Under the pieces are notes generated by a model. The model made no database searches. It worked only from the letters and a program-made list of their open reading frames with translations, and was not told where the DNA came from. Below are positions 1 to 64,000 of a DNA stretch of 64,000 nt, in pieces. Source of the stretch: Thermoplasmatota archaeon (GTDB lineage: Archaea > Thermoplasmatota > Thermoplasmata > UBA10834); NCBI GenBank assembly GCA_018814355.1, contig JAHIZT010000053.1, forward strand, positions 798 through 64,797. Direction: 5' to 3'. Positions within the stretch are counted from its first letter, which is position 1. Each line of letters begins with the position of its first letter. Position numbers and translations under genes: made by a program.

Positions 1-35
1 TTTTCAGAATATCTTCCATATGTCCACTCTCTCCC

Positions 36-1196
36 CTAGATGCGAGGGGAAAAGAAAGAGGTTTGGGAGCTCAGGTCTTGATCTCCAAGCTGAGGCCTTT
101 CCTCTCGAGCGCGATCTTCAACAGCAGGAACTGGATAGAACTCTCTCCCGGTGTTGCCACGGTCTTGTTCACGAGGTCCTTCAGGTCGGTGATTCCCGAG
201 CCTATTTTTCACGACGATACCGCTGCCCTCGCTGTTCGCTTGTGCGATGATCGTAGTCCCGGCACCGTTGATAAGGTGCTGCAGTATTGCAGGAGGAGCT
301 CCCAGGTATCCGATGTCGACGCTCTTCGCGAGGAAGCCGGTCATCTCCGCACCCCCGTTGGCGAATGGCGCCCCAACAGCGTCTGTCACACTGAGGCCGT
401 ACTTCTGAAAGAGCGTCTTCGTTCCGCCAACGCTGAGATTCTGGGCGACCACCTGGGCCATCTGGTGCAGGTCCCCCAGGAGATATCCGAGACGGATTGG
501 CGACGACGGGTTGAGAATCGTCTCGCTTGGAAGAACACTCGAAGCAGCATCGAGCATCGAACCGTTCGCGTAATGGTCGACGAAATCCCCCTCAGACGTA
601 TAACCCTGTGCAGTCAGGTTCGCCATGTCGGTCTCGACATACATGTTCGTGAACTCTTCGAGGGCGGATCTGAAGCTCGAGCCCATCAGATAGCCGAACT
701 TGATGTGCTCGAACGCCGCCTCAACGACCGTCGAATTCCTAGAAGTGAATTTTACGGCCATATTGACAAGGAGCGTGTAGTTTGCACTGCTCTTGTTGTC
801 CATGGCCTCTAGCATCCACTGGGTCGCGTCGATGTGGGCTTTCACGAACCTCTTCGTGAGTTCGGCACCGTTCGGACCAGCCTGGAACTCGTTCCGGACC
901 ACGACCACACAGCACGGATGGTTCGACATGATCTCATTCGACCACATCATCACATCGCCAACCCCGCCAGCGACGGAATCTGAGACATATGGCTCCCAGG
1001 CGATGTACGCGTCCACCTGACCGGTTGACAGCGCAGCTTTCATGTCCTTGGGCGCGAGAGTGACATACTTCACGACACCGCCTTCAGACCTCTTGCTCAG
1101 CAGAAGGGCGGTCGACACTCCACCCACGACAACTACTGCAACCACGACAATGGCTATGATCATCCTCTTGTCCATGTTGGCTCCCCATTCCATCAT
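36..1196 (-). CDS. ABC transporter substrate-binding protein (NitT/TauT/SsuA-like, NMT1 fold) with N-terminal membrane anchor; C-terminal ~70 aa is low-complexity
   Basis: N-terminal hydrophobic anchor (IIAIVVVAVVVVGG). Motifs VKYVTLAPKDMKAALSTGQVDAYIAWEPY typical of nitrate/sulfonate/taurine-family SBPs. Likely true start at MDKRM (~1175). Confidence 0.55.
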   Translation of the reverse strand: MMEWGANMDKRMIIAIVVVAVVVVGGVSTALLLSKRSEGGVVKYVTLAPKDMKAALSTGQVDAYIAWEPYVSDSVAGGVGDVMMWSNEIMSNHPCCVVVVRNEFQAGPNGAELTKRFVKAHIDATQWMLEAMDNKSSANYTLLVNMAVKFTSRNSTVVEAAFEHIKFGYLMGSSFRSALEEFTNMYVETDMANLTAQGYTSEGDFVDHYANGSMLDAASSVLPSETILNPSSPIRLGYLLGDLHQMAQVVAQNLSVGGTKTLFQKYGLSVTDAVGAPFANGGAEMTGFLAKSVDIGYLGAPPAILQHLINGAGTTIIAQANSEGSGIVVKNRLGNHRPEGPREQDRGNTGREFYPVPAVEDRAREERPQLGDQDLSSQTSFFSPRI

Positions 1197-1292
1197 TGGC
1201 TGGTGCTTATTAAGCCTTTTCTACATATGTACGAAATAGAAGATACAATTGTATAAATATGTGGGCTACAATTAACACCTTCAGGATACAAC

Positions 1293-1814
1293 ATGGACAA
1301 AGCTAGGCATCTACTCTCTGCCGCAGCCGAATCCGATACCAAGTTCAGGGAGACTCTCCACGAAGTCCTGAAGGGGCTCGGCTGGACTGTTCAAGAGCTG
1401 TCCAAGAAGGCGGAAGTATCTCCCAGCACGCTTTACAAGATCATCAACGAAGACCGGTCTCCATCTATGGACGTCCTCAGGAAGATCCTCAGGGCTGTAC
1501 GGGAGGCTGAAGGACTGACAGCGGGGAGCTTCATCGCGCTGATTGTCACCAGGCGAGTCCTCGACGAGGTGGTCGAGAGATCCGTCCAGATAGGCGATGA
1601 GAAGGTCAAGATACGGGAATACCCTGCGGCGACGGTGGAGGACGCCATCGTCTCAGCCATCCGCGCCGAGAGAGATGGTGCTGTCGCGGTCGTATGTGCG
1701 CCGATCGTCAGTCCGACGATTGAGAAGATTCTCGACATCCCAATCGCAACAATCGTTCCCAAGGACAGCGTTACGGAAGCAATCAGACTGGCCGCCAGAA
1801 AAACGAGGGTCTAG
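1293..1814 (+). CDS. HTH (XRE-like) transcriptional regulator with C-terminal domain of unknown function
   Basis: N-terminal helix-turn-helix (LGWTVQELSKKAEVSPSTLYKIIN). Divergent from the SBP gene across an AT-rich promoter region. Confidence 0.5.
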   Translation: MDKARHLLSAAAESDTKFRETLHEVLKGLGWTVQELSKKAEVSPSTLYKIINEDRSPSMDVLRKILRAVREAEGLTAGSFIALIVTRRVLDEVVERSVQIGDEKVKIREYPAATVEDAIVSAIRAERDGAVAVVCAPIVSPTIEKILDIPIATIVPKDSVTEAIRLAARKTRV

Positions 1815-2539
1815 CGGATCATCTCGCGCCTCACTTTGAGATCGAGGCCCACGGACACGAGCTGCCCCTTCTTGACCTGGGAGGTCCTGGTCCTGTAGCC
1901 CAGGTACGTCTCCTGGAACAAAGATACATACGACCCGCATTTCGCGATTCTGAGGTCGTAGTACTCCGGCAGCTTGGTGTAGTCCCTGTATCCAAGCAGC
2001 ACTTTGCCATCGGAGACCAAGAGGGCTGCAGCTGAGAACTTGTGCTTCACGATGTCCTCCAAAATGACAGACTTCAGCGCGGTCTTGATATCGCCCTCCT
2101 CCGACATCCGATCCGCGAGGAGTAGAAGCAGTCTCTCGCTATCAGTGTCCCCCTTTGGCTTCCGGCTCGTCACTGGATGGAAGTCATGAATAGTGCCGTT
2201 GTGTCCGAGCACGATGCCGTCCACGACGAACGGATGGGTGTTCATCATGACCGCGCCGCCCTTCGAAGCCGCCCTGACATGCGCCACAACTATGTTGGGG
2301 ACATCGAGAGCTGGAATGTCCTCCAGCGCAGAATCGTACGACGGATCCAAGAACGCCTCTCGAGGGCTCCTGCCGATGTACCGTGGATCCCCTCCTCTGA
2401 AAGAGACTATCCCCCAGCCGTCCCTATGTCCGGGTTCCTTGGTCCCGGGGATTCTCCCGACCTGGGAAACGTGACGCAGGTCGACCAGGGCCCCCAGCGG
2501 GAAGTCGTCCCTGAAGACCACTCCGACCATCCTACACAT
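1811..2539 (-). CDS. Class II (Ntn-type) glutamine amidotransferase family protein
   Basis: Met-Cys N-terminus (MCRMVGVVF) with catalytic Cys2, and an HNGTI motif. The six-frame ORF extends 11 codons upstream to 2572, but MC at 2539 is the likely start. Confidence 0.6.
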   Translation of the reverse strand: MCRMVGVVFRDDFPLGALVDLRHVSQVGRIPGTKEPGHRDGWGIVSFRGGDPRYIGRSPREAFLDPSYDSALEDIPALDVPNIVVAHVRAASKGGAVMMNTHPFVVDGIVLGHNGTIHDFHPVTSRKPKGDTDSERLLLLLADRMSEEGDIKTALKSVILEDIVKHKFSAAALLVSDGKVLLGYRDYTKLPEYYDLRIAKCGSYVSLFQETYLGYRTRTSQVKKGQLVSVGLDLKVRREMIR

Positions 2540-2540
2540 G

Positions 2541-3092
2541 TCACAGCACCTTCGGGACGACCTCGAGCTCAAGGTCCATGGAGTTGGTAACGAGACACTT
2601 CCGCTTCGTGACGGAGATGGCCCTCTCCAGGTTGGACATCTTCGATCCAGAGGCGAACCGCATCTCCGGGTGCAGGGTTATCTTGACGAACTTCTTTGCG
2701 CCTTCCACCACTTCCAGGTCCCCTACTGCCTTGCACTTGTACTCGAGCAACTTCATTCCTAAGTCTCGGGAGACATGATCGAAGACGATCTGGAAGCACA
2801 TGTTGGCCGCACCGACGAATGCATCCTCCGGAGTGAGAGGGCCGTGCATTCCATCCAACTCCACGGGAGCGGAGTAGTCGATGACCTGCCCGTTCTGACA
2901 CTGGAGCTTTCCAGGGAACTTCTCGTTCCAGACAACAGTCGTCTCGAAATTCATTGGTCTCGACAGCTCAACGGGGTTATCGCGATTTATACTTTCCAGC
3001 GCACGTTCCAGCGCTTTCGCTGGCAATTCGAAAAAGAAGAAGATAATGGGGGCTGGATGAGTTGATCTTGAGCGATCTCTAGGCTCAACCAA
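2541..3092 (-). CDS. OsmC/Ohr family peroxiredoxin-like protein
   Basis: OsmC fold signature with two conserved Cys (NMCFQ, KCLVTNS). An alternative start at MNFETTVVW (~2954) gives the typical ~138 aa size. Confidence 0.6.
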   Translation of the reverse strand: MVEPRDRSRSTHPAPIIFFFFELPAKALERALESINRDNPVELSRPMNFETTVVWNEKFPGKLQCQNGQVIDYSAPVELDGMHGPLTPEDAFVGAANMCFQIVFDHVSRDLGMKLLEYKCKAVGDLEVVEGAKKFVKITLHPEMRFASGSKMSNLERAISVTKRKCLVTNSMDLELEVVPKVL

Positions 3093-3519
3093 GGGCCTTG
3101 TTGATATTTTGCTCTAGTATTGCCCTAGGCGCGGCGCCGATCATCTTGTCGACCAGCTGACCGTTCTTGAAGAAGAGAAGAGTCGGGATGCTCATGATCT
3201 TGTACTTGCCTGCTGTTGCGGAGTTTTCGTCCGTGTTTAGCTTGCCGTAGACGACCTTCCCCTGGTAATCCCTTGCCAAAGAATCGATCGTCGGTGAGAG
3301 CATCCTGCAAGGACCACACCAGGGCGCCCAACAGTCGACCACTACCTTCGGATACTTCTTGATGAATTCCTCGAAATCCGAATCCTTCACGGGAACTGGC
3401 GCTACTGGCCAACCGTTCCCACCCGATTTGCTGGCGGCTGCATTCTGCATCATCGCGGCCATCTTCTTCTTTCTTATCTCCTCGATTTCGCTTGACATAT
3501 TGTCCACCGGGTTATGCAC
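3085..3519 (-). CDS. trxA: Thioredoxin
   Basis: WCGPC active-site motif and the thioredoxin fold consensus (VVVDCWAPWCGPCRMLSP...SIPTLLFFKNG). Has an N-terminal extension. Confidence 0.8.
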   Translation of the reverse strand: MHNPVDNMSSEIEEIRKKKMAAMMQNAAASKSGGNGWPVAPVPVKDSDFEEFIKKYPKVVVDCWAPWCGPCRMLSPTIDSLARDYQGKVVYGKLNTDENSATAGKYKIMSIPTLLFFKNGQLVDKMIGAAPRAILEQNINKALG

Positions 3520-3654
3520 GCTTGTGCATCATCTATGCAATATCGAATGCGGACCCACTAGTTAACTATTGCGACGAATCAATGGGCACATCGGCACTCA
3601 AGACGTAGTCTTGAGACGGGCAGACCTTGGCTGGACAAGCTTTTTAAGCAACGG

Positions 3655-3969
3655 ATGGCGATACGGTCGCAGGGATGCAGGATGCTCGAGGAAGCTTCTG
3701 AACTGATTGGATTGCAGGTCTACACTAGCCAAGGCATTTTCTTGGGAAGCATAGGAAACCTTGTTGTGGATGTCGATGAGAACAAGGTGCAGGGACTGTT
3801 CGTGACCAGCACGAATCCGCTCCTCGTCGAGGGGTCGAAGTCCGTCAATGTCCCATACAGATGGATCTCATCGATCGGGGACATCGTCATTCTCAAGTAC
3901 TTCCCCAAGAGGGTCGCGGTCAAGAGGTCCTCGAAACCAAAGACTGAAAGGCCACCGGTCGAAGATTGA
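3655..3969 (+). CDS. PRC-barrel domain protein
   Basis: About 90 aa with a PRC-barrel-like pattern (LIGLQVYTSQGIFLGSIGNLVVDVDENKVQGLFV). Confidence 0.4.
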   Translation: MAIRSQGCRMLEEASELIGLQVYTSQGIFLGSIGNLVVDVDENKVQGLFVTSTNPLLVEGSKSVNVPYRWISSIGDIVILKYFPKRVAVKRSSKPKTERPPVED

Positions 3970-4008
3970 GGAAAAAGCATTTTATCGACCGCTCGCATTC
4001 TCGCGTCC

Positions 4009-4518
4009 GTGCCTGGACCCAAGATCGACCCATCGTGCTATGTCGCGCCAGAGGCCATCATCATCGGCGATGTCGTAATTGACAAGGGCTGCAGCATCTG
4101 GCCCTTTGCGGTCATCAGGGCGGACCTGTCCCAGGTGAGGATCGGAGAGGGTTCGAGCATACAAGAACATTGCCAGATACACGGCAACCCCGGCAGACCA
4201 ATCATCATAGGGAGGAACGTATCCGTTGGCCATGGCGCGATAGTTCACGCCGCGCAAATCGGGGATTATGTGATCGTGGGAATGAACTCGACCATACTCG
4301 ACGGAGCTGAGATAGGTAGTGGATCCATAGTTGGTGCCAACGCGTTGGTGAAGGAGGGCGTGAAAGTGCCGGAAGGGAGCCTGGTCGTCGGGGTTCCTGC
4401 GAAGATAGTCAAACAGGGGGACCCTTCCCTCAGAGAAGCGGCCAAGAGGAACGCTGAAGCGTACCACAAGCTCCGAGATGCGCACAAACGTGGCGAATTC
4501 GCCCGTTACAAGGCCTGA
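4009..4518 (+). CDS. Gamma-class carbonic anhydrase / hexapeptide-repeat (left-handed beta-helix) family protein
   Basis: Hexapeptide repeats and conserved His residues (QIHGN, VGHGAIVH) as in YrdA/PaaY/CamH. The antisense ORF 3982-4890 is rejected as spurious. Confidence 0.7.
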   Translation: MPGPKIDPSCYVAPEAIIIGDVVIDKGCSIWPFAVIRADLSQVRIGEGSSIQEHCQIHGNPGRPIIIGRNVSVGHGAIVHAAQIGDYVIVGMNSTILDGAEIGSGSIVGANALVKEGVKVPEGSLVVGVPAKIVKQGDPSLREAAKRNAEAYHKLRDAHKRGEFARYKA

Positions 4519-4554
4519 GCGCAGGCGCGCGGGGAAGAGTTCAAGACCATCCAT

Positions 4555-5124
4555 ATGATTCTGAGCCTCATGGAGGAAACGAACGGAACAACGGTCTGGG
4601 ACGCCATTGCCACCAGAAGGAGCGTTAGGAATTTCGAGGACATACCGGTTGAGGAAGAGAAGCTGACCAGATGCCTTGAGGCAGCCAGATTGGCGCCGTC
4701 GTGGGCGAACAAGCAGTGCTGGCACTTCATCGTGGTTCAGGGAAGGCAGAACGTCGAGAACCTTGGCATTGTGCCGATCAACATCAAGAACGCGCCCGCA
4801 CTGATCGTCGCTTGCGGTGACCCGGAGAAGAGCGGCAACATGGATGAGAAGCCCTATTTCATGGTGGATGTGGCGATTGCTGTTGAGCACATCATACTGG
4901 AGGCGTGGGAGCAGGGCCTAGGGACGGTCTGGGTCGGAGGGTTCAGGGAATCGAAGGTAAGGACAGCGCTCGGGATACCCGAGAACATCAAGGTCGTGGC
5001 TCTCGTCCCGATAGGTTATCCAGCCGGTAGGGACACCATCGGGATGGTGCTGGCCAAGAAGATAATGGGACTGGGAGGCAACAGGAAGGAGCTGAAGGAG
5101 ATCGTCCACTACGGCAAGTGGTAG
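4555..5124 (+). CDS. Nitroreductase family protein (NAD(P)H-flavin oxidoreductase)
   Basis: Nitroreductase signature (RRSVRNFEDIPVEEEKL...PSWANKQCWHFIVV...VALVPIGYPA). Confidence 0.7.
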   Translation: MILSLMEETNGTTVWDAIATRRSVRNFEDIPVEEEKLTRCLEAARLAPSWANKQCWHFIVVQGRQNVENLGIVPINIKNAPALIVACGDPEKSGNMDEKPYFMVDVAIAVEHIILEAWEQGLGTVWVGGFRESKVRTALGIPENIKVVALVPIGYPAGRDTIGMVLAKKIMGLGGNRKELKEIVHYGKW

Positions 5125-5130
5125 ACGCCC

Positions 5131-5604
5131 TCAGCGGATTTCGTCGATGTTGACCCCGCAAACCCTGGAGAGCTCCTCGTGAAGCCTCATGATCTTCAGC
5201 GCGGCCTCGTGCTCTCCATGTCTGGCCACGCTGGCCACCGCTTCTTCGATGTTTGTCCTTTTGGTTCCAGAAATCAGGTTGTCAGCATGGGCAACGATCT
5301 TCTCCTCTAGAGTACGAGGAGTGTAGTTCTTCCTGGGGAGACCCAACCGCTCCGCCGCCCTCGGCGTTATTCCAGCGCCTATGTGCCTTTCGATTATCTT
5401 CACTATTGAATCTGGCAATGCCAGCTCGGAGGCCAACTTTGCGCCTTCGATGGCGTGCGTCATGCTGTGACTCTTGCATCTTCCCAAATCATGGAGCAGC
5501 CCGCCCATCTTCACAAGTTCGACGTCGGCACGGCATCTCTTGGCAATCCTCACGGCGAGCTCCGACACGGCCTCAATGACTGATGACCTCCTGGTTGCAC
5601 GCAT
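5131..5604 (-). CDS. HD/HDIG-domain phosphohydrolase
   Basis: HD motif (LLHDLGR ... HADNL); size and pattern match the archaeal HDIG family. Confidence 0.6.
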   Translation of the reverse strand: MRATRRSSVIEAVSELAVRIAKRCRADVELVKMGGLLHDLGRCKSHSMTHAIEGAKLASELALPDSIVKIIERHIGAGITPRAAERLGLPRKNYTPRTLEEKIVAHADNLISGTKRTNIEEAVASVARHGEHEAALKIMRLHEELSRVCGVNIDEIR

Positions 5605-5630
5605 GTTCCCTGAGGATCCTCATGCACTCG

Positions 5631-6167
5631 TCACTGCTTGGTAGGTGAGCGCTCTTTGGTCTTGTTGCGGTCAACGACTGTCTTCCCCCTCGGGTTCGGG
5701 ACGATCCGTAGCCTGCCCTTGAAGGGCTTCTCAAGGGATTTCCCGCCCTTGTACCTATCCATGAATATTGCCAGAGCCGCGACCTCCGAGTGCGGCTGAT
5801 TACCGACGGAGATATTGCGGTCCGCGAGGTCGTAGACCTCGCGAGGGACCTTCTCCGCACCGACAACTATGAGCAGCTTATTCCCCTTGATCGTCGGCAG
5901 CGCCTTCGATAGGCTCTCGCCGTACATGGTAAGGTGGACCGATTCGCCATCCCATGCTTTGAGCGATTTGCGCCAATCTACTCCGGTCTTGATCTTGAAC
6001 TTGCCCCCGAAGCGAGCTACGACGCTCTCGACCGTCTTCTCAAGGACCGGATCCTCCGTGGAGACCCAAACCTCGTCGGCCCCAAGCGCCCTGGCTGTGA
6101 GCGCGACATGCGTGGTGACCCTCTGATCCCTGGTTGGTCGATGGCCGAGCCTTAGGACGACTATCAT
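5631..6167 (-). CDS. trm56: tRNA (cytidine56-2'-O)-methyltransferase (archaeal Trm56, SPOUT)
   Basis: [30 protein letters not shown] matches the aTrm56 N-terminus. The ATG at 6167 was verified on the reverse strand. The upstream ORF extension to 6392 is low-complexity Arg/Ser and is rejected. Confidence 0.75.
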
Positions 6168-6189
6168 CAGAATCACCCGGACCGCTAGG

Positions 6190-6687
6190 TCACTCCTTGA
6201 CCCGCTCGATCCTGTGGCCCCTATAATCCAGCTTCGTGCTCCTCTTGACCAGGCTCTTGAGCATTGTGAATGTGACGCCAAGTACCTCGGCGACGTCCCC
6301 AGCGAACTTGCCCTGGGCACCCACCATCTCGTAGATCTGCTTCTCGATCTTCTGGAACTCCTTCTCCTCCATGACCGCAGCTGCGAGGACATCGCTGATC
6401 TCGTAGACCGGCCATGAGGCGTTGATATGGAAGGAGGTGTAGTAGGTGTGGTATGCTTTCTCCGGCTGCTGCTCGGGAGAGGTCTGCCATCTTGTCTCGA
6501 CTAGTTTCATCTTCTCGAAGAACAGGAGAGCCTCCTTTCCCGCAGGCCCGAACTGCTTCTCAATGTCGCGGATCGTATGCCACTCGAGGGTCACTAGTTT
6601 CAGGACCTCACGCTTGACCTTGGTATCGACCGCCCGGAACATTGGAACCAGTTCCGCCGGCTCGGTGATAACCTTGATCCGCGTCAT
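6190..6687 (-). CDS. Putative winged-helix transcriptional regulator (ArsR-like) / hypothetical protein
   Basis: 165-aa soluble protein with an HTH-like segment. No strong family assignment. Confidence 0.3.
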
Positions 6688-6872
6688 GGACGGACCCTAT
6701 CCTTCTGGGGGCATATAAGCCTAATTGGAATCCTGAATGCACATTTTTGACCTACTGGCTAGTTCAAAAAAATGGTTGCGAAAGACAGAGCGGCACGTGG
6801 GATATCCGGCTTCCCGATGGGGAGAGATTTAAGTAGAGAAACACTCTACCGCAGAAAACAGAGCGTGCTGCA

Positions 6873-7166
6873 ATGATGGCCAAGGACTTGAAGGACAAGT
6901 CGAAAGTCGACGAAATAGTCCTCACAATCGTCGAGAAGAATGAGCCGAGGGAGTTCCAATCGAAGTGGAGCGGCTCCTCGGGCAGGGTCTGCGACGCGGT
7001 TGGACAGGACGAGAACGGCGACAGTGTCTCCCTGACACTATGGAACGAAGACATTGAGAAGGTCGAAATCAACTCGAAGATCAAGATAACGAACGGTTGG
7101 GCCTCGGCTTACAAGGACAAGCTGCAGGTCAGCGCAGGAAAATTCGGCAAGCTCGAGATCGTCTAG
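6873..7166 (+). CDS. OB-fold nucleic-acid-binding protein (SSB/RPA-like)
   Basis: About 95 aa with a beta-rich pattern typical of small archaeal OB-fold proteins. Confidence 0.4.
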   Translation: MMAKDLKDKSKVDEIVLTIVEKNEPREFQSKWSGSSGRVCDAVGQDENGDSVSLTLWNEDIEKVEINSKIKITNGWASAYKDKLQVSAGKFGKLEIV

Positions 7167-7198
7167 GCTCTCGGCGTGCTATTCGATTGTGACCATTC

Positions 7199-7774
7199 TC
7201 ATACCCACAGCCAGAGCGCTGTCATAGCGACGGCCGGCAGGACCGCCATCAGGAAGTCATCGTCGACGTACTTGATTTCGAGGTTTTCCGACGCGATGGC
7301 GATCGCCGCTCCTACAGAGGCCAGTGCTCCTGCGAACAAGAACGACATCTCGCTCGAGAGAAGGAGGGCGGAGATGCACAATACGAGGTAGACGCCGGAT
7401 GAGACCGGGACAGCTATTCTTGCATCGACCGAATTCCTCAGTTCGCCGATTAGAGGGTCCACGATAGCCATACCGATCAACGCTGCCGTGGCGATCTCGT
7501 GCGGAAACAACCACAACACCAAGGTTATCCCGGCCGCAGCCCAAGCGAAAGACGCTATCTGGTTCCTTTCGTGCGGTCTCAGGCCAAGGAAAGTGATGCC
7601 CTTCCAGAGCCTGATGGCTTCGAACATCGAGACCGCAGCAAAGAAGGCGATGAGCAGGACCCATCTCTGGAGGCCGACATACGGGAGGTCGACCGGGATG
7701 GAGTAGTACAGAGGCGCTAACGCAATGAGCACGTGGGTCAGGCGTCTCACGACGATATCGCTCTTCACCATCAT
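7199..7774 (-). CDS. Integral membrane protein (possibly dolichol kinase / CTP-transferase-like family)
   Basis: Six to seven predicted TM helices and a conserved acidic C-terminal patch (YVDDDF). Family is uncertain. Confidence 0.3.
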   Translation of the reverse strand: MMVKSDIVVRRLTHVLIALAPLYYSIPVDLPYVGLQRWVLLIAFFAAVSMFEAIRLWKGITFLGLRPHERNQIASFAWAAAGITLVLWLFPHEIATAALIGMAIVDPLIGELRNSVDARIAVPVSSGVYLVLCISALLLSSEMSFLFAGALASVGAAIAIASENLEIKYVDDDFLMAVLPAVAMTALWLWV

Positions 7775-7777
7775 ACC

Positions 7778-9223
7778 TCACACACTGAACGAAGTCCTAG
7801 CCCATTTCCCCTCGATTCCTCTGAACAGGATGAACGTGGCCGCGATGAGCGAACCGAGGACCAACGCGATCCCTGTCAGAGCAACCGACCAGTTGGATTG
7901 CAGGCTGAACGAAAGGATGGTCAAGCAGACATTTGGAAGGAAGGCCAATATGCTGAATTTCGACAGGACGCTCGTGTCGAACAGGAAGGTGTTGGTTTTC
8001 AGGCCGGTCAAGTAGGCCGTCATGACCACCATATAGAGGGATGTGACGAACATGACTATCAACGCCAGCCAGAGGAGGTTCGTCTCCCCGTTCAGGATCG
8101 AGATTGCCACCACGAAGAACGCGGATATTCCCATGGTCAGGAAGAGGAACACGCTTATCCTGATGCGGATCAACTGTGGCACCGTCACCGGAAGGAGAGA
8201 ATAGTATTCGGCCAGGTCGACGTTGTTCAGCCAGCTGTACATCATGACGCCTATGAACCCTACCATGGCAGCGTAGAATACCGCATTGAACCCAACGGGG
8301 ATCGAGAGCCCGTAGTTGACGTACCACGTGGTGAACGACAAGAACAAGAGCGGGAGTATGAATGAGAAGAACATCTTCGCGATGATGCCGCTCCTGCGAA
8401 GGTCGAGGAACTCCTTCGAGAGAAGGGATCTGTTGAGGCCTCTGAACATGCTCACCCGATCATAGTACTTCGGGAGCAGGTCGGCATGCGACTTCGATGA
8501 TATGTTTATGCGGACCTGGACAAGGTAATAGGCCAGGATAGCGAACACCGATGCCACCGCCGCAGAAGCTGCGGCATACATAGACGCCTCAGAGAGATTC
8601 ACGGCAAACGGTCGAACATCCATCTGAAACCCTAACGAAGGGAGGATGAACTCGAGGGAAGGGTATCCGAAGATCCCGTAACCGATGATGAGCAAGGCAA
8701 AGGCGGCCGTGAATGCTATGAACGCCTTCACGTTTCGGATGTAGATGACAGAAGCGAAGAAGCTGATCGACATGCCGATCATGAATGTCAGCAGCACTGC
8801 GACGAAGAACAAGCCTATGCTGCCTAGGTGAAAGCCCATGAACGGGGCGGCCGCCAATATGCCGAGCGTTCCGGGCATCAGGAGCAACAGAACATAGAAC
8901 ATGGCGTCACGCAGATAGATGCCCAGAAATGTGGTTCTGAAAGAAATCGGCAGGAGGTACGGCATCGCGACCAGGTAGTTGCTTGTCCCATGCCTCCTCT
9001 CCAGATACTCTCTACCCATGAGGCCGAACGCGCCGACGCTAAGACCATACAGGAACGCTGAAAGATGAGCGAACGTCGCTAGGCGATCAAGCGAGATCGT
9101 CTCTAGCATCTTGTCGATGGTCAGGCCGCTCGCGAACGAAAGTAGAAAGACGAACAACGGGAAGGTCAGAAACCTCTGCTTGCCGGAATATGATGTGTGC
9201 GTCCTGAACTCTTCCTTGAGCAT
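7778..9223 (-). CDS. ABC-2 type transporter permease
   Basis: About 12 TM segments. Lies immediately downstream of, and in operon with, the ABC ATPase at 9229-9975. Confidence 0.45.
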   Translation of the reverse strand: MLKEEFRTHTSYSGKQRFLTFPLFVFLLSFASGLTIDKMLETISLDRLATFAHLSAFLYGLSVGAFGLMGREYLERRHGTSNYLVAMPYLLPISFRTTFLGIYLRDAMFYVLLLLMPGTLGILAAAPFMGFHLGSIGLFFVAVLLTFMIGMSISFFASVIYIRNVKAFIAFTAAFALLIIGYGIFGYPSLEFILPSLGFQMDVRPFAVNLSEASMYAAASAAVASVFAILAYYLVQVRINISSKSHADLLPKYYDRVSMFRGLNRSLLSKEFLDLRRSGIIAKMFFSFILPLLFLSFTTWYVNYGLSIPVGFNAVFYAAMVGFIGVMMYSWLNNVDLAEYYSLLPVTVPQLIRIRISVFLFLTMGISAFFVVAISILNGETNLLWLALIVMFVTSLYMVVMTAYLTGLKTNTFLFDTSVLSKFSILAFLPNVCLTILSFSLQSNWSVALTGIALVLGSLIAATFILFRGIEGKWARTSFSV

Positions 9224-9228
9224 CAGCC

Positions 9229-9975
9229 TCAGGAGGTCTTTCGTCCCGGGTCACCCCCGATGCCGCGCACACCTACCGATCGGAGGAACAACTTCTCAAG
9301 GTTCTCTCCACCCTTGACCAGGTCGTCCAGCCTCCCCTGGGCGACGACCCTGCCAAGGTTCACGATCGAGAGCTTGTTGCACAGCCTCTCGGCGATCTCG
9401 AGGAGGTGGGAGGCCATGAACACGGTCCCGCCTTTGGAGATGTATTCAACTAGGTACTCTCTGAGCAGCCTCTGATAGATTGGGTCGAGGTTTATGAACG
9501 GTTCATCCAAGAACAAGAGCCTCGGTTCGTGGATTAAGGCTGATGCTAGCATCAGCTTCTGCCTCATGCCTTTGGACATGTCCTTGCAGATGGTGCCCTT
9601 CTTCTCATCGAGATCGAAGAACGAGAGCCATTTCTCGATTCTATCTTCGAGATTATCGAGCTTCCTAACCTTGCCGACGAAGTAAAGGTATTCGTACCCA
9701 GTAAGGTAGGTCGGAGGACTCTCAACCTCTGGCACGATCCCGATCAACTCCTTTACGTGTAACGGCTCTTTCAGCACATCTACTCCGAGCACGTTCACAG
9801 AGCCCGAGGTTGGTGCGAGCTGACCCGTGAGTATCCTGATGAGAGTGGTCTTGCCAGCGCCGTTCGGGCCGAAGAATCCGAAGAAGTCGCCCTTGTCGAC
9901 GGTGATGGAGACGTTGTCCAGGGCCTTCATGTTCCCGTAGTGCTTAACGATGTTGTGGCCCTCGATCACTGTCAT
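9229..9975 (-). CDS. ABC transporter ATP-binding protein
   Basis: Walker A GPNGAGKTT, ABC signature MSKGMRQKL and Walker B LLFLDEP. Confidence 0.8.
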   Translation of the reverse strand: MTVIEGHNIVKHYGNMKALDNVSITVDKGDFFGFFGPNGAGKTTLIRILTGQLAPTSGSVNVLGVDVLKEPLHVKELIGIVPEVESPPTYLTGYEYLYFVGKVRKLDNLEDRIEKWLSFFDLDEKKGTICKDMSKGMRQKLMLASALIHEPRLLFLDEPFINLDPIYQRLLREYLVEYISKGGTVFMASHLLEIAERLCNKLSIVNLGRVVAQGRLDDLVKGGENLEKLFLRSVGVRGIGGDPGRKTS

Positions 9976-10121
9976 TTCGAGCTACGCTATTTGTGAGACA
10001 TTATATCAAGCTTGGTCGGAGACAATGCTACCAACGCCCTTGTTCCCCCGTCGCCGTTCATATATTTCCTCGTGCTATCATGTAGCACGATACATCGACT
10101 TCGACACTCTCCGCACAGAAG

Positions 10122-10448
10122 GTGACTTGGATGAAAGGCAATGCTGGCAAATCCGTACTCACGAGCAAGATCGAAACCGAGATCGACCTACTTCAGAGAC
10201 ATGTGGCGATGCTGAAGGCGATCATGGACAATGAACCGATAGGGATCATCAGGCTCTCCGAGATGCTGAAACACCCGCAGCACAAGGTGAGGTATTCCCT
10301 GAGAATACTCGAGCAGGAAGGACTTATCGAACCTTCCCCTGACGGCGCGGTGACCACAGAGAGGATTCAGGACTTCCTCGACCACCTGAAGGACATACTC
10401 GAGACAATGAGCAATACGGTCAATGAGCTGCGGGAGTCAATCGAGTAA
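10122..10448 (+). CDS. Winged helix-turn-helix DNA-binding protein (TrmB/MarR-like)
   Basis: wHTH-like segment (IIRLSEMLKHPQHKVRYSLRILEQEGLI). Confidence 0.4.
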   Translation: MTWMKGNAGKSVLTSKIETEIDLLQRHVAMLKAIMDNEPIGIIRLSEMLKHPQHKVRYSLRILEQEGLIEPSPDGAVTTERIQDFLDHLKDILETMSNTVNELRESIE

Positions 10449-10544
10449 TCGTGCTCCCGCCCCATGGTTTTCCGATTCAAGGCCGAGAGGCAGCTGCAAA
10501 AGCTTATCTAACGGGTCACTTTAACTGCGCCTGCAACCACAAAA

Positions 10545-10618
10545 GCCGTCGTAGCTCAGCCTGGTAGAGCGTCCGCCTGTTAAGCGGAAGGTCAACGGTT
10601 CGAAACCGTTCGACGGCG
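10545..10618 (+). tRNA. tRNA-Asn (anticodon GTT)
   Basis: Hand-folded cloverleaf: acceptor GCCGTCG/CGACGGC, D stem GCTC/GAGC, anticodon stem TCCGC/GCGGA with loop CTGTTAA, T arm AACGG-TTCGAAA-CCGTT. No encoded CCA. Confidence 0.85.
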
Positions 10619-10621
10619 CTT

Positions 10622-11707
10622 TCATTTTGCTGCTAAGGGCGAGACCACGGTCTTCGCCTTCGAATCACCGAATATGAGTCGGCCAACCCTGAATATCATA
10701 GGTCTCTTGCCCCTCGACCATCTGGTCAGATCTATCACGAAGAGCGACGTCGCGAAAACGGGTATGATCATATCCAGCCAGCCGCCAAGGGTCAGTATTG
10801 CCCCCAGGAATATGAAGAAGATGAGAATGCCGGAGGCGAAACCAACTCTCTGTGGGAGATTGTCAACCATCCCAATGTGCTCCATGATGAGGACCACGAC
10901 GGCCGCTGCTATCACGAGCTCGATCACGATCGGAACCAGGAACGGCACCGGAGAGCCCACGAACATTCCGGACGCAAGGAAGCACAGGAGAAGGAACATG
11001 AACCCCAGAACGGCGAACATGCGAGGAGACCATGTTGGTGCAGCGTGGCTCGGCGCGAGCCAATCCTTCGGCAGGTGCTTCGCGAAATAGACTAGGCCGA
11101 AGACGGCACCGATGGACAAGAGGTACATCGGCACCAAGGGCACGTAGGGGTTCAGGAGCGCCGTGCAAACGAGGACGTCCAGGAATAGGATAACGAGAAC
11201 TGTCTCGAATCTCTTCCTCGTAAGAAATCTCTGCCCCTTCAGGTGGGGGTAGAGAATGGCAATCAGTAGGATAGGCAGAGTGATGCTGACAGCCGAGTGG
11301 AAGATCGTGAGCCAGACGGCCCAGATCCAGTTGGTGCCCAGGTACCGGCCGTACTCTCCAAGGCCTCCCAGGTCCATCCAGTTGGGGTCGAAGAAGCTCT
11401 TAATCGCGACCCCTTCCTCAAGTATGCCGTAGGCCGCGCCCATGACGATCACGCTGGCCCAACCCTTGTTCCAGATGACGGAGAGCTCCCGGACCACAAC
11501 AACGCCTCCGCCATACAGACCCAAGAGCAGCGCGAACGAGAACGGGTTGAAGAACTCGCGTGGAGGAGACGACCCCGACAGCATTTCCGCGATCATCGGC
11601 GAAAGAAGAGCCAAAATCCAGAGGGCTTTCCCCTTCTCCGTCATCATTGAAGGTTTCGCATTTCGGGGTATTAATCTGCCCGGAACCGTTATCAGATATG
11701 AGAACAC
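10622..11707 (-). CDS. Multi-pass integral membrane protein of unknown function
   Basis: About 10 TM helices. Likely start at MMTEKGK. Confidence 0.4.
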   Translation of the reverse strand: MFSYLITVPGRLIPRNAKPSMMTEKGKALWILALLSPMIAEMLSGSSPPREFFNPFSFALLLGLYGGGVVVVRELSVIWNKGWASVIVMGAAYGILEEGVAIKSFFDPNWMDLGGLGEYGRYLGTNWIWAVWLTIFHSAVSITLPILLIAILYPHLKGQRFLTRKRFETVLVILFLDVLVCTALLNPYVPLVPMYLLSIGAVFGLVYFAKHLPKDWLAPSHAAPTWSPRMFAVLGFMFLLLCFLASGMFVGSPVPFLVPIVIELVIAAAVVVLIMEHIGMVDNLPQRVGFASGILIFFIFLGAILTLGGWLDMIIPVFATSLFVIDLTRWSRGKRPMIFRVGRLIFGDSKAKTVVSPLAAK

Positions 11708-11725
11708 ACAGGCCAGTATCCTGAT

Positions 11726-12283
11726 TTGACGGACTCCCGTGAACGATTTGTCCGAGAAGATAAGGGACTAATGAAATATACGGACTTGGCGTTCGAAACG
11801 TCACTCAAGACGGAAGTTGCAGAAATGCCAAGAATCAATGTCGGAGACAACGCCCCGGATTTCGAGCTGGAGGACCAGAACGGCAAAAAGGTGAGATTGA
11901 GCCAGTACAGAGGCAAGAAGAACGTCCTGCTGGCGTTCTTCCCGTTCGCTTTCAGCCCCGTGTGCACGAACGAGCTCGGAGAACTGAAGGAGAAGGAGGA
12001 CTTGGTGCTGAAGCTCGACACGCAGATACTCGCTTCGAGCGTCGACAGTACATGGTCCGAGAAGGCATTCGCAAAGGAGCTCGGCGTGAAGTTCCCGATC
12101 CTTGGGGATTTCAAGAAGCAGGTTGCACCTCTCTACGGAGCGCTCTACGAGGACAAGGGTTTCGCGAAGAGGACCATATTCGTCATTGACAAGAAAGGAA
12201 AGGTCGCCTACAAGAGGGAATATGACCCTGGCACTCAGCCCAGCATCGATGAGGCACTCGAGGTCCTGAAGAAGCTGAGGTAG
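11726..12283 (+). CDS. Peroxiredoxin (AhpC/TSA / Bcp family)
   Basis: Peroxidatic Cys motif FPFAFSPVCTNEL. The track start is a TTG; the likely true ATG start is at ~11825 (MPRINVGDNAPDF). Confidence 0.8.
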   Translation: MTDSRERFVREDKGLMKYTDLAFETSLKTEVAEMPRINVGDNAPDFELEDQNGKKVRLSQYRGKKNVLLAFFPFAFSPVCTNELGELKEKEDLVLKLDTQILASSVDSTWSEKAFAKELGVKFPILGDFKKQVAPLYGALYEDKGFAKRTIFVIDKKGKVAYKREYDPGTQPSIDEALEVLKKLR

Positions 12284-12357
12284 TCACCGCGGCAGGACAA
12301 CAAGATTTATTAGACACTCTCAGACTAGCTCCCAGTCGGAAGACCATCCTAAGGTGA

Positions 12358-12921
12358 TTGGAGTTGGCGTGGATCAAGGCCCCAAACAAAGACAGCGTAC
12401 GCGGCAAGACAAAGAAGGTCTACGACAGGATAATGAAGGAGCGAGGGCACCTCGCGAACATATTCCTCGCTCAAGGAATGGACCCTGATGTTCTCGAAGA
12501 CCACTTTGACCTGTATGTCCATCTCATGATCGGTCCAGGTCCGCTATCCAGGGAGGAGCGGGAGATGATCGCTGTGGTCGTCTCTGCGGCGAATAGGTCG
12601 GCCTATGGAGCGATCCATCACTCGGAGGCTCTCGAGACGGTGGAGAAGGACCCTAAGGCGCTCTACAACTTACTCAAAGAGTTCGCATCGAAGCATGAGA
12701 CCCTCAGAAGTAAGGGACTCCTCGCATATGCGGCCAAGCTCACGCTGGACCCGAAAGACATAACGAAGGACGACATTGACGACCTGAGAGATGCTGGCCT
12801 GACCGACGAGGAGATACTGAGGGCGAACCTGATTGCGAGCTACTTCAACTTCTCGAACAGGATAGCGCTCGGTTTGGGCGTGGAGCTTGAGGAAGGCGAG
12901 GCCAGGACCTACAAGTACTAG
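12358..12921 (+). CDS. Carboxymuconolactone decarboxylase / AhpD-like peroxidase-related protein
   Basis: CMD/AhpD-like core (peroxidase-related enzyme family pattern). Confidence 0.6.
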   Translation: MELAWIKAPNKDSVRGKTKKVYDRIMKERGHLANIFLAQGMDPDVLEDHFDLYVHLMIGPGPLSREEREMIAVVVSAANRSAYGAIHHSEALETVEKDPKALYNLLKEFASKHETLRSKGLLAYAAKLTLDPKDITKDDIDDLRDAGLTDEEILRANLIASYFNFSNRIALGLGVELEEGEARTYKY

Positions 12922-12938
12922 TTTCTGAGCGTCTGCAC

Positions 12939-13769
12939 ATGGCATCTTTTGAGGAACAGGCACAGGCGCTCCCGAGAGGTACCGTCGTCGTGCTGGGTGT
13001 TCCGTCGGATGAGAATTCGTCCTTCCTGAGGGGCGCAGCGCTCGCTCCGAAGCACATACGAGAGGCGCTGCATTCGGGCTCGGCCAACATGATGACCGAG
13101 CTCGGCGTGGATCTGGGATCCTCGGCCGGCTGGGCCGAACTCGGGGACTTGCCACTGTCGACAGGCGACATAGCATTTGCGAAGATAGAAACGACGATCT
13201 CCCAACTGCTGGCATCAGGCGTGCGTGTCCTTGCCCTCGGGGGAGACCACTCAATCACTCATCCGATTGTGAGGGCCTATGCAAGGTCCTTCCAAGGGCT
13301 GACCGTCCTCCAGCTTGACGCTCATCCTGACACATATGACGAGTACGACGGGAACCGCCATTCGCATGCGTGCCCGTTCGCGCGGATCATGGAAGAAGGG
13401 CTTGGCGTACACCTGGTTCAATTGGGCGTAAGGACCATTAATCCGCACCAGCGGCAGCAGGCGGAACGATTCGGGCTGACGATGGTGGAGATGAAGGACT
13501 GGTCACCGGACAAGCTCCCGAGGCTCGAGGGGCCAATCTACCTATCGCTGGACTTGGACGCGTTGGACCCGGCATTCGCACCAGGAGTCTCTCACCACGA
13601 GCCAGGGGGATTCACCACGCGCGACGTACTGCGCATCATTCACGGCCTACCTCAACCAATCGTGGGCGCGGACATTGTGGAATTCAACCCGATGCGCGAC
13701 CCAGTCGGGGTCACAGCAATGCTCGCGGCGAAACTCTGCAAGGAGATCGTGGGTAGGATGCTGCTCTAG
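12939..13769 (+). CDS. speB: Agmatinase / ureohydrolase (arginase family)
   Basis: Mn-binding motifs GGDHSIT, DAHPD and SLDLDALDP. Confidence 0.75.
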   Translation: MASFEEQAQALPRGTVVVLGVPSDENSSFLRGAALAPKHIREALHSGSANMMTELGVDLGSSAGWAELGDLPLSTGDIAFAKIETTISQLLASGVRVLALGGDHSITHPIVRAYARSFQGLTVLQLDAHPDTYDEYDGNRHSHACPFARIMEEGLGVHLVQLGVRTINPHQRQQAERFGLTMVEMKDWSPDKLPRLEGPIYLSLDLDALDPAFAPGVSHHEPGGFTTRDVLRIIHGLPQPIVGADIVEFNPMRDPVGVTAMLAAKLCKEIVGRMLL

Positions 13770-13827
13770 GCGAGATTGGGCACCACAGAAACCCTAATAA
13801 GCCCAAGGGCATTATGACGGAATACAA

Positions 13828-13901
13828 GGGCCCGTAGCTTAGTCCGGCGGAGCGATTGGCTCATAACCAGTTGGTCATCGGTTCAAATCCGATCGGGCCC
13901 A
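13828..13901 (+). tRNA. tRNA-Met (anticodon CAT), elongator type (G1:C72)
   Basis: Hand fold: acceptor GGGCCCG/CGGGCCC, anticodon stem ATTGG/CCAGT with loop CTCATAA, T arm ATCGG-TTCAAAT-CCGAT. Confidence 0.85.
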
Positions 13902-14021
13902 CTGTACATCTTTCCTCGGCGAAATACCAGCGCTTTCGCTCAGAACAGGAAAATGAAAATTGCGACAAAAGCGAAAGGATTTGCGCTTAGGAACTGATAC
14001 CAAAAGTACTAGCAAAAGCAC

Positions 14022-14144
14022 TTAGAACCGGCGTGGCGGCCTGTGCTTCTGATAACAATCCTTGCAGTACACGGGCCTTCCGTCAGTTGGCTTGAACGGG
14101 ACCTGTGCATCAGCACCGCAGTCGGAACACTTCACAGTGTGCAT
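14022..14144 (-). CDS. Small zinc-ribbon protein (40 aa, CxxC...CxxC)
   Basis: Translation MHTVKCSDCGADAQVPFKPTDGRPVYCKDCYQKHRPPRRF. Below the ORF-track size cutoff; found by manual reverse-strand translation. Confidence 0.4.
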   Translation of the reverse strand: MHTVKCSDCGADAQVPFKPTDGRPVYCKDCYQKHRPPRRF

Positions 14145-14437
14145 CTCCCTTGGTCGGGAGCCGAAACCGCGATCGTCTCTGCGTGGTCTGTCGTTAATGA
14201 GGACTACCTCCTTCCAAATCTCACTCTACCCCTTGCGGAGCCGAATGGTAAACCCGCTATGTAACTGACCTGTATATTAAGGCGATGGCCTGAACCAGCG
14301 ATTCGGTGAAGGATTGGGGGGTCTGAGCAAAAACCCTCCGACATAGGAGATGACCGTGGGACACGAACGTCGGACTAGTTTGATGGATGAGGGACTAGAA
14401 GATGATTGTGCTCATTGAAAAAGAGTAAAGACGTCTG

Positions 14438-16243
14438 ATGTCATCGGGGGTGCGAGATGACCACATGAGAGAAACCAACATTGTCGCGCTGTTCTCAGCG
14501 ACGGACATCCAGGACCTTGACATCCATCCTGATGGACGCAAGGCGATCTGCTCGGTCAACAAAGGGGCCAACTGGGAGCTTGCAACGCTCGACCTGACCA
14601 AAGGGAGCCTGAAGAAGTTCTTGTCTGGGCCTCAGTCGCTCACGCACCCAACATTCTCCCCAAACGGAGACAGGATAGCATATCATGTCGACTTCGAAGG
14701 AGACGAGAACCATGACGTTGTCGTTATCCGATCCGATGGAAAAGGCGCAAAGAAGCTCACTGACGGGGTCGAGGACAACTTCGAGCCGCAGTTCTCCCCG
14801 GATGGAGAGACGGTTTCCTTCATCTCCAACCGCGTGAAGGACACCGAGAACCTCTACCTGATCGGTTCCAAGGGCGGGAGAATGAGGAGGCTCACAAACG
14901 AGCCACTCCCAGTGAGGCAGTATTCCTGGTCTCCGGACGGCAGATGGATAGCCTTCCTCACTGGGGTTGGGGACGAGGATTACATCTCGTTGGCCGACAC
15001 GAAGAAGATGAGAACCAAGAGAGTGCTGCACAAGAAGAATGTGGAGCATGGACTCGCAGGTGAATGGGGCGAGGCAGCCCCTTGGTCGCCTGATGGCATG
15101 AATCTCTTGTTCGTATCGAACGAGCACGATTCGCAGGACATCGGCCAATATGACATCAGGACTAAGAGGTTGAGATGGCTCGTGAGATCCAAGTACGACA
15201 AGCACCAGCCGATGTTGTCCTCGGACGGCAGCAGACTCGCATACCTGGAGGTCGACGACCCGAACATCGCGGTCAAGGTGAAGAGCGGAGGGGCGACAAG
15301 AGTGGTCTCGCCCAAGGACGGAACCTCCAGAGCACTCCACTGGCTTCCGGATGGTAAGGGGATGGTTTTCGTGAACGGCTCCGCTGTGAGACCGGAGGAG
15401 GTCTTCGTCGTCAGGGACCGTACCCCGAGAAGGCTCACGAAACTTATGAAGAAGCCGATGAAGACAAACGGGATGGCATATCCGAAACTGGTTAGATACA
15501 GGTCGTTCGACGGGCGCATGATACCGGCCATGCTCTACATCCCAAGGGACAAGTCCAGGAGAGCGGGAATAGTCCTGCCGCACGGCGGCCCTGATATGAT
15601 GGATACGAATCTCTGGGATCAGCTAACGATCATGCTCGTTGACAAAGGCTTAGCTGTGATCAAGCCCAACTACAGAGGATCGACCGGTTATGGCAGAATG
15701 TTTCAGCACCTGCACGACAAGGATTTGGGCGGTGGAGACTATCTCGACACTGTCTATGCTGGCAAGTATCTACTTGATGAAGGTCATGCAGACAGAGATC
15801 GGCTCGGTTACTGGGGTGCGAGTTACAGCGGATTCACTTGCATGATGGCGTTGACAAAACATCCGGACATGTGGGCCGCCGGCGTTTCAATCGTCGGCTT
15901 TTTCGACTGGATCACGGAGCACGAGAACGAGAGAGGGTACCTGAAGGCATATGACGAGAGCAAGATGGGAGACTTCTCAAAGAACCCAGATTTCTTCAGA
16001 GAGAGGTCTCCGATAAACTTCCTGCACCAGCTGAAGGCCCCTCTGCTCATGACAGCATCTGCGAGGGATGTCCGATGCCCTCCGACGGAGTCGAGGGCAG
16101 TGGTCGCGAAGCTGAAGGCGATGGGTAAGAGGTTCGAGTACCATGAATACCCCGACGAAGGGCACTGGCCGAGGAAGCGGAAGAACCTGAAGGACTTGTA
16201 CATGCGATCCACCAGGTTCCTGGACGAGAACATGCCGAAGTAG
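14438..16243 (+). CDS. S9 family serine peptidase (prolyl oligopeptidase / acylaminoacyl-peptidase-like) with N-terminal beta-propeller
   Basis: Repeated SPDG propeller motifs; catalytic GWGASYSG (GxSxG) plus Asp and His in the C-terminal alpha/beta hydrolase domain. Confidence 0.7.
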   Translation: MSSGVRDDHMRETNIVALFSATDIQDLDIHPDGRKAICSVNKGANWELATLDLTKGSLKKFLSGPQSLTHPTFSPNGDRIAYHVDFEGDENHDVVVIRSDGKGAKKLTDGVEDNFEPQFSPDGETVSFISNRVKDTENLYLIGSKGGRMRRLTNEPLPVRQYSWSPDGRWIAFLTGVGDEDYISLADTKKMRTKRVLHKKNVEHGLAGEWGEAAPWSPDGMNLLFVSNEHDSQDIGQYDIRTKRLRWLVRSKYDKHQPMLSSDGSRLAYLEVDDPNIAVKVKSGGATRVVSPKDGTSRALHWLPDGKGMVFVNGSAVRPEEVFVVRDRTPRRLTKLMKKPMKTNGMAYPKLVRYRSFDGRMIPAMLYIPRDKSRRAGIVLPHGGPDMMDTNLWDQLTIMLVDKGLAVIKPNYRGSTGYGRMFQHLHDKDLGGGDYLDTVYAGKYLLDEGHADRDRLGYWGASYSGFTCMMALTKHPDMWAAGVSIVGFFDWITEHENERGYLKAYDESKMGDFSKNPDFFRERSPINFLHQLKAPLLMTASARDVRCPPTESRAVVAKLKAMGKRFEYHEYPDEGHWPRKRKNLKDLYMRSTRFLDENMPK

Positions 16244-16247
16244 ACAA

Positions 16248-17216
16248 TCAGGGCAAGCGGCTGTAATAAGGGTTCATGAGGTCTTCGAAACATGCGAGCG
16301 CAGCGGCGGCTCCGCCGTGGACCGCGGCGACGACTTGTCTGATCCCTCCGGAGACGTCCCCAGCAGCGTAAACGAAGGGGACGTTGGTCCTAAACGATCG
16401 GTCGACCGTAACGAAGCCGCCAGGATCCATCTCCAGACCAAGTTCGGTAGCCAGTTGTGAGCTTGGTATCTCCCCCACAGCGACGAACACGCCGTTGATC
16501 GCGCGAGTCTCGGCGGCGCCGGTCTTGACGTTCCTCAGCTTTACCGCGGAGACCTCCTCCTTTCCCACTACCTCGTCCACAACCGTGTTCCACACAACAG
16601 GTATCTTGTGCCCCTTGACCGTGTCCTGCAGGTGTCTGTCAGCCCGGAACGAGTCGCGCCTGTGCACTATGGTCACCTTTGCCCCGATCGAGTGCAGATA
16701 GAGCGAATCCGTAAGAGCCGTGTTCCCTCCGCCGACGACGATGACTTCACGGCCCTTGTAGAAGAAGCCATCGCATGTAGCACAGTACGAGACCCCCTTG
16801 CCGATGAGGCCCTCCTCCCCAGGGACGTCCAGCTTCCTGTGAGAAGAGCCAGTCGCAAGGATGATAGCTTTGGCAGTGTACCTTCCAGACGTGGTTGATA
16901 TCTCGAATTTCTCAGCTGACCTGACTCTGAGGACTTCCTCGCCCTCCCTGATTTCGATGTACCTCCGGGCGTGATCGGCCATGATCTCCATCAGCTTCAT
17001 CCCGGGAATCTCCGGGAACCCCGGATAGTTCTCGATGTTTGGGCTGGTGAGGACCTGGCCGCCGGGGACCCCCTTCTCGAGTATGATGGCCTCCAGGCCA
17101 GACCTCCTCGCATAGATCCCCGCCGACAGGCCGGCCGGTCCAGCACCGACTATGACAGCGTCATAGTCGCCGAGGACGGACTCAGCAGGATCGGATGCTA
17201 CGCCTTCTATGGCCAT
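16248..17216 (-). CDS. trxB: Thioredoxin-disulfide reductase
   Basis: FAD motif GAGPAGLSAGIY, redox-active CATC and NAD(P) motif VVGGGNTA. Start placed at MAIEG (ATG verified at 17216); the ORF track extends to 17327. Confidence 0.8.
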   Translation of the reverse strand: MAIEGVASDPAESVLGDYDAVIVGAGPAGLSAGIYARRSGLEAIILEKGVPGGQVLTSPNIENYPGFPEIPGMKLMEIMADHARRYIEIREGEEVLRVRSAEKFEISTTSGRYTAKAIILATGSSHRKLDVPGEEGLIGKGVSYCATCDGFFYKGREVIVVGGGNTALTDSLYLHSIGAKVTIVHRRDSFRADRHLQDTVKGHKIPVVWNTVVDEVVGKEEVSAVKLRNVKTGAAETRAINGVFVAVGEIPSSQLATELGLEMDPGGFVTVDRSFRTNVPFVYAAGDVSGGIRQVVAAVHGGAAAALACFEDLMNPYYSRLP

Positions 17217-17339
17217 CGATCCTGTGAATCCACGAATGCCGTATAATATGTTGGCCCTTGAGAGGCTGGACTTCTCACGGACGGATAGCCAGTCCAATAT
17301 CATAAAATACAGTCTCCGGCCCTTCACAAGACGAGACTG

Positions 17340-18635
17340 ATGGAAGCCCAGACGATTACTGCGTTTCTTGCTATCGGCTCCATCATTTTCATTGGGTTCT
17401 TCGGAAGTCTGATTTTCACGAGATATCGAATTCCAGACGTTCTGATTCTAGTGGCTCTTGGCATGATCATCGGCCCGGAAGTCCTTGGAACGATGTCCCA
17501 CCTCGTAACGTATGGCACTCTGTCTGAAATCGAGCAATACCGAGACTTGTTCTTGTCGGCTGCGCTCGTGCTCATCCTATTCAACGGAGGTTTGAACCTA
17601 GGTTTGCGAGCCGTGATTCAGTCGATGAGGCTCGCGACGCTAACGACAATCCTCACGCTGATCTTGGAGATACTCCTGGTCGCCACCGCACTCCACTTCA
17701 TCATGGGTGTGGATTTCCTACTAGCATTGGTTGTCGGTTCCATCATAGGAGGTACGGGCGAGGCCGTCGTCATACCCATTGTGAAAAAGATGAGAATAGG
17801 CGAGCGGACGAAGGCCATGCTGATCATGGAGAGCGTAGTCACGGATGTTATCGTGATCGTGGTCGCCATCACGCTGATGTCTCTGATCGCCATCGGTGAT
17901 TTCAGTCTGATGGCCATAGCTAGACAATTGGCTGTCAAATTCGTGGTCGGCGGGCTCGTGGGTTTCACGGCCGGGATCGCCTGGCTCTTCGTGCTCCAGA
18001 GATTGCAGAATCAACCTCTCTCCTACATGATCACTGTCGGAGCGCTCTTCGTAGTCGCCGGCTTCGTGGAGATGTCACCAATAGGGAGCTCGTCGGCGGT
18101 GGCCGCGCTTGCCTTCGGCCTAGCGATCGGCAATAGGAGGTTCGTCAAGAGATGGCTGACTTCGGTGACTCTAAGGCTGTCATCGGACGAGCACATACAT
18201 GATTTCCACTCGGAAATCAGCTTCTTCGTGAGGACCTTCTTCTATGTCTATCTTGGACTCTTGTTCAGGTTCAAGACTTTCGAGCCCATCCATCTCGCCA
18301 TAGGCATCGGGATAATCGCAATCATCGTGATCGTCCGTAGGGTCACCTCACTTATGGCCTACAGGGTTGGCGATCTCGAGAAATCAGATGCTGACGCATT
18401 GTTCGCGATGATGCCGAGGGGCCTCGCCGCAGCAGTCCTGGCAACGATGCCCGCGACTCTTCTTGCGGGCACCAGTGTCTGGTCCCCTGAGTATGATCAA
18501 CTGTTCCTGAATGTTATCTTGATCGTCATCCTCGGAACTACCATGCTCGCAACCATCCTCAGCTTCTGGACCGAGAAAACGATCGACAAGAGGAACCGGC
18601 ACAGATTGAGGACAAGACTCGCAGAGGAGTCCTAG
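17340..18635 (+). CDS. Na+/H+ (cation:proton) antiporter, CPA1/NhaP-like
   Basis: About 12 TM helices. The N-terminus is similar to NhaP-type exchangers (RYRIPDVLILVALGMIIGP). Confidence 0.6.
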   Translation: MEAQTITAFLAIGSIIFIGFFGSLIFTRYRIPDVLILVALGMIIGPEVLGTMSHLVTYGTLSEIEQYRDLFLSAALVLILFNGGLNLGLRAVIQSMRLATLTTILTLILEILLVATALHFIMGVDFLLALVVGSIIGGTGEAVVIPIVKKMRIGERTKAMLIMESVVTDVIVIVVAITLMSLIAIGDFSLMAIARQLAVKFVVGGLVGFTAGIAWLFVLQRLQNQPLSYMITVGALFVVAGFVEMSPIGSSSAVAALAFGLAIGNRRFVKRWLTSVTLRLSSDEHIHDFHSEISFFVRTFFYVYLGLLFRFKTFEPIHLAIGIGIIAIIVIVRRVTSLMAYRVGDLEKSDADALFAMMPRGLAAAVLATMPATLLAGTSVWSPEYDQLFLNVILIVILGTTMLATILSFWTEKTIDKRNRHRLRTRLAEES

Positions 18636-18636
18636 A

Positions 18637-19812
<1,176 letters not shown>

Positions 19813-19831
19813 TCTTCCGTTCTCCTACATA

Positions 19832-20338
19832 CTATTCCAGCGCGAATCCGCCGTGCTTCTTCAGATGAGGAATCAAACCGCCGTCCTCAAGCAATACTTG
19901 CATCGTCCTCGGAATAGGAGACGTTCTGGCGGTCTGCCCCGTGCGTACGTTGATGACTTCTCCCTTGTCGAAGTCCACCATTATCTCATCGCCCTCGGCT
20001 ATCCAGCCAGTATCACATTCAATCAAGGGAAGGCCCACGTTGAACGAGCTCCTGTAGAATATGCGCGCGTACGACCCCGCAATCACCGCTGCAACTCCGG
20101 CGGCCTTCAGAGCACGCGGTGCCTGTTCCCTGCTTGAGCCGCACCCGAAGTTCCTGCCCGCGACCACAAAGTCGCCCTTCGTGACCTTTGAGAAGAACTC
20201 AGGATCGATATCCTCCATAACGTGCTTCGCAAGCTCGTTCATGTCATCGATCTTGAACTTGTACCTTCCTGAGATGATGTAATCCGTGTTGATGTCGTCG
20301 TTGGGGACGAACCTGTGCGCTTTCCCAGTCAATTTCAT
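19832..20338 (-). CDS. 3-isopropylmalate/homoaconitate dehydratase small subunit (LeuD family, archaeal type)
   Basis: LeuD/aconitase swivel-domain pattern ([14 protein letters not shown]). Confidence 0.7.
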
Positions 20339-20350
20339 CGCATCGCCCTC

Positions 20351-21604
20351 TCAGATCTCCCTCGGATCGGTGATCTCGCCCTTGATGGCCGAGGCAGCCA
20401 CGGTCTCCGGCGAGGCCAAGTATATCCCCACATCCTTGTTGTTCCCCATGCGTCCCTTGAAGTTCCTGTTGGCGGTCGAAATGACATTCTCGCCATCAGA
20501 TGGAATCCCCGCATGAGTTCCCACGCAAGGACCGCAGCCAGGCGTGACAATTGCTGCGCCAGCCTTCAGAAGCTGAGATATGATCCCACGATCCATCGCG
20601 CTGAGGAGTATGCTCCTTGACGCCGGGGCAACGATCATCCTCACACCTGTTCTTATCTGATGACCTTTCAATACTCTGGCAGCTGCCTCGAGGTCGCTGA
20701 TTCGTCCGTTGGTGCAGGTCCCAAGGAAGGCCTGTTGAATCGCTATGCCTCTGAGATCAGAGGCATCTACGACTTTGTCCACGGAGTGAGGCTTCGCCAC
20801 TTTTGGGACGAGGTCGGATGCATCGAACTCAAAAACCTTCTCGTAAGTGGCGCCGTCGTCACTCGAGACAGCATTATCGGCCCGAAGACCGCGTTGGGAG
20901 AGCCATTCCGCGGTCTTCGAGTCGAATCCAAAGGGACAGAACTTGGCCCCCATCTCGACGGCCATGTTTGCTATCGTGAATCTTCCATCCATGATGAGCG
21001 AATCGATCGCTTCTCCTGAGAACTCGACGGACCTGTATGTCGCCCCATCGGCAGTCAGAGAGCCAATGACCTTGAGCGCGAGGTCCTTCGCTCCTATGCG
21101 GTCCGCAAATCCTCCGGCGACCTTGATGGAGAAGCTCTCAGGGACCTTGAACCACAGCTTGCCTGTGAAAGCCGCAGCAGCCACATCCGCCGAGCCGAGT
21201 CCTGTCGAGCACGCGTTCAGAGCGCCGTATGTGCATGTGTGGGAATCTGCTCCGATTGCGAGGTCCCCTGGCAACACATAACCGCCCTCAGGCACGACTT
21301 GGTGGCAGACGCCGTCCCCCACATCGTGGATTGGGATGGACCTTGTCCGTGCGAAATCCCTGATCTTGAAGTGTATCTTGGCGACTTCGACCGATGGGCA
21401 CGGAGAGTTGTGGTCGATCACAACCGCCATGCCTCGCTTGGTCTTGGGAGCCGAGAAGCCCAGGCTCTCGAGCTCCCTGATCATCATGGTGGATGTGCCG
21501 TCCTGGGACATGCAGAAGTCGACCGAGGCGACCACAATGTCCCCGGCTCTGCACTCAGCTCCTGAGTGCACAGACAACACCTTCTCTGCAATCGTTTGAT
21601 CCAT
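20351..21604 (-). CDS. 3-isopropylmalate/homoaconitate dehydratase large subunit (LeuC family, archaeal type)
   Basis: Aconitase family with Fe-S Cys ligands (GTCTNGR, PGCGPCVG). Confidence 0.75.
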   Translation of the reverse strand: MDQTIAEKVLSVHSGAECRAGDIVVASVDFCMSQDGTSTMMIRELESLGFSAPKTKRGMAVVIDHNSPCPSVEVAKIHFKIRDFARTRSIPIHDVGDGVCHQVVPEGGYVLPGDLAIGADSHTCTYGALNACSTGLGSADVAAAAFTGKLWFKVPESFSIKVAGGFADRIGAKDLALKVIGSLTADGATYRSVEFSGEAIDSLIMDGRFTIANMAVEMGAKFCPFGFDSKTAEWLSQRGLRADNAVSSDDGATYEKVFEFDASDLVPKVAKPHSVDKVVDASDLRGIAIQQAFLGTCTNGRISDLEAAARVLKGHQIRTGVRMIVAPASRSILLSAMDRGIISQLLKAGAAIVTPGCGPCVGTHAGIPSDGENVISTANRNFKGRMGNNKDVGIYLASPETVAASAIKGEITDPREI

Positions 21605-21607
21605 CCG

Positions 21608-22903
21608 TCAACTCCTCTTGAAGCCATGACCTACGTTGGAATCCGTCGTTGCGACATTCCTTCCAGACGCCGCCTGGAAGATCGCCATGAACTCATCGTC
21701 CGTCAGGTTCCTCTTTTTTGTCTCCCCGATGCGGCAGACCTCCAGCCTCATAGTCTCCATTGCGTCAGGAGAAGCGGAGAGTCCCAGCTGGTCTAGCTTG
21801 TGCTTTATCGAGGCCTTCCCAGAGTGCTTACCAAGAACGATCTTCCTCGTGATCCCTAGCATGCCCGGGTCGAACGCCTCGTAAAGGCTCGGGTTCTTCA
21901 GTATGCCGTCGACATGGATGCCCGATTTGTGGGTGAACATGTTCTCCCCCACGATAGGGTGGTTGAGTGGAATGCCCAAGCCGGATGCCTTCTCAACATG
22001 TTTGCACAGCGGGAGTATGTGCTCTGCGTTGTACTTCTCGATCCCGTAGTGGCTGTGGAGATTCATCACGAACACTTCGAGGGATACGTTTCCCGCCCTC
22101 TCGCCGAGACCATTTACCGTGGTCGAGACCCAGAGCTTCCTGTCCTTGAACTCGGCTGCAGCCTCGCATGCTGCGAGTGCGTTCGCAATCGCCAGGCCGA
22201 AGTCGTTGTGCGCGTGAAACTCTACGTCGATGTCGACCGACGACATCACCGAGCGTATCAACCTCTTTGACTTCGCGGGCGTGAGGACTCCCACCGTGTC
22301 ACAAATCCTGAACCTGTCCCCGCCGGCCTTCTTTCCAACGGATGCGAACTCGATCAGGTAGTCTATCGATGTGCGCGTGGCGTCGCCTGCGTTGAAGCAG
22401 ACATAGACACCTTTGCCTTTCGCGAAGCTCACGCAATCTGCGAGCTTCTCAAGCTGTTGTGCGCGTGTGATCTTGAGCTTCTGCTCGAGGGCCATGTCAG
22501 AGGTGTCCGTGGATATGGAGACAGCGTCCACTCCGTGCGCGATGGAATCTGCAACATCGGCCTTGACCATCCTGTTCCATCCCATGATCGACATCCTGCT
22601 AGTGATTTCATTCAATAGTTCAGCAGTCTTCCTGTCGCTGTCGTTGTAGGTCGCAAACGTCTCGAGCTGCTCGATCCCCATCTGCTCAAGCTTCCTAGCG
22701 ATCTCCAGCTTCTCATCCATCGTGAACGAGATGCCAGGCATCTGCTCGCCATCACGGCAAGTCGTGTCAACAATGCAGATATCGCCGAGAATCGGATTGC
22801 GGGCCTCAGCATGAGCTGGGAAGATAGACCCTGCTGCTCCTTCGTCCACGCACGATCGAACGCCTTTCTCACATCCACTCTTAGTGCTCATCAACAACAC
22901 CAC
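21608..22903 (-). CDS. LeuA-family 2-oxoacid:acetyl-CoA C-acetyltransferase (2-isopropylmalate / citramalate / homocitrate / Re-citrate synthase family)
   Basis: DRE-TIM metallolyase motifs (DTTCRDGEQ, HAHNDFGLA). Substrate specificity cannot be assigned from sequence alone. Confidence 0.75.
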   Translation of the reverse strand: MVLLMSTKSGCEKGVRSCVDEGAAGSIFPAHAEARNPILGDICIVDTTCRDGEQMPGISFTMDEKLEIARKLEQMGIEQLETFATYNDSDRKTAELLNEITSRMSIMGWNRMVKADVADSIAHGVDAVSISTDTSDMALEQKLKITRAQQLEKLADCVSFAKGKGVYVCFNAGDATRTSIDYLIEFASVGKKAGGDRFRICDTVGVLTPAKSKRLIRSVMSSVDIDVEFHAHNDFGLAIANALAACEAAAEFKDRKLWVSTTVNGLGERAGNVSLEVFVMNLHSHYGIEKYNAEHILPLCKHVEKASGLGIPLNHPIVGENMFTHKSGIHVDGILKNPSLYEAFDPGMLGITRKIVLGKHSGKASIKHKLDQLGLSASPDAMETMRLEVCRIGETKKRNLTDDEFMAIFQAASGRNVATTDSNVGHGFKRS

Positions 22904-23131
22904 CTACAACCGCATCGGTCAACCCGACTTTCCTAGGCATCGGCCAGGTTGCTACCACGGTTCCCTATGCCCGAGATTCTGCAGGCCTCTCGAGCATGAA
23001 CTGCGAAGAGGAGATCGAGACGAACAAGAAGCGACTTTCAGAACAAATCCGGTTGCTTCTCGGAACGATGCCACGGGTTCTCCCTGCCTGTATGAGGGAG
23101 ATGAGGAAGTAGTATTATTACCATTGTGTCC

Positions 23132-23224
23132 ATTATTGGACGCTGAATTGACTACTTGTCGTATACTTGACTTTCTTCTTGGTCAATTGCCCAATAATAT
23201 CTTCAATATTGAGTCAAATGACTC
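23132..23224. repeat. Nested imperfect inverted repeat plus GAGTCA-aa-TGACTC palindrome in an AT-rich intergenic region upstream of the leuA-family operon
   Basis: ATTATTGG(23132-39)/CCAATAAT(23191-98) and AATTGAC(23146-52)/GTCAATT(23183-89) arms; GAGTCAAATGACTC at 23211-24. Confidence 0.4.
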
Positions 23225-23318
23225 CGACGATGGGGCAGGATAGCATGCAAAATCGGCAGTTGGCAAGCCCTCCAGACATCTCGTACTACTGGCCTGGTGG
23301 AAAACCTCTTTCGAAAAC

Positions 23319-27444
<4,126 letters not shown>

Positions 27445-27448
<4 letters not shown>

Positions 27449-28056
27449 CTGCGTCTTCCTCTGAAGTCCAGGCCGACCACATAGAGCTCCGAGCTCGTCG
27501 CCCTGGAAGCCTTCGGATGGTGCACATGCACCTCATCGAACTGTTTCTTGACGAGCTTCACGAACGCAGGACTCATGTCCCCGTAGAACATCTTCACAAC
27601 GAAGTTGCCCCCCTCCCTTAGGACCTTCATCGCGAACTTGAGCGCGTGCTCGCACAGCTCCACCGAACAAGCGTGGTCATAGGGGTAGTTCCCACTGATG
27701 TCCGGTGCCATGTCCGAGATCACCACATCCGCCCCGTCTGGGATGACCTCGAGCAGCCGAGCAACGATCTCGTCCTTTCTGATGTCCCCCCTGATGAACG
27801 CGACGCCCTCGATAGGCGTCATCCGGTCGATGTCCATTGCGATGACCTTCGATTCCGGCCCCGCGAGCTCCTTGGCCACCTGGGACCACCCGCCCGGGGA
27901 AGCGCCCAGGTCGACAATCGTATCCCCGGTCCTGATAAGATCGAACCTGAAATCGATCTGCTGCAGCTTGTAGGAGGACCTGCTCCTGTAGTGCTCCCGC
28001 TTTGCCTTTCTGTAGTATTTGTCCCTTCTGCGCTGGACCTGCCACTGTTTGCTCAC
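27445..28056 (-). CDS. rlmE: 23S rRNA (uridine-2'-O)-methyltransferase RlmE/FtsJ
   Basis: FtsJ motifs (RSRSSYKL, DLGASPGGWSQV, D...K...E catalytic tetrad). Confidence 0.8.
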
Positions 28057-28157
28057 GACCTCCGTGAAGCCTCTACCTGAAGATATGGTTTTCCCGTGTC
28101 AGGACGAAAAAGGTTTAGACTGAAGACGCAATCGCCCAGAAGCAGCGGGAGACACGC

Positions 28158-29180
28158 ATGCCCAAGAGGATGACTTACGCCCAAGCCGGCGTCGACATTG
28201 ACAAGAAATCCAGAAGCATCTCAGCTCTGGTCGAGCATCTGAAATTCAAGAGGGAGGGGCTCGGAGCCCCGATCGATCTGCCAGGCCATTTCACTGGCCT
28301 CATAGACTTCGGGGACTATGCCCTGACGCTTTGCACGGATGGCGTGGGGACGAAGCTACTGGTGGCAGACGCAATGCGCAAATGGGACACGATCGGCATC
28401 GACTGCATCGCAATGAACGTCAACGACACCATCTGCGTGGGCTCTGAACCGATAGGGTTCGTGGATTACATAGCGATCGAGAGGCCTGACAGGAAGGTCA
28501 CTTCCGAGGTGGGCAAGGGGCTGGAGCGCGGAGCCGAGATGTCGAACATGACCATCGTTGGCGGAGAGATCGCTGTCCTTCCGGAGCTCGTGAAGGGGTT
28601 CGACCTGGCAGGCACTTGCCTCGGGATGGTCAAGAAGGACGAAATCATCACAGGAGACGCAATCAAACCAGGCGATGCGTTGATCGGATTGCCGAGCTCG
28701 GGGATTCATTCCAACGGCCTGACCCTGGCGAGGAGGATATTCGAGAGCAACCATATCGGATACAAAGAGAATGTGAAGGGGCTCAAGAGATCCGTCGGAA
28801 TGGAACTCCTGGAGCCCACGACGATCTATGTGAGACAGGTCCTGAAGCTGATCGACAGGTTCGACGTCGAAGGCATGGCGAACATAACCGGCGGAGGCCT
28901 TAGGAATCTGATTCGGCTCAAGAAGGGCATCGGATTCGAGATCGAGGACCCCATGAGACCGAACCCGATATTCGATGTGATGCAGGAGCTCGGCAACGTC
29001 GCAGACAGTGAGATGTACCAGACATTCAACATGGGCATGGGTTACTGCATGGTCGTGCGTGAAAGGGAATCCTCAGATGTTGTCAAGGCTGCAGGCAAGG
29101 GAGCGAAGGTCGTCGGACATGCAGTCCGGTCGAACAGAGTTACTGTTCCTGGCCTCGGCCTCAAGTACTCCAAGTACTGA
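28158..29180 (+). CDS. purM: Phosphoribosylformylglycinamidine cyclo-ligase (AIR synthetase)
   Basis: PurM N- and C-domains (DIDKKSRSISALV, GLTLARR, GGGLRNL). Confidence 0.85.
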   Translation: MPKRMTYAQAGVDIDKKSRSISALVEHLKFKREGLGAPIDLPGHFTGLIDFGDYALTLCTDGVGTKLLVADAMRKWDTIGIDCIAMNVNDTICVGSEPIGFVDYIAIERPDRKVTSEVGKGLERGAEMSNMTIVGGEIAVLPELVKGFDLAGTCLGMVKKDEIITGDAIKPGDALIGLPSSGIHSNGLTLARRIFESNHIGYKENVKGLKRSVGMELLEPTTIYVRQVLKLIDRFDVEGMANITGGGLRNLIRLKKGIGFEIEDPMRPNPIFDVMQELGNVADSEMYQTFNMGMGYCMVVRERESSDVVKAAGKGAKVVGHAVRSNRVTVPGLGLKYSKY

Positions 29181-29202
29181 GGTTGGGGTCAAGAGCTGAG
29201 CA

Positions 29203-29475
29203 CTAGTCCTTCTTCAGCGTCCCGATCAGAGGATATCTCTCGACCACGCTCTCGTCGTGGGGCGCGTCGTCCATGGCGGATGTCAGATCCCGACCTGAGT
29301 TGTGAAGGTCCTGGTGGAACCCGCCCGTCCATGAATCGCTCCGGGATACGTCGTACACATTGCCGTTCACCGCGACAAGTATCGGTGCTCCGTTCTGACC
29401 GTTGGCCTTAGCTAGCTCGTCCCTTGTGTATTCACGCATCGCTACATCATCCTCTTGGGTGGAAGGACTCTTCAC
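29203..29475 (-). CDS. Cytochrome b5-like heme/steroid-binding domain protein
   Basis: About 80 aa with a cyt-b5-like core (YTRDELAKANGQNGAPILVAVNGNVYDVS...GG.H). Confidence 0.45.
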   Translation of the reverse strand: MKSPSTQEDDVAMREYTRDELAKANGQNGAPILVAVNGNVYDVSRSDSWTGGFHQDLHNSGRDLTSAMDDAPHDESVVERYPLIGTLKKD

Positions 29476-29759
29476 TTCTTCAGGGCGCTAAGGAACTCGT
29501 CGATTGGCAATGCAGACAACGTCATCGTCTCGAGCGTGCCCCTTGAGCCCAGCTCGACCATGACCTTCGCAATGGTCTTGTTGTCCGGAGCCTCCAGTAT
29601 GTTCAGGAAATCGTACTTACCCAGCAACGCGTACTGATGGAGCACTTTCGCCCCCATCTTCCCAATCTCCGCATTGACTTCCTTCAATCGGTCAGGCTTC
29701 TCCTTGAGAGTCTTCCTCCCCTCGTCCGTGAGTCTGGACAATACCACATACAAGCTCAT
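29472..29759 (-). CDS. GYD domain protein
   Basis: MSLYVVLSRLTDEGRKTLKEKPDRLKEVNAEIGKMGAKVL matches the GYD family. ATG verified at 29759. The ORF-track extension to 29873 is rejected. Confidence 0.5.
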   Translation of the reverse strand: MSLYVVLSRLTDEGRKTLKEKPDRLKEVNAEIGKMGAKVLHQYALLGKYDFLNILEAPDNKTIAKVMVELGSRGTLETMTLSALPIDEFLSALKK

Positions 29760-29841
29760 GCGATTCCTCCAGAACAAATGCAGGGCAGGCCCTTGGTTTA
29801 GTCTTTTCGGGGTCCCTGTCAGGGTGCGGCATCTCCGGGGG

Positions 29842-30372
29842 TCACTCGGCCATAAGGGAGCCGACCACTGCACCGAGAGCTGTGCAGGTCTCGAGCGACA
29901 ATCCGCGATTTGTCACATCGAGATGCTTCTGGCTAAGAACGAAAATCTCCTTCGGCAAACCGTGCGGGCCGAGGCCGAACAGTAGTAGGATCGATCTTCC
30001 TGACTTGAAGAGCGCTCTGGTGTCGGCTGTAGAGACCGCTCTGTCCTTAGCTGGCTTCCTCGTGGTGATGACGACCTCTCCGAGTTGCGGCGGGAAACCT
30101 TTCTTCGGGAAACCGAACGCGGAGAATCTCCCCTTTTGGGCGAGTTCGATCAGGTACTTGCCACTCTCGCCTATGCTCGTCGTGGTCGAGACCCAGTTCG
30201 CGATCTCGACGGGCGTGGATAACTCTTTGTCGTACGGAAAGCCGAAGGTCGCAAGGTTGCAGTCGAATGCCAGCGCGAGCGGCCCGGCTCTCGCCAGCGC
30301 TCTTCTGTGGGATTCGTGGAACTTGACCGGGTCGTAGGAATTGAAGAGACCGATCGTGACCCTACCAGGCAT
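29842..30372 (-). CDS. SPOUT-superfamily methyltransferase-like protein (DUF531-type)
   Basis: Archaea-specific ~175 aa protein with a SPOUT-like C-terminal knot region (LLLFGLGPHGLPKEI). Confidence 0.35.
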   Translation of the reverse strand: MPGRVTIGLFNSYDPVKFHESHRRALARAGPLALAFDCNLATFGFPYDKELSTPVEIANWVSTTTSIGESGKYLIELAQKGRFSAFGFPKKGFPPQLGEVVITTRKPAKDRAVSTADTRALFKSGRSILLLFGLGPHGLPKEIFVLSQKHLDVTNRGLSLETCTALGAVVGSLMAE

Positions 30373-30417
30373 GGAACTCTCGGTGGTGCAACAGCGTCGA
30401 TGCTCTTAGAACTCTGC

Positions 30418-30585
30418 CTAATCGGGAGCTTTCCTCACCCTGCCACAGATAGCGTACTGGTCGCCGTCGAAGAATACTTCCATGTCGGGGTTCTTGTTCT
30501 GTAGCTCCTTGATCTTCTCGAGTACCTCGCGCAGACTCAGCTCAGTGTTGTCCTTGTTAATCTTCACGAGCACTCGTTTTTCCAT
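30418..30585 (-). CDS. Small hypothetical protein (~55 aa) immediately downstream of hdrA
   Basis: ORF from MEKRVLVKINK. No recognisable family. Confidence 0.25.
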   Translation of the reverse strand: MEKRVLVKINKDNTELSLREVLEKIKELQNKNPDMEVFFDGDQYAICGRVRKAPD

Positions 30586-30693
30586 CTTCAATCCCTGTAT
30601 GTGCCAGACGCAAGATACCAATTCTTATTGAACCACTGAATATAAATACGTTTACACAAGGTCGGATTCATTGGCAGTACGCGCGCCCACGCG

Positions 30694-33141
30694 TCAATGA
30701 CCCGCGTGCGAGGACTGACCTGCCGAGTATGTTCCCTTGGGCCCGAAAACAGGGTTGACCTTGTGCGCAGAGGCTTCGAGGGCCTTCCTCCTTGCATCGG
30801 GAGGCACCTTCCCGAGCTGCCGGATCTTCTTGTCGAAGTTGTCGATGTGTTTCGGGAGCACTTTGTAGATCGGCAGAAGCATGGGCACGAATGTCACCCT
30901 GTCCTTGCCTATCCCCAGGGCGTCCAGTTCCGACGCGAGTCCCTTCAATCTCTCTTCAACGATGTGGGCGATCTCACCGCCCTCCTCGTCCGATAGGATG
31001 ACGCCGTCGGCTCCGTAGGCGAACGCTCGGAGGATCTCCCGCCTGCCCATCCTCGCAGCAGATGGGACCCTCATCATCCTGATCGAGGGCGGATACTCCA
31101 GTCTTGCAGTGCCTGCGCTGTCAGCCGCGACATAAGCCAGAGTGTCGCCAAAGAATCCGACTATCCTCAGATCTGGCGATGCCGCATCAAGCAGGCCGCT
31201 CATCTCAGAATCCACCTGTGAATCGGTGTAATGGGCAAGCTCGAACACGCGCTCGGGGCATTCGGAGACGCATGCCCCGCAACCTATGCAGGCGAACGTA
31301 TCGACTCTTGGTACCTCGTCGACCTGGATCGCCTTCGCCGGACAGATCGCCTCGCATGCTTTCCACTTCGTGCACTTCATCCCGTCCGCGACAATCGCCT
31401 TCACTGGGTCAACGAGCATCTTACCTGTGCCCAGGAACTCGACCACCTGTCCAGCAGTGCTCCTGCCATCTATGACGCTATCCCTCACATCCTTAGGCCC
31501 GAGGACAACACCGGCAGCGAATATTCCGGATCTATGGGTGGATACCGGGTCCAGCTTCGGATGCTTCTCAGACACGAACCCGTCCTCACCCAATGGCACC
31601 TTCATGAGCTTTGCCAGCTCGGCGGTCCCCTTGGAGGGCATCATCGCGGTGCAGAGCACTACCATGTCGAACTCATTCTCGATGATCTCGCCGAGGGTGA
31701 CATCCTCGGCCCTCACCATGATTCCGTTCGTGCCTTTCTGTATGTCCGAAACCTTGCCGTGGATGTACTTGACTCCGTAATCCTCCATCGACCTAACATA
31801 GAACTCCTCAAAGCCCCGACCGGCCGCCCTGATATCAATATAATACACGTAGACCTGCATGTAAGGGAAGGTCTTCCTGAGTATCACCGACTGCTTGATC
31901 GCGTAGTTGCAGCAGATCTTGCTGCAGTACGGCATGCCGACCTTCCGCGTTCTCGAACCCGCACAGAGGACGTACGCCACCTTCTTGACCCTGTTGCCGT
32001 CCGCTTTCCTTTTCAGGACCATGCCAGCGCCGCACTCGTTGATCATCAATCGCTCCATCTGAGTCGCAGTGATGACATCAGGCAGGGACGTGTCATACTC
32101 GTGGAGCTTCTTGACATCGAACATGTCGAAGCCTGTGGCGACGATCGCTGCTCCGACCTCGAACTCCTGGAACTGTTCCTTCTCCTCTAGGTCGATCGCG
32201 TGCACAGAGCAGACCTTGACGCACACACCGCACTTATTACACTTATCGAAATCCACAACGTACGATGCGGGCACCGCCTGTGGGAACGGCTTGTATATCG
32301 CCTTTCTCTCGTAGAGGCACTCCTCGAACTCGTTTAGGGTCTTAGCGGGACAAACCTTCTCGCACTTGGCGCATCCAATGCACTTCTTCGGGTCGACCCC
32401 CTTCGGGCCTATTCTGACCTTGACCTTGTAGCTACCCGGTGTTCCCGAGAACTCAACAACCTCCGTCCCAGTGTACAGTACGATATTCGGGTGAGTCCCT
32501 GCATCCACCATTCGTGGGCTCAGGATGCACGTGGCGCAGTCGAGCGTCGGGAAGGTCTTGCTAAGCTGGGCCATCCGGCCGCCGATGCTGGAGCTCTTCT
32601 CAACGAGATAGACCCTGTACCCCGAGTTTGCCAGCTGGAGCGAGGCAGATATTCCTGCGATCCCGCCCCCGATGACGAGCACCTCCTTGGACATCGTCAT
32701 CTCCTTCGGGAAGAGGGATTCGAGCCGAGCGGCTCTGAGAACGCCGCCCTTGACCAGGTCCTTTGCTTTCTTCGTGCCCTCGTTCTTGTCCTTGTGGACC
32801 CAGGAGCACTGCTCCCTGATGTTCACCATCTCTAGATTGTAGGGGTTGATACCGGCATCCTCGAGGGTCTTCCTGAAGGTCTTCTCGTGCATCTTGGGAG
32901 AACATGACGCTACGACGATCTTCGTCAGGCCATTCTTCTTGATGTCCTCGACGATCTGGTTCTGTCCGGGCTCGGAGCATGTGTAGACGTTGTCTCGGCT
33001 GATGACTACACCCTCAAGACCTTGAGCGTATTCGGAGACGGCCTTGCAGTCGACGGTCCCTGCGATGTTGCTTCCGCAGTGGCATACGTAGACCCCGATC
33101 CGTTCGTCCTTCTCCTCCTTCTTCTTCCCTTCGACAGCCAT
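30694..33141 (-). CDS. hdrA: Heterodisulfide reductase subunit A-like flavoprotein (HdrA) fused to a C-terminal MvhD-like domain lacking the usual Cys ligands
   Basis: N-terminal 4-Cys domain (VYVCHCGSNIAG), FAD motif VIGGGIAGISAS, and ferredoxin CxxCxxC motifs. The C-terminal RIVGFFGDTLAYVAADSAGTARLEYPPSIRMMRV...GADGVILS resembles MvhD with its Cys replaced. Confidence 0.8.
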   Translation of the reverse strand: MAVEGKKKEEKDERIGVYVCHCGSNIAGTVDCKAVSEYAQGLEGVVISRDNVYTCSEPGQNQIVEDIKKNGLTKIVVASCSPKMHEKTFRKTLEDAGINPYNLEMVNIREQCSWVHKDKNEGTKKAKDLVKGGVLRAARLESLFPKEMTMSKEVLVIGGGIAGISASLQLANSGYRVYLVEKSSSIGGRMAQLSKTFPTLDCATCILSPRMVDAGTHPNIVLYTGTEVVEFSGTPGSYKVKVRIGPKGVDPKKCIGCAKCEKVCPAKTLNEFEECLYERKAIYKPFPQAVPASYVVDFDKCNKCGVCVKVCSVHAIDLEEKEQFQEFEVGAAIVATGFDMFDVKKLHEYDTSLPDVITATQMERLMINECGAGMVLKRKADGNRVKKVAYVLCAGSRTRKVGMPYCSKICCNYAIKQSVILRKTFPYMQVYVYYIDIRAAGRGFEEFYVRSMEDYGVKYIHGKVSDIQKGTNGIMVRAEDVTLGEIIENEFDMVVLCTAMMPSKGTAELAKLMKVPLGEDGFVSEKHPKLDPVSTHRSGIFAAGVVLGPKDVRDSVIDGRSTAGQVVEFLGTGKMLVDPVKAIVADGMKCTKWKACEAICPAKAIQVDEVPRVDTFACIGCGACVSECPERVFELAHYTDSQVDSEMSGLLDAASPDLRIVGFFGDTLAYVAADSAGTARLEYPPSIRMMRVPSAARMGRREILRAFAYGADGVILSDEEGGEIAHIVEERLKGLASELDALGIGKDRVTFVPMLLPIYKVLPKHIDNFDKKIRQLGKVPPDARRKALEASAHKVNPVFGPKGTYSAGQSSHAGH

Positions 33142-33414
33142 ATGCGTGATAGTGGAGAATGCTCAACAGGGTAATTGTTCCTTTGGGCGGACTCAGTCCT
33201 GACCACAGTAAGCGGATGCGGGTTCTGGTTTATGGGATATCAACCCGCGCTGGACCCTACTGCCCAGAGCCGATTCCCGTTTGGGTAACTATAAATATTT
33301 CAATCTGACTATTTAGACCAGGACGGGACGTTACGGACATGAGTATGTGTTTGAAGCACAATCTGCTTATCCAAGTCCTGTGCTCCCCCCATCGAATCTG
33401 ACGGTCAAGGAGAG

Positions 33415-35838
33415 TTGATGCCAAACCCCGACGAGCCGGCCGAGAACTCCATTGCATGCCCCATATGCGGCTACCAGTCGCCAAAGGGTGCGACCAGGTG
33501 TGAACACTGCTACACTAGCCTACAGGCCGAAGAGAAGACAACGGGTGCTGGAGAGACCGAACCGGATCGCGGCCAGAACGAAGAGGGCCTTGAGGAACTC
33601 AGACTCGTTCCTGGAGTCGGCGAGGCGAAGGCCGAGACTCTGTATGAGGCTGGATACCGCTCGCTGAAGGACCTGCAGGAAGCTAGCGTCGACGAATTAT
33701 CAGCAGTGAAGGGCATCAGCGAGAAGCAGGCCGCCAAGATAATCAGGGGTGCAAACAGTCTTACGAACCCAAGCGGGGCCTCCCCGCTGGCAAACTGGCT
33801 TTCGGGAGAGGACGAGGGACTCTCCGAATGGCTTTCGGGGGAAGAGAGGGTCCAACCGGAGGCGACGGCAATGAAAGCCGACGCCCCACGGGATAATTCT
33901 CTGGCGAAATGGTTGGCTGGGGAAGAGGAGGATGTGAACGTCTGGCTTGAAGAGACCAGGGCACCTGAACCCGCTCCACAGACCATCGGACCTAACGAGG
34001 TCCTTGCAAGAGAAGCTGAATTGATCCAGCTGCGCGAGACCATGCGAGAGAAGCTTAGCCAGTTCGAATCAGGGGACTTCGACGCGCAGGCGACCATCGA
34101 AGAGCTCGCCAAGGCCAAGGGTGACCTCGAGATAGAGAGGGGCAAGGCTAGGCAGCTCGAAGAGGAACTCGAAAACGTCAAGCGTGGGAGCATTGCGGTC
34201 ATCAAGTTCATCAAGAACCAGCAGGGGTCTGAGATGGACCAGAGCACGCTCACTGACAAGCTGGCATCTGAGATGGCAAACCGGGAGAACCTCGAGCTCA
34301 AGATAATGCAGCTTGAAGAGGTCAATACGACCCTGAAGGAGGAAGTCGAGGCCGGGATTCAGGAGCTTCCTCCAGAGGCACAGGAGCTCAAGCGCAGGGA
34401 GACCGAGCTCGCGGAGATGAAGGCCCAGCTCGAAGCGATGAAGAAGCAGCTCCTGGCTAAGGAAGAGGCTCTGAGTCAGGGCATGCTGTCTGCACCCCCT
34501 GGGACTACGGTGATGATCGATGCAGGATCCGCGCAACGCGCAGAGGAGTCAGCCAGAAGGGAGCAGGAGCTGGCCGCGAGGATTCAGGAGATCGAGGGAA
34601 AGTTGGCCGAGGCGGATGTCCTGGTCAGACAGAAAGATGAGATGCTCAAGATCTCAGGCGGTTCTGCGAAGACCGTCGACAAGGAGGTCATGAGGAAGCT
34701 GGAAGACGCCCAGAGACTCGAGCGCACACTTGCGGTCAGGGATCAGGAGCTTCAGAGGGTAAGGGGGGATCTCAAGGTGAGCACGGAGGACCTCCAGAAA
34801 CTCAAGGAGCCGATGAAGTACAAGGAAGAGGAGATGCTCAGGCGTGAGGAGGACCTCATGTTCCGCGAGCGGCTGCTCCAGGAGGAGCTGAAGAAGGTCA
34901 CCCAGTCCAAGGCCGAGCTGACATCCCATGGCGAGATCGACCTTAAGAAACGCCTAGAAGTGCTCCAGGCAGAGGTCACGGCGAAGGAGGAGTCGATCAG
35001 GAACAAGGAGAAGTACCTGTCCGCCAAGGAGGAGGAGCTCAGGCTCAGGCAGCAGGGCGTGATATCCGACGAGATAGAAAAGCGCGAGCTGGACCGGATG
35101 CTCGAGGTCAAGCAGGAGAAGGTAAAGACGGGCACCGCCAGGCTCGACGACTTGCTGCTAGGTGGTATGCCGTTCGGTGCGAACGTGCTAGTCTACGGTC
35201 CTCCGTTCACTGGCAAGGAAGTGCTGCTCAACGTGTTCATCGCGGAGGGGCTCAAGAAGGGCATACCCGCGATCTGGATCCTGACAGAGAAGTCCCCAAA
35301 GGATGTTCGCGAGGAAATGACTTTCGTGGTCTCCGGATACGAAGAGTACGAGAAACTCGGGCTCGTGAGATATGTTGACGCGTATTCCAGGAGCATGGGA
35401 GATGACTCCCAGGACCCGTATGCAGAGTATGTTGAGTCTCCGACGGACTACGAATCAATCCAGAGAGCCGTGGAGACTGCCGCGAAACCGATGCGGGAGA
35501 AGCACCCGTATTATAGGGTCGGCTTCCGATCCATTTCCACGTTGATAGCGTACCTCGACCCTGGCACAGCGTTCAGGTTCCTGAGCCCTGTTGTAGGCAG
35601 GAGAAAGCGGGACAAGGCAGTTGCTATGTACACCATCGAAAAGGGCGTCCACGGTGAGCAGGAGATCCAGATGATAGGCTCACTGATGGATGGGATGATA
35701 GAGTTCAAGGTCGAGAACCTGAACACCTTCCTGGCGATCAGAGGCATCTGCGACGTTCAGTCGAGGTCTTTCATCAGATACTCCGCAACGAAGGTTGGCG
35801 TCACAATCGGTTCGTTCTCGCTGGACCACATCAGATAG
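33415..35838 (+). CDS. Multidomain protein: N-terminal zinc ribbon, (HhH)2, W-acidic repeats, ~400-aa coiled coil, C-terminal KaiC/RecA-like ATPase domain
   Basis: CPICGYQSPKGATRCEHC; HhH (LVPGVGEAKAETLYEAGY...VKGISEKQAAKII); three WL(S/A)GEE repeats; heptad-rich E/K/L region; C-terminal Walker A-like GPPFTGKE and KaiC-like fold. Confidence 0.6.
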   Translation: MMPNPDEPAENSIACPICGYQSPKGATRCEHCYTSLQAEEKTTGAGETEPDRGQNEEGLEELRLVPGVGEAKAETLYEAGYRSLKDLQEASVDELSAVKGISEKQAAKIIRGANSLTNPSGASPLANWLSGEDEGLSEWLSGEERVQPEATAMKADAPRDNSLAKWLAGEEEDVNVWLEETRAPEPAPQTIGPNEVLAREAELIQLRETMREKLSQFESGDFDAQATIEELAKAKGDLEIERGKARQLEEELENVKRGSIAVIKFIKNQQGSEMDQSTLTDKLASEMANRENLELKIMQLEEVNTTLKEEVEAGIQELPPEAQELKRRETELAEMKAQLEAMKKQLLAKEEALSQGMLSAPPGTTVMIDAGSAQRAEESARREQELAARIQEIEGKLAEADVLVRQKDEMLKISGGSAKTVDKEVMRKLEDAQRLERTLAVRDQELQRVRGDLKVSTEDLQKLKEPMKYKEEEMLRREEDLMFRERLLQEELKKVTQSKAELTSHGEIDLKKRLEVLQAEVTAKEESIRNKEKYLSAKEEELRLRQQGVISDEIEKRELDRMLEVKQEKVKTGTARLDDLLLGGMPFGANVLVYGPPFTGKEVLLNVFIAEGLKKGIPAIWILTEKSPKDVREEMTFVVSGYEEYEKLGLVRYVDAYSRSMGDDSQDPYAEYVESPTDYESIQRAVETAAKPMREKHPYYRVGFRSISTLIAYLDPGTAFRFLSPVVGRRKRDKAVAMYTIEKGVHGEQEIQMIGSLMDGMIEFKVENLNTFLAIRGICDVQSRSFIRYSATKVGVTIGSFSLDHIR

Positions 35839-35856
35839 ATCGGTTGCAGCCAGCTT

Positions 35857-36294
35857 TCACGCGACTTCCATCGAGCGCCCCTTGTCTTTGGCACCTGGCG
35901 CCTTCTGAGGAGGACCACCCTGAATCTGCGGCGGAGGAATAGGTGGCGGAAGTGCCAAGTCCCTGGCGCATATCACCGCGGAGGGCATGCAATTGGCATA
36001 GATGGCCGTCAGGACGGGATTGAACACCTCGCTCGGCAACACGTTCGTCTGAGACCACTGGCTGGCCAGTTGCTTGGCCTCGCCGTCCCAAACGACTCTG
36101 CCCTCGATCTTGATCATTCCAACGCCCATGTAGTTGACAGTGAATCTGAAATCGAATTGGGCATCTCTGTCCGAAATCGCACTAACGCTTGTCACGGCTG
36201 TGTTCTGATCAACCCTGAGATGAGGTATCCTCTCGCCTAGCTTGGAGTACCTCTTGGCATCTATGGAAACGAGTTCGAACGACTTGATGGGCAT
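35857..36294 (-). CDS. Hypothetical protein with Pro-rich C-terminus
   Basis: 145-aa ORF, beta-rich, followed by PPPIPPPQIQGGPPQKAPG. No family call. Confidence 0.3.
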   Translation of the reverse strand: MPIKSFELVSIDAKRYSKLGERIPHLRVDQNTAVTSVSAISDRDAQFDFRFTVNYMGVGMIKIEGRVVWDGEAKQLASQWSQTNVLPSEVFNPVLTAIYANCMPSAVICARDLALPPPIPPPQIQGGPPQKAPGAKDKGRSMEVA

Positions 36295-36409
36295 GAAGCA
36301 GAACCTCTGCGGTCAGCTCTAAGAGCATCTAGCCAATTTAAACTATCCCACGCACAGAAATGAGTGCAACGGGAACTCCTGAGCGACGAAATCATATGAG
36401 AGATCGAGG

Positions 36410-36482
36410 TGCCGTGGGCCGGACTCGAACCAGCGACTTCAAGATCTTCAGTCTTGCACTCTCCCAGCTGAGTTACCACGGC
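36410..36482 (-). tRNA. tRNA-Phe (anticodon GAA)
   Basis: Reverse-complement fold: acceptor GCCGTGG/CCACGGC, D stem ACTC/GAGT, anticodon stem CAAGA/TCTTG with loop CTGAAGA, T arm GCTGG-TTCGAGT-CCGGC. Confidence 0.85.
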
Positions 36483-36756
36483 ATCCGTGAGCAGATTGGC
36501 AGTTACGCACAACCCTATATTAAACCTTGGCGAGCGGCACTTCGTCACGGTCTGCCCGGGAGGGCTTGGCCCGAGCATTCATTGAGGCGGCAGTCTTCGA
36601 ACATTCGTCGCTGCGAGTAGTGTGCTCTCTCCGGGCGAAGTCTTCTGTCGTTTTCTCCACAATCCACATGCATTTTTGTGCGATACCAGAAACGACAGTT
36701 TTAAATATGTTCCAGTAGCTGATTAGGTTACTTCGAAACACCTGTTTGGTGGTCTG

Positions 36757-37767
36757 ATGAACTTGTCCCCCCAGCACGCGAGCTATTGTGCAGACTCGAC
36801 CGGCAACCGGATCAAGAAATCACCGCGGTGGGACAACGGCGAGGGCGTGGCCTCCACAATCGGAACAATCATGTCGCTCCTCGTTTTCTTGACGGCCTTT
36901 GGGATGTTCACGAACCAGTTCGTGCCCGTATGGATGAGCGACAACGAGAGCAGCCACATGTCAACGGTCATCCAGCAGTTCACGACGCTCAAGTCGTCCG
37001 TGGACATCAGCATCTCTTACAACTCAAACAGCAGGATAGCACCTACGCCAGTGTTCGTGCCGATCACTTTGAGCTCGGCAGGCATCCCCGTGTTTGCCGC
37101 CCCCACCGCGGGGATACTGCGATACATTCCCGAAGCGATCAATCAGAGGCCTATGTTCAACATCACCTATAGTTACATTTCCCCAACTGGCACGCCGAAC
37201 ACCTTGAGCTCGAGCAACGATGGGCACTCAGGCGGCTCGCTAGACCTCTACTGTCCCAACAGATACTTTGTCGAGCAGCACTTGGTCTACGAATCGGGCG
37301 CAGTGATCCTCAACCAAAGCGATGGTGAATTCATCATTGCCGGGCCGCAGTTCTCAGTCAGGAACGTTGGGACTGCCAGCTCCCCGGAGATTGTGGTAAT
37401 GTTGACCCAGATCTCGCTCCAGGGCCTGAACAAGACCATCGGAGGCACTGGCTCCAAGGGAGTCACTGCGGACCTGCTATATGCGGACACGACGGCATAC
37501 GAGAACAGTGCAGGATCTCAGGTTACCATCACAATCGTCTCGAACCACGGCTATGCATGGTATGAGTACTTCCTGAGCAGGCTGGACGGCACGGCCGACA
37601 TGACAATAGGTAACGGGTTCACCCTGACGAAGGCACTTCTCCCATTCCCCCCATCCCCCAACAGAATGAACAACTACTACGTGGTCACCCTGACAATAGA
37701 CAATGTACATATTCTGGACTACACGCATGCCATCGTGAAGCTCTCGATAGGGGAGCTCGGAGTATAG
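36757..37767 (+). CDS. Putative archaeal pilin-like / archaellum-accessory-like protein with class-III-type N-terminal hydrophobic segment, N-glycosylation-sequon rich
   Basis: Charged leader (NRIKKSPRWDNG) then hydrophobic helix EGVASTIGTIMSLLVFLTAFGMF; beta-rich with many N-x-S/T sequons. Lies directly upstream of the FlaI-family ATPase. Confidence 0.35.
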   Translation: MNLSPQHASYCADSTGNRIKKSPRWDNGEGVASTIGTIMSLLVFLTAFGMFTNQFVPVWMSDNESSHMSTVIQQFTTLKSSVDISISYNSNSRIAPTPVFVPITLSSAGIPVFAAPTAGILRYIPEAINQRPMFNITYSYISPTGTPNTLSSSNDGHSGGSLDLYCPNRYFVEQHLVYESGAVILNQSDGEFIIAGPQFSVRNVGTASSPEIVVMLTQISLQGLNKTIGGTGSKGVTADLLYADTTAYENSAGSQVTITIVSNHGYAWYEYFLSRLDGTADMTIGNGFTLTKALLPFPPSPNRMNNYYVVTLTIDNVHILDYTHAIVKLSIGELGV

Positions 37768-37777
37768 GAGTGATCTC

Positions 37778-39538
37778 ATGGCTGAAGCTCAACCAAAGGT
37801 AAAACACGAAATCGATGTCAAGGCCCCGCCGATGCCACTTGGCGCCAGGATATATCAGGGCTGGGTGGGAGCTGTGAGCAAACTGAAGTCGTCCCCTATC
37901 GAGATCAGGGCTCCGAGAGGCGCGGCCGCACGGAAACGCGACTGGAGCCACGGTAGGGGTTCAGTGTACACCAAGATACCGCCGATCACCGACACCGCCA
38001 TTCAAGAGATCGGGTTCTACAGCGTGGTCGAGCCGTTCAGTTACACAAGAGCGACATACAACAGCACGATCAGCGAGTACATCCTGACCAACATAGAGCC
38101 CACCCTGACCGAGGACGAGGAGGAGCTCCTCAAACTCATCAAGGAGACCCTTGAGAAGACCCTCGAGTACGAATGGGACAAGCTGGCCGTGATGGACAAC
38201 AAGACATTCCTGGAGAGGAGCGTGGACAGTTTCATCAAGTCCAGAGGCATGAGCATCGAGCCGATCTCCAAGGACAAGATCACGTACTTCATCTCGAGGG
38301 ACTTTGTGGGCTACGGGAAGATCGACGCCCTGATGAACGACAAGAACATCGAGGACGTTTCGTGCGATGGCGTGGGAATCCCGCTGTTCGTGTTCCACAA
38401 CAAGTTCGAATCCATCAAGACGAACGTGTCGTTCGAAGACGAGGACGACCTCAACTCGTTCGTGATAAACCTTGGCCAGAGATGCGGCAAACAGCTGTCC
38501 GTCTCGAACCCGATACTGGACGGCACGACACCCGAAGGGCATAGAGTCCAAGCGACATACGCAAGGGAGGTCACGACCAGGGGCGCGTCGTTCACGATAA
38601 GACGGTTCAAGGAGAAGCCCTTCACTCCCGTCGAGCTAATCAAATACGGAACGGCGTCACCCGAGATCGTTGCGTACTTGTGGCTCAGCGTTGAGCACGG
38701 CGAATCCGCAATAATATGTGGTGGGACTGCCAGCGGCAAGACGGCGACACTGAACGCAATGGCCCTATTCATACCGCCAGGCGCCAAGGTCGTCACCATG
38801 GAGGATACGAGGGAGATCAATCTGCCGCATGAGAACTGGATCCCCGGTACGACAAGGTCCGGCGTTGGTGAGCGTGGCCCGGACGGCAAGGCCGCAGGAG
38901 AGATCGACATGTACGACCTCGTCAGGGCGGCGTTGAGGCAGAGGCCAAACTACATCATCGTCGGTGAGGTCAGAGGCAAGGAGACATACACGATGTTCCA
39001 GGCGATGGCGACCGGGCACACGACGTTCTCCACGATGCACGCTGACAGCGTTAAAGGAATGGTCAACAGGCTCGAGAACCCGCCCATCAACTGTCCCAGG
39101 ATACTTCTCACGGCCCTAAGGAACGTCATCATCCAGACCCATGCGAGAGTCGGGATGGGCATGGTCAGGCGGATCAAGCAGCTCATTGAGATCGTCGGTT
39201 TCGAGCCCGAGACGAACGAGCTCATAAGCAACACCGTCTACGAGTGGGACCAGGCGTCTGACAAGTTCATATTCAAAGGCCACAGCTTCCTTTTCGACAA
39301 GATCATGGAGATGAAGAACCTGACCCACGAGGAGCTCACGCAGGAGTTCGAGCGCAGGGTCGACATCGTGAAGTACATGGTCGCGAAGGATATTGCGGAC
39401 CACCGCGAAATATGGGGTCTGATCAGGGAGTATTACAAAGACCCCAAGGCCACCGCGGAGATGGTCCGCAAGGAGCTCCACGGGGCGGCTCCCAGACCCG
39501 CGCAGGTAGTAGTTTCCGGAGGTGAGGCAACTGCCTGA
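37778..39538 (+). CDS. FlaI/ArlI-family type IV filament assembly ATPase (paralog 1)
   Basis: Strong similarity to the archaeal FlaI core: Walker A GGTASGKTATLNA, Walker B/Asp box IIVGEVRGKE, His box TFSTMHAD. Confidence 0.8.
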   Translation: MAEAQPKVKHEIDVKAPPMPLGARIYQGWVGAVSKLKSSPIEIRAPRGAAARKRDWSHGRGSVYTKIPPITDTAIQEIGFYSVVEPFSYTRATYNSTISEYILTNIEPTLTEDEEELLKLIKETLEKTLEYEWDKLAVMDNKTFLERSVDSFIKSRGMSIEPISKDKITYFISRDFVGYGKIDALMNDKNIEDVSCDGVGIPLFVFHNKFESIKTNVSFEDEDDLNSFVINLGQRCGKQLSVSNPILDGTTPEGHRVQATYAREVTTRGASFTIRRFKEKPFTPVELIKYGTASPEIVAYLWLSVEHGESAIICGGTASGKTATLNAMALFIPPGAKVVTMEDTREINLPHENWIPGTTRSGVGERGPDGKAAGEIDMYDLVRAALRQRPNYIIVGEVRGKETYTMFQAMATGHTTFSTMHADSVKGMVNRLENPPINCPRILLTALRNVIIQTHARVGMGMVRRIKQLIEIVGFEPETNELISNTVYEWDQASDKFIFKGHSFLFDKIMEMKNLTHEELTQEFERRVDIVKYMVAKDIADHREIWGLIREYYKDPKATAEMVRKELHGAAPRPAQVVVSGGEATA

Positions 39539-40559
39539 AATATCCGACGTCTTCAAGCAGGTCGAGGTCAAACCTTCTCAGTACCTCAAGACCTCGATCG
39601 CGCAGACGGGCGAGAGGCTCGGCCCGCATGCTGTAAGACTCACGAAGGGCGCTGTTCCCGAGTACATCAAACTCTCGCCGTTCCAAGACCTCGCGTGGAG
39701 GACGATGGGCAAGTACGCCAAGACGAGGACAGCCCAGCTGCAGCAGCTGGATGACTCGCTCCTGAAGGCCCACATGAAGATCAGGCCAGAGGAGTACCTG
39801 GCATATGTGTTGATGGGCACGCTCGTCTCAGCTATCATAGGCGTGGCAATCGGCATAGGCGTCGGTGTTGTCCTGTTCGGCCTCCTGGGCGTGAGCGTGG
39901 TTCTCAGAGTCGTGGTGGCGGCCCTCGCGATTGGCCTGCTACCGATAATGGCATACATGATGTTGCTCGGCTCCCCGCATTCGAAGGCGAAGAGACGCGG
40001 AAGAGACATAGAGAAGAGGATCGCCGCCGCCATGAGCTTCATCTCGGCGATGGCGTCGGCCGATGTCAACATCGATGTCATATTCAAGGAGCTGTCAAGG
40101 CAGAAGGTCTACGGAGAGATAAGCCAGGAGGCCGCGTGGATCACCAGGGACACCGAGCTGCTGGGGTCTGATATCCTTACGGCCATCAAGAAGGCTGCAA
40201 AGAGGTCCCCGTCCTCGAAGTTCCAGGACTTCCTTCAAGGCGTCATCACCACATCGACATCCGGCGGACAGCTGAAGCCGTATTTCCTGCTCAAGGCCGA
40301 GGAGTACCAGAAAGAGAACAAGCTTGCCCTCAAGTCCCAGATGGAGACCCTGGGTATGCTCGCGGAGTCGTTCGTGACCGTCGTCGTCGCGTTCCCCCTG
40401 TTCCTTGTGCTCATCCTGGCGATCATGGCCATCGTCGGCGGGGGAGACCCCCAATTCATGGTCATGATGCTCTATCTGATAGTGCTCGGGATGATCCCTG
40501 TGTCACAGTTCGGTTTCATATTCGTCATCTGGAACATGTCAAAGGAGAGTGCGATGTAG
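39522..40559 (+). CDS. TadC/FlaJ-like membrane protein, N-terminal T2SSF domain (ends at in-frame TAG)
   Basis: TM helices flank a cytoplasmic T2SSF-like domain. Ends at TAG 40557-40559, followed immediately in the same frame by ATG 40560. Confidence 0.6.
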   Translation: MRQLPEISDVFKQVEVKPSQYLKTSIAQTGERLGPHAVRLTKGAVPEYIKLSPFQDLAWRTMGKYAKTRTAQLQQLDDSLLKAHMKIRPEEYLAYVLMGTLVSAIIGVAIGIGVGVVLFGLLGVSVVLRVVVAALAIGLLPIMAYMMLLGSPHSKAKRRGRDIEKRIAAAMSFISAMASADVNIDVIFKELSRQKVYGEISQEAAWITRDTELLGSDILTAIKKAAKRSPSSKFQDFLQGVITTSTSGGQLKPYFLLKAEEYQKENKLALKSQMETLGMLAESFVTVVVAFPLFLVLILAIMAIVGGGDPQFMVMMLYLIVLGMIPVSQFGFIFVIWNMSKESAM

Positions 40560-41492
40560 ATGCCGCCTCAGAAAGCCATGAATGAGCAGGAGAGGGAGAA
40601 AGCCCTCAAACGGATACTGGCAACTGACAAGGTGGACCTGACGAAGACCCTCCTGGGCGCTTCGATGGGTGTGGCCGCGCTGTTCATATTCATGGCAATC
40701 GTGGACAACATGGGAAGCCTGAAACTCCCACTAGACCCGATCGACTGGATCATCTTCGCAATCGCGGCGATCATCGGCCCGTACGGATTCTACGCGACCA
40801 CCAGGGAGAAGCGCGTTAGGGAGATCGAGACGAGGCTGCCTGACTTCCTGAGAGATGTCGCAGAGGCCGGCAGATTCGGCATGACTCTCGCGAACGCAAT
40901 AGTCGTCGCATCGTCCGGAAGGTATGGTCGGCTGACACCAGAGATCACGAGGATGGCCGCGCAGATCGAGTGGGGCGTGCCCGCCTCCGAGGCCATCAGG
41001 CTTTTCTCCGAGAGGGTCAAGACGCCTCTGGTCACAAGAATGGCGTCCATCATCATGAAGGCCAACGACGCAGGCGGCAATGTCGCCGATGTGCTGAGCA
41101 TGGTCTCGCACGACGCAAAGGACACCATCCTGACACAGGAGGAGAGAGGCGTTACGATGCAGACCTACGTCCTGGTCGTATACATCGCCTTCTTCGTGTT
41201 CATCGCCACCATCCTGATCCTGCAGGGCCAGTTCCTTCCGAAGATGGAACAGGCAGGCAAGCAGGTCAGCGAGCAGGCGGAGAAGCAGGGCCTGGGGGAG
41301 ATACCGGGTGTGAGCATTCAGGTTGACATCATCCCTACGGTCTCGTTCATCTTCCTGCTGTCTGTGGTCGTACACGCGATAGGTGACGGTCTGCTGGCGG
41401 GAGTCATAGCGAATGGGAGCATACCGATAGGCATGAGGCACAGCTTCATAATGCTGATCGCAGGGTTCGTATCATTGAGGGTCATCGGGTGA
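40560..41492 (+). CDS. TadC/FlaJ-like membrane protein, C-terminal T2SSF domain
   Basis: Second T2SSF-like domain with TM helices. Same reading frame as 39522-40559. Confidence 0.6.
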   Translation: MPPQKAMNEQEREKALKRILATDKVDLTKTLLGASMGVAALFIFMAIVDNMGSLKLPLDPIDWIIFAIAAIIGPYGFYATTREKRVREIETRLPDFLRDVAEAGRFGMTLANAIVVASSGRYGRLTPEITRMAAQIEWGVPASEAIRLFSERVKTPLVTRMASIIMKANDAGGNVADVLSMVSHDAKDTILTQEERGVTMQTYVLVVYIAFFVFIATILILQGQFLPKMEQAGKQVSEQAEKQGLGEIPGVSIQVDIIPTVSFIFLLSVVVHAIGDGLLAGVIANGSIPIGMRHSFIMLIAGFVSLRVIG

Positions 41493-41498
41493 GTAAAG

Positions 41499-43208
41499 AT
41501 GACAGAGACTGAACAGCCCAAGATGCAAGTTGAACCTGGAACCGAGGAACCGAATGAGAAGAAGAAGGGCCCAGGCTTCATGTCGGCGTACTACAACTTC
41601 CTGCTGAAGATCAAACCGAAGCCCTTGATGATCGCCCTCCCCAAGAGCGAGACCGGCACGGACATGTCGAGGATAACGGACATCCCCAAGATTTCCGAGC
41701 CGAACGTGGACGAGGTGGAGCTACTTCCGATCAAACAGAACTACGTCTACGTGAGGATCAAGTATGACAACAAGTCCAACGAGTACCTTTACGAGGTCAT
41801 CGAGCCGAAGCTGTCCGAGGACGAACGGGATGTCCTGACGCTCCTGAAGGAGACCCTGGTCGCTTCTGTCGAGAAGATGACCGAGACGGTAGCCGAAGAG
41901 AAAGAGAAGTACCTCAGGAGGATAGTCGAGAGGCTCATGGTTCAGCTCGGGGTAACGCTCCACCCGATCTCGAAGGAGAGGGTGACTTACTACATCATCA
42001 GGGACTTCATCGGATACGGTGTGATCAACGCGATGATGTCAGACCCGAACGTGGAGGACTGCTCATGCGACGGCGTCGATGTCCCATTCTACATATACCA
42101 CAGGAAGTACGGCTCGATCAGGTCAAACCTGAGATTCGTCAAGGAGGTGGAGCTGGACGGATATGTCGTCTGGCTGGCCCAGAAGTGCGGCAAGCACATC
42201 TCTGTGGCGAGCCCGCTGCTCGATGCAACGATCCCGGACGGTTCCAGACTGCAGGCGACCCTCGGTAGGCACGTGACAAAGAGAGGATCCTCGTTCACCA
42301 TCAGGCGGTTCAAGGAGAACCCGTTCACGCCCCTCGACCTGCTCAAGTTCAAGACAATGAGCACGGAGATGATGGCGTATCTATGGATCTCGATCGAGCA
42401 CGGCCAGTCGATGCTCGTCTGCGGAGGCACTGCGAGCGGCAAGACTACTACCCTCAACGCGATCCTGCTTTTCATCCCGCCTCAGATGAAGATCGTCTCC
42501 ATCGAAGACACCAGGGAGCTCAACCTGCCCCACGAGAACTGGGTCCCGGGCCTCACGAGGGAAGGGTTCGGAGGCAAGAGCCACATCACTGGCAGGGCGT
42601 CAGGCGAGATAGACATGTTCGATCTCCTCACATCAGCCATGAGACAGAGGCCACAGTACCTGATGGTCGGTGAGGTCAGAGGCAAGGAGGCATACGTCGT
42701 CTTCCAGGCCATGGCCACCGGCAAGACCTGCTACTCAACCTTCCACGCGGAGGACGTCCAGGCGATGGTGCACAGGATGGAGAACGACCCGATCAACCTG
42801 CCAAGGGCGCTTATCACGGCACTGAACATCGTCCTACTCCAGGCACAGGTCAAGGTCGGCACCAAGATGACCAGGCGTGTGAAATCTCTTACTGAGATCG
42901 TTGGCATCGACCCTGAGACGAACGAGCTCATCACCAACTCGGTCTACACATGGAATCCCGCGGATGACAGCTTCAACTACAGCGGCCACAGCTACGTTTA
43001 CGAGAAGGTCAGGATGGCCAGGAACTGGGCCCCGAGAGAGATGGAGAGGGAGATCAAGAGGCGTGTGGACATCCTGGAGTACATGAAGAAGATCGGGATG
43101 GACAACCACAGGAAGGTCGCAACGATCATCTCTGCATATTACAAGGACCCCGAGAAGGTCATGAAGGAAGTGAGGGCAAAGCTGGCTGAGGGCGCGGAGA
43201 AGCTCTGA
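41499..43208 (+). CDS. FlaI/ArlI-family type IV filament assembly ATPase (paralog 2)
   Basis: Walker A GGTASGKTTTLNA, MVGEVRGKE, STFHAE. Roughly half identical to paralog 1 over the core. Confidence 0.8.
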   Translation: MTETEQPKMQVEPGTEEPNEKKKGPGFMSAYYNFLLKIKPKPLMIALPKSETGTDMSRITDIPKISEPNVDEVELLPIKQNYVYVRIKYDNKSNEYLYEVIEPKLSEDERDVLTLLKETLVASVEKMTETVAEEKEKYLRRIVERLMVQLGVTLHPISKERVTYYIIRDFIGYGVINAMMSDPNVEDCSCDGVDVPFYIYHRKYGSIRSNLRFVKEVELDGYVVWLAQKCGKHISVASPLLDATIPDGSRLQATLGRHVTKRGSSFTIRRFKENPFTPLDLLKFKTMSTEMMAYLWISIEHGQSMLVCGGTASGKTTTLNAILLFIPPQMKIVSIEDTRELNLPHENWVPGLTREGFGGKSHITGRASGEIDMFDLLTSAMRQRPQYLMVGEVRGKEAYVVFQAMATGKTCYSTFHAEDVQAMVHRMENDPINLPRALITALNIVLLQAQVKVGTKMTRRVKSLTEIVGIDPETNELITNSVYTWNPADDSFNYSGHSYVYEKVRMARNWAPREMEREIKRRVDILEYMKKIGMDNHRKVATIISAYYKDPEKVMKEVRAKLAEGAEKL

Positions 43209-43944
43209 GTTTGTTGATTCTGAGTATCTTCAAGACTGGGGGCGTAATCCGATTCGGGGCTATGCTCTTGTTCACGACCAGGATTTCCTGCCAGGGGACG
43301 ATGCTTCCCACCGCGCGCTCGAGCGACCAGTCTAATACTGACCGGCTGCATTCACCATCGCAGGCAGACTGGACGAAGGCCCACGTGGGCTCCTTTGGCT
43401 CTCTATTTGTTCTGGGGACCGCTCGTGATATGGGGCATTTTCGTTGCCGCCTTGATTCTGGTGGGATCTCCGATCCGGGTTAGGGTCAATGTGATGTGTG
43501 TTGCGGGGGCGGTACTCGGGATTGCTGCTGTGACTGCCGGATGGGACTTCAATACTAACACCACCTTGTGGGAGAGCTCCATGGGACTGTGGTACTTCAT
43601 CATAGCATCATAGCTCGCCTTGTTGACGCCTCTCTAGCCGGCCTAGGACGGGCGCTCAGCCTAGCAATCGATCTGAACTTCGCCCACCTGTACGGATATG
43701 ATATCTCAGGTGACGGGTATATGATCGCCTTCGTCTCCGCGGCGACAGTGATCCTCAGAATGGCGCTCCCGGTCTTTGTGGGACACCGGGGAGACTGGTT
43801 TCAGATGACGATTCGTGATCGACTGCTGACCGTTCGAGCGAGGGGGCTGCACCTGACCGGGAAGCCATCGACCTAGGGCCCTGCCAGAACAAAGGGAAAT
43901 GAAAAGCGTATAAGGGGTTTACTGGGTTTGGAGGCTCGAAAGGA

Positions 43945-46900
43945 CTACTGGTTCTCGTCCTCTTCGCCTGACCCGGTCTCTTTCTCCTCGCCGCTCACGG
44001 GCGTCTTGATGATCTTCTTGGGCACGACCTTTCGGTCTATCGGCCTTCTGATGACCATCCTGGGCGCCATTGCCGGAGGCACCTGCTGAGCCTGTGTGCC
44101 GCCTCTCTCCTCCGTCAGAGGCGCCCCCTCGACCGCCCTCTCCTCGGGCGGCGCCGCGGGTGGCAGGCCCTTCTTTGGCGGTGCTACTGCTGGCTTGACC
44201 GCCCCGAACACGGTGCCGCACTTGTGGCACACGTTCGCTTCCTTCGGGTTCAGCGTGCCACAGACCGGGCACGGGACCGGGCCCTCCTTCTTCTTCTCCT
44301 CTTCCCTGGCGAGCCAGTCGTCGAAGCTGATGTACCCAGGCTGCGCCATCCACCAGGCCTCGAATGCCTTCTCGCTGAACTTCTTGCCTAGCTCGGGCTT
44401 CGCGAGCTCGCGGTACTTGGAGACGATCTCATCGTACTCCTTCCTCATGCGCTCGAGGTAGTCGGCCTCCACTTCGGTCTCGCCCGCGAACTTCACGCCA
44501 CAGTTCGGGCACTCGGTCGATTCAGCAGGTATCCACGCGCCGCACTCGGAGCACTTCATCGTGCCAGCTTCGAACTCGACACCACACTTCGGGCATCTCT
44601 TGCTCGCGGCCGGTATGAACGCGCCGCACTCGCCGCACTCCACGAGTTTACCAAGACCATATATATAAGTGTACACGGTGAAGCCAGCAACAACGCCAAC
44701 AACAGCGACGATGATGAGTACCCAGACCCACCACGGGAACAATCCGCCCGAGACTTGTGCGCTCACATGGATCGTGGTCGCGCTGTCATAATCGGAGTCG
44801 AGGATCACGGCCCTGACGGTGTATGTACCAGTGTCAAGAGATGGCGGTATTCTCAGGAGGACGATTATGCTTCCGTCCAGGCTCGTCGTCTCAACGGTGC
44901 TGTTCGAGTCCGGCACAAGCTCGCCGGAAGAGTCGACCAGCCAGAACACAACTCCTGGCAGACTCTTGACAGGGTCACTCATGCCGGCGTAAGTCACCGT
45001 CGCACTGATGACCATCATATCGCCAGCATTGTATTCGGCGAAGTCACTAATGATCACCACATCGACTAGCAGCTGCGTTATGTTGAAGGGTGCTACAGCG
45101 AAGTTGTTGGCCTCGTTCGGCTCTGCTATCGATCCCGGCCCATCAAGCCAGACCCAGATCTCGTAAGCGCCTGGAGTTGTCAGGTTGATCGGCCACAGGA
45201 CCGTGACCAGGAGCGTGTTCTCCGTCGCGTTCGAGGAGATGTTGTAGTTCGCTTTCGTGTGGATGGTGTGGTTATAGCCTGCGCCCCTGACGCCGATCTC
45301 CACCTGGAAGGCATCTACCCGCCTTCCTCCAAGGTCCCTGACAAGGGCTCGGACGTTGACCTGGTGACCGAATACATCGCTCGTTACGTTGGTCGTGCCG
45401 CGCTGCACATAGATGTCCGAAGACACGATGGACAGGTCCGGCCTGACATCGGTCACGGCAATGATGATAGTCTGCTCATTGTTCATGTAGTTCGTTTCCA
45501 CTTGGTCATGGCCCTCGTTGACCCTCATCACTAGGGTCACATCAGTCCGAACCGTCACTGTCGGAGACGTGAAGGTCTGTGTCACCTCGAGAGATCCGCT
45601 AGCGGCCGAGAGAGACACGCCAGAGACATCCCAGGGTATCGGAGCTATCGACCCGCCGGCCCATGTGACATAGAGAACCAGGTTTGGATTGACGAACGGT
45701 GCTGCGTTCAGGTTCTGCAACTGCGCTCTTACCGTTACGGTCTCTCCTCCTGGCACAGCGATAGCTGGGGTCGTCTCGATTGAGGACAGCAGCAGATCTG
45801 GGTGGTCGTACACCATTATCTGGATGCTATCATGGTTGTTTAGAGGATCCATTTCCTCGTAACCGCCCATTAGAGTAGCCACAACCTCAATCGTGTGTTG
45901 CACTCCAGGATTCGCTGGATTCCATGGAACAGATGCCAATATGGATCCACCGGGCGTAATTCCCGTGATGTTGTCCGATCCGACGTACGCACCATCATCG
46001 AAGAAGTCGACCTGAACCAAGGTGCTCACGTTGTTTCCGTCATTGTAGATTCTCGCCTGTAGGTCGCACGCCGTCCCAACGATCACGAAGTCGATGGACG
46101 CCTTGATGGATGGATTGAGGGGTGATCCCGCACTGACCCTGATGTCCGGAAGGCTCTTGATGGTCAAGATGCCAGATGCGATCGCGGGCGTAGCATCATT
46201 TATCTCGCGGATCACGTTGAGCCTGTCTGCCACAACTAGGAATGTGTGACTGTTCGGGTCGACCTGCCCCGATGCGGTCCAGCTGGCACTCGCAACTCCG
46301 GACAAGCCTGCCATGATCACCGGTATGCTCGTCGTGGCGAACAGTTCGTTGTTATCTACATCTGGAATGCCATTCTTGTTGAAGTCGTCGAAGAACTCGA
46401 CAGCAACTTTGTAGGCGCTCGCAACACCAGTGTTGTTTATCCTTCCATATATCCAAACAGTCTCCCCCATCCTCAGGTGCGTGATGGAGACGCCTGTTGC
46501 GTTTAAAGCCCAAACAGGTGTGTAACCCTGGTTCACGCTGAGGTCGCATAGAGCGGCTGGAATCGTCATTGTGGCATAGGTTGCGTTCCTGCCGAGCGGC
46601 TTCTCATAGGGCTTGACGCTCAGGGAGATTTCCGAATCTCCCGAAGAATTGTCAGCATAGTATGGCTGTCCCGCAACTGCAGGATATGTGTACGTAGCAT
46701 TGACCCAGTAGTTCCCCACGAAGGTGGAACCGATGGAAGTCAGTCTCGTGCCAAGCGAATTGACCTTGGCAACTCCGAGTGATTCTGGCGCGGCGCTGCT
46801 CATCGCCCATCCGGCTGGGACCTGGCTGACATATGATCTTGTGGATACGTTCACGCCTGGCAGAGGCATTCCTGCCCCATCGAGGACAGTCACATGGATC

Positions 46901-49206
46901 CATCTGTAGATCAGTGCTACAGCGTCGTCAGTAACCTCGATTGCGGGTACACTCGTGTTCGTGAACCCTGCCTCAACACTACCGGAGAGTTCCGGTATCT
47001 GGCTAAGGTCAGAATCCTTGATGGAGATCTTCTTGGTCCATGAATCCCAGGCCGTCGTGATCTTGCCATCCATCACCACATTGGAGAACAATATGGTCGC
47101 GTTCTCTTCGATGACAATGTTCACGCCTTCCATAACGGAGTCAACGACCTCTAGTATCCCGTCTCCCCTGACAACAATGTTGATCGGATACTGGCTTGTG
47201 ACTCTTGATTTCTGGAACAGCAGTTTCGCAGGGGAGGCGGCGGTTCCGTCGACATAGATCGTCTTCGTGTATGAGCCAGGCGGTACCAGCTGGAATACCG
47301 AGTTCGTGAAACTCAGTGTGCCTCCAGCGGCGACAATGACATCTCCTGCATGGTAGTATGTCATGTTCTTGATGTCAAGAGATGGAGGGACGACCAACCA
47401 TCTGGAGGGATCAGGGCTGGGCGCAGAGAGACCTATTATCGAAACAGTGACATCGAAGCTCTGATCAGCGTGGGTCATGGCAGGGTAAGCGGGGAAGGAG
47501 AATGCCTCCGTAGATTTGAATGATCCATTTACTCCTGTGATGTCGTAGGAACCTACAAACCTCGAGTCCATTGATCCACTGCCTGTGATGATGTCGGTGA
47601 GATAGGGTATTGTGGCCTTTCCGTCACTCTTCGTCATCGAATAGGTCAAAGCCGTCTCACCCATATAGGCAAGAATCTCGGAAGGGGGCGTCGTTGACAC
47701 ACTCCTCGGAGCGTAGTATATTGCCTGCAGACCCTCTAACTCGGTCGCGCCAGTGAAGTTGGCTAAGACATTGGAGTTGGATGTGGGGACGCCGTATTCA
47801 TCACCGATTGTTGTATTGAGCCATCTGTAGATGAAGGCGTCAGCTCCAACAGTGAACATTATCCAGATACGATCGAATTCGACGAAGCCTGCTCCAGGCC
47901 CATTCACGAATCTCATGTTCATGTTTCTGACATCGCCAACAGTCGCTATCGTCGACAACGGGAGATTGTAAAGTCTCTCAGTGCCTGGTGGATCGGTGTT
48001 GACAGGTACAATCGACGTATCAGAATACGCACTACCTTGCCTTGCCCACTGAACATGCGCCGTTCCGCTGTAAGCTGGGGCGACGGCATATGTCGCCACA
48101 AGCGTGGCTGAGCTTACTGGAAGGGCATCAGAAAGACCGCTCACGTCCCATGTGTCGATTTCGAGGGTTTGTGTCGGCAAGACCTGAATAGTCCCTCCAT
48201 CCACAACCGCGAGGTTCGTCAAGGATCCCGAAGTACTATCAGCGAGCCCTCTCGTTAGGGGGACTGCTGGCGATGCACTAGCTCCAGATGCCATGATGGC
48301 TGGGGCTCTGTCGGCTAGGGCTCCCGTGTATGTCTGGAAACTAGCTCCGTAGAAGTATGCATGAGACATGTCGTTGATTACTATCGCATTATGCACATGC
48401 CAATCCGCCGCAACTCGAGTTGGTCCGAAATCGACGCTGATATAGCTGTTGACGGCCAGAAGCGTCGACTCACCGTTCAGGGTCAAATTGCTCGCGGACA
48501 CGAGGTCAGTAGCATACTCAGGAAGGTCGAATATGGACGAATCATAGAGCTCCAGGGTCGAGTCGTTCAGGGTGATTGCAGGACCGTCATCGGCCGAGTC
48601 GAAGGTTATCGCGCCGCTCGATCCGATCACATACTGTGCGACCAGCGTCGGCGGGAGCGCCATGATCTCAGTGTCCGTCAGGCTGACGTTCGCGTCCGTT
48701 CTCAGGATGATGTTCCCTGGGAACATGAGCAACGAGTTGTTGGTCGCAATGAGCTTACCGCCATCCTGGACAGTGATGTTCAGGAACGGCCATGGGTTGA
48801 TCTGGTCCAGGTAGGCAGTGATGGTACCATGGTCCAGGACGAGCTTGCCGCCCGCGAAGACAGTGATACTGTGCTTCAGGTTAGGATTGTTGTTGCTGAT
48901 GATGCTCATGGTCGCGTCCCTGATGATCAGCTCTCCGCCGACTCGAACTTCGACATTGCCGTCGATCGGCTGTTCGATGTTCTCTATGGTATACGTTCCG
49001 TTCTGAACGATCAGGTCGCCCGCGGCGGCTCTCGTGGGCGTCATATCGGCCATGAACAGAAGGCCCGCGAAGGCGGAAATCACAAGACACACGACGGCCA
49101 AAGCACTCAACGTTCTATTGGCAACTAGCTTGTCAGCTTTGCCTTTCATAAAGTTCACCCACCCAGGATGCTGGGTACTGCGGGAAGAAGTAAGCAGGTC
49201 AGCCAT
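43945..49206 (-). CDS. Giant (1753 aa) cell-surface protein: N-terminal signal anchor, beta-helix-like and CARDB-like repeat ectodomain, C-terminal TM helix and cytoplasmic tail with three zinc ribbons
   Basis: N-terminal hydrophobic segment; hundreds of N-x-S/T sequons; CARDB-like motifs (EPNEANNF, DPLNNHDS); TM LFPWWVWVLIIVAVVGVVAGFTVYTYIYG; tail CGECGAF...CPKCG, CSECG...CPNCG, CPVCG...CHKCG; Lys/Pro-rich end. Confidence 0.6.
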   Translation of the reverse strand: MADLLTSSRSTQHPGWVNFMKGKADKLVANRTLSALAVVCLVISAFAGLLFMADMTPTRAAAGDLIVQNGTYTIENIEQPIDGNVEVRVGGELIIRDATMSIISNNNPNLKHSITVFAGGKLVLDHGTITAYLDQINPWPFLNITVQDGGKLIATNNSLLMFPGNIILRTDANVSLTDTEIMALPPTLVAQYVIGSSGAITFDSADDGPAITLNDSTLELYDSSIFDLPEYATDLVSASNLTLNGESTLLAVNSYISVDFGPTRVAADWHVHNAIVINDMSHAYFYGASFQTYTGALADRAPAIMASGASASPAVPLTRGLADSTSGSLTNLAVVDGGTIQVLPTQTLEIDTWDVSGLSDALPVSSATLVATYAVAPAYSGTAHVQWARQGSAYSDTSIVPVNTDPPGTERLYNLPLSTIATVGDVRNMNMRFVNGPGAGFVEFDRIWIMFTVGADAFIYRWLNTTIGDEYGVPTSNSNVLANFTGATELEGLQAIYYAPRSVSTTPPSEILAYMGETALTYSMTKSDGKATIPYLTDIITGSGSMDSRFVGSYDITGVNGSFKSTEAFSFPAYPAMTHADQSFDVTVSIIGLSAPSPDPSRWLVVPPSLDIKNMTYYHAGDVIVAAGGTLSFTNSVFQLVPPGSYTKTIYVDGTAASPAKLLFQKSRVTSQYPINIVVRGDGILEVVDSVMEGVNIVIEENATILFSNVVMDGKITTAWDSWTKKISIKDSDLSQIPELSGSVEAGFTNTSVPAIEVTDDAVALIYRWIHVTVLDGAGMPLPGVNVSTRSYVSQVPAGWAMSSAAPESLGVAKVNSLGTRLTSIGSTFVGNYWVNATYTYPAVAGQPYYADNSSGDSEISLSVKPYEKPLGRNATYATMTIPAALCDLSVNQGYTPVWALNATGVSITHLRMGETVWIYGRINNTGVASAYKVAVEFFDDFNKNGIPDVDNNELFATTSIPVIMAGLSGVASASWTASGQVDPNSHTFLVVADRLNVIREINDATPAIASGILTIKSLPDIRVSAGSPLNPSIKASIDFVIVGTACDLQARIYNDGNNVSTLVQVDFFDDGAYVGSDNITGITPGGSILASVPWNPANPGVQHTIEVVATLMGGYEEMDPLNNHDSIQIMVYDHPDLLLSSIETTPAIAVPGGETVTVRAQLQNLNAAPFVNPNLVLYVTWAGGSIAPIPWDVSGVSLSAASGSLEVTQTFTSPTVTVRTDVTLVMRVNEGHDQVETNYMNNEQTIIIAVTDVRPDLSIVSSDIYVQRGTTNVTSDVFGHQVNVRALVRDLGGRRVDAFQVEIGVRGAGYNHTIHTKANYNISSNATENTLLVTVLWPINLTTPGAYEIWVWLDGPGSIAEPNEANNFAVAPFNITQLLVDVVIISDFAEYNAGDMMVISATVTYAGMSDPVKSLPGVVFWLVDSSGELVPDSNSTVETTSLDGSIIVLLRIPPSLDTGTYTVRAVILDSDYDSATTIHVSAQVSGGLFPWWVWVLIIVAVVGVVAGFTVYTYIYGLGKLVECGECGAFIPAASKRCPKCGVEFEAGTMKCSECGAWIPAESTECPNCGVKFAGETEVEADYLERMRKEYDEIVSKYRELAKPELGKKFSEKAFEAWWMAQPGYISFDDWLAREEEKKKEGPVPCPVCGTLNPKEANVCHKCGTVFGAVKPAVAPPKKGLPPAAPPEERAVEGAPLTEERGGTQAQQVPPAMAPRMVIRRPIDRKVVPKKIIKTPVSGEEKETGSGEEDENQ

Positions 49207-49262
49207 ATAAAAATGTATTTACCGCATTCTCATGTCGAGGAAGGGTTTTCCGGAGTGTCTGG

Positions 49263-50279
49263 CTAGACCACTTTCTTCTTCACGATTTTCTTGACGAAAA
49301 TCTGAGGTTTCCTGAGCAAGCCCGACTTCTCGCCTTCATCTGCTGACTCTATCTTCTCTTCCAACTTCGCGAGCGCGTCCTTGATGTTCGCGCCACAGGC
49401 GTAGCACATGAGCGCATCCGTGCTCACCATAGTCTTGCAGTTGGGGCACGCGATCTCGTCCTCGGATGCTTCCTCCTCGGGGACTGTCTCGGGCTGGGCG
49501 ACCTCCTCCTCCCTGATCTTCTGACCACAGGCGTAGCACATGACCGCGTCCTTGCTTATGACCGTCCTGCAGTTCGGGCACTGCATCTCGTCCTCGCTCA
49601 GGTTGGCAGGCGCCTCGGACTCTTCCGTCCTGACCGGCGGGACGAGGAAACCTTTCGCGAGCATATCCTTCTGCTTGTCCAGGAGCTTACGAGCGTCCTC
49701 TGACAGTTTCTCTCGGTCTCTCCTGATGGTCTCTTCCTCCTCAGCGAGAGACCTCTCTCTCGCAACGAGAGCGTCGCGTCGGGACGTTATCTGCTCGAGC
49801 AACCTCTGAGCCTCCTCCTCCGACTTCTTGAGGAGCTCTTCCCGGTCAAGGAGGCTCTTGCGCCTGTCGGAAAGCTCTGACTGATGCTTGCTGATGTCCG
49901 CCAGTTGGTCCTGGGCGTCCTTCTCCCTTGCCTCAGCCGCGTTCATGGTGGCCTTGGCGGTCGCTTCCAACTTGGACATCTCAGCGCTCTTCCCCTCGAC
50001 CTGTGATGCCTTCTCCTGAACGGCGGTCTCGCGCTTCTTCAGTTCTTCTGACTTCTGGTCGAGCGAGGATTCCTTCTGTCTCATGGAATCCTCCTTCTCT
50101 CTCAGACGCTGCTCGAGGGTGTCGAGCTCGGACTTCTGCTTCTGGACATCCTCAGTCTGGGCCTTCAGCTCGAGGTCCCTCTTTCTGACCTCTGCCTCCT
50201 GCGTCTTGAGCCTCTTGACGGCATCTTCTATGATGTCCGAGATAGTCGGGTCCTTCTGGTCCTTCTGGTCCTCTGGCAT
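49263..50279 (-). CDS. Coiled-coil protein with two C-terminal zinc ribbons
   Basis: About 230 aa E/K/L-rich heptad region, then CPNCRT...CYACG and CPNCKT...CYACG. Confidence 0.5.
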   Translation of the reverse strand: MPEDQKDQKDPTISDIIEDAVKRLKTQEAEVRKRDLELKAQTEDVQKQKSELDTLEQRLREKEDSMRQKESSLDQKSEELKKRETAVQEKASQVEGKSAEMSKLEATAKATMNAAEAREKDAQDQLADISKHQSELSDRRKSLLDREELLKKSEEEAQRLLEQITSRRDALVARERSLAEEEETIRRDREKLSEDARKLLDKQKDMLAKGFLVPPVRTEESEAPANLSEDEMQCPNCRTVISKDAVMCYACGQKIREEEVAQPETVPEEEASEDEIACPNCKTMVSTDALMCYACGANIKDALAKLEEKIESADEGEKSGLLRKPQIFVKKIVKKKVV

Positions 50280-50393
50280 GGTTCATCCCTTGGGGAGTCT
50301 CGACGCTGGTTCTCTAACGGGACTGCGGATTGCGAACGCACACATATAGGTTGTGTAATACTACAAAGTTTTGATTGGCTCAGGCCCTGACCC

Positions 50394-51110
50394 TCAGGGC
50401 GCGCTGAGCAATGGCCCGAGCACCTGAATGCCGTTCCTGCCCACCTCGATCGCGTGTCTCTCCATTGAGTGCTCCGCAGCCCGCATCTTCTCAACCTGGA
50501 GGAACCTCATGAGCTTTCCGCGCTGCCTGTCGAGTCCAAGGTGCATTATGCCGTCCGCCAGGAAACCCTCGTTGCCGAGCAGCTGCGACTCGCCAGTGAG
50601 CGAGCGCTCCATGATGATGAACGCAGTCAGGTTGTTGTCCCTGAGCATCTTGAAGAAATAGAACATCTTCTTCCTCATGTCCTGGACGTTCTCCATGAGG
50701 GAGTACAGAGCACCCAATGAGTCGAGCACGAATATCGAGAACTTGTCTCCGTGGGTCTTCCTGAACCTCTGGATCATCTTCTCGATGAACAGGACGTAGT
50801 CGGTCTGCGCATCCTGGCCTATGACCTCGTCGATCTGGTCGATCTCCCTAAGGTCCGTCAGGTCGGAGATCTGCATCTTCATGGAAAGCTTCGCCCCGAT
50901 GCTCTCCATGTTCTTCAGGTGGCTGTCGGCCGTCTCCTCGAGTGTGGCGTACAGCCCGAATTCGTTCTTGTCCCTCAGGTACTGGGACATGAGGGTGTAG
51001 CAGAAGGTTGTCTTCATCGATCCCGGAGGACCTGTGACGAGTATCACCTTGGGCCTGTCCACGTCGTTCTTGAAGACCTTTTCCAAGCCTGGTATAGAAT
51101 CCTTGAACAC
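50394..51110 (-). CDS. KaiC/RecA-superfamily ATPase, ArlH(FlaH)-like single-domain
   Basis: About 235 aa KaiC-like fold with an atypical Walker A (VTGPPGSMKTTF, Met in place of the second Gly) and Walker B FVLD. Confidence 0.6.
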   Translation of the reverse strand: MFKDSIPGLEKVFKNDVDRPKVILVTGPPGSMKTTFCYTLMSQYLRDKNEFGLYATLEETADSHLKNMESIGAKLSMKMQISDLTDLREIDQIDEVIGQDAQTDYVLFIEKMIQRFRKTHGDKFSIFVLDSLGALYSLMENVQDMRKKMFYFFKMLRDNNLTAFIIMERSLTGESQLLGNEGFLADGIMHLGLDRQRGKLMRFLQVEKMRAAEHSMERHAIEVGRNGIQVLGPLLSAP

Positions 51111-51235
51111 TAGTGAGCCCTCCTGAGCGACGGGGCTGTGGTCTGATGCTTGGGGTTTTCAATGCCATCTGGTCTATTAAATCTTTCCGGGCCGTTATCA
51201 GAATTGAAACGATGGCCAGTCAGTCGAGCTGGGGC

Positions 51236-53854
51236 TCATCCCTCGTCATTCCCGGAGTCATCATCTGACCCGTCTGACTCCTCGTCCTTCCCGTCGCCCT
51301 CGTCTTCGTCCCCGTTCTCGTCGACTATGTCTCCGTTCGGAGTGGGACAGCTCGTGAGCGTCCTGCTCGCGACCGCGCGCTCCTCCTCGCTGAGGCCTAT
51401 CAGGCGCGCGACCGCGCTGATCTTGTCCTTCTCTTTGAGCTTCATGACCCTCACGCCCATCGTGGCCCTCCCCTGCAGGCTGATGCCCTGCACTGGCATC
51501 CTGATGACCATGCCGTGGACGCTCGTTACAATCAGCTCGTTGTCATCCTCGACGGTCTTGACCGTGATGACGTCCCCGTTCCTGCCGCCGGTCTTGATCG
51601 TGATGACGCCCTTGCCACCCCTGTGGATCTTTCTGTAGTCCTCGACGAGCGACCGCTTTCCGTAGCCGTTCTCGGTGACGGTGAGAAGATGGTCCTTGGG
51701 ATCCACCACGGCCATGCTGACGACCTCGTCGCCCTTCCTGAGCCTTATCCCTCTGACGCCGTATGTTGCCCTGCCGGTCGGGCGCACATCCGTCTCCGCG
51801 AACCTCGCGGCCAGGCCCTTCCTCGTCGCCAGGATGACCTCCTTGGAGCCGTCGGTGATGGTCGTGTCGACGACCTCGTCGCCATCGTCGAGCTTGATCG
51901 CGATTATGCCGCTCTGCCTGACATGGGAGTATGCCGAGAGCCGCGTCTTCTTGATGGTTCCGTTCTTCGTCGCGAACACGAGGTAGTGGTCGTCCGTGAA
52001 CAGCTTGACGGGTATGGTGTTGACGACCTTCTCGCCGTCCTCGAGGTGCTCGAGCAGGTTCACGACCGGTTTGCCCTTGGCGTGTCTCCCGCCGACGGGT
52101 ATCTTGTAGGCCTTGAGCCAGTAGACCCTGCCGTGGTTCGTGATGTACATTACATAGTCGTGGGAACTTGTTATGAACAGGTCGACGACATAGTCCTCCT
52201 CCTTCGTCTCCATGCCCATCAGGCCTACGCCTCCGCGCTTCTGCGACTCGTATGTTTCCAGCGGCAGGCGTTTGATGTATCCAGTCTGGCTGATCGTGAC
52301 CACGACATCCTCGACTGGTATGAGGTCCTCGATGTCCAGGTCCAAGGCGTTCGCCTCGATGGTCGTCCGCCTCTCGTCCCCGAACTCCTCCTTGACTTCG
52401 GCCAACTCCGACTTGATGATCCCTAGGATCTTCTTCTCATCCTTCAAGATAGATTTGTACTCGTCTATGAGCTTCTTCGTCGCATTGGCCTCGTCCCGGA
52501 CAGCCTGCATCTCCATGCCCGTGAGCCTCTGGAGCTGCATCTCGAGTATGGCCTTGGTCTGTTCCTCGGACAGGAGGTACTTGGCAATGAGCGCGTTCCT
52601 GGCCTCCTCCCTCGTCTTCGCCTTGCGAATGATCCTGATGACCTCGTCCAGATGGTCCAGTGCTATCATGAGGCCGGCCAGGATGTGCGCTCTCTTCTCC
52701 GCCTCTCTGAGCATGTGCTCCGTCCGCCTCTTAACCACATCGAATCTGTGCTCGATGTAGTACTCGAGCATCTCTTTGAGCGAGAGCGTCTTGGGCTGGT
52801 TGTTCACCAGCGCGATGTTGATGATTCCGAAGGTCGTCTGGAGCTGGGAGTGAGCGAAGAGCTGGTTGAGCACTACCTCCTCGATCGCATCCCTCTTCAG
52901 CTCGATCACGACTCTGAGGCCTTCCTTGTCCGACTCGTCCCTCAGATCCGATATCCCCTCGATGGCCTTCGACTTGACCATCTCGGCGATCGCCTCGAGC
53001 AGCGAGGACTTGTTGACCATGTACGGTATCTCCGTAACGATCACAGTGGCCCTGCCGGTGTCCTCATCGTGCTCGACGGTGTACCTGGCCCTTACCCGAA
53101 TCCTGCCCTTTCCGGAGGCGTACGCCTCGTAGATGCCTTGGGCGCCGTAGATGATGCCTCCCGTCGGGAAGTCCGGGCCCTTGACGACCTCCATCAGGTC
53201 CTTGAGCTCGGTGTCCTCGCCCTTGATCTGCCGGTCTATCATGAGCGCGACAGCGTCCACGATCTCGTTCAGGTTGTGGGGCGGGATGTTCGTTGCCATG
53301 CCGACGGCGATCCCCTGGGAGCCGTTCACGAGTAGGTTCGGGAACTTCGCAGGAAGCACCAGAGGCTCCTTCAGAGTCCCGTCGAAGTTGGGAGCGAAGT
53401 CCACCGTCTCCTCGTCGACGTCCCTGAGCATCTCAGCAGCGATCGCCGAGAGCCTGCATTCCGTGTACCTCATCGCAGCTGCAGAGTCGCCGTCCACGCT
53501 GCCGAAGTTGCCCTGTCCGTCTATGAGCGGGTATCGCATCGAGAAGACCTGGGCCATGCGCACCAGGGTGTCGTAGATCGCGAGGTCGCCATGCGGATGG
53601 AACTTGCCCAGGACCTCTCCTACGACCCTTGCGGCCTTCTTGTGGCCCTTGTTGTGCGCGAGGCCCATCTCGTTCATGGCGAACAGAATGCGCCTGTGGA
53701 CAGGTTTCAGGCCGTCGCTGACATCGGGCAGAGCTCGACCAATGATGACGCTCATGGCGTAGTCGATGTACGACTTCTTCATCTCGGTCTCGATCGGCCG
53801 TATGATAAGTCTGGCGGCTATTGGTTGCTGTTCTCCCTCGGGTGCCTCTTCCAT
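51236..53854 (-). CDS. gyrA: DNA gyrase subunit A with acidic C-terminal tail
   Basis: GyrA N-terminal domain ([29 protein letters not shown]), active-site Tyr region, beta-pinwheel repeats, DE-rich tail. Confidence 0.9.
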
Positions 53855-53864
53855 CCACTACCAC

Positions 53865-55847
<1,983 letters not shown>

Positions 55848-56161
55848 TCAATTTCATCAACAGATTGCGTGTATATAAATGCTTTGAGAATACCGTCTGG
55901 CTGCATGCAGGAACCCCCCTTCGTTTCTACTGCAATTTTCCGTCGATTTCACTCCATGATTTCCATGAGAAATGTCGGCACTTGACGACAAGACGACTCT
56001 GGCCTGTTTGGCGACGGAGGGAAGGCATTGGAGACTGGTGAGACAAGTTCGTCACGGTGGTTGAAATAAGACGCGAACTCAGTCAGACTGGACCGACACA
56101 AATCATCACCGGTCAATGAAAGGATTTATACCGATGAGGCAATCTGTAGCTCCGAACCTGG

Positions 56162-57427
56162 ATGAAAGCTGGTCGAAAGAGCCCTTTTCCACAGGAAATG
56201 AAGGGGGTTTCGAAGAAAGAAGGAATCGAGCCAGACAAGTTGAAGGCCCTTGTCCGAGCAGGAAAGGTCGTAATCCCTTCGAACCCCGCTCATAAGAAGC
56301 TAGTCCCTTGCGCAATAGGCGAAGGTCTCAGGGTGAAGATCAACGCAAACATCGGCACCTCAAGGGACTACATAGATGTCGACGAGGAGCTCAGGAAGGT
56401 AAGGGTGGCCGTCAAATACGGTGCGGACGCGATCATGGACCTGAGCACAGGAGGCAAAATACGCCAGATAAGGAGAAAGATCATCGCGGCATCCACAGTG
56501 CCCGTTGGCACCGTACCTATCTACGAGGCGGTGTGCAAGACCTCAGGGAAGGGTGGCCCTGTCAACATGACTAGCGACGACCTCTTCAAGACGATAGAGG
56601 AGCACGCCAAGGATGGTGTGGACTTCATGACCGTCCACTGTGGAGTCACGAAGCTAACGGCCGGGTCGCTAGTGAAGCACAAACGAGTCACGGGGGTCGT
56701 GTCAAGAGGTGGAGCGCTACTAGTGGCCTGGATGCACCAGAACGGGAAGGAGAACCCGCTCTTCGAGGATTATGATTACCTGCTCGAGTTGGCCAAGGAG
56801 CACGAGTTCGCCCTGAGCCTCGGCGACGGCCTGAGGCCTGGGAGCATTGCCGATGCGACAGATGTCCCGCAACTCCACGAGCTCATCGTTCTTGGAAAAC
56901 TCGTGGAGCGGGCGAGAGAGGCAGGCGTCCAAGCGATGGTCGAGGGGCCAGGACATGTCCCTCTCAACCAGATCGAAGCGAATGTGAGGATCGAGAAGGC
57001 CGTGTGCAAGGGAGCACCGTTCTATGTTCTCGGACCTCTGGTGTGCGATGTCGGCGCAGGCTACGATCATATCACTGGAGCGATAGGAGGAGCGTTGGCA
57101 GCGTACTTCGGAGCCGACTTCCTGTGCTATGTCACGCCGTCTGAACACCTGTCTCTGCCAACCGTGGAAGATGTAAAGGAGGGTGTGATCGCAAGCAGGA
57201 TCGCGGCCCATGCGGCCGACCTGGCCAGAGGTCGAGACACTTCTTGGGATAGGGAGATGTCTGCTGCGAGGAAAGCCTTCGACTGGGAGAGGATGTTCGA
57301 ACTGTCTCTCGACCCTGAGAAGACCAAGGAACTCTGGATGAGGCGGAGATCGCACAGCCCGAAGGTTTGCTCCATGTGCGGAGACCTGTGCGCGATGAAG
57401 ATGGTCGACAAGCTGCTCGGCGAATGA
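56162..57427 (+). CDS. thiC: Phosphomethylpyrimidine synthase
   Basis: ThiC signature throughout (ANIGTSRDY..., CGDLCAMKM C-terminal Cys motif). Possible downstream start MKGVSKK at ~56198. Confidence 0.85.
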   Translation: MKAGRKSPFPQEMKGVSKKEGIEPDKLKALVRAGKVVIPSNPAHKKLVPCAIGEGLRVKINANIGTSRDYIDVDEELRKVRVAVKYGADAIMDLSTGGKIRQIRRKIIAASTVPVGTVPIYEAVCKTSGKGGPVNMTSDDLFKTIEEHAKDGVDFMTVHCGVTKLTAGSLVKHKRVTGVVSRGGALLVAWMHQNGKENPLFEDYDYLLELAKEHEFALSLGDGLRPGSIADATDVPQLHELIVLGKLVERAREAGVQAMVEGPGHVPLNQIEANVRIEKAVCKGAPFYVLGPLVCDVGAGYDHITGAIGGALAAYFGADFLCYVTPSEHLSLPTVEDVKEGVIASRIAAHAADLARGRDTSWDREMSAARKAFDWERMFELSLDPEKTKELWMRRRSHSPKVCSMCGDLCAMKMVDKLLGE

Positions 57428-57433
57428 GACTCG

Positions 57434-58342
57434 TCAGAAGAAGAGTCCCAGCGGCATTCGCATGACCATGCCGACCACCAGATAGATGATTCCAGCAGCA
57501 ATGGCTGCCAGAATGCAGGACATCGCGGCCTCGCCTGTCGATATGTCGTTCGCAACGCTGACTGCCTTGCTTGTGACCCAGAGCAGCCAGATCAGTCCGA
57601 TCAATGCTACCACGAGGAGCACCGCTCCTGCTGCGATTGCCTGGTTGAGCTCGTCACTCGTCCAATCCTGGACCCTGGTCAAGTCGAGACCCCTGAAGCC
57701 AGTCGTGAACAGCAAGAGGAGCACCATGCTGAGGAGGACATAGCCTGGATAGGCGTACCCAGTGAGCATCAGGGTGGCGCTACGCTCTCCCCTGCCACCG
57801 AAGACATCCTTCGCCACGAGCGCGGTTGTGACTCCGAAGATCAGGAATGCCAGCAATGACACCATCCAGCTGACGAATCCCTGGAACGCCAGCTCGAACG
57901 CGTCCCCCCTGCTGTAACCGAGCACCTGTTCCATATCTGCAGTCACCAGCAGGCTGATGACTGAGGAGATGATTGAGAACAGGACGACTATGACGAGCGC
58001 CCTCTGCAGGTTGGTAGATCGATATAAAGAGGAGAAGGCCTTTGTCGGAGAGAAGCTGATGCGCAATAGGTCCGAGAAATCCAACCTTGGCGCGTGCTTC
58101 GGCTGCATGTAGAGTCCTGGGTAGTGGCTCATATGAACATGCGGATGTATCGGGGATTGGAAGTCCGCCGGGGGGATCTGAGGAACAAAACGCTCCGGCA
58201 GCTGCTGCTTGATGCTCGTCCCGCATCTCGGGCAGATGGTCACGCCTGTGCCATCCCCCAACGCCTGCAAATATCCCGAAGACTGAAGGCCGCATGACGG
58301 ACACGACATACTGTGGACGTACACCACAGACTCGGGCATCAT
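57434..58342 (-). CDS. Yip1-like multi-pass membrane protein with N-terminal zinc ribbon
   Basis: CPSCG...CPRCG ribbon, then a 5-TM Yip1-domain-like region. Confidence 0.45.
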   Translation of the reverse strand: MMPESVVYVHSMSCPSCGLQSSGYLQALGDGTGVTICPRCGTSIKQQLPERFVPQIPPADFQSPIHPHVHMSHYPGLYMQPKHAPRLDFSDLLRISFSPTKAFSSLYRSTNLQRALVIVVLFSIISSVISLLVTADMEQVLGYSRGDAFELAFQGFVSWMVSLLAFLIFGVTTALVAKDVFGGRGERSATLMLTGYAYPGYVLLSMVLLLLFTTGFRGLDLTRVQDWTSDELNQAIAAGAVLLVVALIGLIWLLWVTSKAVSVANDISTGEAAMSCILAAIAAGIIYLVVGMVMRMPLGLFF

Positions 58343-58406
58343 AAGTAAGACGATAGCGTCCGAGGAATATTAGCATTGCCCAATCAGAGCCAGCTGATGG
58401 AGAAGA

Positions 58407-58510
58407 TGGAGCCACTGGAGGGTATCGAACCCCCGGCCTGCGGTTTACGAAACCGCCGCTCTTTAGCGGCAATTGCTGAACAGCAAATGCAACCGCTGAG
58501 CTACAGTGGC
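58407..58510 (-). tRNA. tRNA-Thr (anticodon CGT)-like gene with ~27-nt insertion in the D-loop region and genomically encoded CCA
   Basis: Reverse-complement fold: acceptor GCCACTG/CAGTGGC with T-CCA tail, D stem GCTC...GAGC separated by 36 nt, anticodon arm GCGGT-TTCGTAA-ACCGC, T arm GGGGG-TTCGATA-CCCTC. Confidence 0.6.
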
Positions 58511-58632
58511 AACAGGGATTGTTGGGAAGATTGTCTTGCTAGTTAAGGCTTTTGACCTCTCCCACATCGGGGTCCAGGCAGTCCAGATTGACGCCTTAAA
58601 GACGAGAGGCTTTTAAGGGTTCGACGGCATTC

Positions 58633-60813
58633 ATGCTGGGGACCCGCCAAATGGTCACCGACCTGCGCATACCCGAAGGAATCGTCGTCCGGACCGCCAA
58701 GGGCGGGTCGGACTCCCTCAAGGGGATTCTCGAGGACCTGAAACAGTACAGTTTCACGGGATATGTCAGGGTGACCCTTCAGAAAGAAATCATGAGCTCA
58801 ATCGGGTACCTGGTGGTCGAGCAGGGCGCGCCGGTGATGGCCGTCTACGAGTTCGAGAAATCGAAACCGAGGGAGCTCAAGAGGATCTACACGGGAGAGA
58901 AGTCGCTAAGGTTCATCCTGGAGGACTCGCAGGATAGGGGTTCCAACATCGAGCTACACAGCAGGGTACCGATAGAGGAGTTCGAGCGGAGGTTCCCTGA
59001 TGCCAGGATCGACGAGGCGCCAGTGCAGGCAAAGGCACCCATCTTGGAAGCCGGGCAGAAGATTGAGGAGGAGGCCGAGGAGGAAGAGACTGCCGATTCT
59101 CAGCGAGGAATAGTCGAGCTCTGGCGCAGGAAGGGATTCAAGGTGGACACTCTCGAGGAGGCGCTCAGGAAAGGCCCTGGGGCGCTCGCGAAGGAGCTCA
59201 CTCAGTTCGAACAGGACGCGCAGAGGCTGAAGCAGTTCGAGATCATGATGAACAACTTCCCAATCCTTGGTCACGAGCAAGAGATAGAGGAGATCAGGTC
59301 GAAGCTAGACGACAGGGCCAAGATCGCGGAGATCGAATCCGACATTGAATTCCTTCAAGAGAAGATCAAGCGCAAGATCCAAAAAAGGAAGACCGTTGAG
59401 GAATCGATCAAGCAGGAGATGGAGAAGAAGAAACGAGAGGAGAAGTCCGCGGACGTATACGATCTGATACTGAAGTACCAGACAGCTCCTGAGGAGGATG
59501 TCGCGAAGAAGTGCCCCAGGTGCGGAGGACCGGTGGATGAAGAGGGGAGATGCCCCAAGTGCAGCGCTGAGGGGGCAGCCGCCGCGGCTCCTGCTTTCGC
59601 GAAGCCCTTGAACACGGAGATGACCTTTGACAACTTCGTCGTGGGTCCTGGGTCGAAGTTCCCAGTGGCCGCGGCCAGTTCAGTGGCCAGCTCCCCGAGC
59701 AAGACCTACAATCCTCTGCTCGTCTTCGGCGGATCCGGCCTTGGAAAGACGCACCTCATTTTCGCCATAGGTAATCACATGAGGAGCAAATCGAAGAGCA
59801 TCAAGATCATGTATGTTCCTGCGGACAAGCTCGTCGAGGCGATCAACACCTCACAGGAGGAGGCGCTAAGAAAGAGGATGAAAGAAGACATGGAGAGCGT
59901 GGACCTGCTCCTCGTCGATGACATGCAGTTCCTCGCAACCAGCGAACGAGCACAGATAGATATCACCCATGTCATAGACCATCTGATCGATTCCAAGAAA
60001 CAGGTCGTTCTCGCGAGCGACCGGCTGCCTTCCCAGATTCCCGGTTTCAGCGACAGGCTGAGCTCCCGCATAATGCTGGGACTCACGACGGACCTGCAGC
60101 CTCCGGACCTGGATACAAGGGTCAAGATCCTGAAGCTCAAGGCACGGGAGAAGAATCTGAAGCTGAGCGACGATATCGTCACTTACATTGCTGAGCGCGT
60201 CACGACCAATGTCAGAGAGCTGGAGAGCACGCTCACGAAGATCGCGGCTTTCTCCACAATAATGAAACTGGACGTGGATCTCAACCTCGTCTCTGACATA
60301 CTCAAGCCGCTGGCACCTGTTCAGGAGACAAGGAAGGAGATCATGAAGGAGGTCAAAGCGAACCCCGGACACTGCTACCTGGTCGAGGAGGAGCGGCCGA
60401 TGTACAGCAACGTGCTCCTCAGCAGGAAGATGGACGAAGGTTATGCTGGCATGGTCATCACGCGCATGAACCCAAAGCGTATAAGGGACGAGTTCAAGGT
60501 GCCTCCCGAGATTCTCTGGCTCACGGACAAGGAGAGTTCTCAAGAGAAGACTGTCGCGCCCTCTCTGGAGATGCTGATCCATGTCATACAGGAGTTCATG
60601 GCGCAGGGGGAGAAGGGAATGATCGTCCTTGACGGAATCCAGTACCTCGTGAGCACGACCAACTTCGAGGCTGTGCTAAGGTTCGTCAGAAGCCTGATAG
60701 ACGAGATCTCCGAGTCGAGCGCCATTCTCGCCATATCCATGAGTCCCGAGACCATGAAGCCCCAGGAAGTCTCGATTCTGGAAAGAGAGATGGAAGTCCT
60801 GAACCTGACCTGA
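58633..60813 (+). CDS. Chimeric protein: N-terminal domain of unknown function, acidic coiled-coil segment, zinc ribbon, bacterial DnaA-type AAA+ domain, C-terminal RecA-like (DUF835-type) domain
   Basis: DnaA domain-III hallmarks in order: TFDNFVVGP, YNPLLVFGGSGLGKTHL, LLLVDDMQFL, VVLASDRLP, RLSSRIMLGL, LQPPDLDTRVKIL, NVRELE. Preceded by CPRCGG...CPKC. No DnaA domain IV. Confidence 0.65.
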   Translation: MLGTRQMVTDLRIPEGIVVRTAKGGSDSLKGILEDLKQYSFTGYVRVTLQKEIMSSIGYLVVEQGAPVMAVYEFEKSKPRELKRIYTGEKSLRFILEDSQDRGSNIELHSRVPIEEFERRFPDARIDEAPVQAKAPILEAGQKIEEEAEEEETADSQRGIVELWRRKGFKVDTLEEALRKGPGALAKELTQFEQDAQRLKQFEIMMNNFPILGHEQEIEEIRSKLDDRAKIAEIESDIEFLQEKIKRKIQKRKTVEESIKQEMEKKKREEKSADVYDLILKYQTAPEEDVAKKCPRCGGPVDEEGRCPKCSAEGAAAAAPAFAKPLNTEMTFDNFVVGPGSKFPVAAASSVASSPSKTYNPLLVFGGSGLGKTHLIFAIGNHMRSKSKSIKIMYVPADKLVEAINTSQEEALRKRMKEDMESVDLLLVDDMQFLATSERAQIDITHVIDHLIDSKKQVVLASDRLPSQIPGFSDRLSSRIMLGLTTDLQPPDLDTRVKILKLKAREKNLKLSDDIVTYIAERVTTNVRELESTLTKIAAFSTIMKLDVDLNLVSDILKPLAPVQETRKEIMKEVKANPGHCYLVEEERPMYSNVLLSRKMDEGYAGMVITRMNPKRIRDEFKVPPEILWLTDKESSQEKTVAPSLEMLIHVIQEFMAQGEKGMIVLDGIQYLVSTTNFEAVLRFVRSLIDEISESSAILAISMSPETMKPQEVSILEREMEVLNLT

Positions 60814-60829
60814 AGAAAGCACCCTCACT

Positions 60830-62500
60830 CTACGCGGGCTTCTTCATCATCTCTTTGAACTCACGCATCTCCTTGAGCGCCTGTGGGTATTCCTCCGATT
60901 TCATGAGGGAGGTCGCCGACTTCAGAACCGTCAGCATCGGCGTGATGTTCACATTCCTGACCTTGGCGTCGATAAGCTCGTCCCTCGCCTTGCGCATCTC
61001 CTCGTTCATGCGGCCTGGTATGGACTTGTTCAGGCTTTCGTTCGCCATCTTGATGCTGATGTCCATTCTGTCGAAGTCCTTGGCTTCCAGGGCCTTGGAC
61101 GCTTCCATCAGAAGCCTCCTAGCGTCCTTGGTGTCAACAATGAATATCTCGCAGTCTGCGATGTAGTTCTTGAGCTGCCCGATCTTCTTCTTCGACTCAT
61201 TGTACCTGCCAGTGATCGGCAGCAGTTCCTTGGCCACCTTCTCGGCATAGACATAAGCGGCCTCGATGTCGCCGGCAGCTCTTGCTCGTGCGACCTCTTG
61301 AATGTAAGTCGTCGGTCTGGATACGTCTCCGCCAAACTCACGAGCGATCTTGATCTCCTCGTTCAGCTTGGTGATTGCATCCGCGAGGTGGGAGTCAATC
61401 TTGCCCATGAGTGCGTTCTTCGACTTCTGCACGAGCTCCACGGCCCTCTCGATCTGCCGCTCCCTGCCAGCAGCCGCGGCCTCGTCTATGAGCTGCTTGC
61501 TCTCGCCTATATCGACTTCCTTCTCACGGGCCAATGCCAGGAGTGGTTTCATCTCGGCGACCATGCGCGCGAGATCTCTACCCTTGTCTTTCGCTGCTGG
61601 TGGAGCGGGAGCCTGTGCAGGGATCTCTTCCTCGTGCTTGATTTCGCGAACTCGGACCTCGGCATGTTTTGGAGCAGAAGACGCAGGGGCAGGCGATGGC
61701 TTCTCGGTCAGAGTCGGCGTCTCTGGACTTGTCTCGGGTTTCGGAGTGGGCTCTGACGCCTTCTTGCCCCATTTGAAGAAACTTTTGAAGCCCTTCTTGT
61801 CCTCGGCTTTCTCCTCTTTCTTCTCGGGCTCGACCGGCTTGGCAGGCTTCTTCGAAGGTGCCTTGACTTCAGCCATAGGCGGTTCGATGTCCTTCTTTGG
61901 GGCGATTGCAGGGGCCTCAGGCTCGACGAACACGGCGCCGCAGCCAGGACAGGATTTGGCGTCCACACTGACAAGAGTATTGCAGGCTGGGCACTGGAAC
62001 ATCTCCACGCCCTCCTCGGCGAACATCACCCCGCATTTGGGGCACTGGGTCGCGGTCGCTTCGATAGAAGTGCCGCACTGTGGGCACTCAAAGGACTCGA
62101 CCTCAGCCACGACTTCCTCATCTTGAATATCAGGAGCTGGTTCGACCTCTTGAATCGGCTCAGGCGTGGGCGCGGGCTTCGGTTCAGGGACAGTACTGAT
62201 GTCGGCGCCAGGGGCACGTGAGAATATCTGCTTCGGAGACTCCACACGGGACGGCGGGGCCGTTTCAGGAGTTCTTTGAACTGGCGGCTTCTCCGAGGGC
62301 TTGGACATCGAGAATATTTCGTCAACGCGCGATTCCACAGAGACCCTAGGCGGAGCTGCTTGCTCAGGAGCCTTCCTGGCGGGCTCGATATCTATGTCGA
62401 ATATGGAAAGATCCGTTCCGCAGAATCCGCACTTCCTAGAGCCAGGCTGAAGGGGCGAATCGCAGATCGGACAGAGTTTGTCCCCGCTAGAATTTGGCAA
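60830..62500 (-). CDS. Triple zinc-ribbon protein with Pro/Lys-rich linker and alpha-helical C-terminal domain
   Basis: CPICDS...CGFCG, CPQCG...CPKCG and CPACN...CPGCG, then a PK-rich low-complexity linker and a ~230 aa helical domain. Confidence 0.45.
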   Translation of the reverse strand: MPNSSGDKLCPICDSPLQPGSRKCGFCGTDLSIFDIDIEPARKAPEQAAPPRVSVESRVDEIFSMSKPSEKPPVQRTPETAPPSRVESPKQIFSRAPGADISTVPEPKPAPTPEPIQEVEPAPDIQDEEVVAEVESFECPQCGTSIEATATQCPKCGVMFAEEGVEMFQCPACNTLVSVDAKSCPGCGAVFVEPEAPAIAPKKDIEPPMAEVKAPSKKPAKPVEPEKKEEKAEDKKGFKSFFKWGKKASEPTPKPETSPETPTLTEKPSPAPASSAPKHAEVRVREIKHEEEIPAQAPAPPAAKDKGRDLARMVAEMKPLLALAREKEVDIGESKQLIDEAAAAGRERQIERAVELVQKSKNALMGKIDSHLADAITKLNEEIKIAREFGGDVSRPTTYIQEVARARAAGDIEAAYVYAEKVAKELLPITGRYNESKKKIGQLKNYIADCEIFIVDTKDARRLLMEASKALEAKDFDRMDISIKMANESLNKSIPGRMNEEMRKARDELIDAKVRNVNITPMLTVLKSATSLMKSEEYPQALKEMREFKEMMKKPA

Positions 62501-62675
62501 CGAGTATTGCCTCCATGAAACAGCGGTCTCACTTTACGATATGCCTGGATAAATAGTTAATCGTTTTGATTTCGCAAATTGATAGCTTATACGGCGGCAG
62601 CTGTGCGCCAGTGTACCTGGCAGGAGGAGAAACATATTTCCACATGGGCGTAGTTGTCAATGTCTGGGGATCCTC

Positions 62676-63158
62676 GTGGAGTTGAGGTCAGTAAGGTTGG
62701 AGTTTCCCGAAAACGCGAACGTGATAGTTGGTCAGACCCATTTCATCAAGACCGCTGAGGACCTGTACGAGGCGATAGTGAGCTCCGTCCCTCAGGCGAG
62801 GTTCGGAGTGGCATTCTGCGAGGCCTCAGGACCATGCCTTGTCAGGGTGGAGGGCAACGACGACAGGCTGAAGAAACTCGCCGCGGAGAATGCGAACAGG
62901 ATCGGAGCCGGGCACACTTTCGTAGTGATACTTGAGAACGCCTACCCAATCAACGTCTTGAACAGGATCAAGGAAGTCCAGGAGGTATGCACGATATTCT
63001 GCGCGACCGCTAACCCCGTCGACGTATTGGTCGCGGAGAACGAGCGCGGAAGGGGCATCGTGGGCGTGATCGACGGAGAGAAGCCCAAGGGGACAGAGTC
63101 GGCGAAGGACGCTGAGGACAGGAAAGCGTTCCTCAGAAAGATCGGCTACAAGAGATAG
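62676..63158 (+). CDS. Adenosine-specific kinase family protein (PF04008-like)
   Basis: About 160 aa archaeal family pattern ([15 protein letters not shown]...[10 protein letters not shown]). Assignment from memory of family motifs. Confidence 0.4.
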
Positions 63159-63168
63159 AAGCACAAGG

Positions 63169-64000
63169 ATGAATCGCAGAATGAGACTCGACATCAAAAT
63201 CAGCCCTCTGGACCTCAACCTTACATTGGGCTGTGGCCAGACCTTCAGATGGCGAAAGGCTCCAGGCGGCTTGTGGGAGGGGCCGCTCGGGAATCAGTTC
63301 ATCAGATTAGGACAGAAGGGTTCAATCGTCCACATAGAGGCGAGCCCTGGAGGGCGAGAGGTTGAAGGACTTGTCAGGACGCACCTGAGAGCTGATGACG
63401 ACGTCCGAGGAATCCAGAAGGCGCTCGCCGAAGATCCCGTGATGGCGGCTGGGATTTCCGAGCTGAAAGGTCTCAGGATAGTCAAGATCGATGAGTGGGA
63501 GTGCCTGATAAGTTTCATACTGGCGACCTATGCGAGCATTCCGCGGATAACGAAGATGATCGAGACTCTGTCGACCAGGTACGGCGAGAGGATCGTCGCT
63601 GGAGTAAACTCATTCCCCAGTCAGGACAGGCTCCGAAGGGCCCCTTTGTCAGAACTGGCGAAGTGCGGGTTTGGATATCGCGCGAAGTTCATCCACGAAG
63701 CGTGCAAGGTCCTGGACGATGATGCCCTGTCGGAGTTCCAGAGAATGTCCAACAAGGACCTCAGAGATGAGCTGAAGCAGCTTCCTGGAGTGGGAGACAA
63801 GGTGGCGGACTGCGTCTCGTTGTTCGGTTTTGGCAGGCTCGATGCGTTCCCTATCGATGTCTGGATCGAGAGGGCACTTGAGCGCCTGTACCATCGGAAA
63901 GGCTCATACAACAAGTTGATGGAGTTCGCTCTGGCGCGGTTCGGCCCATACGCGGGGTACGCGCAGGAGTATCTGTACTACAACGAGAGGTTGCGCGCGC
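63169..64000 (+). CDS. ogg: 8-oxoguanine DNA glycosylase (Ogg1-family, HhH-GPD), 3' end truncated by the window
   Basis: OGG1 N-domain motif LTLGCGQTFRW and the HhH-GPD motif LPGVGDKVADCV with catalytic Lys/Asp. No stop codon before the window end. Confidence 0.6.
   Translation, partial: MNRRMRLDIKISPLDLNLTLGCGQTFRWRKAPGGLWEGPLGNQFIRLGQKGSIVHIEASPGGREVEGLVRTHLRADDDVRGIQKALAEDPVMAAGISELKGLRIVKIDEWECLISFILATYASIPRITKMIETLSTRYGERIVAGVNSFPSQDRLRRAPLSELAKCGFGYRAKFIHEACKVLDDDALSEFQRMSNKDLRDELKQLPGVGDKVADCVSLFGFGRLDAFPIDVWIERALERLYHRKGSYNKLMEFALARFGPYAGYAQEYLYYNERLRA

Follow-up and report, generated by a model that had tools for sequence, protein, structure and literature searches.

The open reading frame at 43945–49206 on the minus strand of the window (the whole 64,000-nucleotide stretch of Thermoplasmatota DNA analysed here) encodes a genuine, conserved surface glycoprotein of uncultured Thermoplasmata archaea (1,734–1,753 residues), referred to below as the giant protein. 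Its tail module is under much stronger constraint than its exterior, and its gene is genomically coupled to a CdiP-type filament machine and usually also to genes for a KaiC-like ATPase and a coiled-coil protein. Literature searches on archaeal zinc-ribbon and CARDB proteins and on zinc-ribbon surface proteins of Methanomassiliicoccales gave no earlier description of the family, and both the conserved tail and the link to the filament locus are new findings. We tentatively infer that the protein is an adhesin or anchor that ties the surface layer of these wall-less cells to an assembly in the cytoplasm at the pilus machine.

Gene and Overall Architecture

In the list of open reading frames the gene specifies a type-I surface glycoprotein of 1753 aa. 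The true start is probably the ATG at 49149, with a product of 1734 aa, because a database protein 100% identical to the ORF begins at M20 and has this length, the first ATG shares bases with a TATA-like TTTTTATAT, and an SD-like GGTGA lies just 5' of ATG 49149. From the N-terminus the protein comprises a signal peptide, a right-handed beta-helix head, a swappable cassette, four CARDB domains, one transmembrane helix and a 237-aa tail, an architecture shared by 62 full-length homologs. Hydropathy reveals only two strong hydrophobic segments (aa 33–55 and 1489–1516), and the composition differs on the two sides of the second one, the tail being Cys-rich, Lys/Glu-rich and devoid of glycosylation sequons, whereas the ectodomain is Cys-poor, Lys/Glu-poor and rich in Ser, Thr and Asn. 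By hydropathy and composition the protein thus fits a type-I topology with the tail inside the cell, in agreement with the preliminary description of this DNA.

The predicted signal peptide (aa 20–62; 49021–49149, minus strand, as are all parts of the giant gene given below) was delimited from hydropathy and the N-termini of family members. It has a basic n-region, a 21-aa hydrophobic core and a cleavage-like AxA↓GDL site that is conserved throughout the family. A class III (prepilin) signal was also considered, the motif [KRDE][GA][ALIFQMVED][ILMVTAS]x3 being sought where the N-terminal hydrophobic segment begins; it occurs in only 11 of 114 family members, and the window protein has NR-T↓LSAL. 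Because of this poor fit and the conserved AxA↓GDL, a Sec-type signal is preferred and a class III signal peptide is rejected.

The Ectodomain

The preliminary description had proposed an exterior of beta-helix-like and CARDB-like repeats, and both elements were found. The N-terminal head (aa 63–300; 48307–49020) has a right-handed beta-helix fold, of the kind found in adhesins and polysaccharide-binding proteins. Pfam beta-helix families match the ectodomain at sub-threshold level only (Cthe_2159 with 18.3 bits against a cut-off of 25.8, G8 with 13.9 bits); its profile matched no solved PDB structure by sequence at E<0.1, and Foldseek returned none from the PDB at E≤1e-3. The head is followed by a variable cassette (aa 304–459; 47830–48297), by per-region identities the least conserved stretch of the protein, which among relatives occurs in three states, namely type A, type B and deleted. 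The middle ectodomain (aa 460–879; 46570–47829) has no Pfam match above threshold; the secondary structure of its AF2 model comprises a beta-sandwich, a second beta-helix-like run and another beta-sandwich. Four tandem Ig-like CARDB domains (aa 880–1375; 45082–46569) form the presumed stalk. CARDB (PF07705) reaches 78 bits in three stretches when the whole protein is searched against Pfam (cut-off 22.7), and four copies with 30, 36.3, 15 and 29.4 bits are recovered when it is scanned in pieces. A membrane-proximal beta domain (aa 1376–1488; 44743–45081) is matched weakly and under threshold by the prealbumin-like SpaA model of Pfam (17 bits).

The ectodomain carries 27 N-glycosylation sequons, against 15.2 ± 3.4 in shuffled sequences, and the tail carries 0. 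It had been called saturated with sequons, which overstates an enrichment of about 1.8-fold over shuffles. For comparison, methanogen adhesin-like proteins and the autotransporter-type beta-helix adhesins Hap, TibA, pertactin and Ag43 were considered, as were the bacterial tapirins. Similarity to the latter is limited to 156–166 residues of tapirin chains of 355–408 residues, against 1,734–1,753 aa in the giant protein, and tapirins show no detected sequence similarity to its CARDB stalk, TM helix or zinc-ribbon tail.

The Transmembrane Helix and Cytoplasmic Tail

A single transmembrane helix (aa 1489–1516) with a Kyte-Doolittle peak of 2.6 over 19 residues lies at 44659–44742; the preliminary description was right to expect it but placed it about 30 nt off, at 44690–44770, and the tail that it had put at ~245 aa measures 237 aa. 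The tail opens with a double zinc ribbon (aa 1522–1572; 44491–44643; CxxC at 1524, 1538, 1552 and 1566), for which the Pfam model DZR (PF12773) scores 35.2 bits against a cut-off of 27.3. Nearly all family members with a double ribbon have a hydrophobic segment 9–21 aa upstream of the ribbons. A third ribbon (aa 1644–1667; 44206–44277; CxxC at 1646 and 1660) is matched by Zn_Ribbon_1 (PF13240; 32.7 bits, cut-off 25) and Zn_ribbon_3 (PF13248; 29.5 bits, cut-off 27), and throughout the giant family it starts 73–82 aa past the end of the double ribbon. All 12 ribbon cysteines, eight of them in the double ribbon, are invariant in the family, distant tails included. The three CxxC..CxxC ribbons reported earlier are thus present, as six CxxC motifs with ribbon models above cut-off, and by profile match are predicted to be zinc-binding knuckles.

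Between the ribbons lies a three-helix domain (aa 1580–1640; 44287–44469) whose aromatic residues Y67, Y75, Y82, F99, W102, W103, F112 and W115 (tail numbering) are invariant or nearly so; the search for the fold of the tail gave no informative match. The third ribbon is followed by a Pro/Ala-rich linker (aa 1668–1714; 44065–44205) that is variable in the alignment and predicted to be disordered (AF2 pLDDT below 50), by a basic motif, PRMVIRRPIDRKVVPKKIIKTP (aa 1715–1736; 43999–44064), which the alignment shows to be conserved, and by an acidic C-terminal end (aa 1737–1753; 43948–43998). Tail ends across the family are acidic or Gln-rich, and in some members the basic KK-rich ends are repeated, up to three times or more. 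With 10% Lys and 10% Pro, the tail is Lys/Pro-rich, as had been noted.

The earlier emphasis on the tail proved well placed, since it is the best-conserved part of the protein. Its core of 153 aa is 82–98% identical in homologs, compared with 29–49% for the CARDB regions and 48–60% for the heads, and a column-conservation profile likewise ranks the tail highest. A tail core conserved to this degree in proteins whose exterior has drifted to 30–60% identity is unusual and points to specific conserved partners inside the cell. Ribbons joined to a membrane segment are common in themselves: DZR/Zn_ribbon/YvbJ-like membrane proteins likewise combine cytoplasmic CxxC..CxxC ribbons, one TM helix and an extracellular domain. 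In such proteins the ribbon is usually N-terminal and the protein a small type-II one, whereas here a composite conserved module of double ribbon, three-helix domain, third ribbon and basic motif ends a giant type-I protein.

Linkage to a Type IV Filament Locus

Convergent with the giant gene lies a type IV filament locus (36757–43208, plus strand), recognised by two T2SSE and two T2SSF matches in Pfam. It encodes a 336-aa pilin-like protein with a class III signal (EG↓VASTIG; 36757–37767), a filament ATPase (37778–39538), an N-terminal platform half (39522–40559; positions 5–246 of 555 of the ArlJ model), a C-terminal platform half (40560–41492; positions 193–450 of 465 and 263–536 of 555 of the NCBIfam ArlJ models) and a second filament ATPase (41499–43208), all on the plus strand. 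The two ATPases score 114.5 and 112 bits with T2SSE (Pfam) and 420 and 432 bits with FlaI-like models (NCBIfam). The 736-bp gap that separates the convergent stop codons holds no convincing gene and no Pfam match.

With two ATPase genes and a split platform protein, the locus has, by its profile matches, a CdiP-type layout. The same two ATPases and split platform make up the CdiP pilus machinery of Cuniculiplasma divulgatum, a member of the same archaeal class (PMC12448462); the likeness was drawn from the published description (PMC12448462) together with the ATPase and platform matches. That description, in contrast, includes neither a giant zinc-ribbon-tailed protein nor KaiC-like genes (Gaines et al., 2025; PMC12448462). 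The two-ATPase locus is thereby extended beyond one cultured acidophile to Thermoplasmata from soil, sediment and groundwater and to environmental Methanomassiliicoccales.

The proposed link between the giant protein and the filament locus is supported by gene order across genomes. Among the loci with at least 2.5 kb of flanking sequence, 68 of 70 have filament-machine genes within 3.5 kb of the giant gene. Since gene order is highly conserved in most of the sampled lineage, where gyrBA, thiC and yip1 are also syntenic with the giant gene, the few distant loci carry the real weight. Three of these (L078, L081 and L085) keep the filament link while gyrase, KaiC and the coiled-coil gene are missing nearby, and in L076 the filament genes lie on the opposite side of the giant gene, so that the adjacency survives both loss of synteny and inversion. 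One locus, L084, has KaiC, coiled-coil and DZR genes adjoining the giant gene and no filament genes within 10 kb on either side of it, an indication that the upstream genes are linked to the giant gene separately; the shorter loci L061 and L080 have none in the sequence examined. KaiC-like matches by the giant gene in L076 and L078 were rejected, since they fall on the HhH segment of a ribosomal protein, S3Ae-HhH.

Upstream Neighbours and Shared Motifs

Upstream of the giant gene, on the same strand, lies the gene of a coiled-coil protein (338 aa; 49263–50279, minus strand) that carries a double zinc ribbon (Pfam DZR and Zn_ribbon_3) and a C-terminal LLRKPQIFVKKIVKKKVV, a motif kept in orthologs. 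The protein lacks a TM helix, and its Pfam and NCBIfam matches are limited to zinc-ribbon and generic coiled-coil models. A stand-alone KaiC-like ATPase of 238 aa (50394–51110, minus strand; Pfam KaiC 121.6 bits) heads this three-gene same-strand cluster, whose gaps in locus L002 are 42 and 18 bp, an operon-like spacing. Of 46 loci, the coiled-coil/DZR gene was detected on the upstream side of the giant gene in 34 and the KaiC-like gene in 41. Identification of the 238-aa ATPase as ArlH/FlaH was ruled out by a FlaH score of 26 bits against a cut-off of 194; generic archaeal KaiC models give 76–77 bits, which is also below cut-off. KaiC-like ATPases and Zn-ribbon proteins are recurrent at archaeal type IV pilus loci (PMC4858521).

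The pattern [KR][KR][IV][IVM][KR][KRT] occurs in 71 of 85 tails and 34 of 36 coiled-coil/DZR proteins, and not once in ~505 other neighbourhood proteins (~230,000 residues). In two lineages its flavour changes in parallel in the tail and the coiled-coil protein. This Lys-to-Arg shift could be compositional drift, and the motif itself could be a simple membrane or nucleic-acid binder. It nominates the coiled-coil/DZR protein, the KaiC-like ATPases and the two filament ATPases as candidate partners of the tail.

As a putative tag common to tail and coiled-coil/DZR protein, the C-terminal KKI(V/I)KK motif is better supported than the W-acidic motif to which the preliminary description had drawn attention. 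The latter, DDWLAREEE (aa 1629–1637; 44296–44322), sits in the third helix of the tail domain and had been likened to repeats in a KaiC-fusion protein (33415–35838, plus strand), in which Pfam recognises a Zn ribbon, an HhH domain, a long coiled coil and a KaiC-like ATPase. The likeness in sequence is real. The fusion protein carries WLSGE twice (aa 128, nt 33796–33810; aa 139, nt 33829–33843) and WLAGE once (aa 166, nt 33910–33924) as well as a degenerate VWLEE; the WL[SA]GE repeats are kept in its orthologs, the tail motif is likewise conserved in the giant family, and the other neighbourhood families lack the motif. A link to the fusion protein is not supported in the form first proposed: the two are probably not equivalent docking motifs, because the tail tryptophan lies in a helix of the folded domain, predicted with confidence by AF2, the acidic residues after it vary in distant family members in which the tryptophan itself is invariant (DWLSRQQAVN, DWRAKIEAES), and the WL[AST]G[ED][ED] copies of the fusion protein stand in tandem within a linker that is acidic and rich in Gly, Ser and Pro. 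The invariant Gly of these repeats is also missing from the tail motif. In most of the loci compared, the KaiC-fusion gene is found at the flank of the filament genes.

Possible Roles of the Giant Protein

S-layer-less Thermoplasmatales possess an exterior glycoprotein layer of ~20 nm and undefined composition, and the question has been raised of what anchors their filament machines in place of an S-layer lattice (PMC12448462). In the reading that we tentatively place first, the giant protein would be a fixed transmembrane anchor and also an adhesin, its exterior being part of, or projecting through, a disordered glycoprotein coat that replaces the S-layer. Gene order and shared motifs suggest that its tail and the coiled-coil/ribbon protein may dock, via their ribbons and basic motifs, on a common partner at the pilus motor, whether the KaiC-like ATPase, the ATPases of the filament locus or the membrane face. 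The docked tail would then serve as a scaffold or stator for the machine and link contact at the surface with the activity of the pilus. The archaellum follows the same logic, in that its filament motor is accompanied by a KaiC-like ATPase, by a coiled-coil protein in the cytoplasm and by an element that reaches the surface layer: ArlF/G reach the S-layer, ArlX or ArlCDE form the cytoplasmic scaffold and the KaiC-like ArlH binds ArlI (PMC12448462). The role of the giant protein would be analogous and not homologous to that of ArlF/G, ArlX/ArlCDE and ArlH. In the present system a single polypeptide supplies both the surface and the cytoplasmic element.

A second account takes the giant protein for the main coat protein, a substitute for the S-layer whose tail would attach to a coiled-coil membrane skeleton, with the pilus locus as a neighbour in an envelope regulon. 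We consider this possible, if on the unlikely side. The glycoprotein layer mentioned above fits it, as does a large, sequon-enriched, C-terminally anchored protein with an Ig-like stalk, found as a single locus per assembly in the set of 80 loci retained after scanning the genomes. The signal peptide, the 27 sequons where 15 are expected and the C-terminal TM helix are S-layer-like traits, the L084 lineage retains KaiC, coiled-coil and giant genes without filament genes, and S-layer-like proteins occur at some PilA-type loci (Makarova et al.). However, the protein is unlike any known S-layer family, with no S-layer match in Pfam or NCBIfam and a weak Foldseek match to SlaA/SlaB (E 0.02), and it lacks a PGF-CTERM or archaeosortase-type end because its 237-aa tail comes after the TM helix. 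The beta-helix head and swappable cassette are more adhesin-like than lattice-forming, and a coat role leaves unexplained why adjacency to the filament genes outlasts rearrangements.

A bolder form of the anchor reading, which we regard as doubtful, holds that the giant protein joins the coiled-coil/zinc-ribbon protein and the KaiC-like ATPase in a hitherto unrecognised transmembrane stator or scaffold of the Thermoplasmata CdiP-type pilus, in which one polypeptide would run from coat to motor ring and dock by a zinc-ribbon and KKI(V/I)KK module. If true, this would explain filament anchoring in S-layer-less archaea and identify a component of the exterior layer. The family is in any case a testable candidate, being class-wide, large, glycosylation-prone and physically able to join outside and inside.

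The contrast between a most constrained tail and a diversifying ectodomain would also suit an integrin-like receptor or adhesin, in which ligand binding at the head alters the tail and KaiC-like ATPases read that change and regulate pilus extension or retraction by the two filament ATPases. The neighbourhood contains two conserved KaiC-like ATPases, a regulatory role of such ATPases in archaeal type IV pili has been put forward (PMC4858521), and the second ATPase of CdiP-type machines has no explained purpose. Yet we find this improbable: the protein has a single TM helix, no signalling domain can be recognised in it, a partner kinase or phosphatase did not emerge, distant loci keep the pilus link without KaiC nearby, and the reading draws purely on context.

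Ordinary biology might also be invoked, with the giant protein as one more adhesin-like protein, its ribbons and basic tail serving housekeeping ends (membrane retention, zinc-dependent oligomerisation or sorting) and its neighbourhood being inherited synteny. Archaeal adhesin-like proteins with beta-helix and CARDB domains are common, Zn-ribbon/TM/ectodomain proteins are widespread, the tail ribbons resemble other ribbons only generically, one weak tail-profile match is labelled 'uncharacterized membrane protein YvbJ' (JGI), and the nearer lineages are highly syntenic overall, gyrBA and thiC included. Three observations make this quite improbable, namely the identity of the tail core against that of the rest, a filament adjacency that outlasts the loss of other synteny, and a highly specific basic motif common to the tail and the adjacent coiled-coil protein.

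Some type IV filament systems take up DNA, and the whole neighbourhood could be read as an apparatus for DNA uptake or exchange, with a two-ATPase pilus, the giant protein as receptor and cytoplasmic DNA-handling proteins. The Zn-ribbon/HhH/RecA-like KaiC fusion would be one of these, and DNA would be bound by the lysine-rich, histone-tail-like ends of the giant tail and of the coiled-coil protein. The HhH domain of the KaiC fusion does match the N-terminus of RadA and ComEA-type HhH, and KK-rich ends are multiplied in some members, but HhH domains and basic tails are unspecific for DNA uptake and no nuclease, ComEC-like channel or Ced-like component was seen within the 64-kb window, which leaves this reading very improbable.

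That the filament machine takes the giant protein as its substrate, a pilin-like subunit of unusual size cut by prepilin peptidase, has a next to negligible probability: the protein's long N-terminal hydrophobic segment behind a basic n-region, the RA↓ASIL-type sites in a few distant members and the proposal that class-III-signal binding proteins functionalise archaeal TFF machines (bioRxiv 10.64898/2026.04.22.720090) are outweighed by the rarity of the FlaFind-type motif, a would-be -1 residue that varies (T, S, A, V, M, L and others), a conserved AxA↓GDL that comes after the hydrophobic core and a C-terminal TM anchor incompatible with extraction into a filament.

Distribution of the Tail

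A search for like tails in other archaeal giant proteins, as suggested in the preliminary description, yielded hundreds. A tail profile matches 210 representatives at E≤1e-30, rising to 360 at E≤1e-10, and, contig-end fragments aside, the tail lies at the extreme C-terminus of proteins of 1,000–4,500 aa, just past a TM helix. Further tail-profile searches returned mostly contig-end fragments and no cultured organism. All named sources of giant-tail proteins are Thermoplasmata. Beyond the giant family, the tail profiles match generic double-ribbon proteins, such as Poseidoniales proteins with DZR and EF-hand domains.

Gene, membrane topology and ectodomain

The giant open reading frame on the minus strand (43945-49206), which reads 1753 aa, is real as first described. 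A protein deposited for a 'Candidatus Thermoplasmatota archaeon' MAG is 100% identical to it, comprises 1734 aa and begins 19 residues further in. Since, in addition, the first in-frame ATG (49206) is overlapped by the TATA-like TTTTTATAT and GGTGA lies just 5' of the ATG at 49149 (region 49149-49215), the latter is probably the real start codon and the longer start probably unused.

Hydropathy analysis finds only two strongly hydrophobic segments, aa 33-55, which lies between a basic n-region and an AxA|GDL site conserved family-wide, and the transmembrane segment aa 1489-1516. The latter corresponds to nt 44659-44742 on the minus strand, about 30 nt from the position proposed for this helix in the preliminary description. 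The 237-aa tail behind it (aa 1517-1753) contains twelve cysteines arranged as six CxxC, 10% Lys and 10% Pro, the sequence DDWLAREEE (aa 1629-1637) and not a single N-glycosylation sequon. The 1432-aa ectodomain, in contrast, has two cysteines, little Lys and Glu, and 27 sequons, compared to 15.2 +/- 3.4 in shuffled sequences. Based on this compositional contrast together with the N-in signal peptide, the zinc ribbons would lie on the cytoplasmic side, in agreement with the original assignment.

Pfam matches above threshold comprise CARDB (78 bits), DZR (double zinc ribbon), Zn_Ribbon_1 and Zn_ribbon_3, and a piecewise scan resolves four CARDB copies at aa 880-1375, bearing out the CARDB-like repeats noted earlier, as well as a weak prealbumin-like match directly before the membrane. 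An AlphaFold2 model of aa 57-900, which drew on eleven family sequences, is all-beta and confident (pLDDT 81, pTM 0.68).

The ectodomain also includes a mosaic cassette (aa 304-459, window 47830-48297), which occurs among relatives in two versions that look unrelated, type A (44-87% identity) and type B (27-34%). The homolog P0005 has the type B cassette, yet is 72% identical on either side of it, and other relatives, the forms of ~1,570-1,600 aa, lack the cassette entirely. This pattern suggests recombinational swapping or diversifying selection at the site.

Family distribution and conservation of the tail

The 62 homologs recovered are nearly all 1,530-1,750 aa long and share the architecture of the giant protein; those with a named organism all come from Thermoplasmata/Thermoplasmatota MAGs. 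Annotations of family members are limited to 'hypothetical', 'CARDB domain-containing', 'zinc ribbon domain-containing' or a spurious 'ribosomal protein L40E'. Column conservation reaches 0.81-0.95 at aa 1501-1650 (numbering of the homolog P0001) as compared to 0.34-0.74 in the exterior part, and identity to the window protein is 82-98% in the tail core (153 aa) where the CARDB region shows 29-49% and the head 48-60%. The family tails hardly vary in any of the six CxxC, in the helical domain or in the C-terminal PRMVIRRPIDRKVVPKKIIKTP. At the sequence level, the tail is the best conserved region of the protein and evidently under exceptional constraint.

A profile built from ten tails, searched against 1.84 billion representative proteins, gave 2060 matches at E<=1e-3, of which 360 reach <=1e-10 and 210 reach <=1e-30. 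The best 150 lie, contig-end fragments aside, at the extreme C-terminus of proteins of 1,000-4,499 aa, with a hydrophobic helix 9-21 residues upstream, a third ribbon starting 73-82 residues past the end of the double ribbon and one to several (V/I)(V/I)xKK(V/I)(V/I)KK-type repeats close to the end. A locus scan covering one genome per prokaryotic species returned 95 loci, and 79 of the 80 kept belong to Thermoplasmata or archaeal bins, environmental Methanomassiliicoccales among them, showing a Thermoplasmata-wide distribution. The lone exception, a 2,154-bp contig binned as 'Candidatus Paceibacterota bacterium' (L023, DATEYD010000143.1), encodes a tail 72% identical to that of the window protein and is most likely a mis-binned archaeal contig.

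Genomic coupling to a filament locus

Upstream of the giant gene and on the same strand lie a KaiC-like ATPase (238 aa, 50394-51110) and a coiled-coil protein with a double zinc ribbon (338 aa, 49263-50279). The three genes are separated by 56-125 bp in the window and by only 42 and 18 bp at the homologous locus L002. A type IV filament locus converges on the 3' end of the giant gene and encodes a pilin-like protein with a class-III-type site (EG|VASTIG), an ATPase, two platform proteins matching the N-half and C-half of the archaellum protein ArlJ, and a second ATPase. Beyond it lies the gene of a Zn-ribbon/HhH/coiled-coil/KaiC fusion protein (33415-35838). Two ATPases with a split platform have been reported as unique to the CdiP pilus machinery of Cuniculiplasma divulgatum (PMC12448462), and the filament locus of the window has exactly this layout. 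Cultured Methanomassiliicoccus and Methanomethylophilus, by report, possess no secretion ATPases.

Among the 83 loci fetched, 70 have at least 2.5 kb of flank, and in 68 of these the giant gene has filament-machine genes no more than 3.5 kb away. The KaiC-like gene is found upstream in 41/46 loci and a detectable coiled-coil/DZR gene in 34/46. Because gyrBA, thiC and yip1 are likewise conserved nearby, much of this neighbourhood must be regarded as inherited synteny. The adjacency to the filament locus pointed out in the preliminary description nevertheless holds in distant loci devoid of other synteny (L074-L082, L085), where gyrase, KaiC and coiled-coil genes are not in the neighbourhood and the pilin-like gene is relocated; in L076 the filament genes are even on the opposite side of the giant gene. 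In the L084 lineage, KaiC, coiled-coil and DZR adjoin the giant gene, and no filament genes were found in the 10 kb fetched on each side of it. In terms of gene order, the giant gene is thus coupled to the CdiP-type filament locus as well as to the KaiC-like ATPase and the coiled-coil/DZR protein.

The stop codon of the second filament ATPase gene and the convergent stop of the giant gene are 736 bp apart. Short hydrophobic ORFs in two frames (43395-43613 and 43568-43876), which gave no family match, are all that this gap (43209-43944) contains, and it may represent a decayed or frameshifted gene for a small membrane protein; the related genome at L001 has a nitroreductase gene in this place.

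Motifs of the tail and the neighbouring proteins

The tail shares a basic motif with the coiled-coil/DZR protein (window 43999-44064 and 49266-49319, respectively). In the window's lineage the latter terminates in KKPQIFVKKIVKKK, in Methanomassiliicoccales in K(R/K)SVSIRKIIKRK, and the giant tails of the corresponding loci contain VVPKKIIK and LRRIVRRP, respectively. The pattern [KR][KR][IV][IVM][KR][KRT], defined after viewing the sequences, occurs within the last 70 residues of 71/85 giant tails and 34/36 coiled-coil/DZR proteins and is absent from the other neighbourhood proteins, numbering about 505 (about 230,000 residues). The motif is confined to these two families among about 600 neighbourhood proteins, and its flavour shifts in parallel between the two lineages, although this shift from Lys to Arg may partly be compositional drift.

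The preliminary description had instead emphasized a W-acidic motif common to the tail and the KaiC-fusion protein. Both strings exist and are conserved: WL[AST]G[ED][ED] in at least 20/48 KaiC-fusion orthologs, many of them cut by locus ends, and WLAKEE-type strings among the giant tails, with neither found in other neighbourhood families. Their contexts differ, however. The tail Trp lies inside a confidently predicted helix with other conserved aromatic residues nearby, and in distant tails it is invariant while the acidic residues vary, whereas the KaiC-fusion copies are tandem, contain an invariant Gly and sit within an acidic Gly/Ser/Pro-rich linker. For this reason the two are not treated as one docking motif; mimicry between them is possible. 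The WL[SA]GE(E/D) repeats of the fusion protein (33796-33924), which are conserved in Thermoplasmata orthologs with one to three copies each, look like a true short linear motif. The basic motif is the stronger common feature and links the tail, by sequence pattern, with the coiled-coil/DZR protein.

Proposed role and known systems

We propose that the giant protein would serve as a fixed transmembrane anchor that doubles as an adhesin, its tail and the coiled-coil/DZR protein docking at the pilus motor onto a partner that they share, and its exterior forming part of, or projecting through, the disordered glycoprotein coat of S-layer-less archaea. Gaines et al. (PMC12448462) reported an unidentified exterior protein layer of ~20 nm and raised the question of what anchors filament machines where an S-layer is missing. 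The giant family is a candidate answer and, being widespread, makes this question directly testable. Alternatively, the protein could be the main coat protein with the pilus an incidental neighbour, a receptor signalling inward, an ordinary adhesin whose tail has a housekeeping role, or a component of a DNA-uptake apparatus. A giant pilin-like substrate is disfavoured, because a class-III-type site is limited to 11/114 members.

The closest analogues include tapirins, bacterial beta-helix adhesins whose genes neighbour a type IV pilus locus, and membrane proteins combining zinc ribbon, transmembrane segment and ectodomain. Methanogen adhesin-like proteins and autotransporter passengers are alike at the fold level only, and the archaellum scaffold (ArlF/G with ArlX/ArlCDE and ArlH) offers a functional analogy devoid of homology; the KaiC-like neighbour (238 aa) scores only 26 bits against FlaH. 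None of the tapirins, adhesin-like proteins, zinc-ribbon/TM proteins or the archaellum scaffold pairs a giant type-I ectodomain with such a composite, highly conserved C-terminal cytoplasmic module. A literature search found no description of the giant family or of its link to a CdiP-type locus. Makarova et al. (2016) described KaiC-like ATPases and Zn-ribbon proteins in archaeal pilus loci, as well as an Aciduliprofundum locus with two ATPases, without mention of the giant protein.

Other proteins of the neighbourhood

Past the KaiC-fusion gene, as seen from the filament locus, 30694-33141 encodes an HdrA-like flavoprotein that carries a fused MvhD/FlpD domain with several 4Fe-4S clusters, in keeping with an anaerobic metabolism as expected for this Thermoplasmata lineage. 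Two further proteins nearby are unusual. The first, encoded at 58633-60813, is a fusion of a DnaA-type AAA+ ATPase with DUF835, and its gene is syntenic in both related genomes examined (L001, L003). The second (60830-62500; 556 aa) joins four CxxC..CxxC ribbons, long Pro-rich linkers and a helical domain at its C-terminus. In many Poseidoniales (marine group II) proteins (P0327-P0377) a double zinc ribbon occurs together with EF-hand calcium-binding domains; the ribbon is their sole feature in common with the otherwise unrelated giant family. In the distant Thermoplasmata locus L081, a gene about 1.5 kb upstream of the giant one, with one gene between, encodes a 1,285-aa protein (697-4554) that has a Prok-RING_1 zinc finger at its C-terminus, hinting that zinc-binding tails on large proteins are possibly a wider theme.

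What the first reader, a model, noticed from the sequence alone, without database searches (positions are those of the whole stretch)
58407..58510. tRNA-Thr(CGT)-like gene with a ~27-nt insertion between the D-stem halves and a genomically encoded CCA
The acceptor stem, anticodon arm, T arm (GGTTCGATA) and 3' T-CCA are canonical. However, 36 nt separate the D-stem strands GCTC and GAGC, where 7-11 are expected. The insert contains a self-complementary TTGCTG-TT-CAGCAA hairpin. This is best explained by a non-canonical-position intron removed by the splicing endonuclease at a bulge-helix-bulge motif. That is rare outside Crenarchaeota and a few euryarchaea. The encoded CCA is also uncommon among the tRNAs in this window, since the other three lack it.
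Basis: seen in the sequence. Interest (0 to 1): 0.5.

Follow-up and report, generated by a model that had tools for sequence, protein, structure and literature searches.

The report
Archaeal tRNA-Thr with D-loop intron
This is a real archaeal threonine tRNA gene interrupted in its D-loop by a 29-base intron of the known protein-spliced (bulge-helix-bulge) kind, and although the position is unusual it is a fixed, inherited feature of this tRNA across a whole group of Thermoplasmata archaea.

Summary
The minus strand of 58407-58510 holds a tRNA-Thr(CGT) gene (Rfam 56.5 bits) with 36 nt between the D-stem strands and an encoded CCA.

The extra bases form a textbook strict hBHBh' splicing motif:
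- D-stem GCUC/GAGC
- 3' bulge AAA
- 4-bp helix AGCG/CGCU
- 5' bulge GUU
- helix GCA/UGC capped by a hairpin

Cutting after the second base of each bulge removes 29 nt (58463-58491, between tRNA positions 20 and 21). What remains is a 75-nt sequence that ARAGORN calls tRNA-Thr(cgt).

Eighty species-level Thermoplasmata/Methanomassiliicoccales genomes and 120 metagenome contigs carry the orthologous gene in conserved synteny. All have an insert of 16-32 nt at the same site. The 3-4-3 geometry is kept, the helices covary, and the bulge bases kept in the mature tRNA are near-invariant. None of the 120 metagenome contigs was intron-less.

Two details need correcting: the intron is 29 nt rather than about 27, and the mature tRNA is 75 nt.

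D-loop BHB introns are already known (A. pernix tRNA-Thr, M. kandleri tRNA-Glu). tRNAscan-SE 2.0 already counts non-canonical introns in Methanomassiliicoccales. This is therefore a new member of a known kind, of modest interest. Splicing itself and the lineage's endonuclease type were not tested.

The parts
58539..58553 (-). Archaeal promoter-like element AAAAGCCTTAACTAG (purine-rich BRE-like stretch plus TATA-like CTTAACTA), 29-43 nt upstream of the mature 5' end
   Evidence: Read from the sequence. The same AAAAG(G/C)CTTAACTAG, or AAATTTTAAAT in Methanomassiliicoccales, sits at the same distance in the orthologous loci. Its function as a promoter is inferred.
58492..58510 (-). 5' exon: acceptor 5' strand GCCACUG, U8 A9, D-stem 5' strand GCUC, D-loop A14 G15 C16 G18 G19 U20
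   Evidence: Rfam alignment; BHB parse
58463..58491 (-). 29-nt intron UGCAUUUGCUGUUCAGCAAUUGCCGCUAA, inserted between tRNA positions 20 and 21
   Evidence: Deleting it gives a 75-nt sequence that ARAGORN calls tRNA-Thr(cgt). Orthologues carry 16-32 nt at the same site.
58458..58501 (-). hBHBh' splicing motif. Elements: D-stem GCUC/GAGC (h); central 4-bp helix AGCG (58494-58497) with CGCU (58465-58468); 5' bulge GUU (58491-58493); 3' bulge AAA (58462-58464); outer helix GCA/UGC plus hairpin UUGCU-GUUC-AGCAA (h').
   Evidence: Read from the sequence. On the isolated arm the BHB conformer is -16.4 against the MFE of -17.0 kcal/mol. Covariation is shown.
58407..58462 (-). 3' exon: A21, D-stem 3' strand GAGC, anticodon arm (anticodon CGU at 58447-58449), variable loop AGGCC, T arm, acceptor 3' strand, discriminator U, encoded CCA (58407-58409)
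   Evidence: CCA is encoded in 80 of 81 genome orthologues and 114 of 120 metagenome orthologues.

Best explanation
This is the single-copy-looking tRNA-Thr(CGU) gene of an uncultured Thermoplasmata archaeon. The window is at least 99.9% identical to NCBI MAG contigs JBDRHC010000054.1 and JAHJFY010000143.1. The gene is interrupted between D-loop positions 20 and 21 by a 29-nt protein-spliced archaeal intron.

Shown:
- In the precursor, D-loop bases A14-G15-C16-G18 pair with the 3' end of the intron (CGCU).
- This makes the 4-bp central helix of a strict hBHBh' motif whose outer helices are the D-stem and an intron hairpin.

Inferred:
- The splicing endonuclease EndA cuts after the second base of each 3-nt bulge (GU|U and AA|A).
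- RtcB ligase joins the exons to give the D-loop AGCGGUA and probably circularises the intron.
- Only after splicing can the D-loop make its tertiary contacts with the T-loop.
- The intron appears to be vertically inherited. It was never seen lost in this tRNA family, and it evolves freely in hairpin length and sequence under the single constraint of keeping the BHB.
For: - Rfam tRNA match at 56.5 bits, with the insert in the D-loop.
- A strict 3-4-3 motif is read directly from the sequence. The BHB conformer is within 0.6 kcal/mol of the MFE on the isolated arm.
- Removing 58463-58491 yields an ARAGORN tRNA-Thr(cgt) of 75 nt.
- 80 species-representative Thermoplasmata/Methanomassiliicoccales genomes carry the orthologue with an insert at the same site. 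The central helix has 4/4 pairs in 60 of these plus the window, and 3/4 pairs in 19.
- All three outer-helix pairs and one central-helix pair show double compensatory changes: 96.1% of cells paired against 87.7% shuffled, covariation 0.292 against 0.119, 0/500 shuffles as high.
- The exon-retained bulge bases are invariant in the genome set while the intron bulge bases vary.
- The GyrB-ThiC-(Yip1)-tRNA-DnaA-like-Zn-ribbon synteny is conserved, with ThiC and the DnaA-like gene each found in 75 loci and GyrB identity down to about 64%.
- A promoter-like element is conserved.
- A metagenome scan that would have caught intron-less alleles found 120 contigs, all with 16-30-nt introns, 89 of them distinct.
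- Literature: strict BHB motifs are cut by all archaeal EndA types (PMC3239211, PMC4033280). A Thermoplasmatales (Ferroplasma) homodimeric EndA cuts minimal BHB substrates (PMC8707768). A D-loop BHB intron in A. pernix tRNA-Thr(UGU) is spliced in vivo and in vitro (PMC3241643).
Against: - No expression or splicing data exist for this organism.
- EndA and RtcB were not found in the window or in any fetched locus, and the lineage's EndA architecture was not determined.
- The alpha'2 EndA of Archaeoglobus 'hardly cleaved' the A. pernix D-loop BHB intron in vitro (PMC3241643). If Thermoplasmata have an ordinary alpha'2 enzyme, efficiency at this site is an open point.
- The whole-molecule MFE pairs G19 and U20 with the intron instead of leaving the 5' bulge open.
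- 19 of 80 genome orthologues and 41 of 120 metagenome orthologues have G opposite A14, so their central helix is only 3 standard pairs.
Confidence: 0.9

Rival explanations
1. The intron is spliced as described, and it is also kept by selection for a job of its own. Possible jobs: it holds A14-G18 in a helix so that D-loop modification or tRNA folding happens only after splicing; it makes the gene unusable as an integration site for mobile elements; or it yields a functional circular intron RNA.
For: No intron-less allele was seen among 120 metagenome contigs, although precise loss is possible in principle. The intron persists across genomes whose GyrB is only about 64% identical. The central helix sequesters the bases that build the tRNA elbow, which is read directly from the sequence.
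Against: Nothing in the intron is conserved beyond what the BHB needs. Length ranges from 16 to 32 nt and the hairpin sequence is free. That fits a neutral passenger that can only be lost by an exact deletion. No guide-RNA boxes are present. No experiment bears on the question.
Confidence: 0.2
2. The extra 29 nt are not removed. The mature RNA is a non-canonical tRNA with an enlarged, helical D-arm.
For: The insert does fold into a stable extension of the D-arm. tRNAs with unusual arms exist in nature (PMC7609411, title only, not read).
Against: - A retained arm gives no reason for an exact 3-nt/4-bp/3-nt geometry to be kept while hairpin length varies two-fold.
- G18 and G19, which must contact the T-loop, would stay sequestered or displaced.
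- The pattern of invariant exon-side bulge bases and variable intron-side bulge bases marks splice sites.
- Removal gives a perfectly ordinary tRNA.
Confidence: 0.03
3. It is a decaying or disabled tRNA pseudogene, for example the scar of a mobile-element insertion.
For: ARAGORN does not call it. With its intron option, ARAGORN miscalls it as tRNA-Gly.
Against: All stems are intact. The promoter-like element and gene neighbourhood are conserved in about 75 genomes. Helices covary. No intron-less copy appeared in 120 contigs. The flanks show no mobile-element genes.
Confidence: 0.02

Closest known systems
Aeropyrum pernix pre-tRNA-Thr2(UGU) D-loop BHB intron (Hirata et al. 2011, PMC3241643)
   Same: The isotype family (Thr) is the same, the intron sits in the D-loop, and the motif is canonical BHB rather than relaxed. 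It is shown to be transcribed and matured in vivo and cut by EndA in vitro without cofactors.
   Different: The host is a crenarchaeon with an (alpha-beta)2 EndA carrying the Crenarchaea-specific loop. The anticodon is UGU, not CGU. The exact position was not given in the text I could read. In that study the euryarchaeal alpha'2 AFU enzyme hardly cut it.
Methanopyrus kandleri pre-tRNA-Glu(UUC) intron at 20b/21 (Kaneta et al. 2018, PMC5829648)
   Same: The host is a euryarchaeon and the insertion point is equivalent, immediately before A21 in the D-loop.
   Different: The motif is relaxed HBh', not strict. The tRNA also carries a 37/38 intron. The host EndA is an (alpha-beta)2 heterotetramer, and cleavage in vitro is inefficient.
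Canonical archaeal 37/38 BHB introns
   Same: The 3-4-3 hBHBh' geometry is identical, so the enzymes (EndA, RtcB) and the cut sites within the bulges are presumably the same.
   Different: The position differs. There the central helix is built from anticodon-loop bases; here it is built from D-loop bases A14-G18.
Non-canonical introns counted in Methanomassiliicoccales by tRNAscan-SE 2.0 (Chan et al. 2021, PMC8450103, Suppl. Table S7)
   Same: Three Methanomassiliicoccales genomes were scored with 6 non-canonical introns in 138 tRNA genes. The orthologue of this gene is very likely among them.
   Different: The table gives counts only, with no isotype, position, conservation or discussion. The window's organism is an uncultured relative that was not in that survey.

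Membership tests
Archaeal protein-spliced tRNA intron with strict hBHBh' motif | The host sequence is a tRNA gene that becomes a canonical cloverleaf once the intron is removed | tested here: met
   Rfam RF00005 at 56.5 bits with the insert in the D-loop. The spliced 75-mer is called tRNA-Thr(cgt) by ARAGORN, and RNAfold gives a cloverleaf.
Archaeal protein-spliced tRNA intron with strict hBHBh' motif | Two 3-nt bulges on opposite strands separated by a 4-bp helix | tested here: met
   GUU / AGCG:CGCU / AAA, read from the sequence. The same layout is found in all 80 genome orthologues and all 120 metagenome orthologues, with 4/4 or 3/4 standard pairs apart from one at 2/4.
Archaeal protein-spliced tRNA intron with strict hBHBh' motif | Flanking helices h and h' of at least 2 bp on either side of the bulges | tested here: met
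   h is the D-stem, 4 bp. h' is GCA/UGC (3 bp) followed, after a U-U mismatch, by a 5-bp hairpin. The outer helix is at least 3 bp in 79 of 80 genome orthologues.
Archaeal protein-spliced tRNA intron with strict hBHBh' motif | The motif is maintained by compensatory changes in related sequences | tested here: met
   In one search, four pairs show changes on both sides, covariation is 0.292 against 0.119 (0/500 shuffles), and shifted registers pair in only 26-37% of cells. L108 carries AGTG/CACT, an exon-intron double change.
Archaeal protein-spliced tRNA intron with strict hBHBh' motif | The host is an archaeon that encodes splicing endonuclease EndA and ligase RtcB | tested here: inconclusive
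   An archaeal (Thermoplasmata) origin is supported by 80 syntenic MAG loci and by NCBI MAG contigs at least 99.9% identical to the window. EndA was not found in the window or loci, and the lineage's EndA was not retrieved. Its presence is assumed because EndA is universal in Archaea.
Archaeal protein-spliced tRNA intron with strict hBHBh' motif | The intron is actually excised, giving a mature spliced tRNA and free intron | not testable with these tools
   No transcriptome data are available here.
Relaxed BHB introns (HBh', hBH, BHL) that need (alpha-beta)2 or epsilon2 EndA | One bulge is missing, or has the wrong size, or is replaced by a loop | tested here: not met
   In the window both bulges are 3 nt and the central helix is 4 Watson-Crick pairs. 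A minority of orthologues (19 of 80; 41 of 120) have A14 opposite G and are slightly relaxed.
Self-splicing group I intron in a tRNA gene | A ribozyme of roughly 200 nt or more, normally in the anticodon loop | tested here: not met
   The insert is 29 nt and lies in the D-loop. There is no Rfam intron hit at E<=1.
Class II tRNA with a long variable arm | The extra nucleotides lie between the anticodon stem and the T stem (positions 44-48) | tested here: not met
   The variable region is the 5-nt AGGCC. The extra bases lie between the D-stem strands.

The most novel reading that the evidence does not exclude
The D-loop intron is an ancient, never-lost fixture of tRNA-Thr(CGU) throughout a euryarchaeal class whose splicing endonuclease is expected to be the alpha'2 homodimer. 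That enzyme type has been reported to barely cut a D-loop BHB intron. If so, one of two things follows. Either Thermoplasmata EndA has an unrecognised tolerance for position (and for the A14-opposite-G variants), which would break the simple rule that non-canonical position needs (alpha-beta)2 or epsilon2 enzymes. Or the intron is retained because it gates D-loop folding or modification, or shields the gene from integrating elements.
Probability: 0.2. Interest if true: 0.5.

Novelty: new member of a known kind. Interest (0 to 1): 0.3.

Why it matters
- **Annotation.** Default bacterial-style tRNA finders miss this gene or miscall it. ARAGORN finds nothing, or calls tRNA-Gly when introns are allowed. 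Genomes of this clade can therefore appear to lack tRNA-Thr(CGU).
- **Biology.** The gene gives a clean natural series of about 125 distinct introns at one site (37 distinct BHB cores in the genome set, 89 distinct introns in the metagenome set). The series shows what an archaeal splicing motif must keep (the 3-4-3 geometry) and what is free (hairpin length and sequence).
- **A testable question.** How does the Thermoplasmata endonuclease handle a D-loop substrate that an Archaeoglobus alpha'2 enzyme cuts poorly?

Tried and rejected
- **ARAGORN.** The default run missed the gene. With -i it reported a spurious tRNA-Gly(gcc) with an 11-nt intron, which I rejected.
- **Whole-precursor MFE.** It does not draw the 5' bulge. 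I checked this and found the BHB conformer only 0.6 kcal/mol above the MFE on the isolated arm, so it does not count against the motif.
- **EndA in the sequences held.** tblastn of the M. jannaschii enzyme against the window and 120 loci found nothing (query verified against PDB 1A79).
- **EndA of the lineage.**
  - A large protein search with the same query reached only Methanococci, DPANN and Archaeoglobus-like proteins.
  - Cluster look-ups gave no organism names.
  - The T. acidophilum sequence (2OHC) could not be extracted from the PDB search output.
  - I ran no further search on this.
- **Source contig.** An exact-protein look-up failed for Yip1, probably because the start codon was called differently. 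It succeeded for ThiC.
- **Literature.** Searches for a description of this intron in Methanomassiliicoccales or Thermoplasmata found no text discussion. Only the count table of tRNAscan-SE 2.0 turned up.
- **Alternatives considered and rejected** (see the membership tests): long variable arm, group I intron, pseudogene, retained D-arm expansion.

Full report
**Observation**

The feature is on the minus strand at exactly the stated coordinates. Rfam's tRNA model matches 58410-58510(-) at 56.5 bits (gathering score 29) and leaves 30 nt unaligned in the D-loop. ARAGORN in default mode does not report it.

Read 5'->3' the gene is GCCACUG-UA-GCUC-[AGCGGU UGCAUUUGCUGUUCAGCAAUUGCCGCUAA A]-GAGC-G-GCGGU-UUCGUAA-ACCGC-AGGCC-GGGGG-UUCGAUA-CCCUC-CAGUGGC-U-CCA.
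- 36 nt between the D-stem strands
- the TTGCTG-TT-CAGCAA palindrome
- the GGTTCGATA T-loop
- anticodon CGT
- encoded CCA

The three other tRNAs in the window (Asn, Met, Phe) do not encode CCA.

**Anatomy**

The extra bases are not a variable arm, because the variable loop is the ordinary 5-nt AGGCC. They form a strict archaeal hBHBh' motif with these elements:
- The D-stem GCUC/GAGC is helix h.
- On the 3' strand it is followed by a 3-nt bulge, AAA.
- Next comes a 4-bp central helix, in which D-loop bases A14 G15 C16 G18 pair with CGCU at the 3' end of the insert.
- On the 5' strand there is a 3-nt bulge, G19 U20 U.
- Helix h' is GCA/UGC, extended past a U-U mismatch by the hairpin UUGCU-GUUC-AGCAA.

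In canonical 37/38 introns the enzyme cuts after the second base of each bulge. That rule rests on my own knowledge of the published motif and was checked only for internal consistency. Applied here it makes the intron 29 nt (window 58463-58491), between positions 20 and 21.

Deleting the intron gives a 75-nt sequence with D-loop AGCGGUA. ARAGORN calls it tRNA-Thr(cgt) and RNAfold draws it as a cloverleaf.

The whole-precursor MFE pairs G19 and U20 with the intron instead of leaving the 5' bulge open. On the isolated arm, however, the BHB conformer is -16.4 against -17.0 kcal/mol, so the two are nearly isoenergetic. Shuffling the 29 nt gives a strict BHB at this junction in 261 of 200,000 trials.

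**Comparative evidence**

*Genome scan.* I scanned one genome per GTDB species for tRNA-Thr genes with 15-45 extra bases between G19 and A21.
- Eighty are Thermoplasmata, Methanomassiliicoccales or 'Methanobacteriota' MAGs that carry the same tRNA (acceptor GCCACUG, anticodon CGU) with an insert at the same site.
- In every one the layout is D-stem, then 4 nt (AGCG in 78; AGUG and AGGG once each), then a 3-nt bulge, a variable hairpin, 4 nt, a 3-nt bulge, and the D-stem again.
- The central helix has 4/4 standard pairs in 60 (plus the window), 3/4 in 19 (G opposite A14) and 2/4 in one.
- Intron length runs from 16 to 32 nt.
- The bulge bases predicted to stay in the tRNA are invariant (G19, Y20, A21). 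The bulge bases predicted to leave with the intron vary (U/A/C; AA, AG, AU, CA, AC). This is the signature of the assigned splice sites.

*Covariation.* On a fixed-length alignment of the motif core, all three outer-helix pairs and one central pair show changes on both sides:
- 96.1% of cells are paired, against 87.7% in shuffles.
- The covariation score is 0.292 against 0.119, and no shuffle in 500 is as high.
- Shifted registers pair in only 26-37% of cells.
- L108 has AGUG/CACU, a double change linking an exon base to an intron base.

The D-stem columns are invariant by construction of the search pattern and carry no weight.

*Context and inheritance.* The gene sits in a conserved chromosomal neighbourhood: GyrB, ThiC, (Yip1), tRNA, a DnaA-like ATPase with DUF835, and a zinc-ribbon protein.
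- ThiC and the DnaA-like protein are each found in 75 of the loci. GyrB identity to the window ranges from about 64% to 90%. The intron is therefore vertically inherited across a deep clade and is not part of a mobile element.
- A BRE/TATA-like element, AAAAG(G/C)CTTAACTAG, lies 29-43 nt upstream in the window and its near relatives. A TTTAAAT-type box lies at the same place in Methanomassiliicoccales. The trailers are pyrimidine-rich.
- The window is at least 99.9% identical to NCBI MAG contigs JBDRHC010000054.1 (GCA_043817215.1) and JAHJFY010000143.1 (GCA_018824625.1). Both carry the identical precursor.

All had 16-30-nt introns, 89 of them distinct, and all kept the 3-4-3 layout (79 with 4/4 pairs, 41 with 3/4). 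CCA was encoded in 114 of 120. No intron-less allele was seen.

**Mechanism**

Shown: the motif, its conservation, and the canonical product after in-silico removal.

Inferred from established knowledge of archaeal tRNA splicing: EndA cuts at the two bulges, leaving 2',3'-cyclic phosphate and 5'-OH ends. RtcB joins the exons and can circularise the intron. RNase P and 3' processing trim the ends.

In the precursor, A14-G18 are locked in the central helix and G19 sits in a bulge. The D-loop/T-loop elbow, and any modification that needs a free D-loop, can only form after splicing. This last point is inference.

Literature support:
- All EndA architectures cut strict BHB motifs (PMC3239211, PMC4033280).
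- A homodimeric EndA from Ferroplasma (Thermoplasmatales) cuts minimal BHB substrates independently of a tRNA body (PMC8707768).
- A BHB intron in the D-loop of A. pernix tRNA-Thr(UGU) is processed in vivo and in vitro (PMC3241643).

The open point is efficiency. In the A. pernix study the alpha'2 enzyme of Archaeoglobus hardly cut the D-loop intron. I could not determine the EndA architecture of this lineage. T. acidophilum EndA (PDB 2OHC, 289 aa) and the Ferroplasma EndA (288 aa) are of a size that fits the two-unit homodimer type.

**Comparison with what is known, and novelty**

D-loop introns at or next to 20/21 are a known kind: A. pernix tRNA-Thr, and M. kandleri tRNA-Glu at 20b/21 (PMC5829648).

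The tRNAscan-SE 2.0 survey already counts 6 non-canonical introns in 3 Methanomassiliicoccales genomes, out of only 25 in 144 euryarchaeal genomes (PMC8450103, Suppl. Table S7). It names no isotype or position. I found no text that describes this intron.

The same 20/21 BHB layout also turned up in tRNA-Thr genes of Aenigmarchaeota, Nanoarchaeia, Micrarchaeia and Methanosarcinales MAGs. My pattern looked only at Thr anticodons.

Verdict: this is a real, functional-looking intron-containing tRNA gene and a new member of a known kind. Interest is modest. Its main value is as an annotation caveat and as a natural test series for EndA substrate rules.

Noticed in passing
window 58633-60813 (+): The gene next to the tRNA encodes a 726-aa protein with a full bacterial-type DnaA AAA+ domain. 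Pfam Bac_DnaA scores 1.8e-48. NCBIfam TIGR00362 DnaA scores 3.6e-85 at 286.7 bits, below the 343.9 cutoff, matching profile positions 74-348 of 437. A Hda-lid region follows, and a C-terminal DUF835 stands where DnaA has its DNA-binding domain IV. The gene is conserved beside this tRNA, about 3 kb from gyrB/gyrA, in 75 Thermoplasmata loci. I found no paper that mentions DnaA together with DUF835. It may be a relic of the bacterial dnaA-gyrB region acquired along with gyrase.
   Followed up: partly
L004 7630-7812 (+); also L023, L035, L038, L059, L109, L115: These CPR/Patescibacteria-labelled contigs hold nested tRNA genes. An outer tRNA-Thr is split inside its D-stem 3' strand (GA|GC) by a 109-113-nt insert. 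The insert is a conserved stalk of about 17 bp that carries a complete second tRNA-Thr with the same anticodon. Deleting the insert restores an ARAGORN-callable outer tRNA-Thr in 5 of 5 cases tested. Bacteria are not expected to have EndA. A 2026 paper on Patescibacteria tRNA introns does not mention this arrangement.
   Followed up: partly
L058, L085, L065, L086, L099, L101, L054 (match coordinates): A second nested arrangement appears in contigs labelled Balneolaceae, Kerfeldbacteria, Terrybacteria and others. A tRNA 5' part ends at ...GAG. Then follow TCCCG(A/C), a stalk, a complete tRNA-Thr, the return stalk and CGGGATAAAC, and then a tRNA 3' part that lacks the anticodon-stem 5' strand. 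L009 and L029 combine a D-stem insert with a small TCC...GGATAAAC hairpin in the anticodon region.
   Followed up: no
L016 3539-3625 (-), L025 1661-1748 (-), L043 500-588 (+), L096 455-543 (+): Contigs binned as Proteobacteria carry tRNA-Thr-like genes (Rfam 59-65 bits, CCA encoded) with 15-17 extra nt in the D-loop by the same intron-length parse. These do not form a strict BHB: the outer helix is 0-1 bp and the central helix has 2-4 pairs. They could be mis-binned, could be unusual bacterial tRNAs, or could belong to mobile elements. This is undetermined.
   Followed up: partly
L041, L069 (Aenigmarchaeota), L053 (Nanoarchaeia), L074 (Micrarchaeia), L050, L117 (Methanosarcinales MAGs): tRNA-Thr genes of distant archaeal lineages have the same layout at 20/21: AGYG, a 3-nt bulge, a hairpin, CGCY, a 3-nt bulge. 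Introns are 15-40 nt. The D-loop site may be a recurrent or ancient insertion point in tRNA-Thr. The search pattern covered Thr anticodons only.
   Followed up: partly
orthologous loci, e.g. L001, L006, L019, L047 and 41 metagenome contigs: About a quarter to a third of the orthologues have CGCG instead of CGCU. This puts G opposite A14, so the central helix has only three standard pairs next to the 3' bulge. It is a natural mildly relaxed variant that the lineage's EndA must tolerate.
   Followed up: no
window 58407-58409 (-) and orthologues: The 3' CCA is encoded in 80 of 81 genome orthologues and 114 of 120 metagenome orthologues of this tRNA. The three other tRNAs in the window lack it. 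The reason for this gene-specific conservation is unknown.
   Followed up: partly
window 53162-60427: This stretch is 99.9% identical to NCBI MAG contigs JBDRHC010000054.1 (GCA_043817215.1, 110 kb) and JAHJFY010000143.1 (GCA_018824625.1). gyrA lies directly beyond gyrB there.
   Followed up: yes
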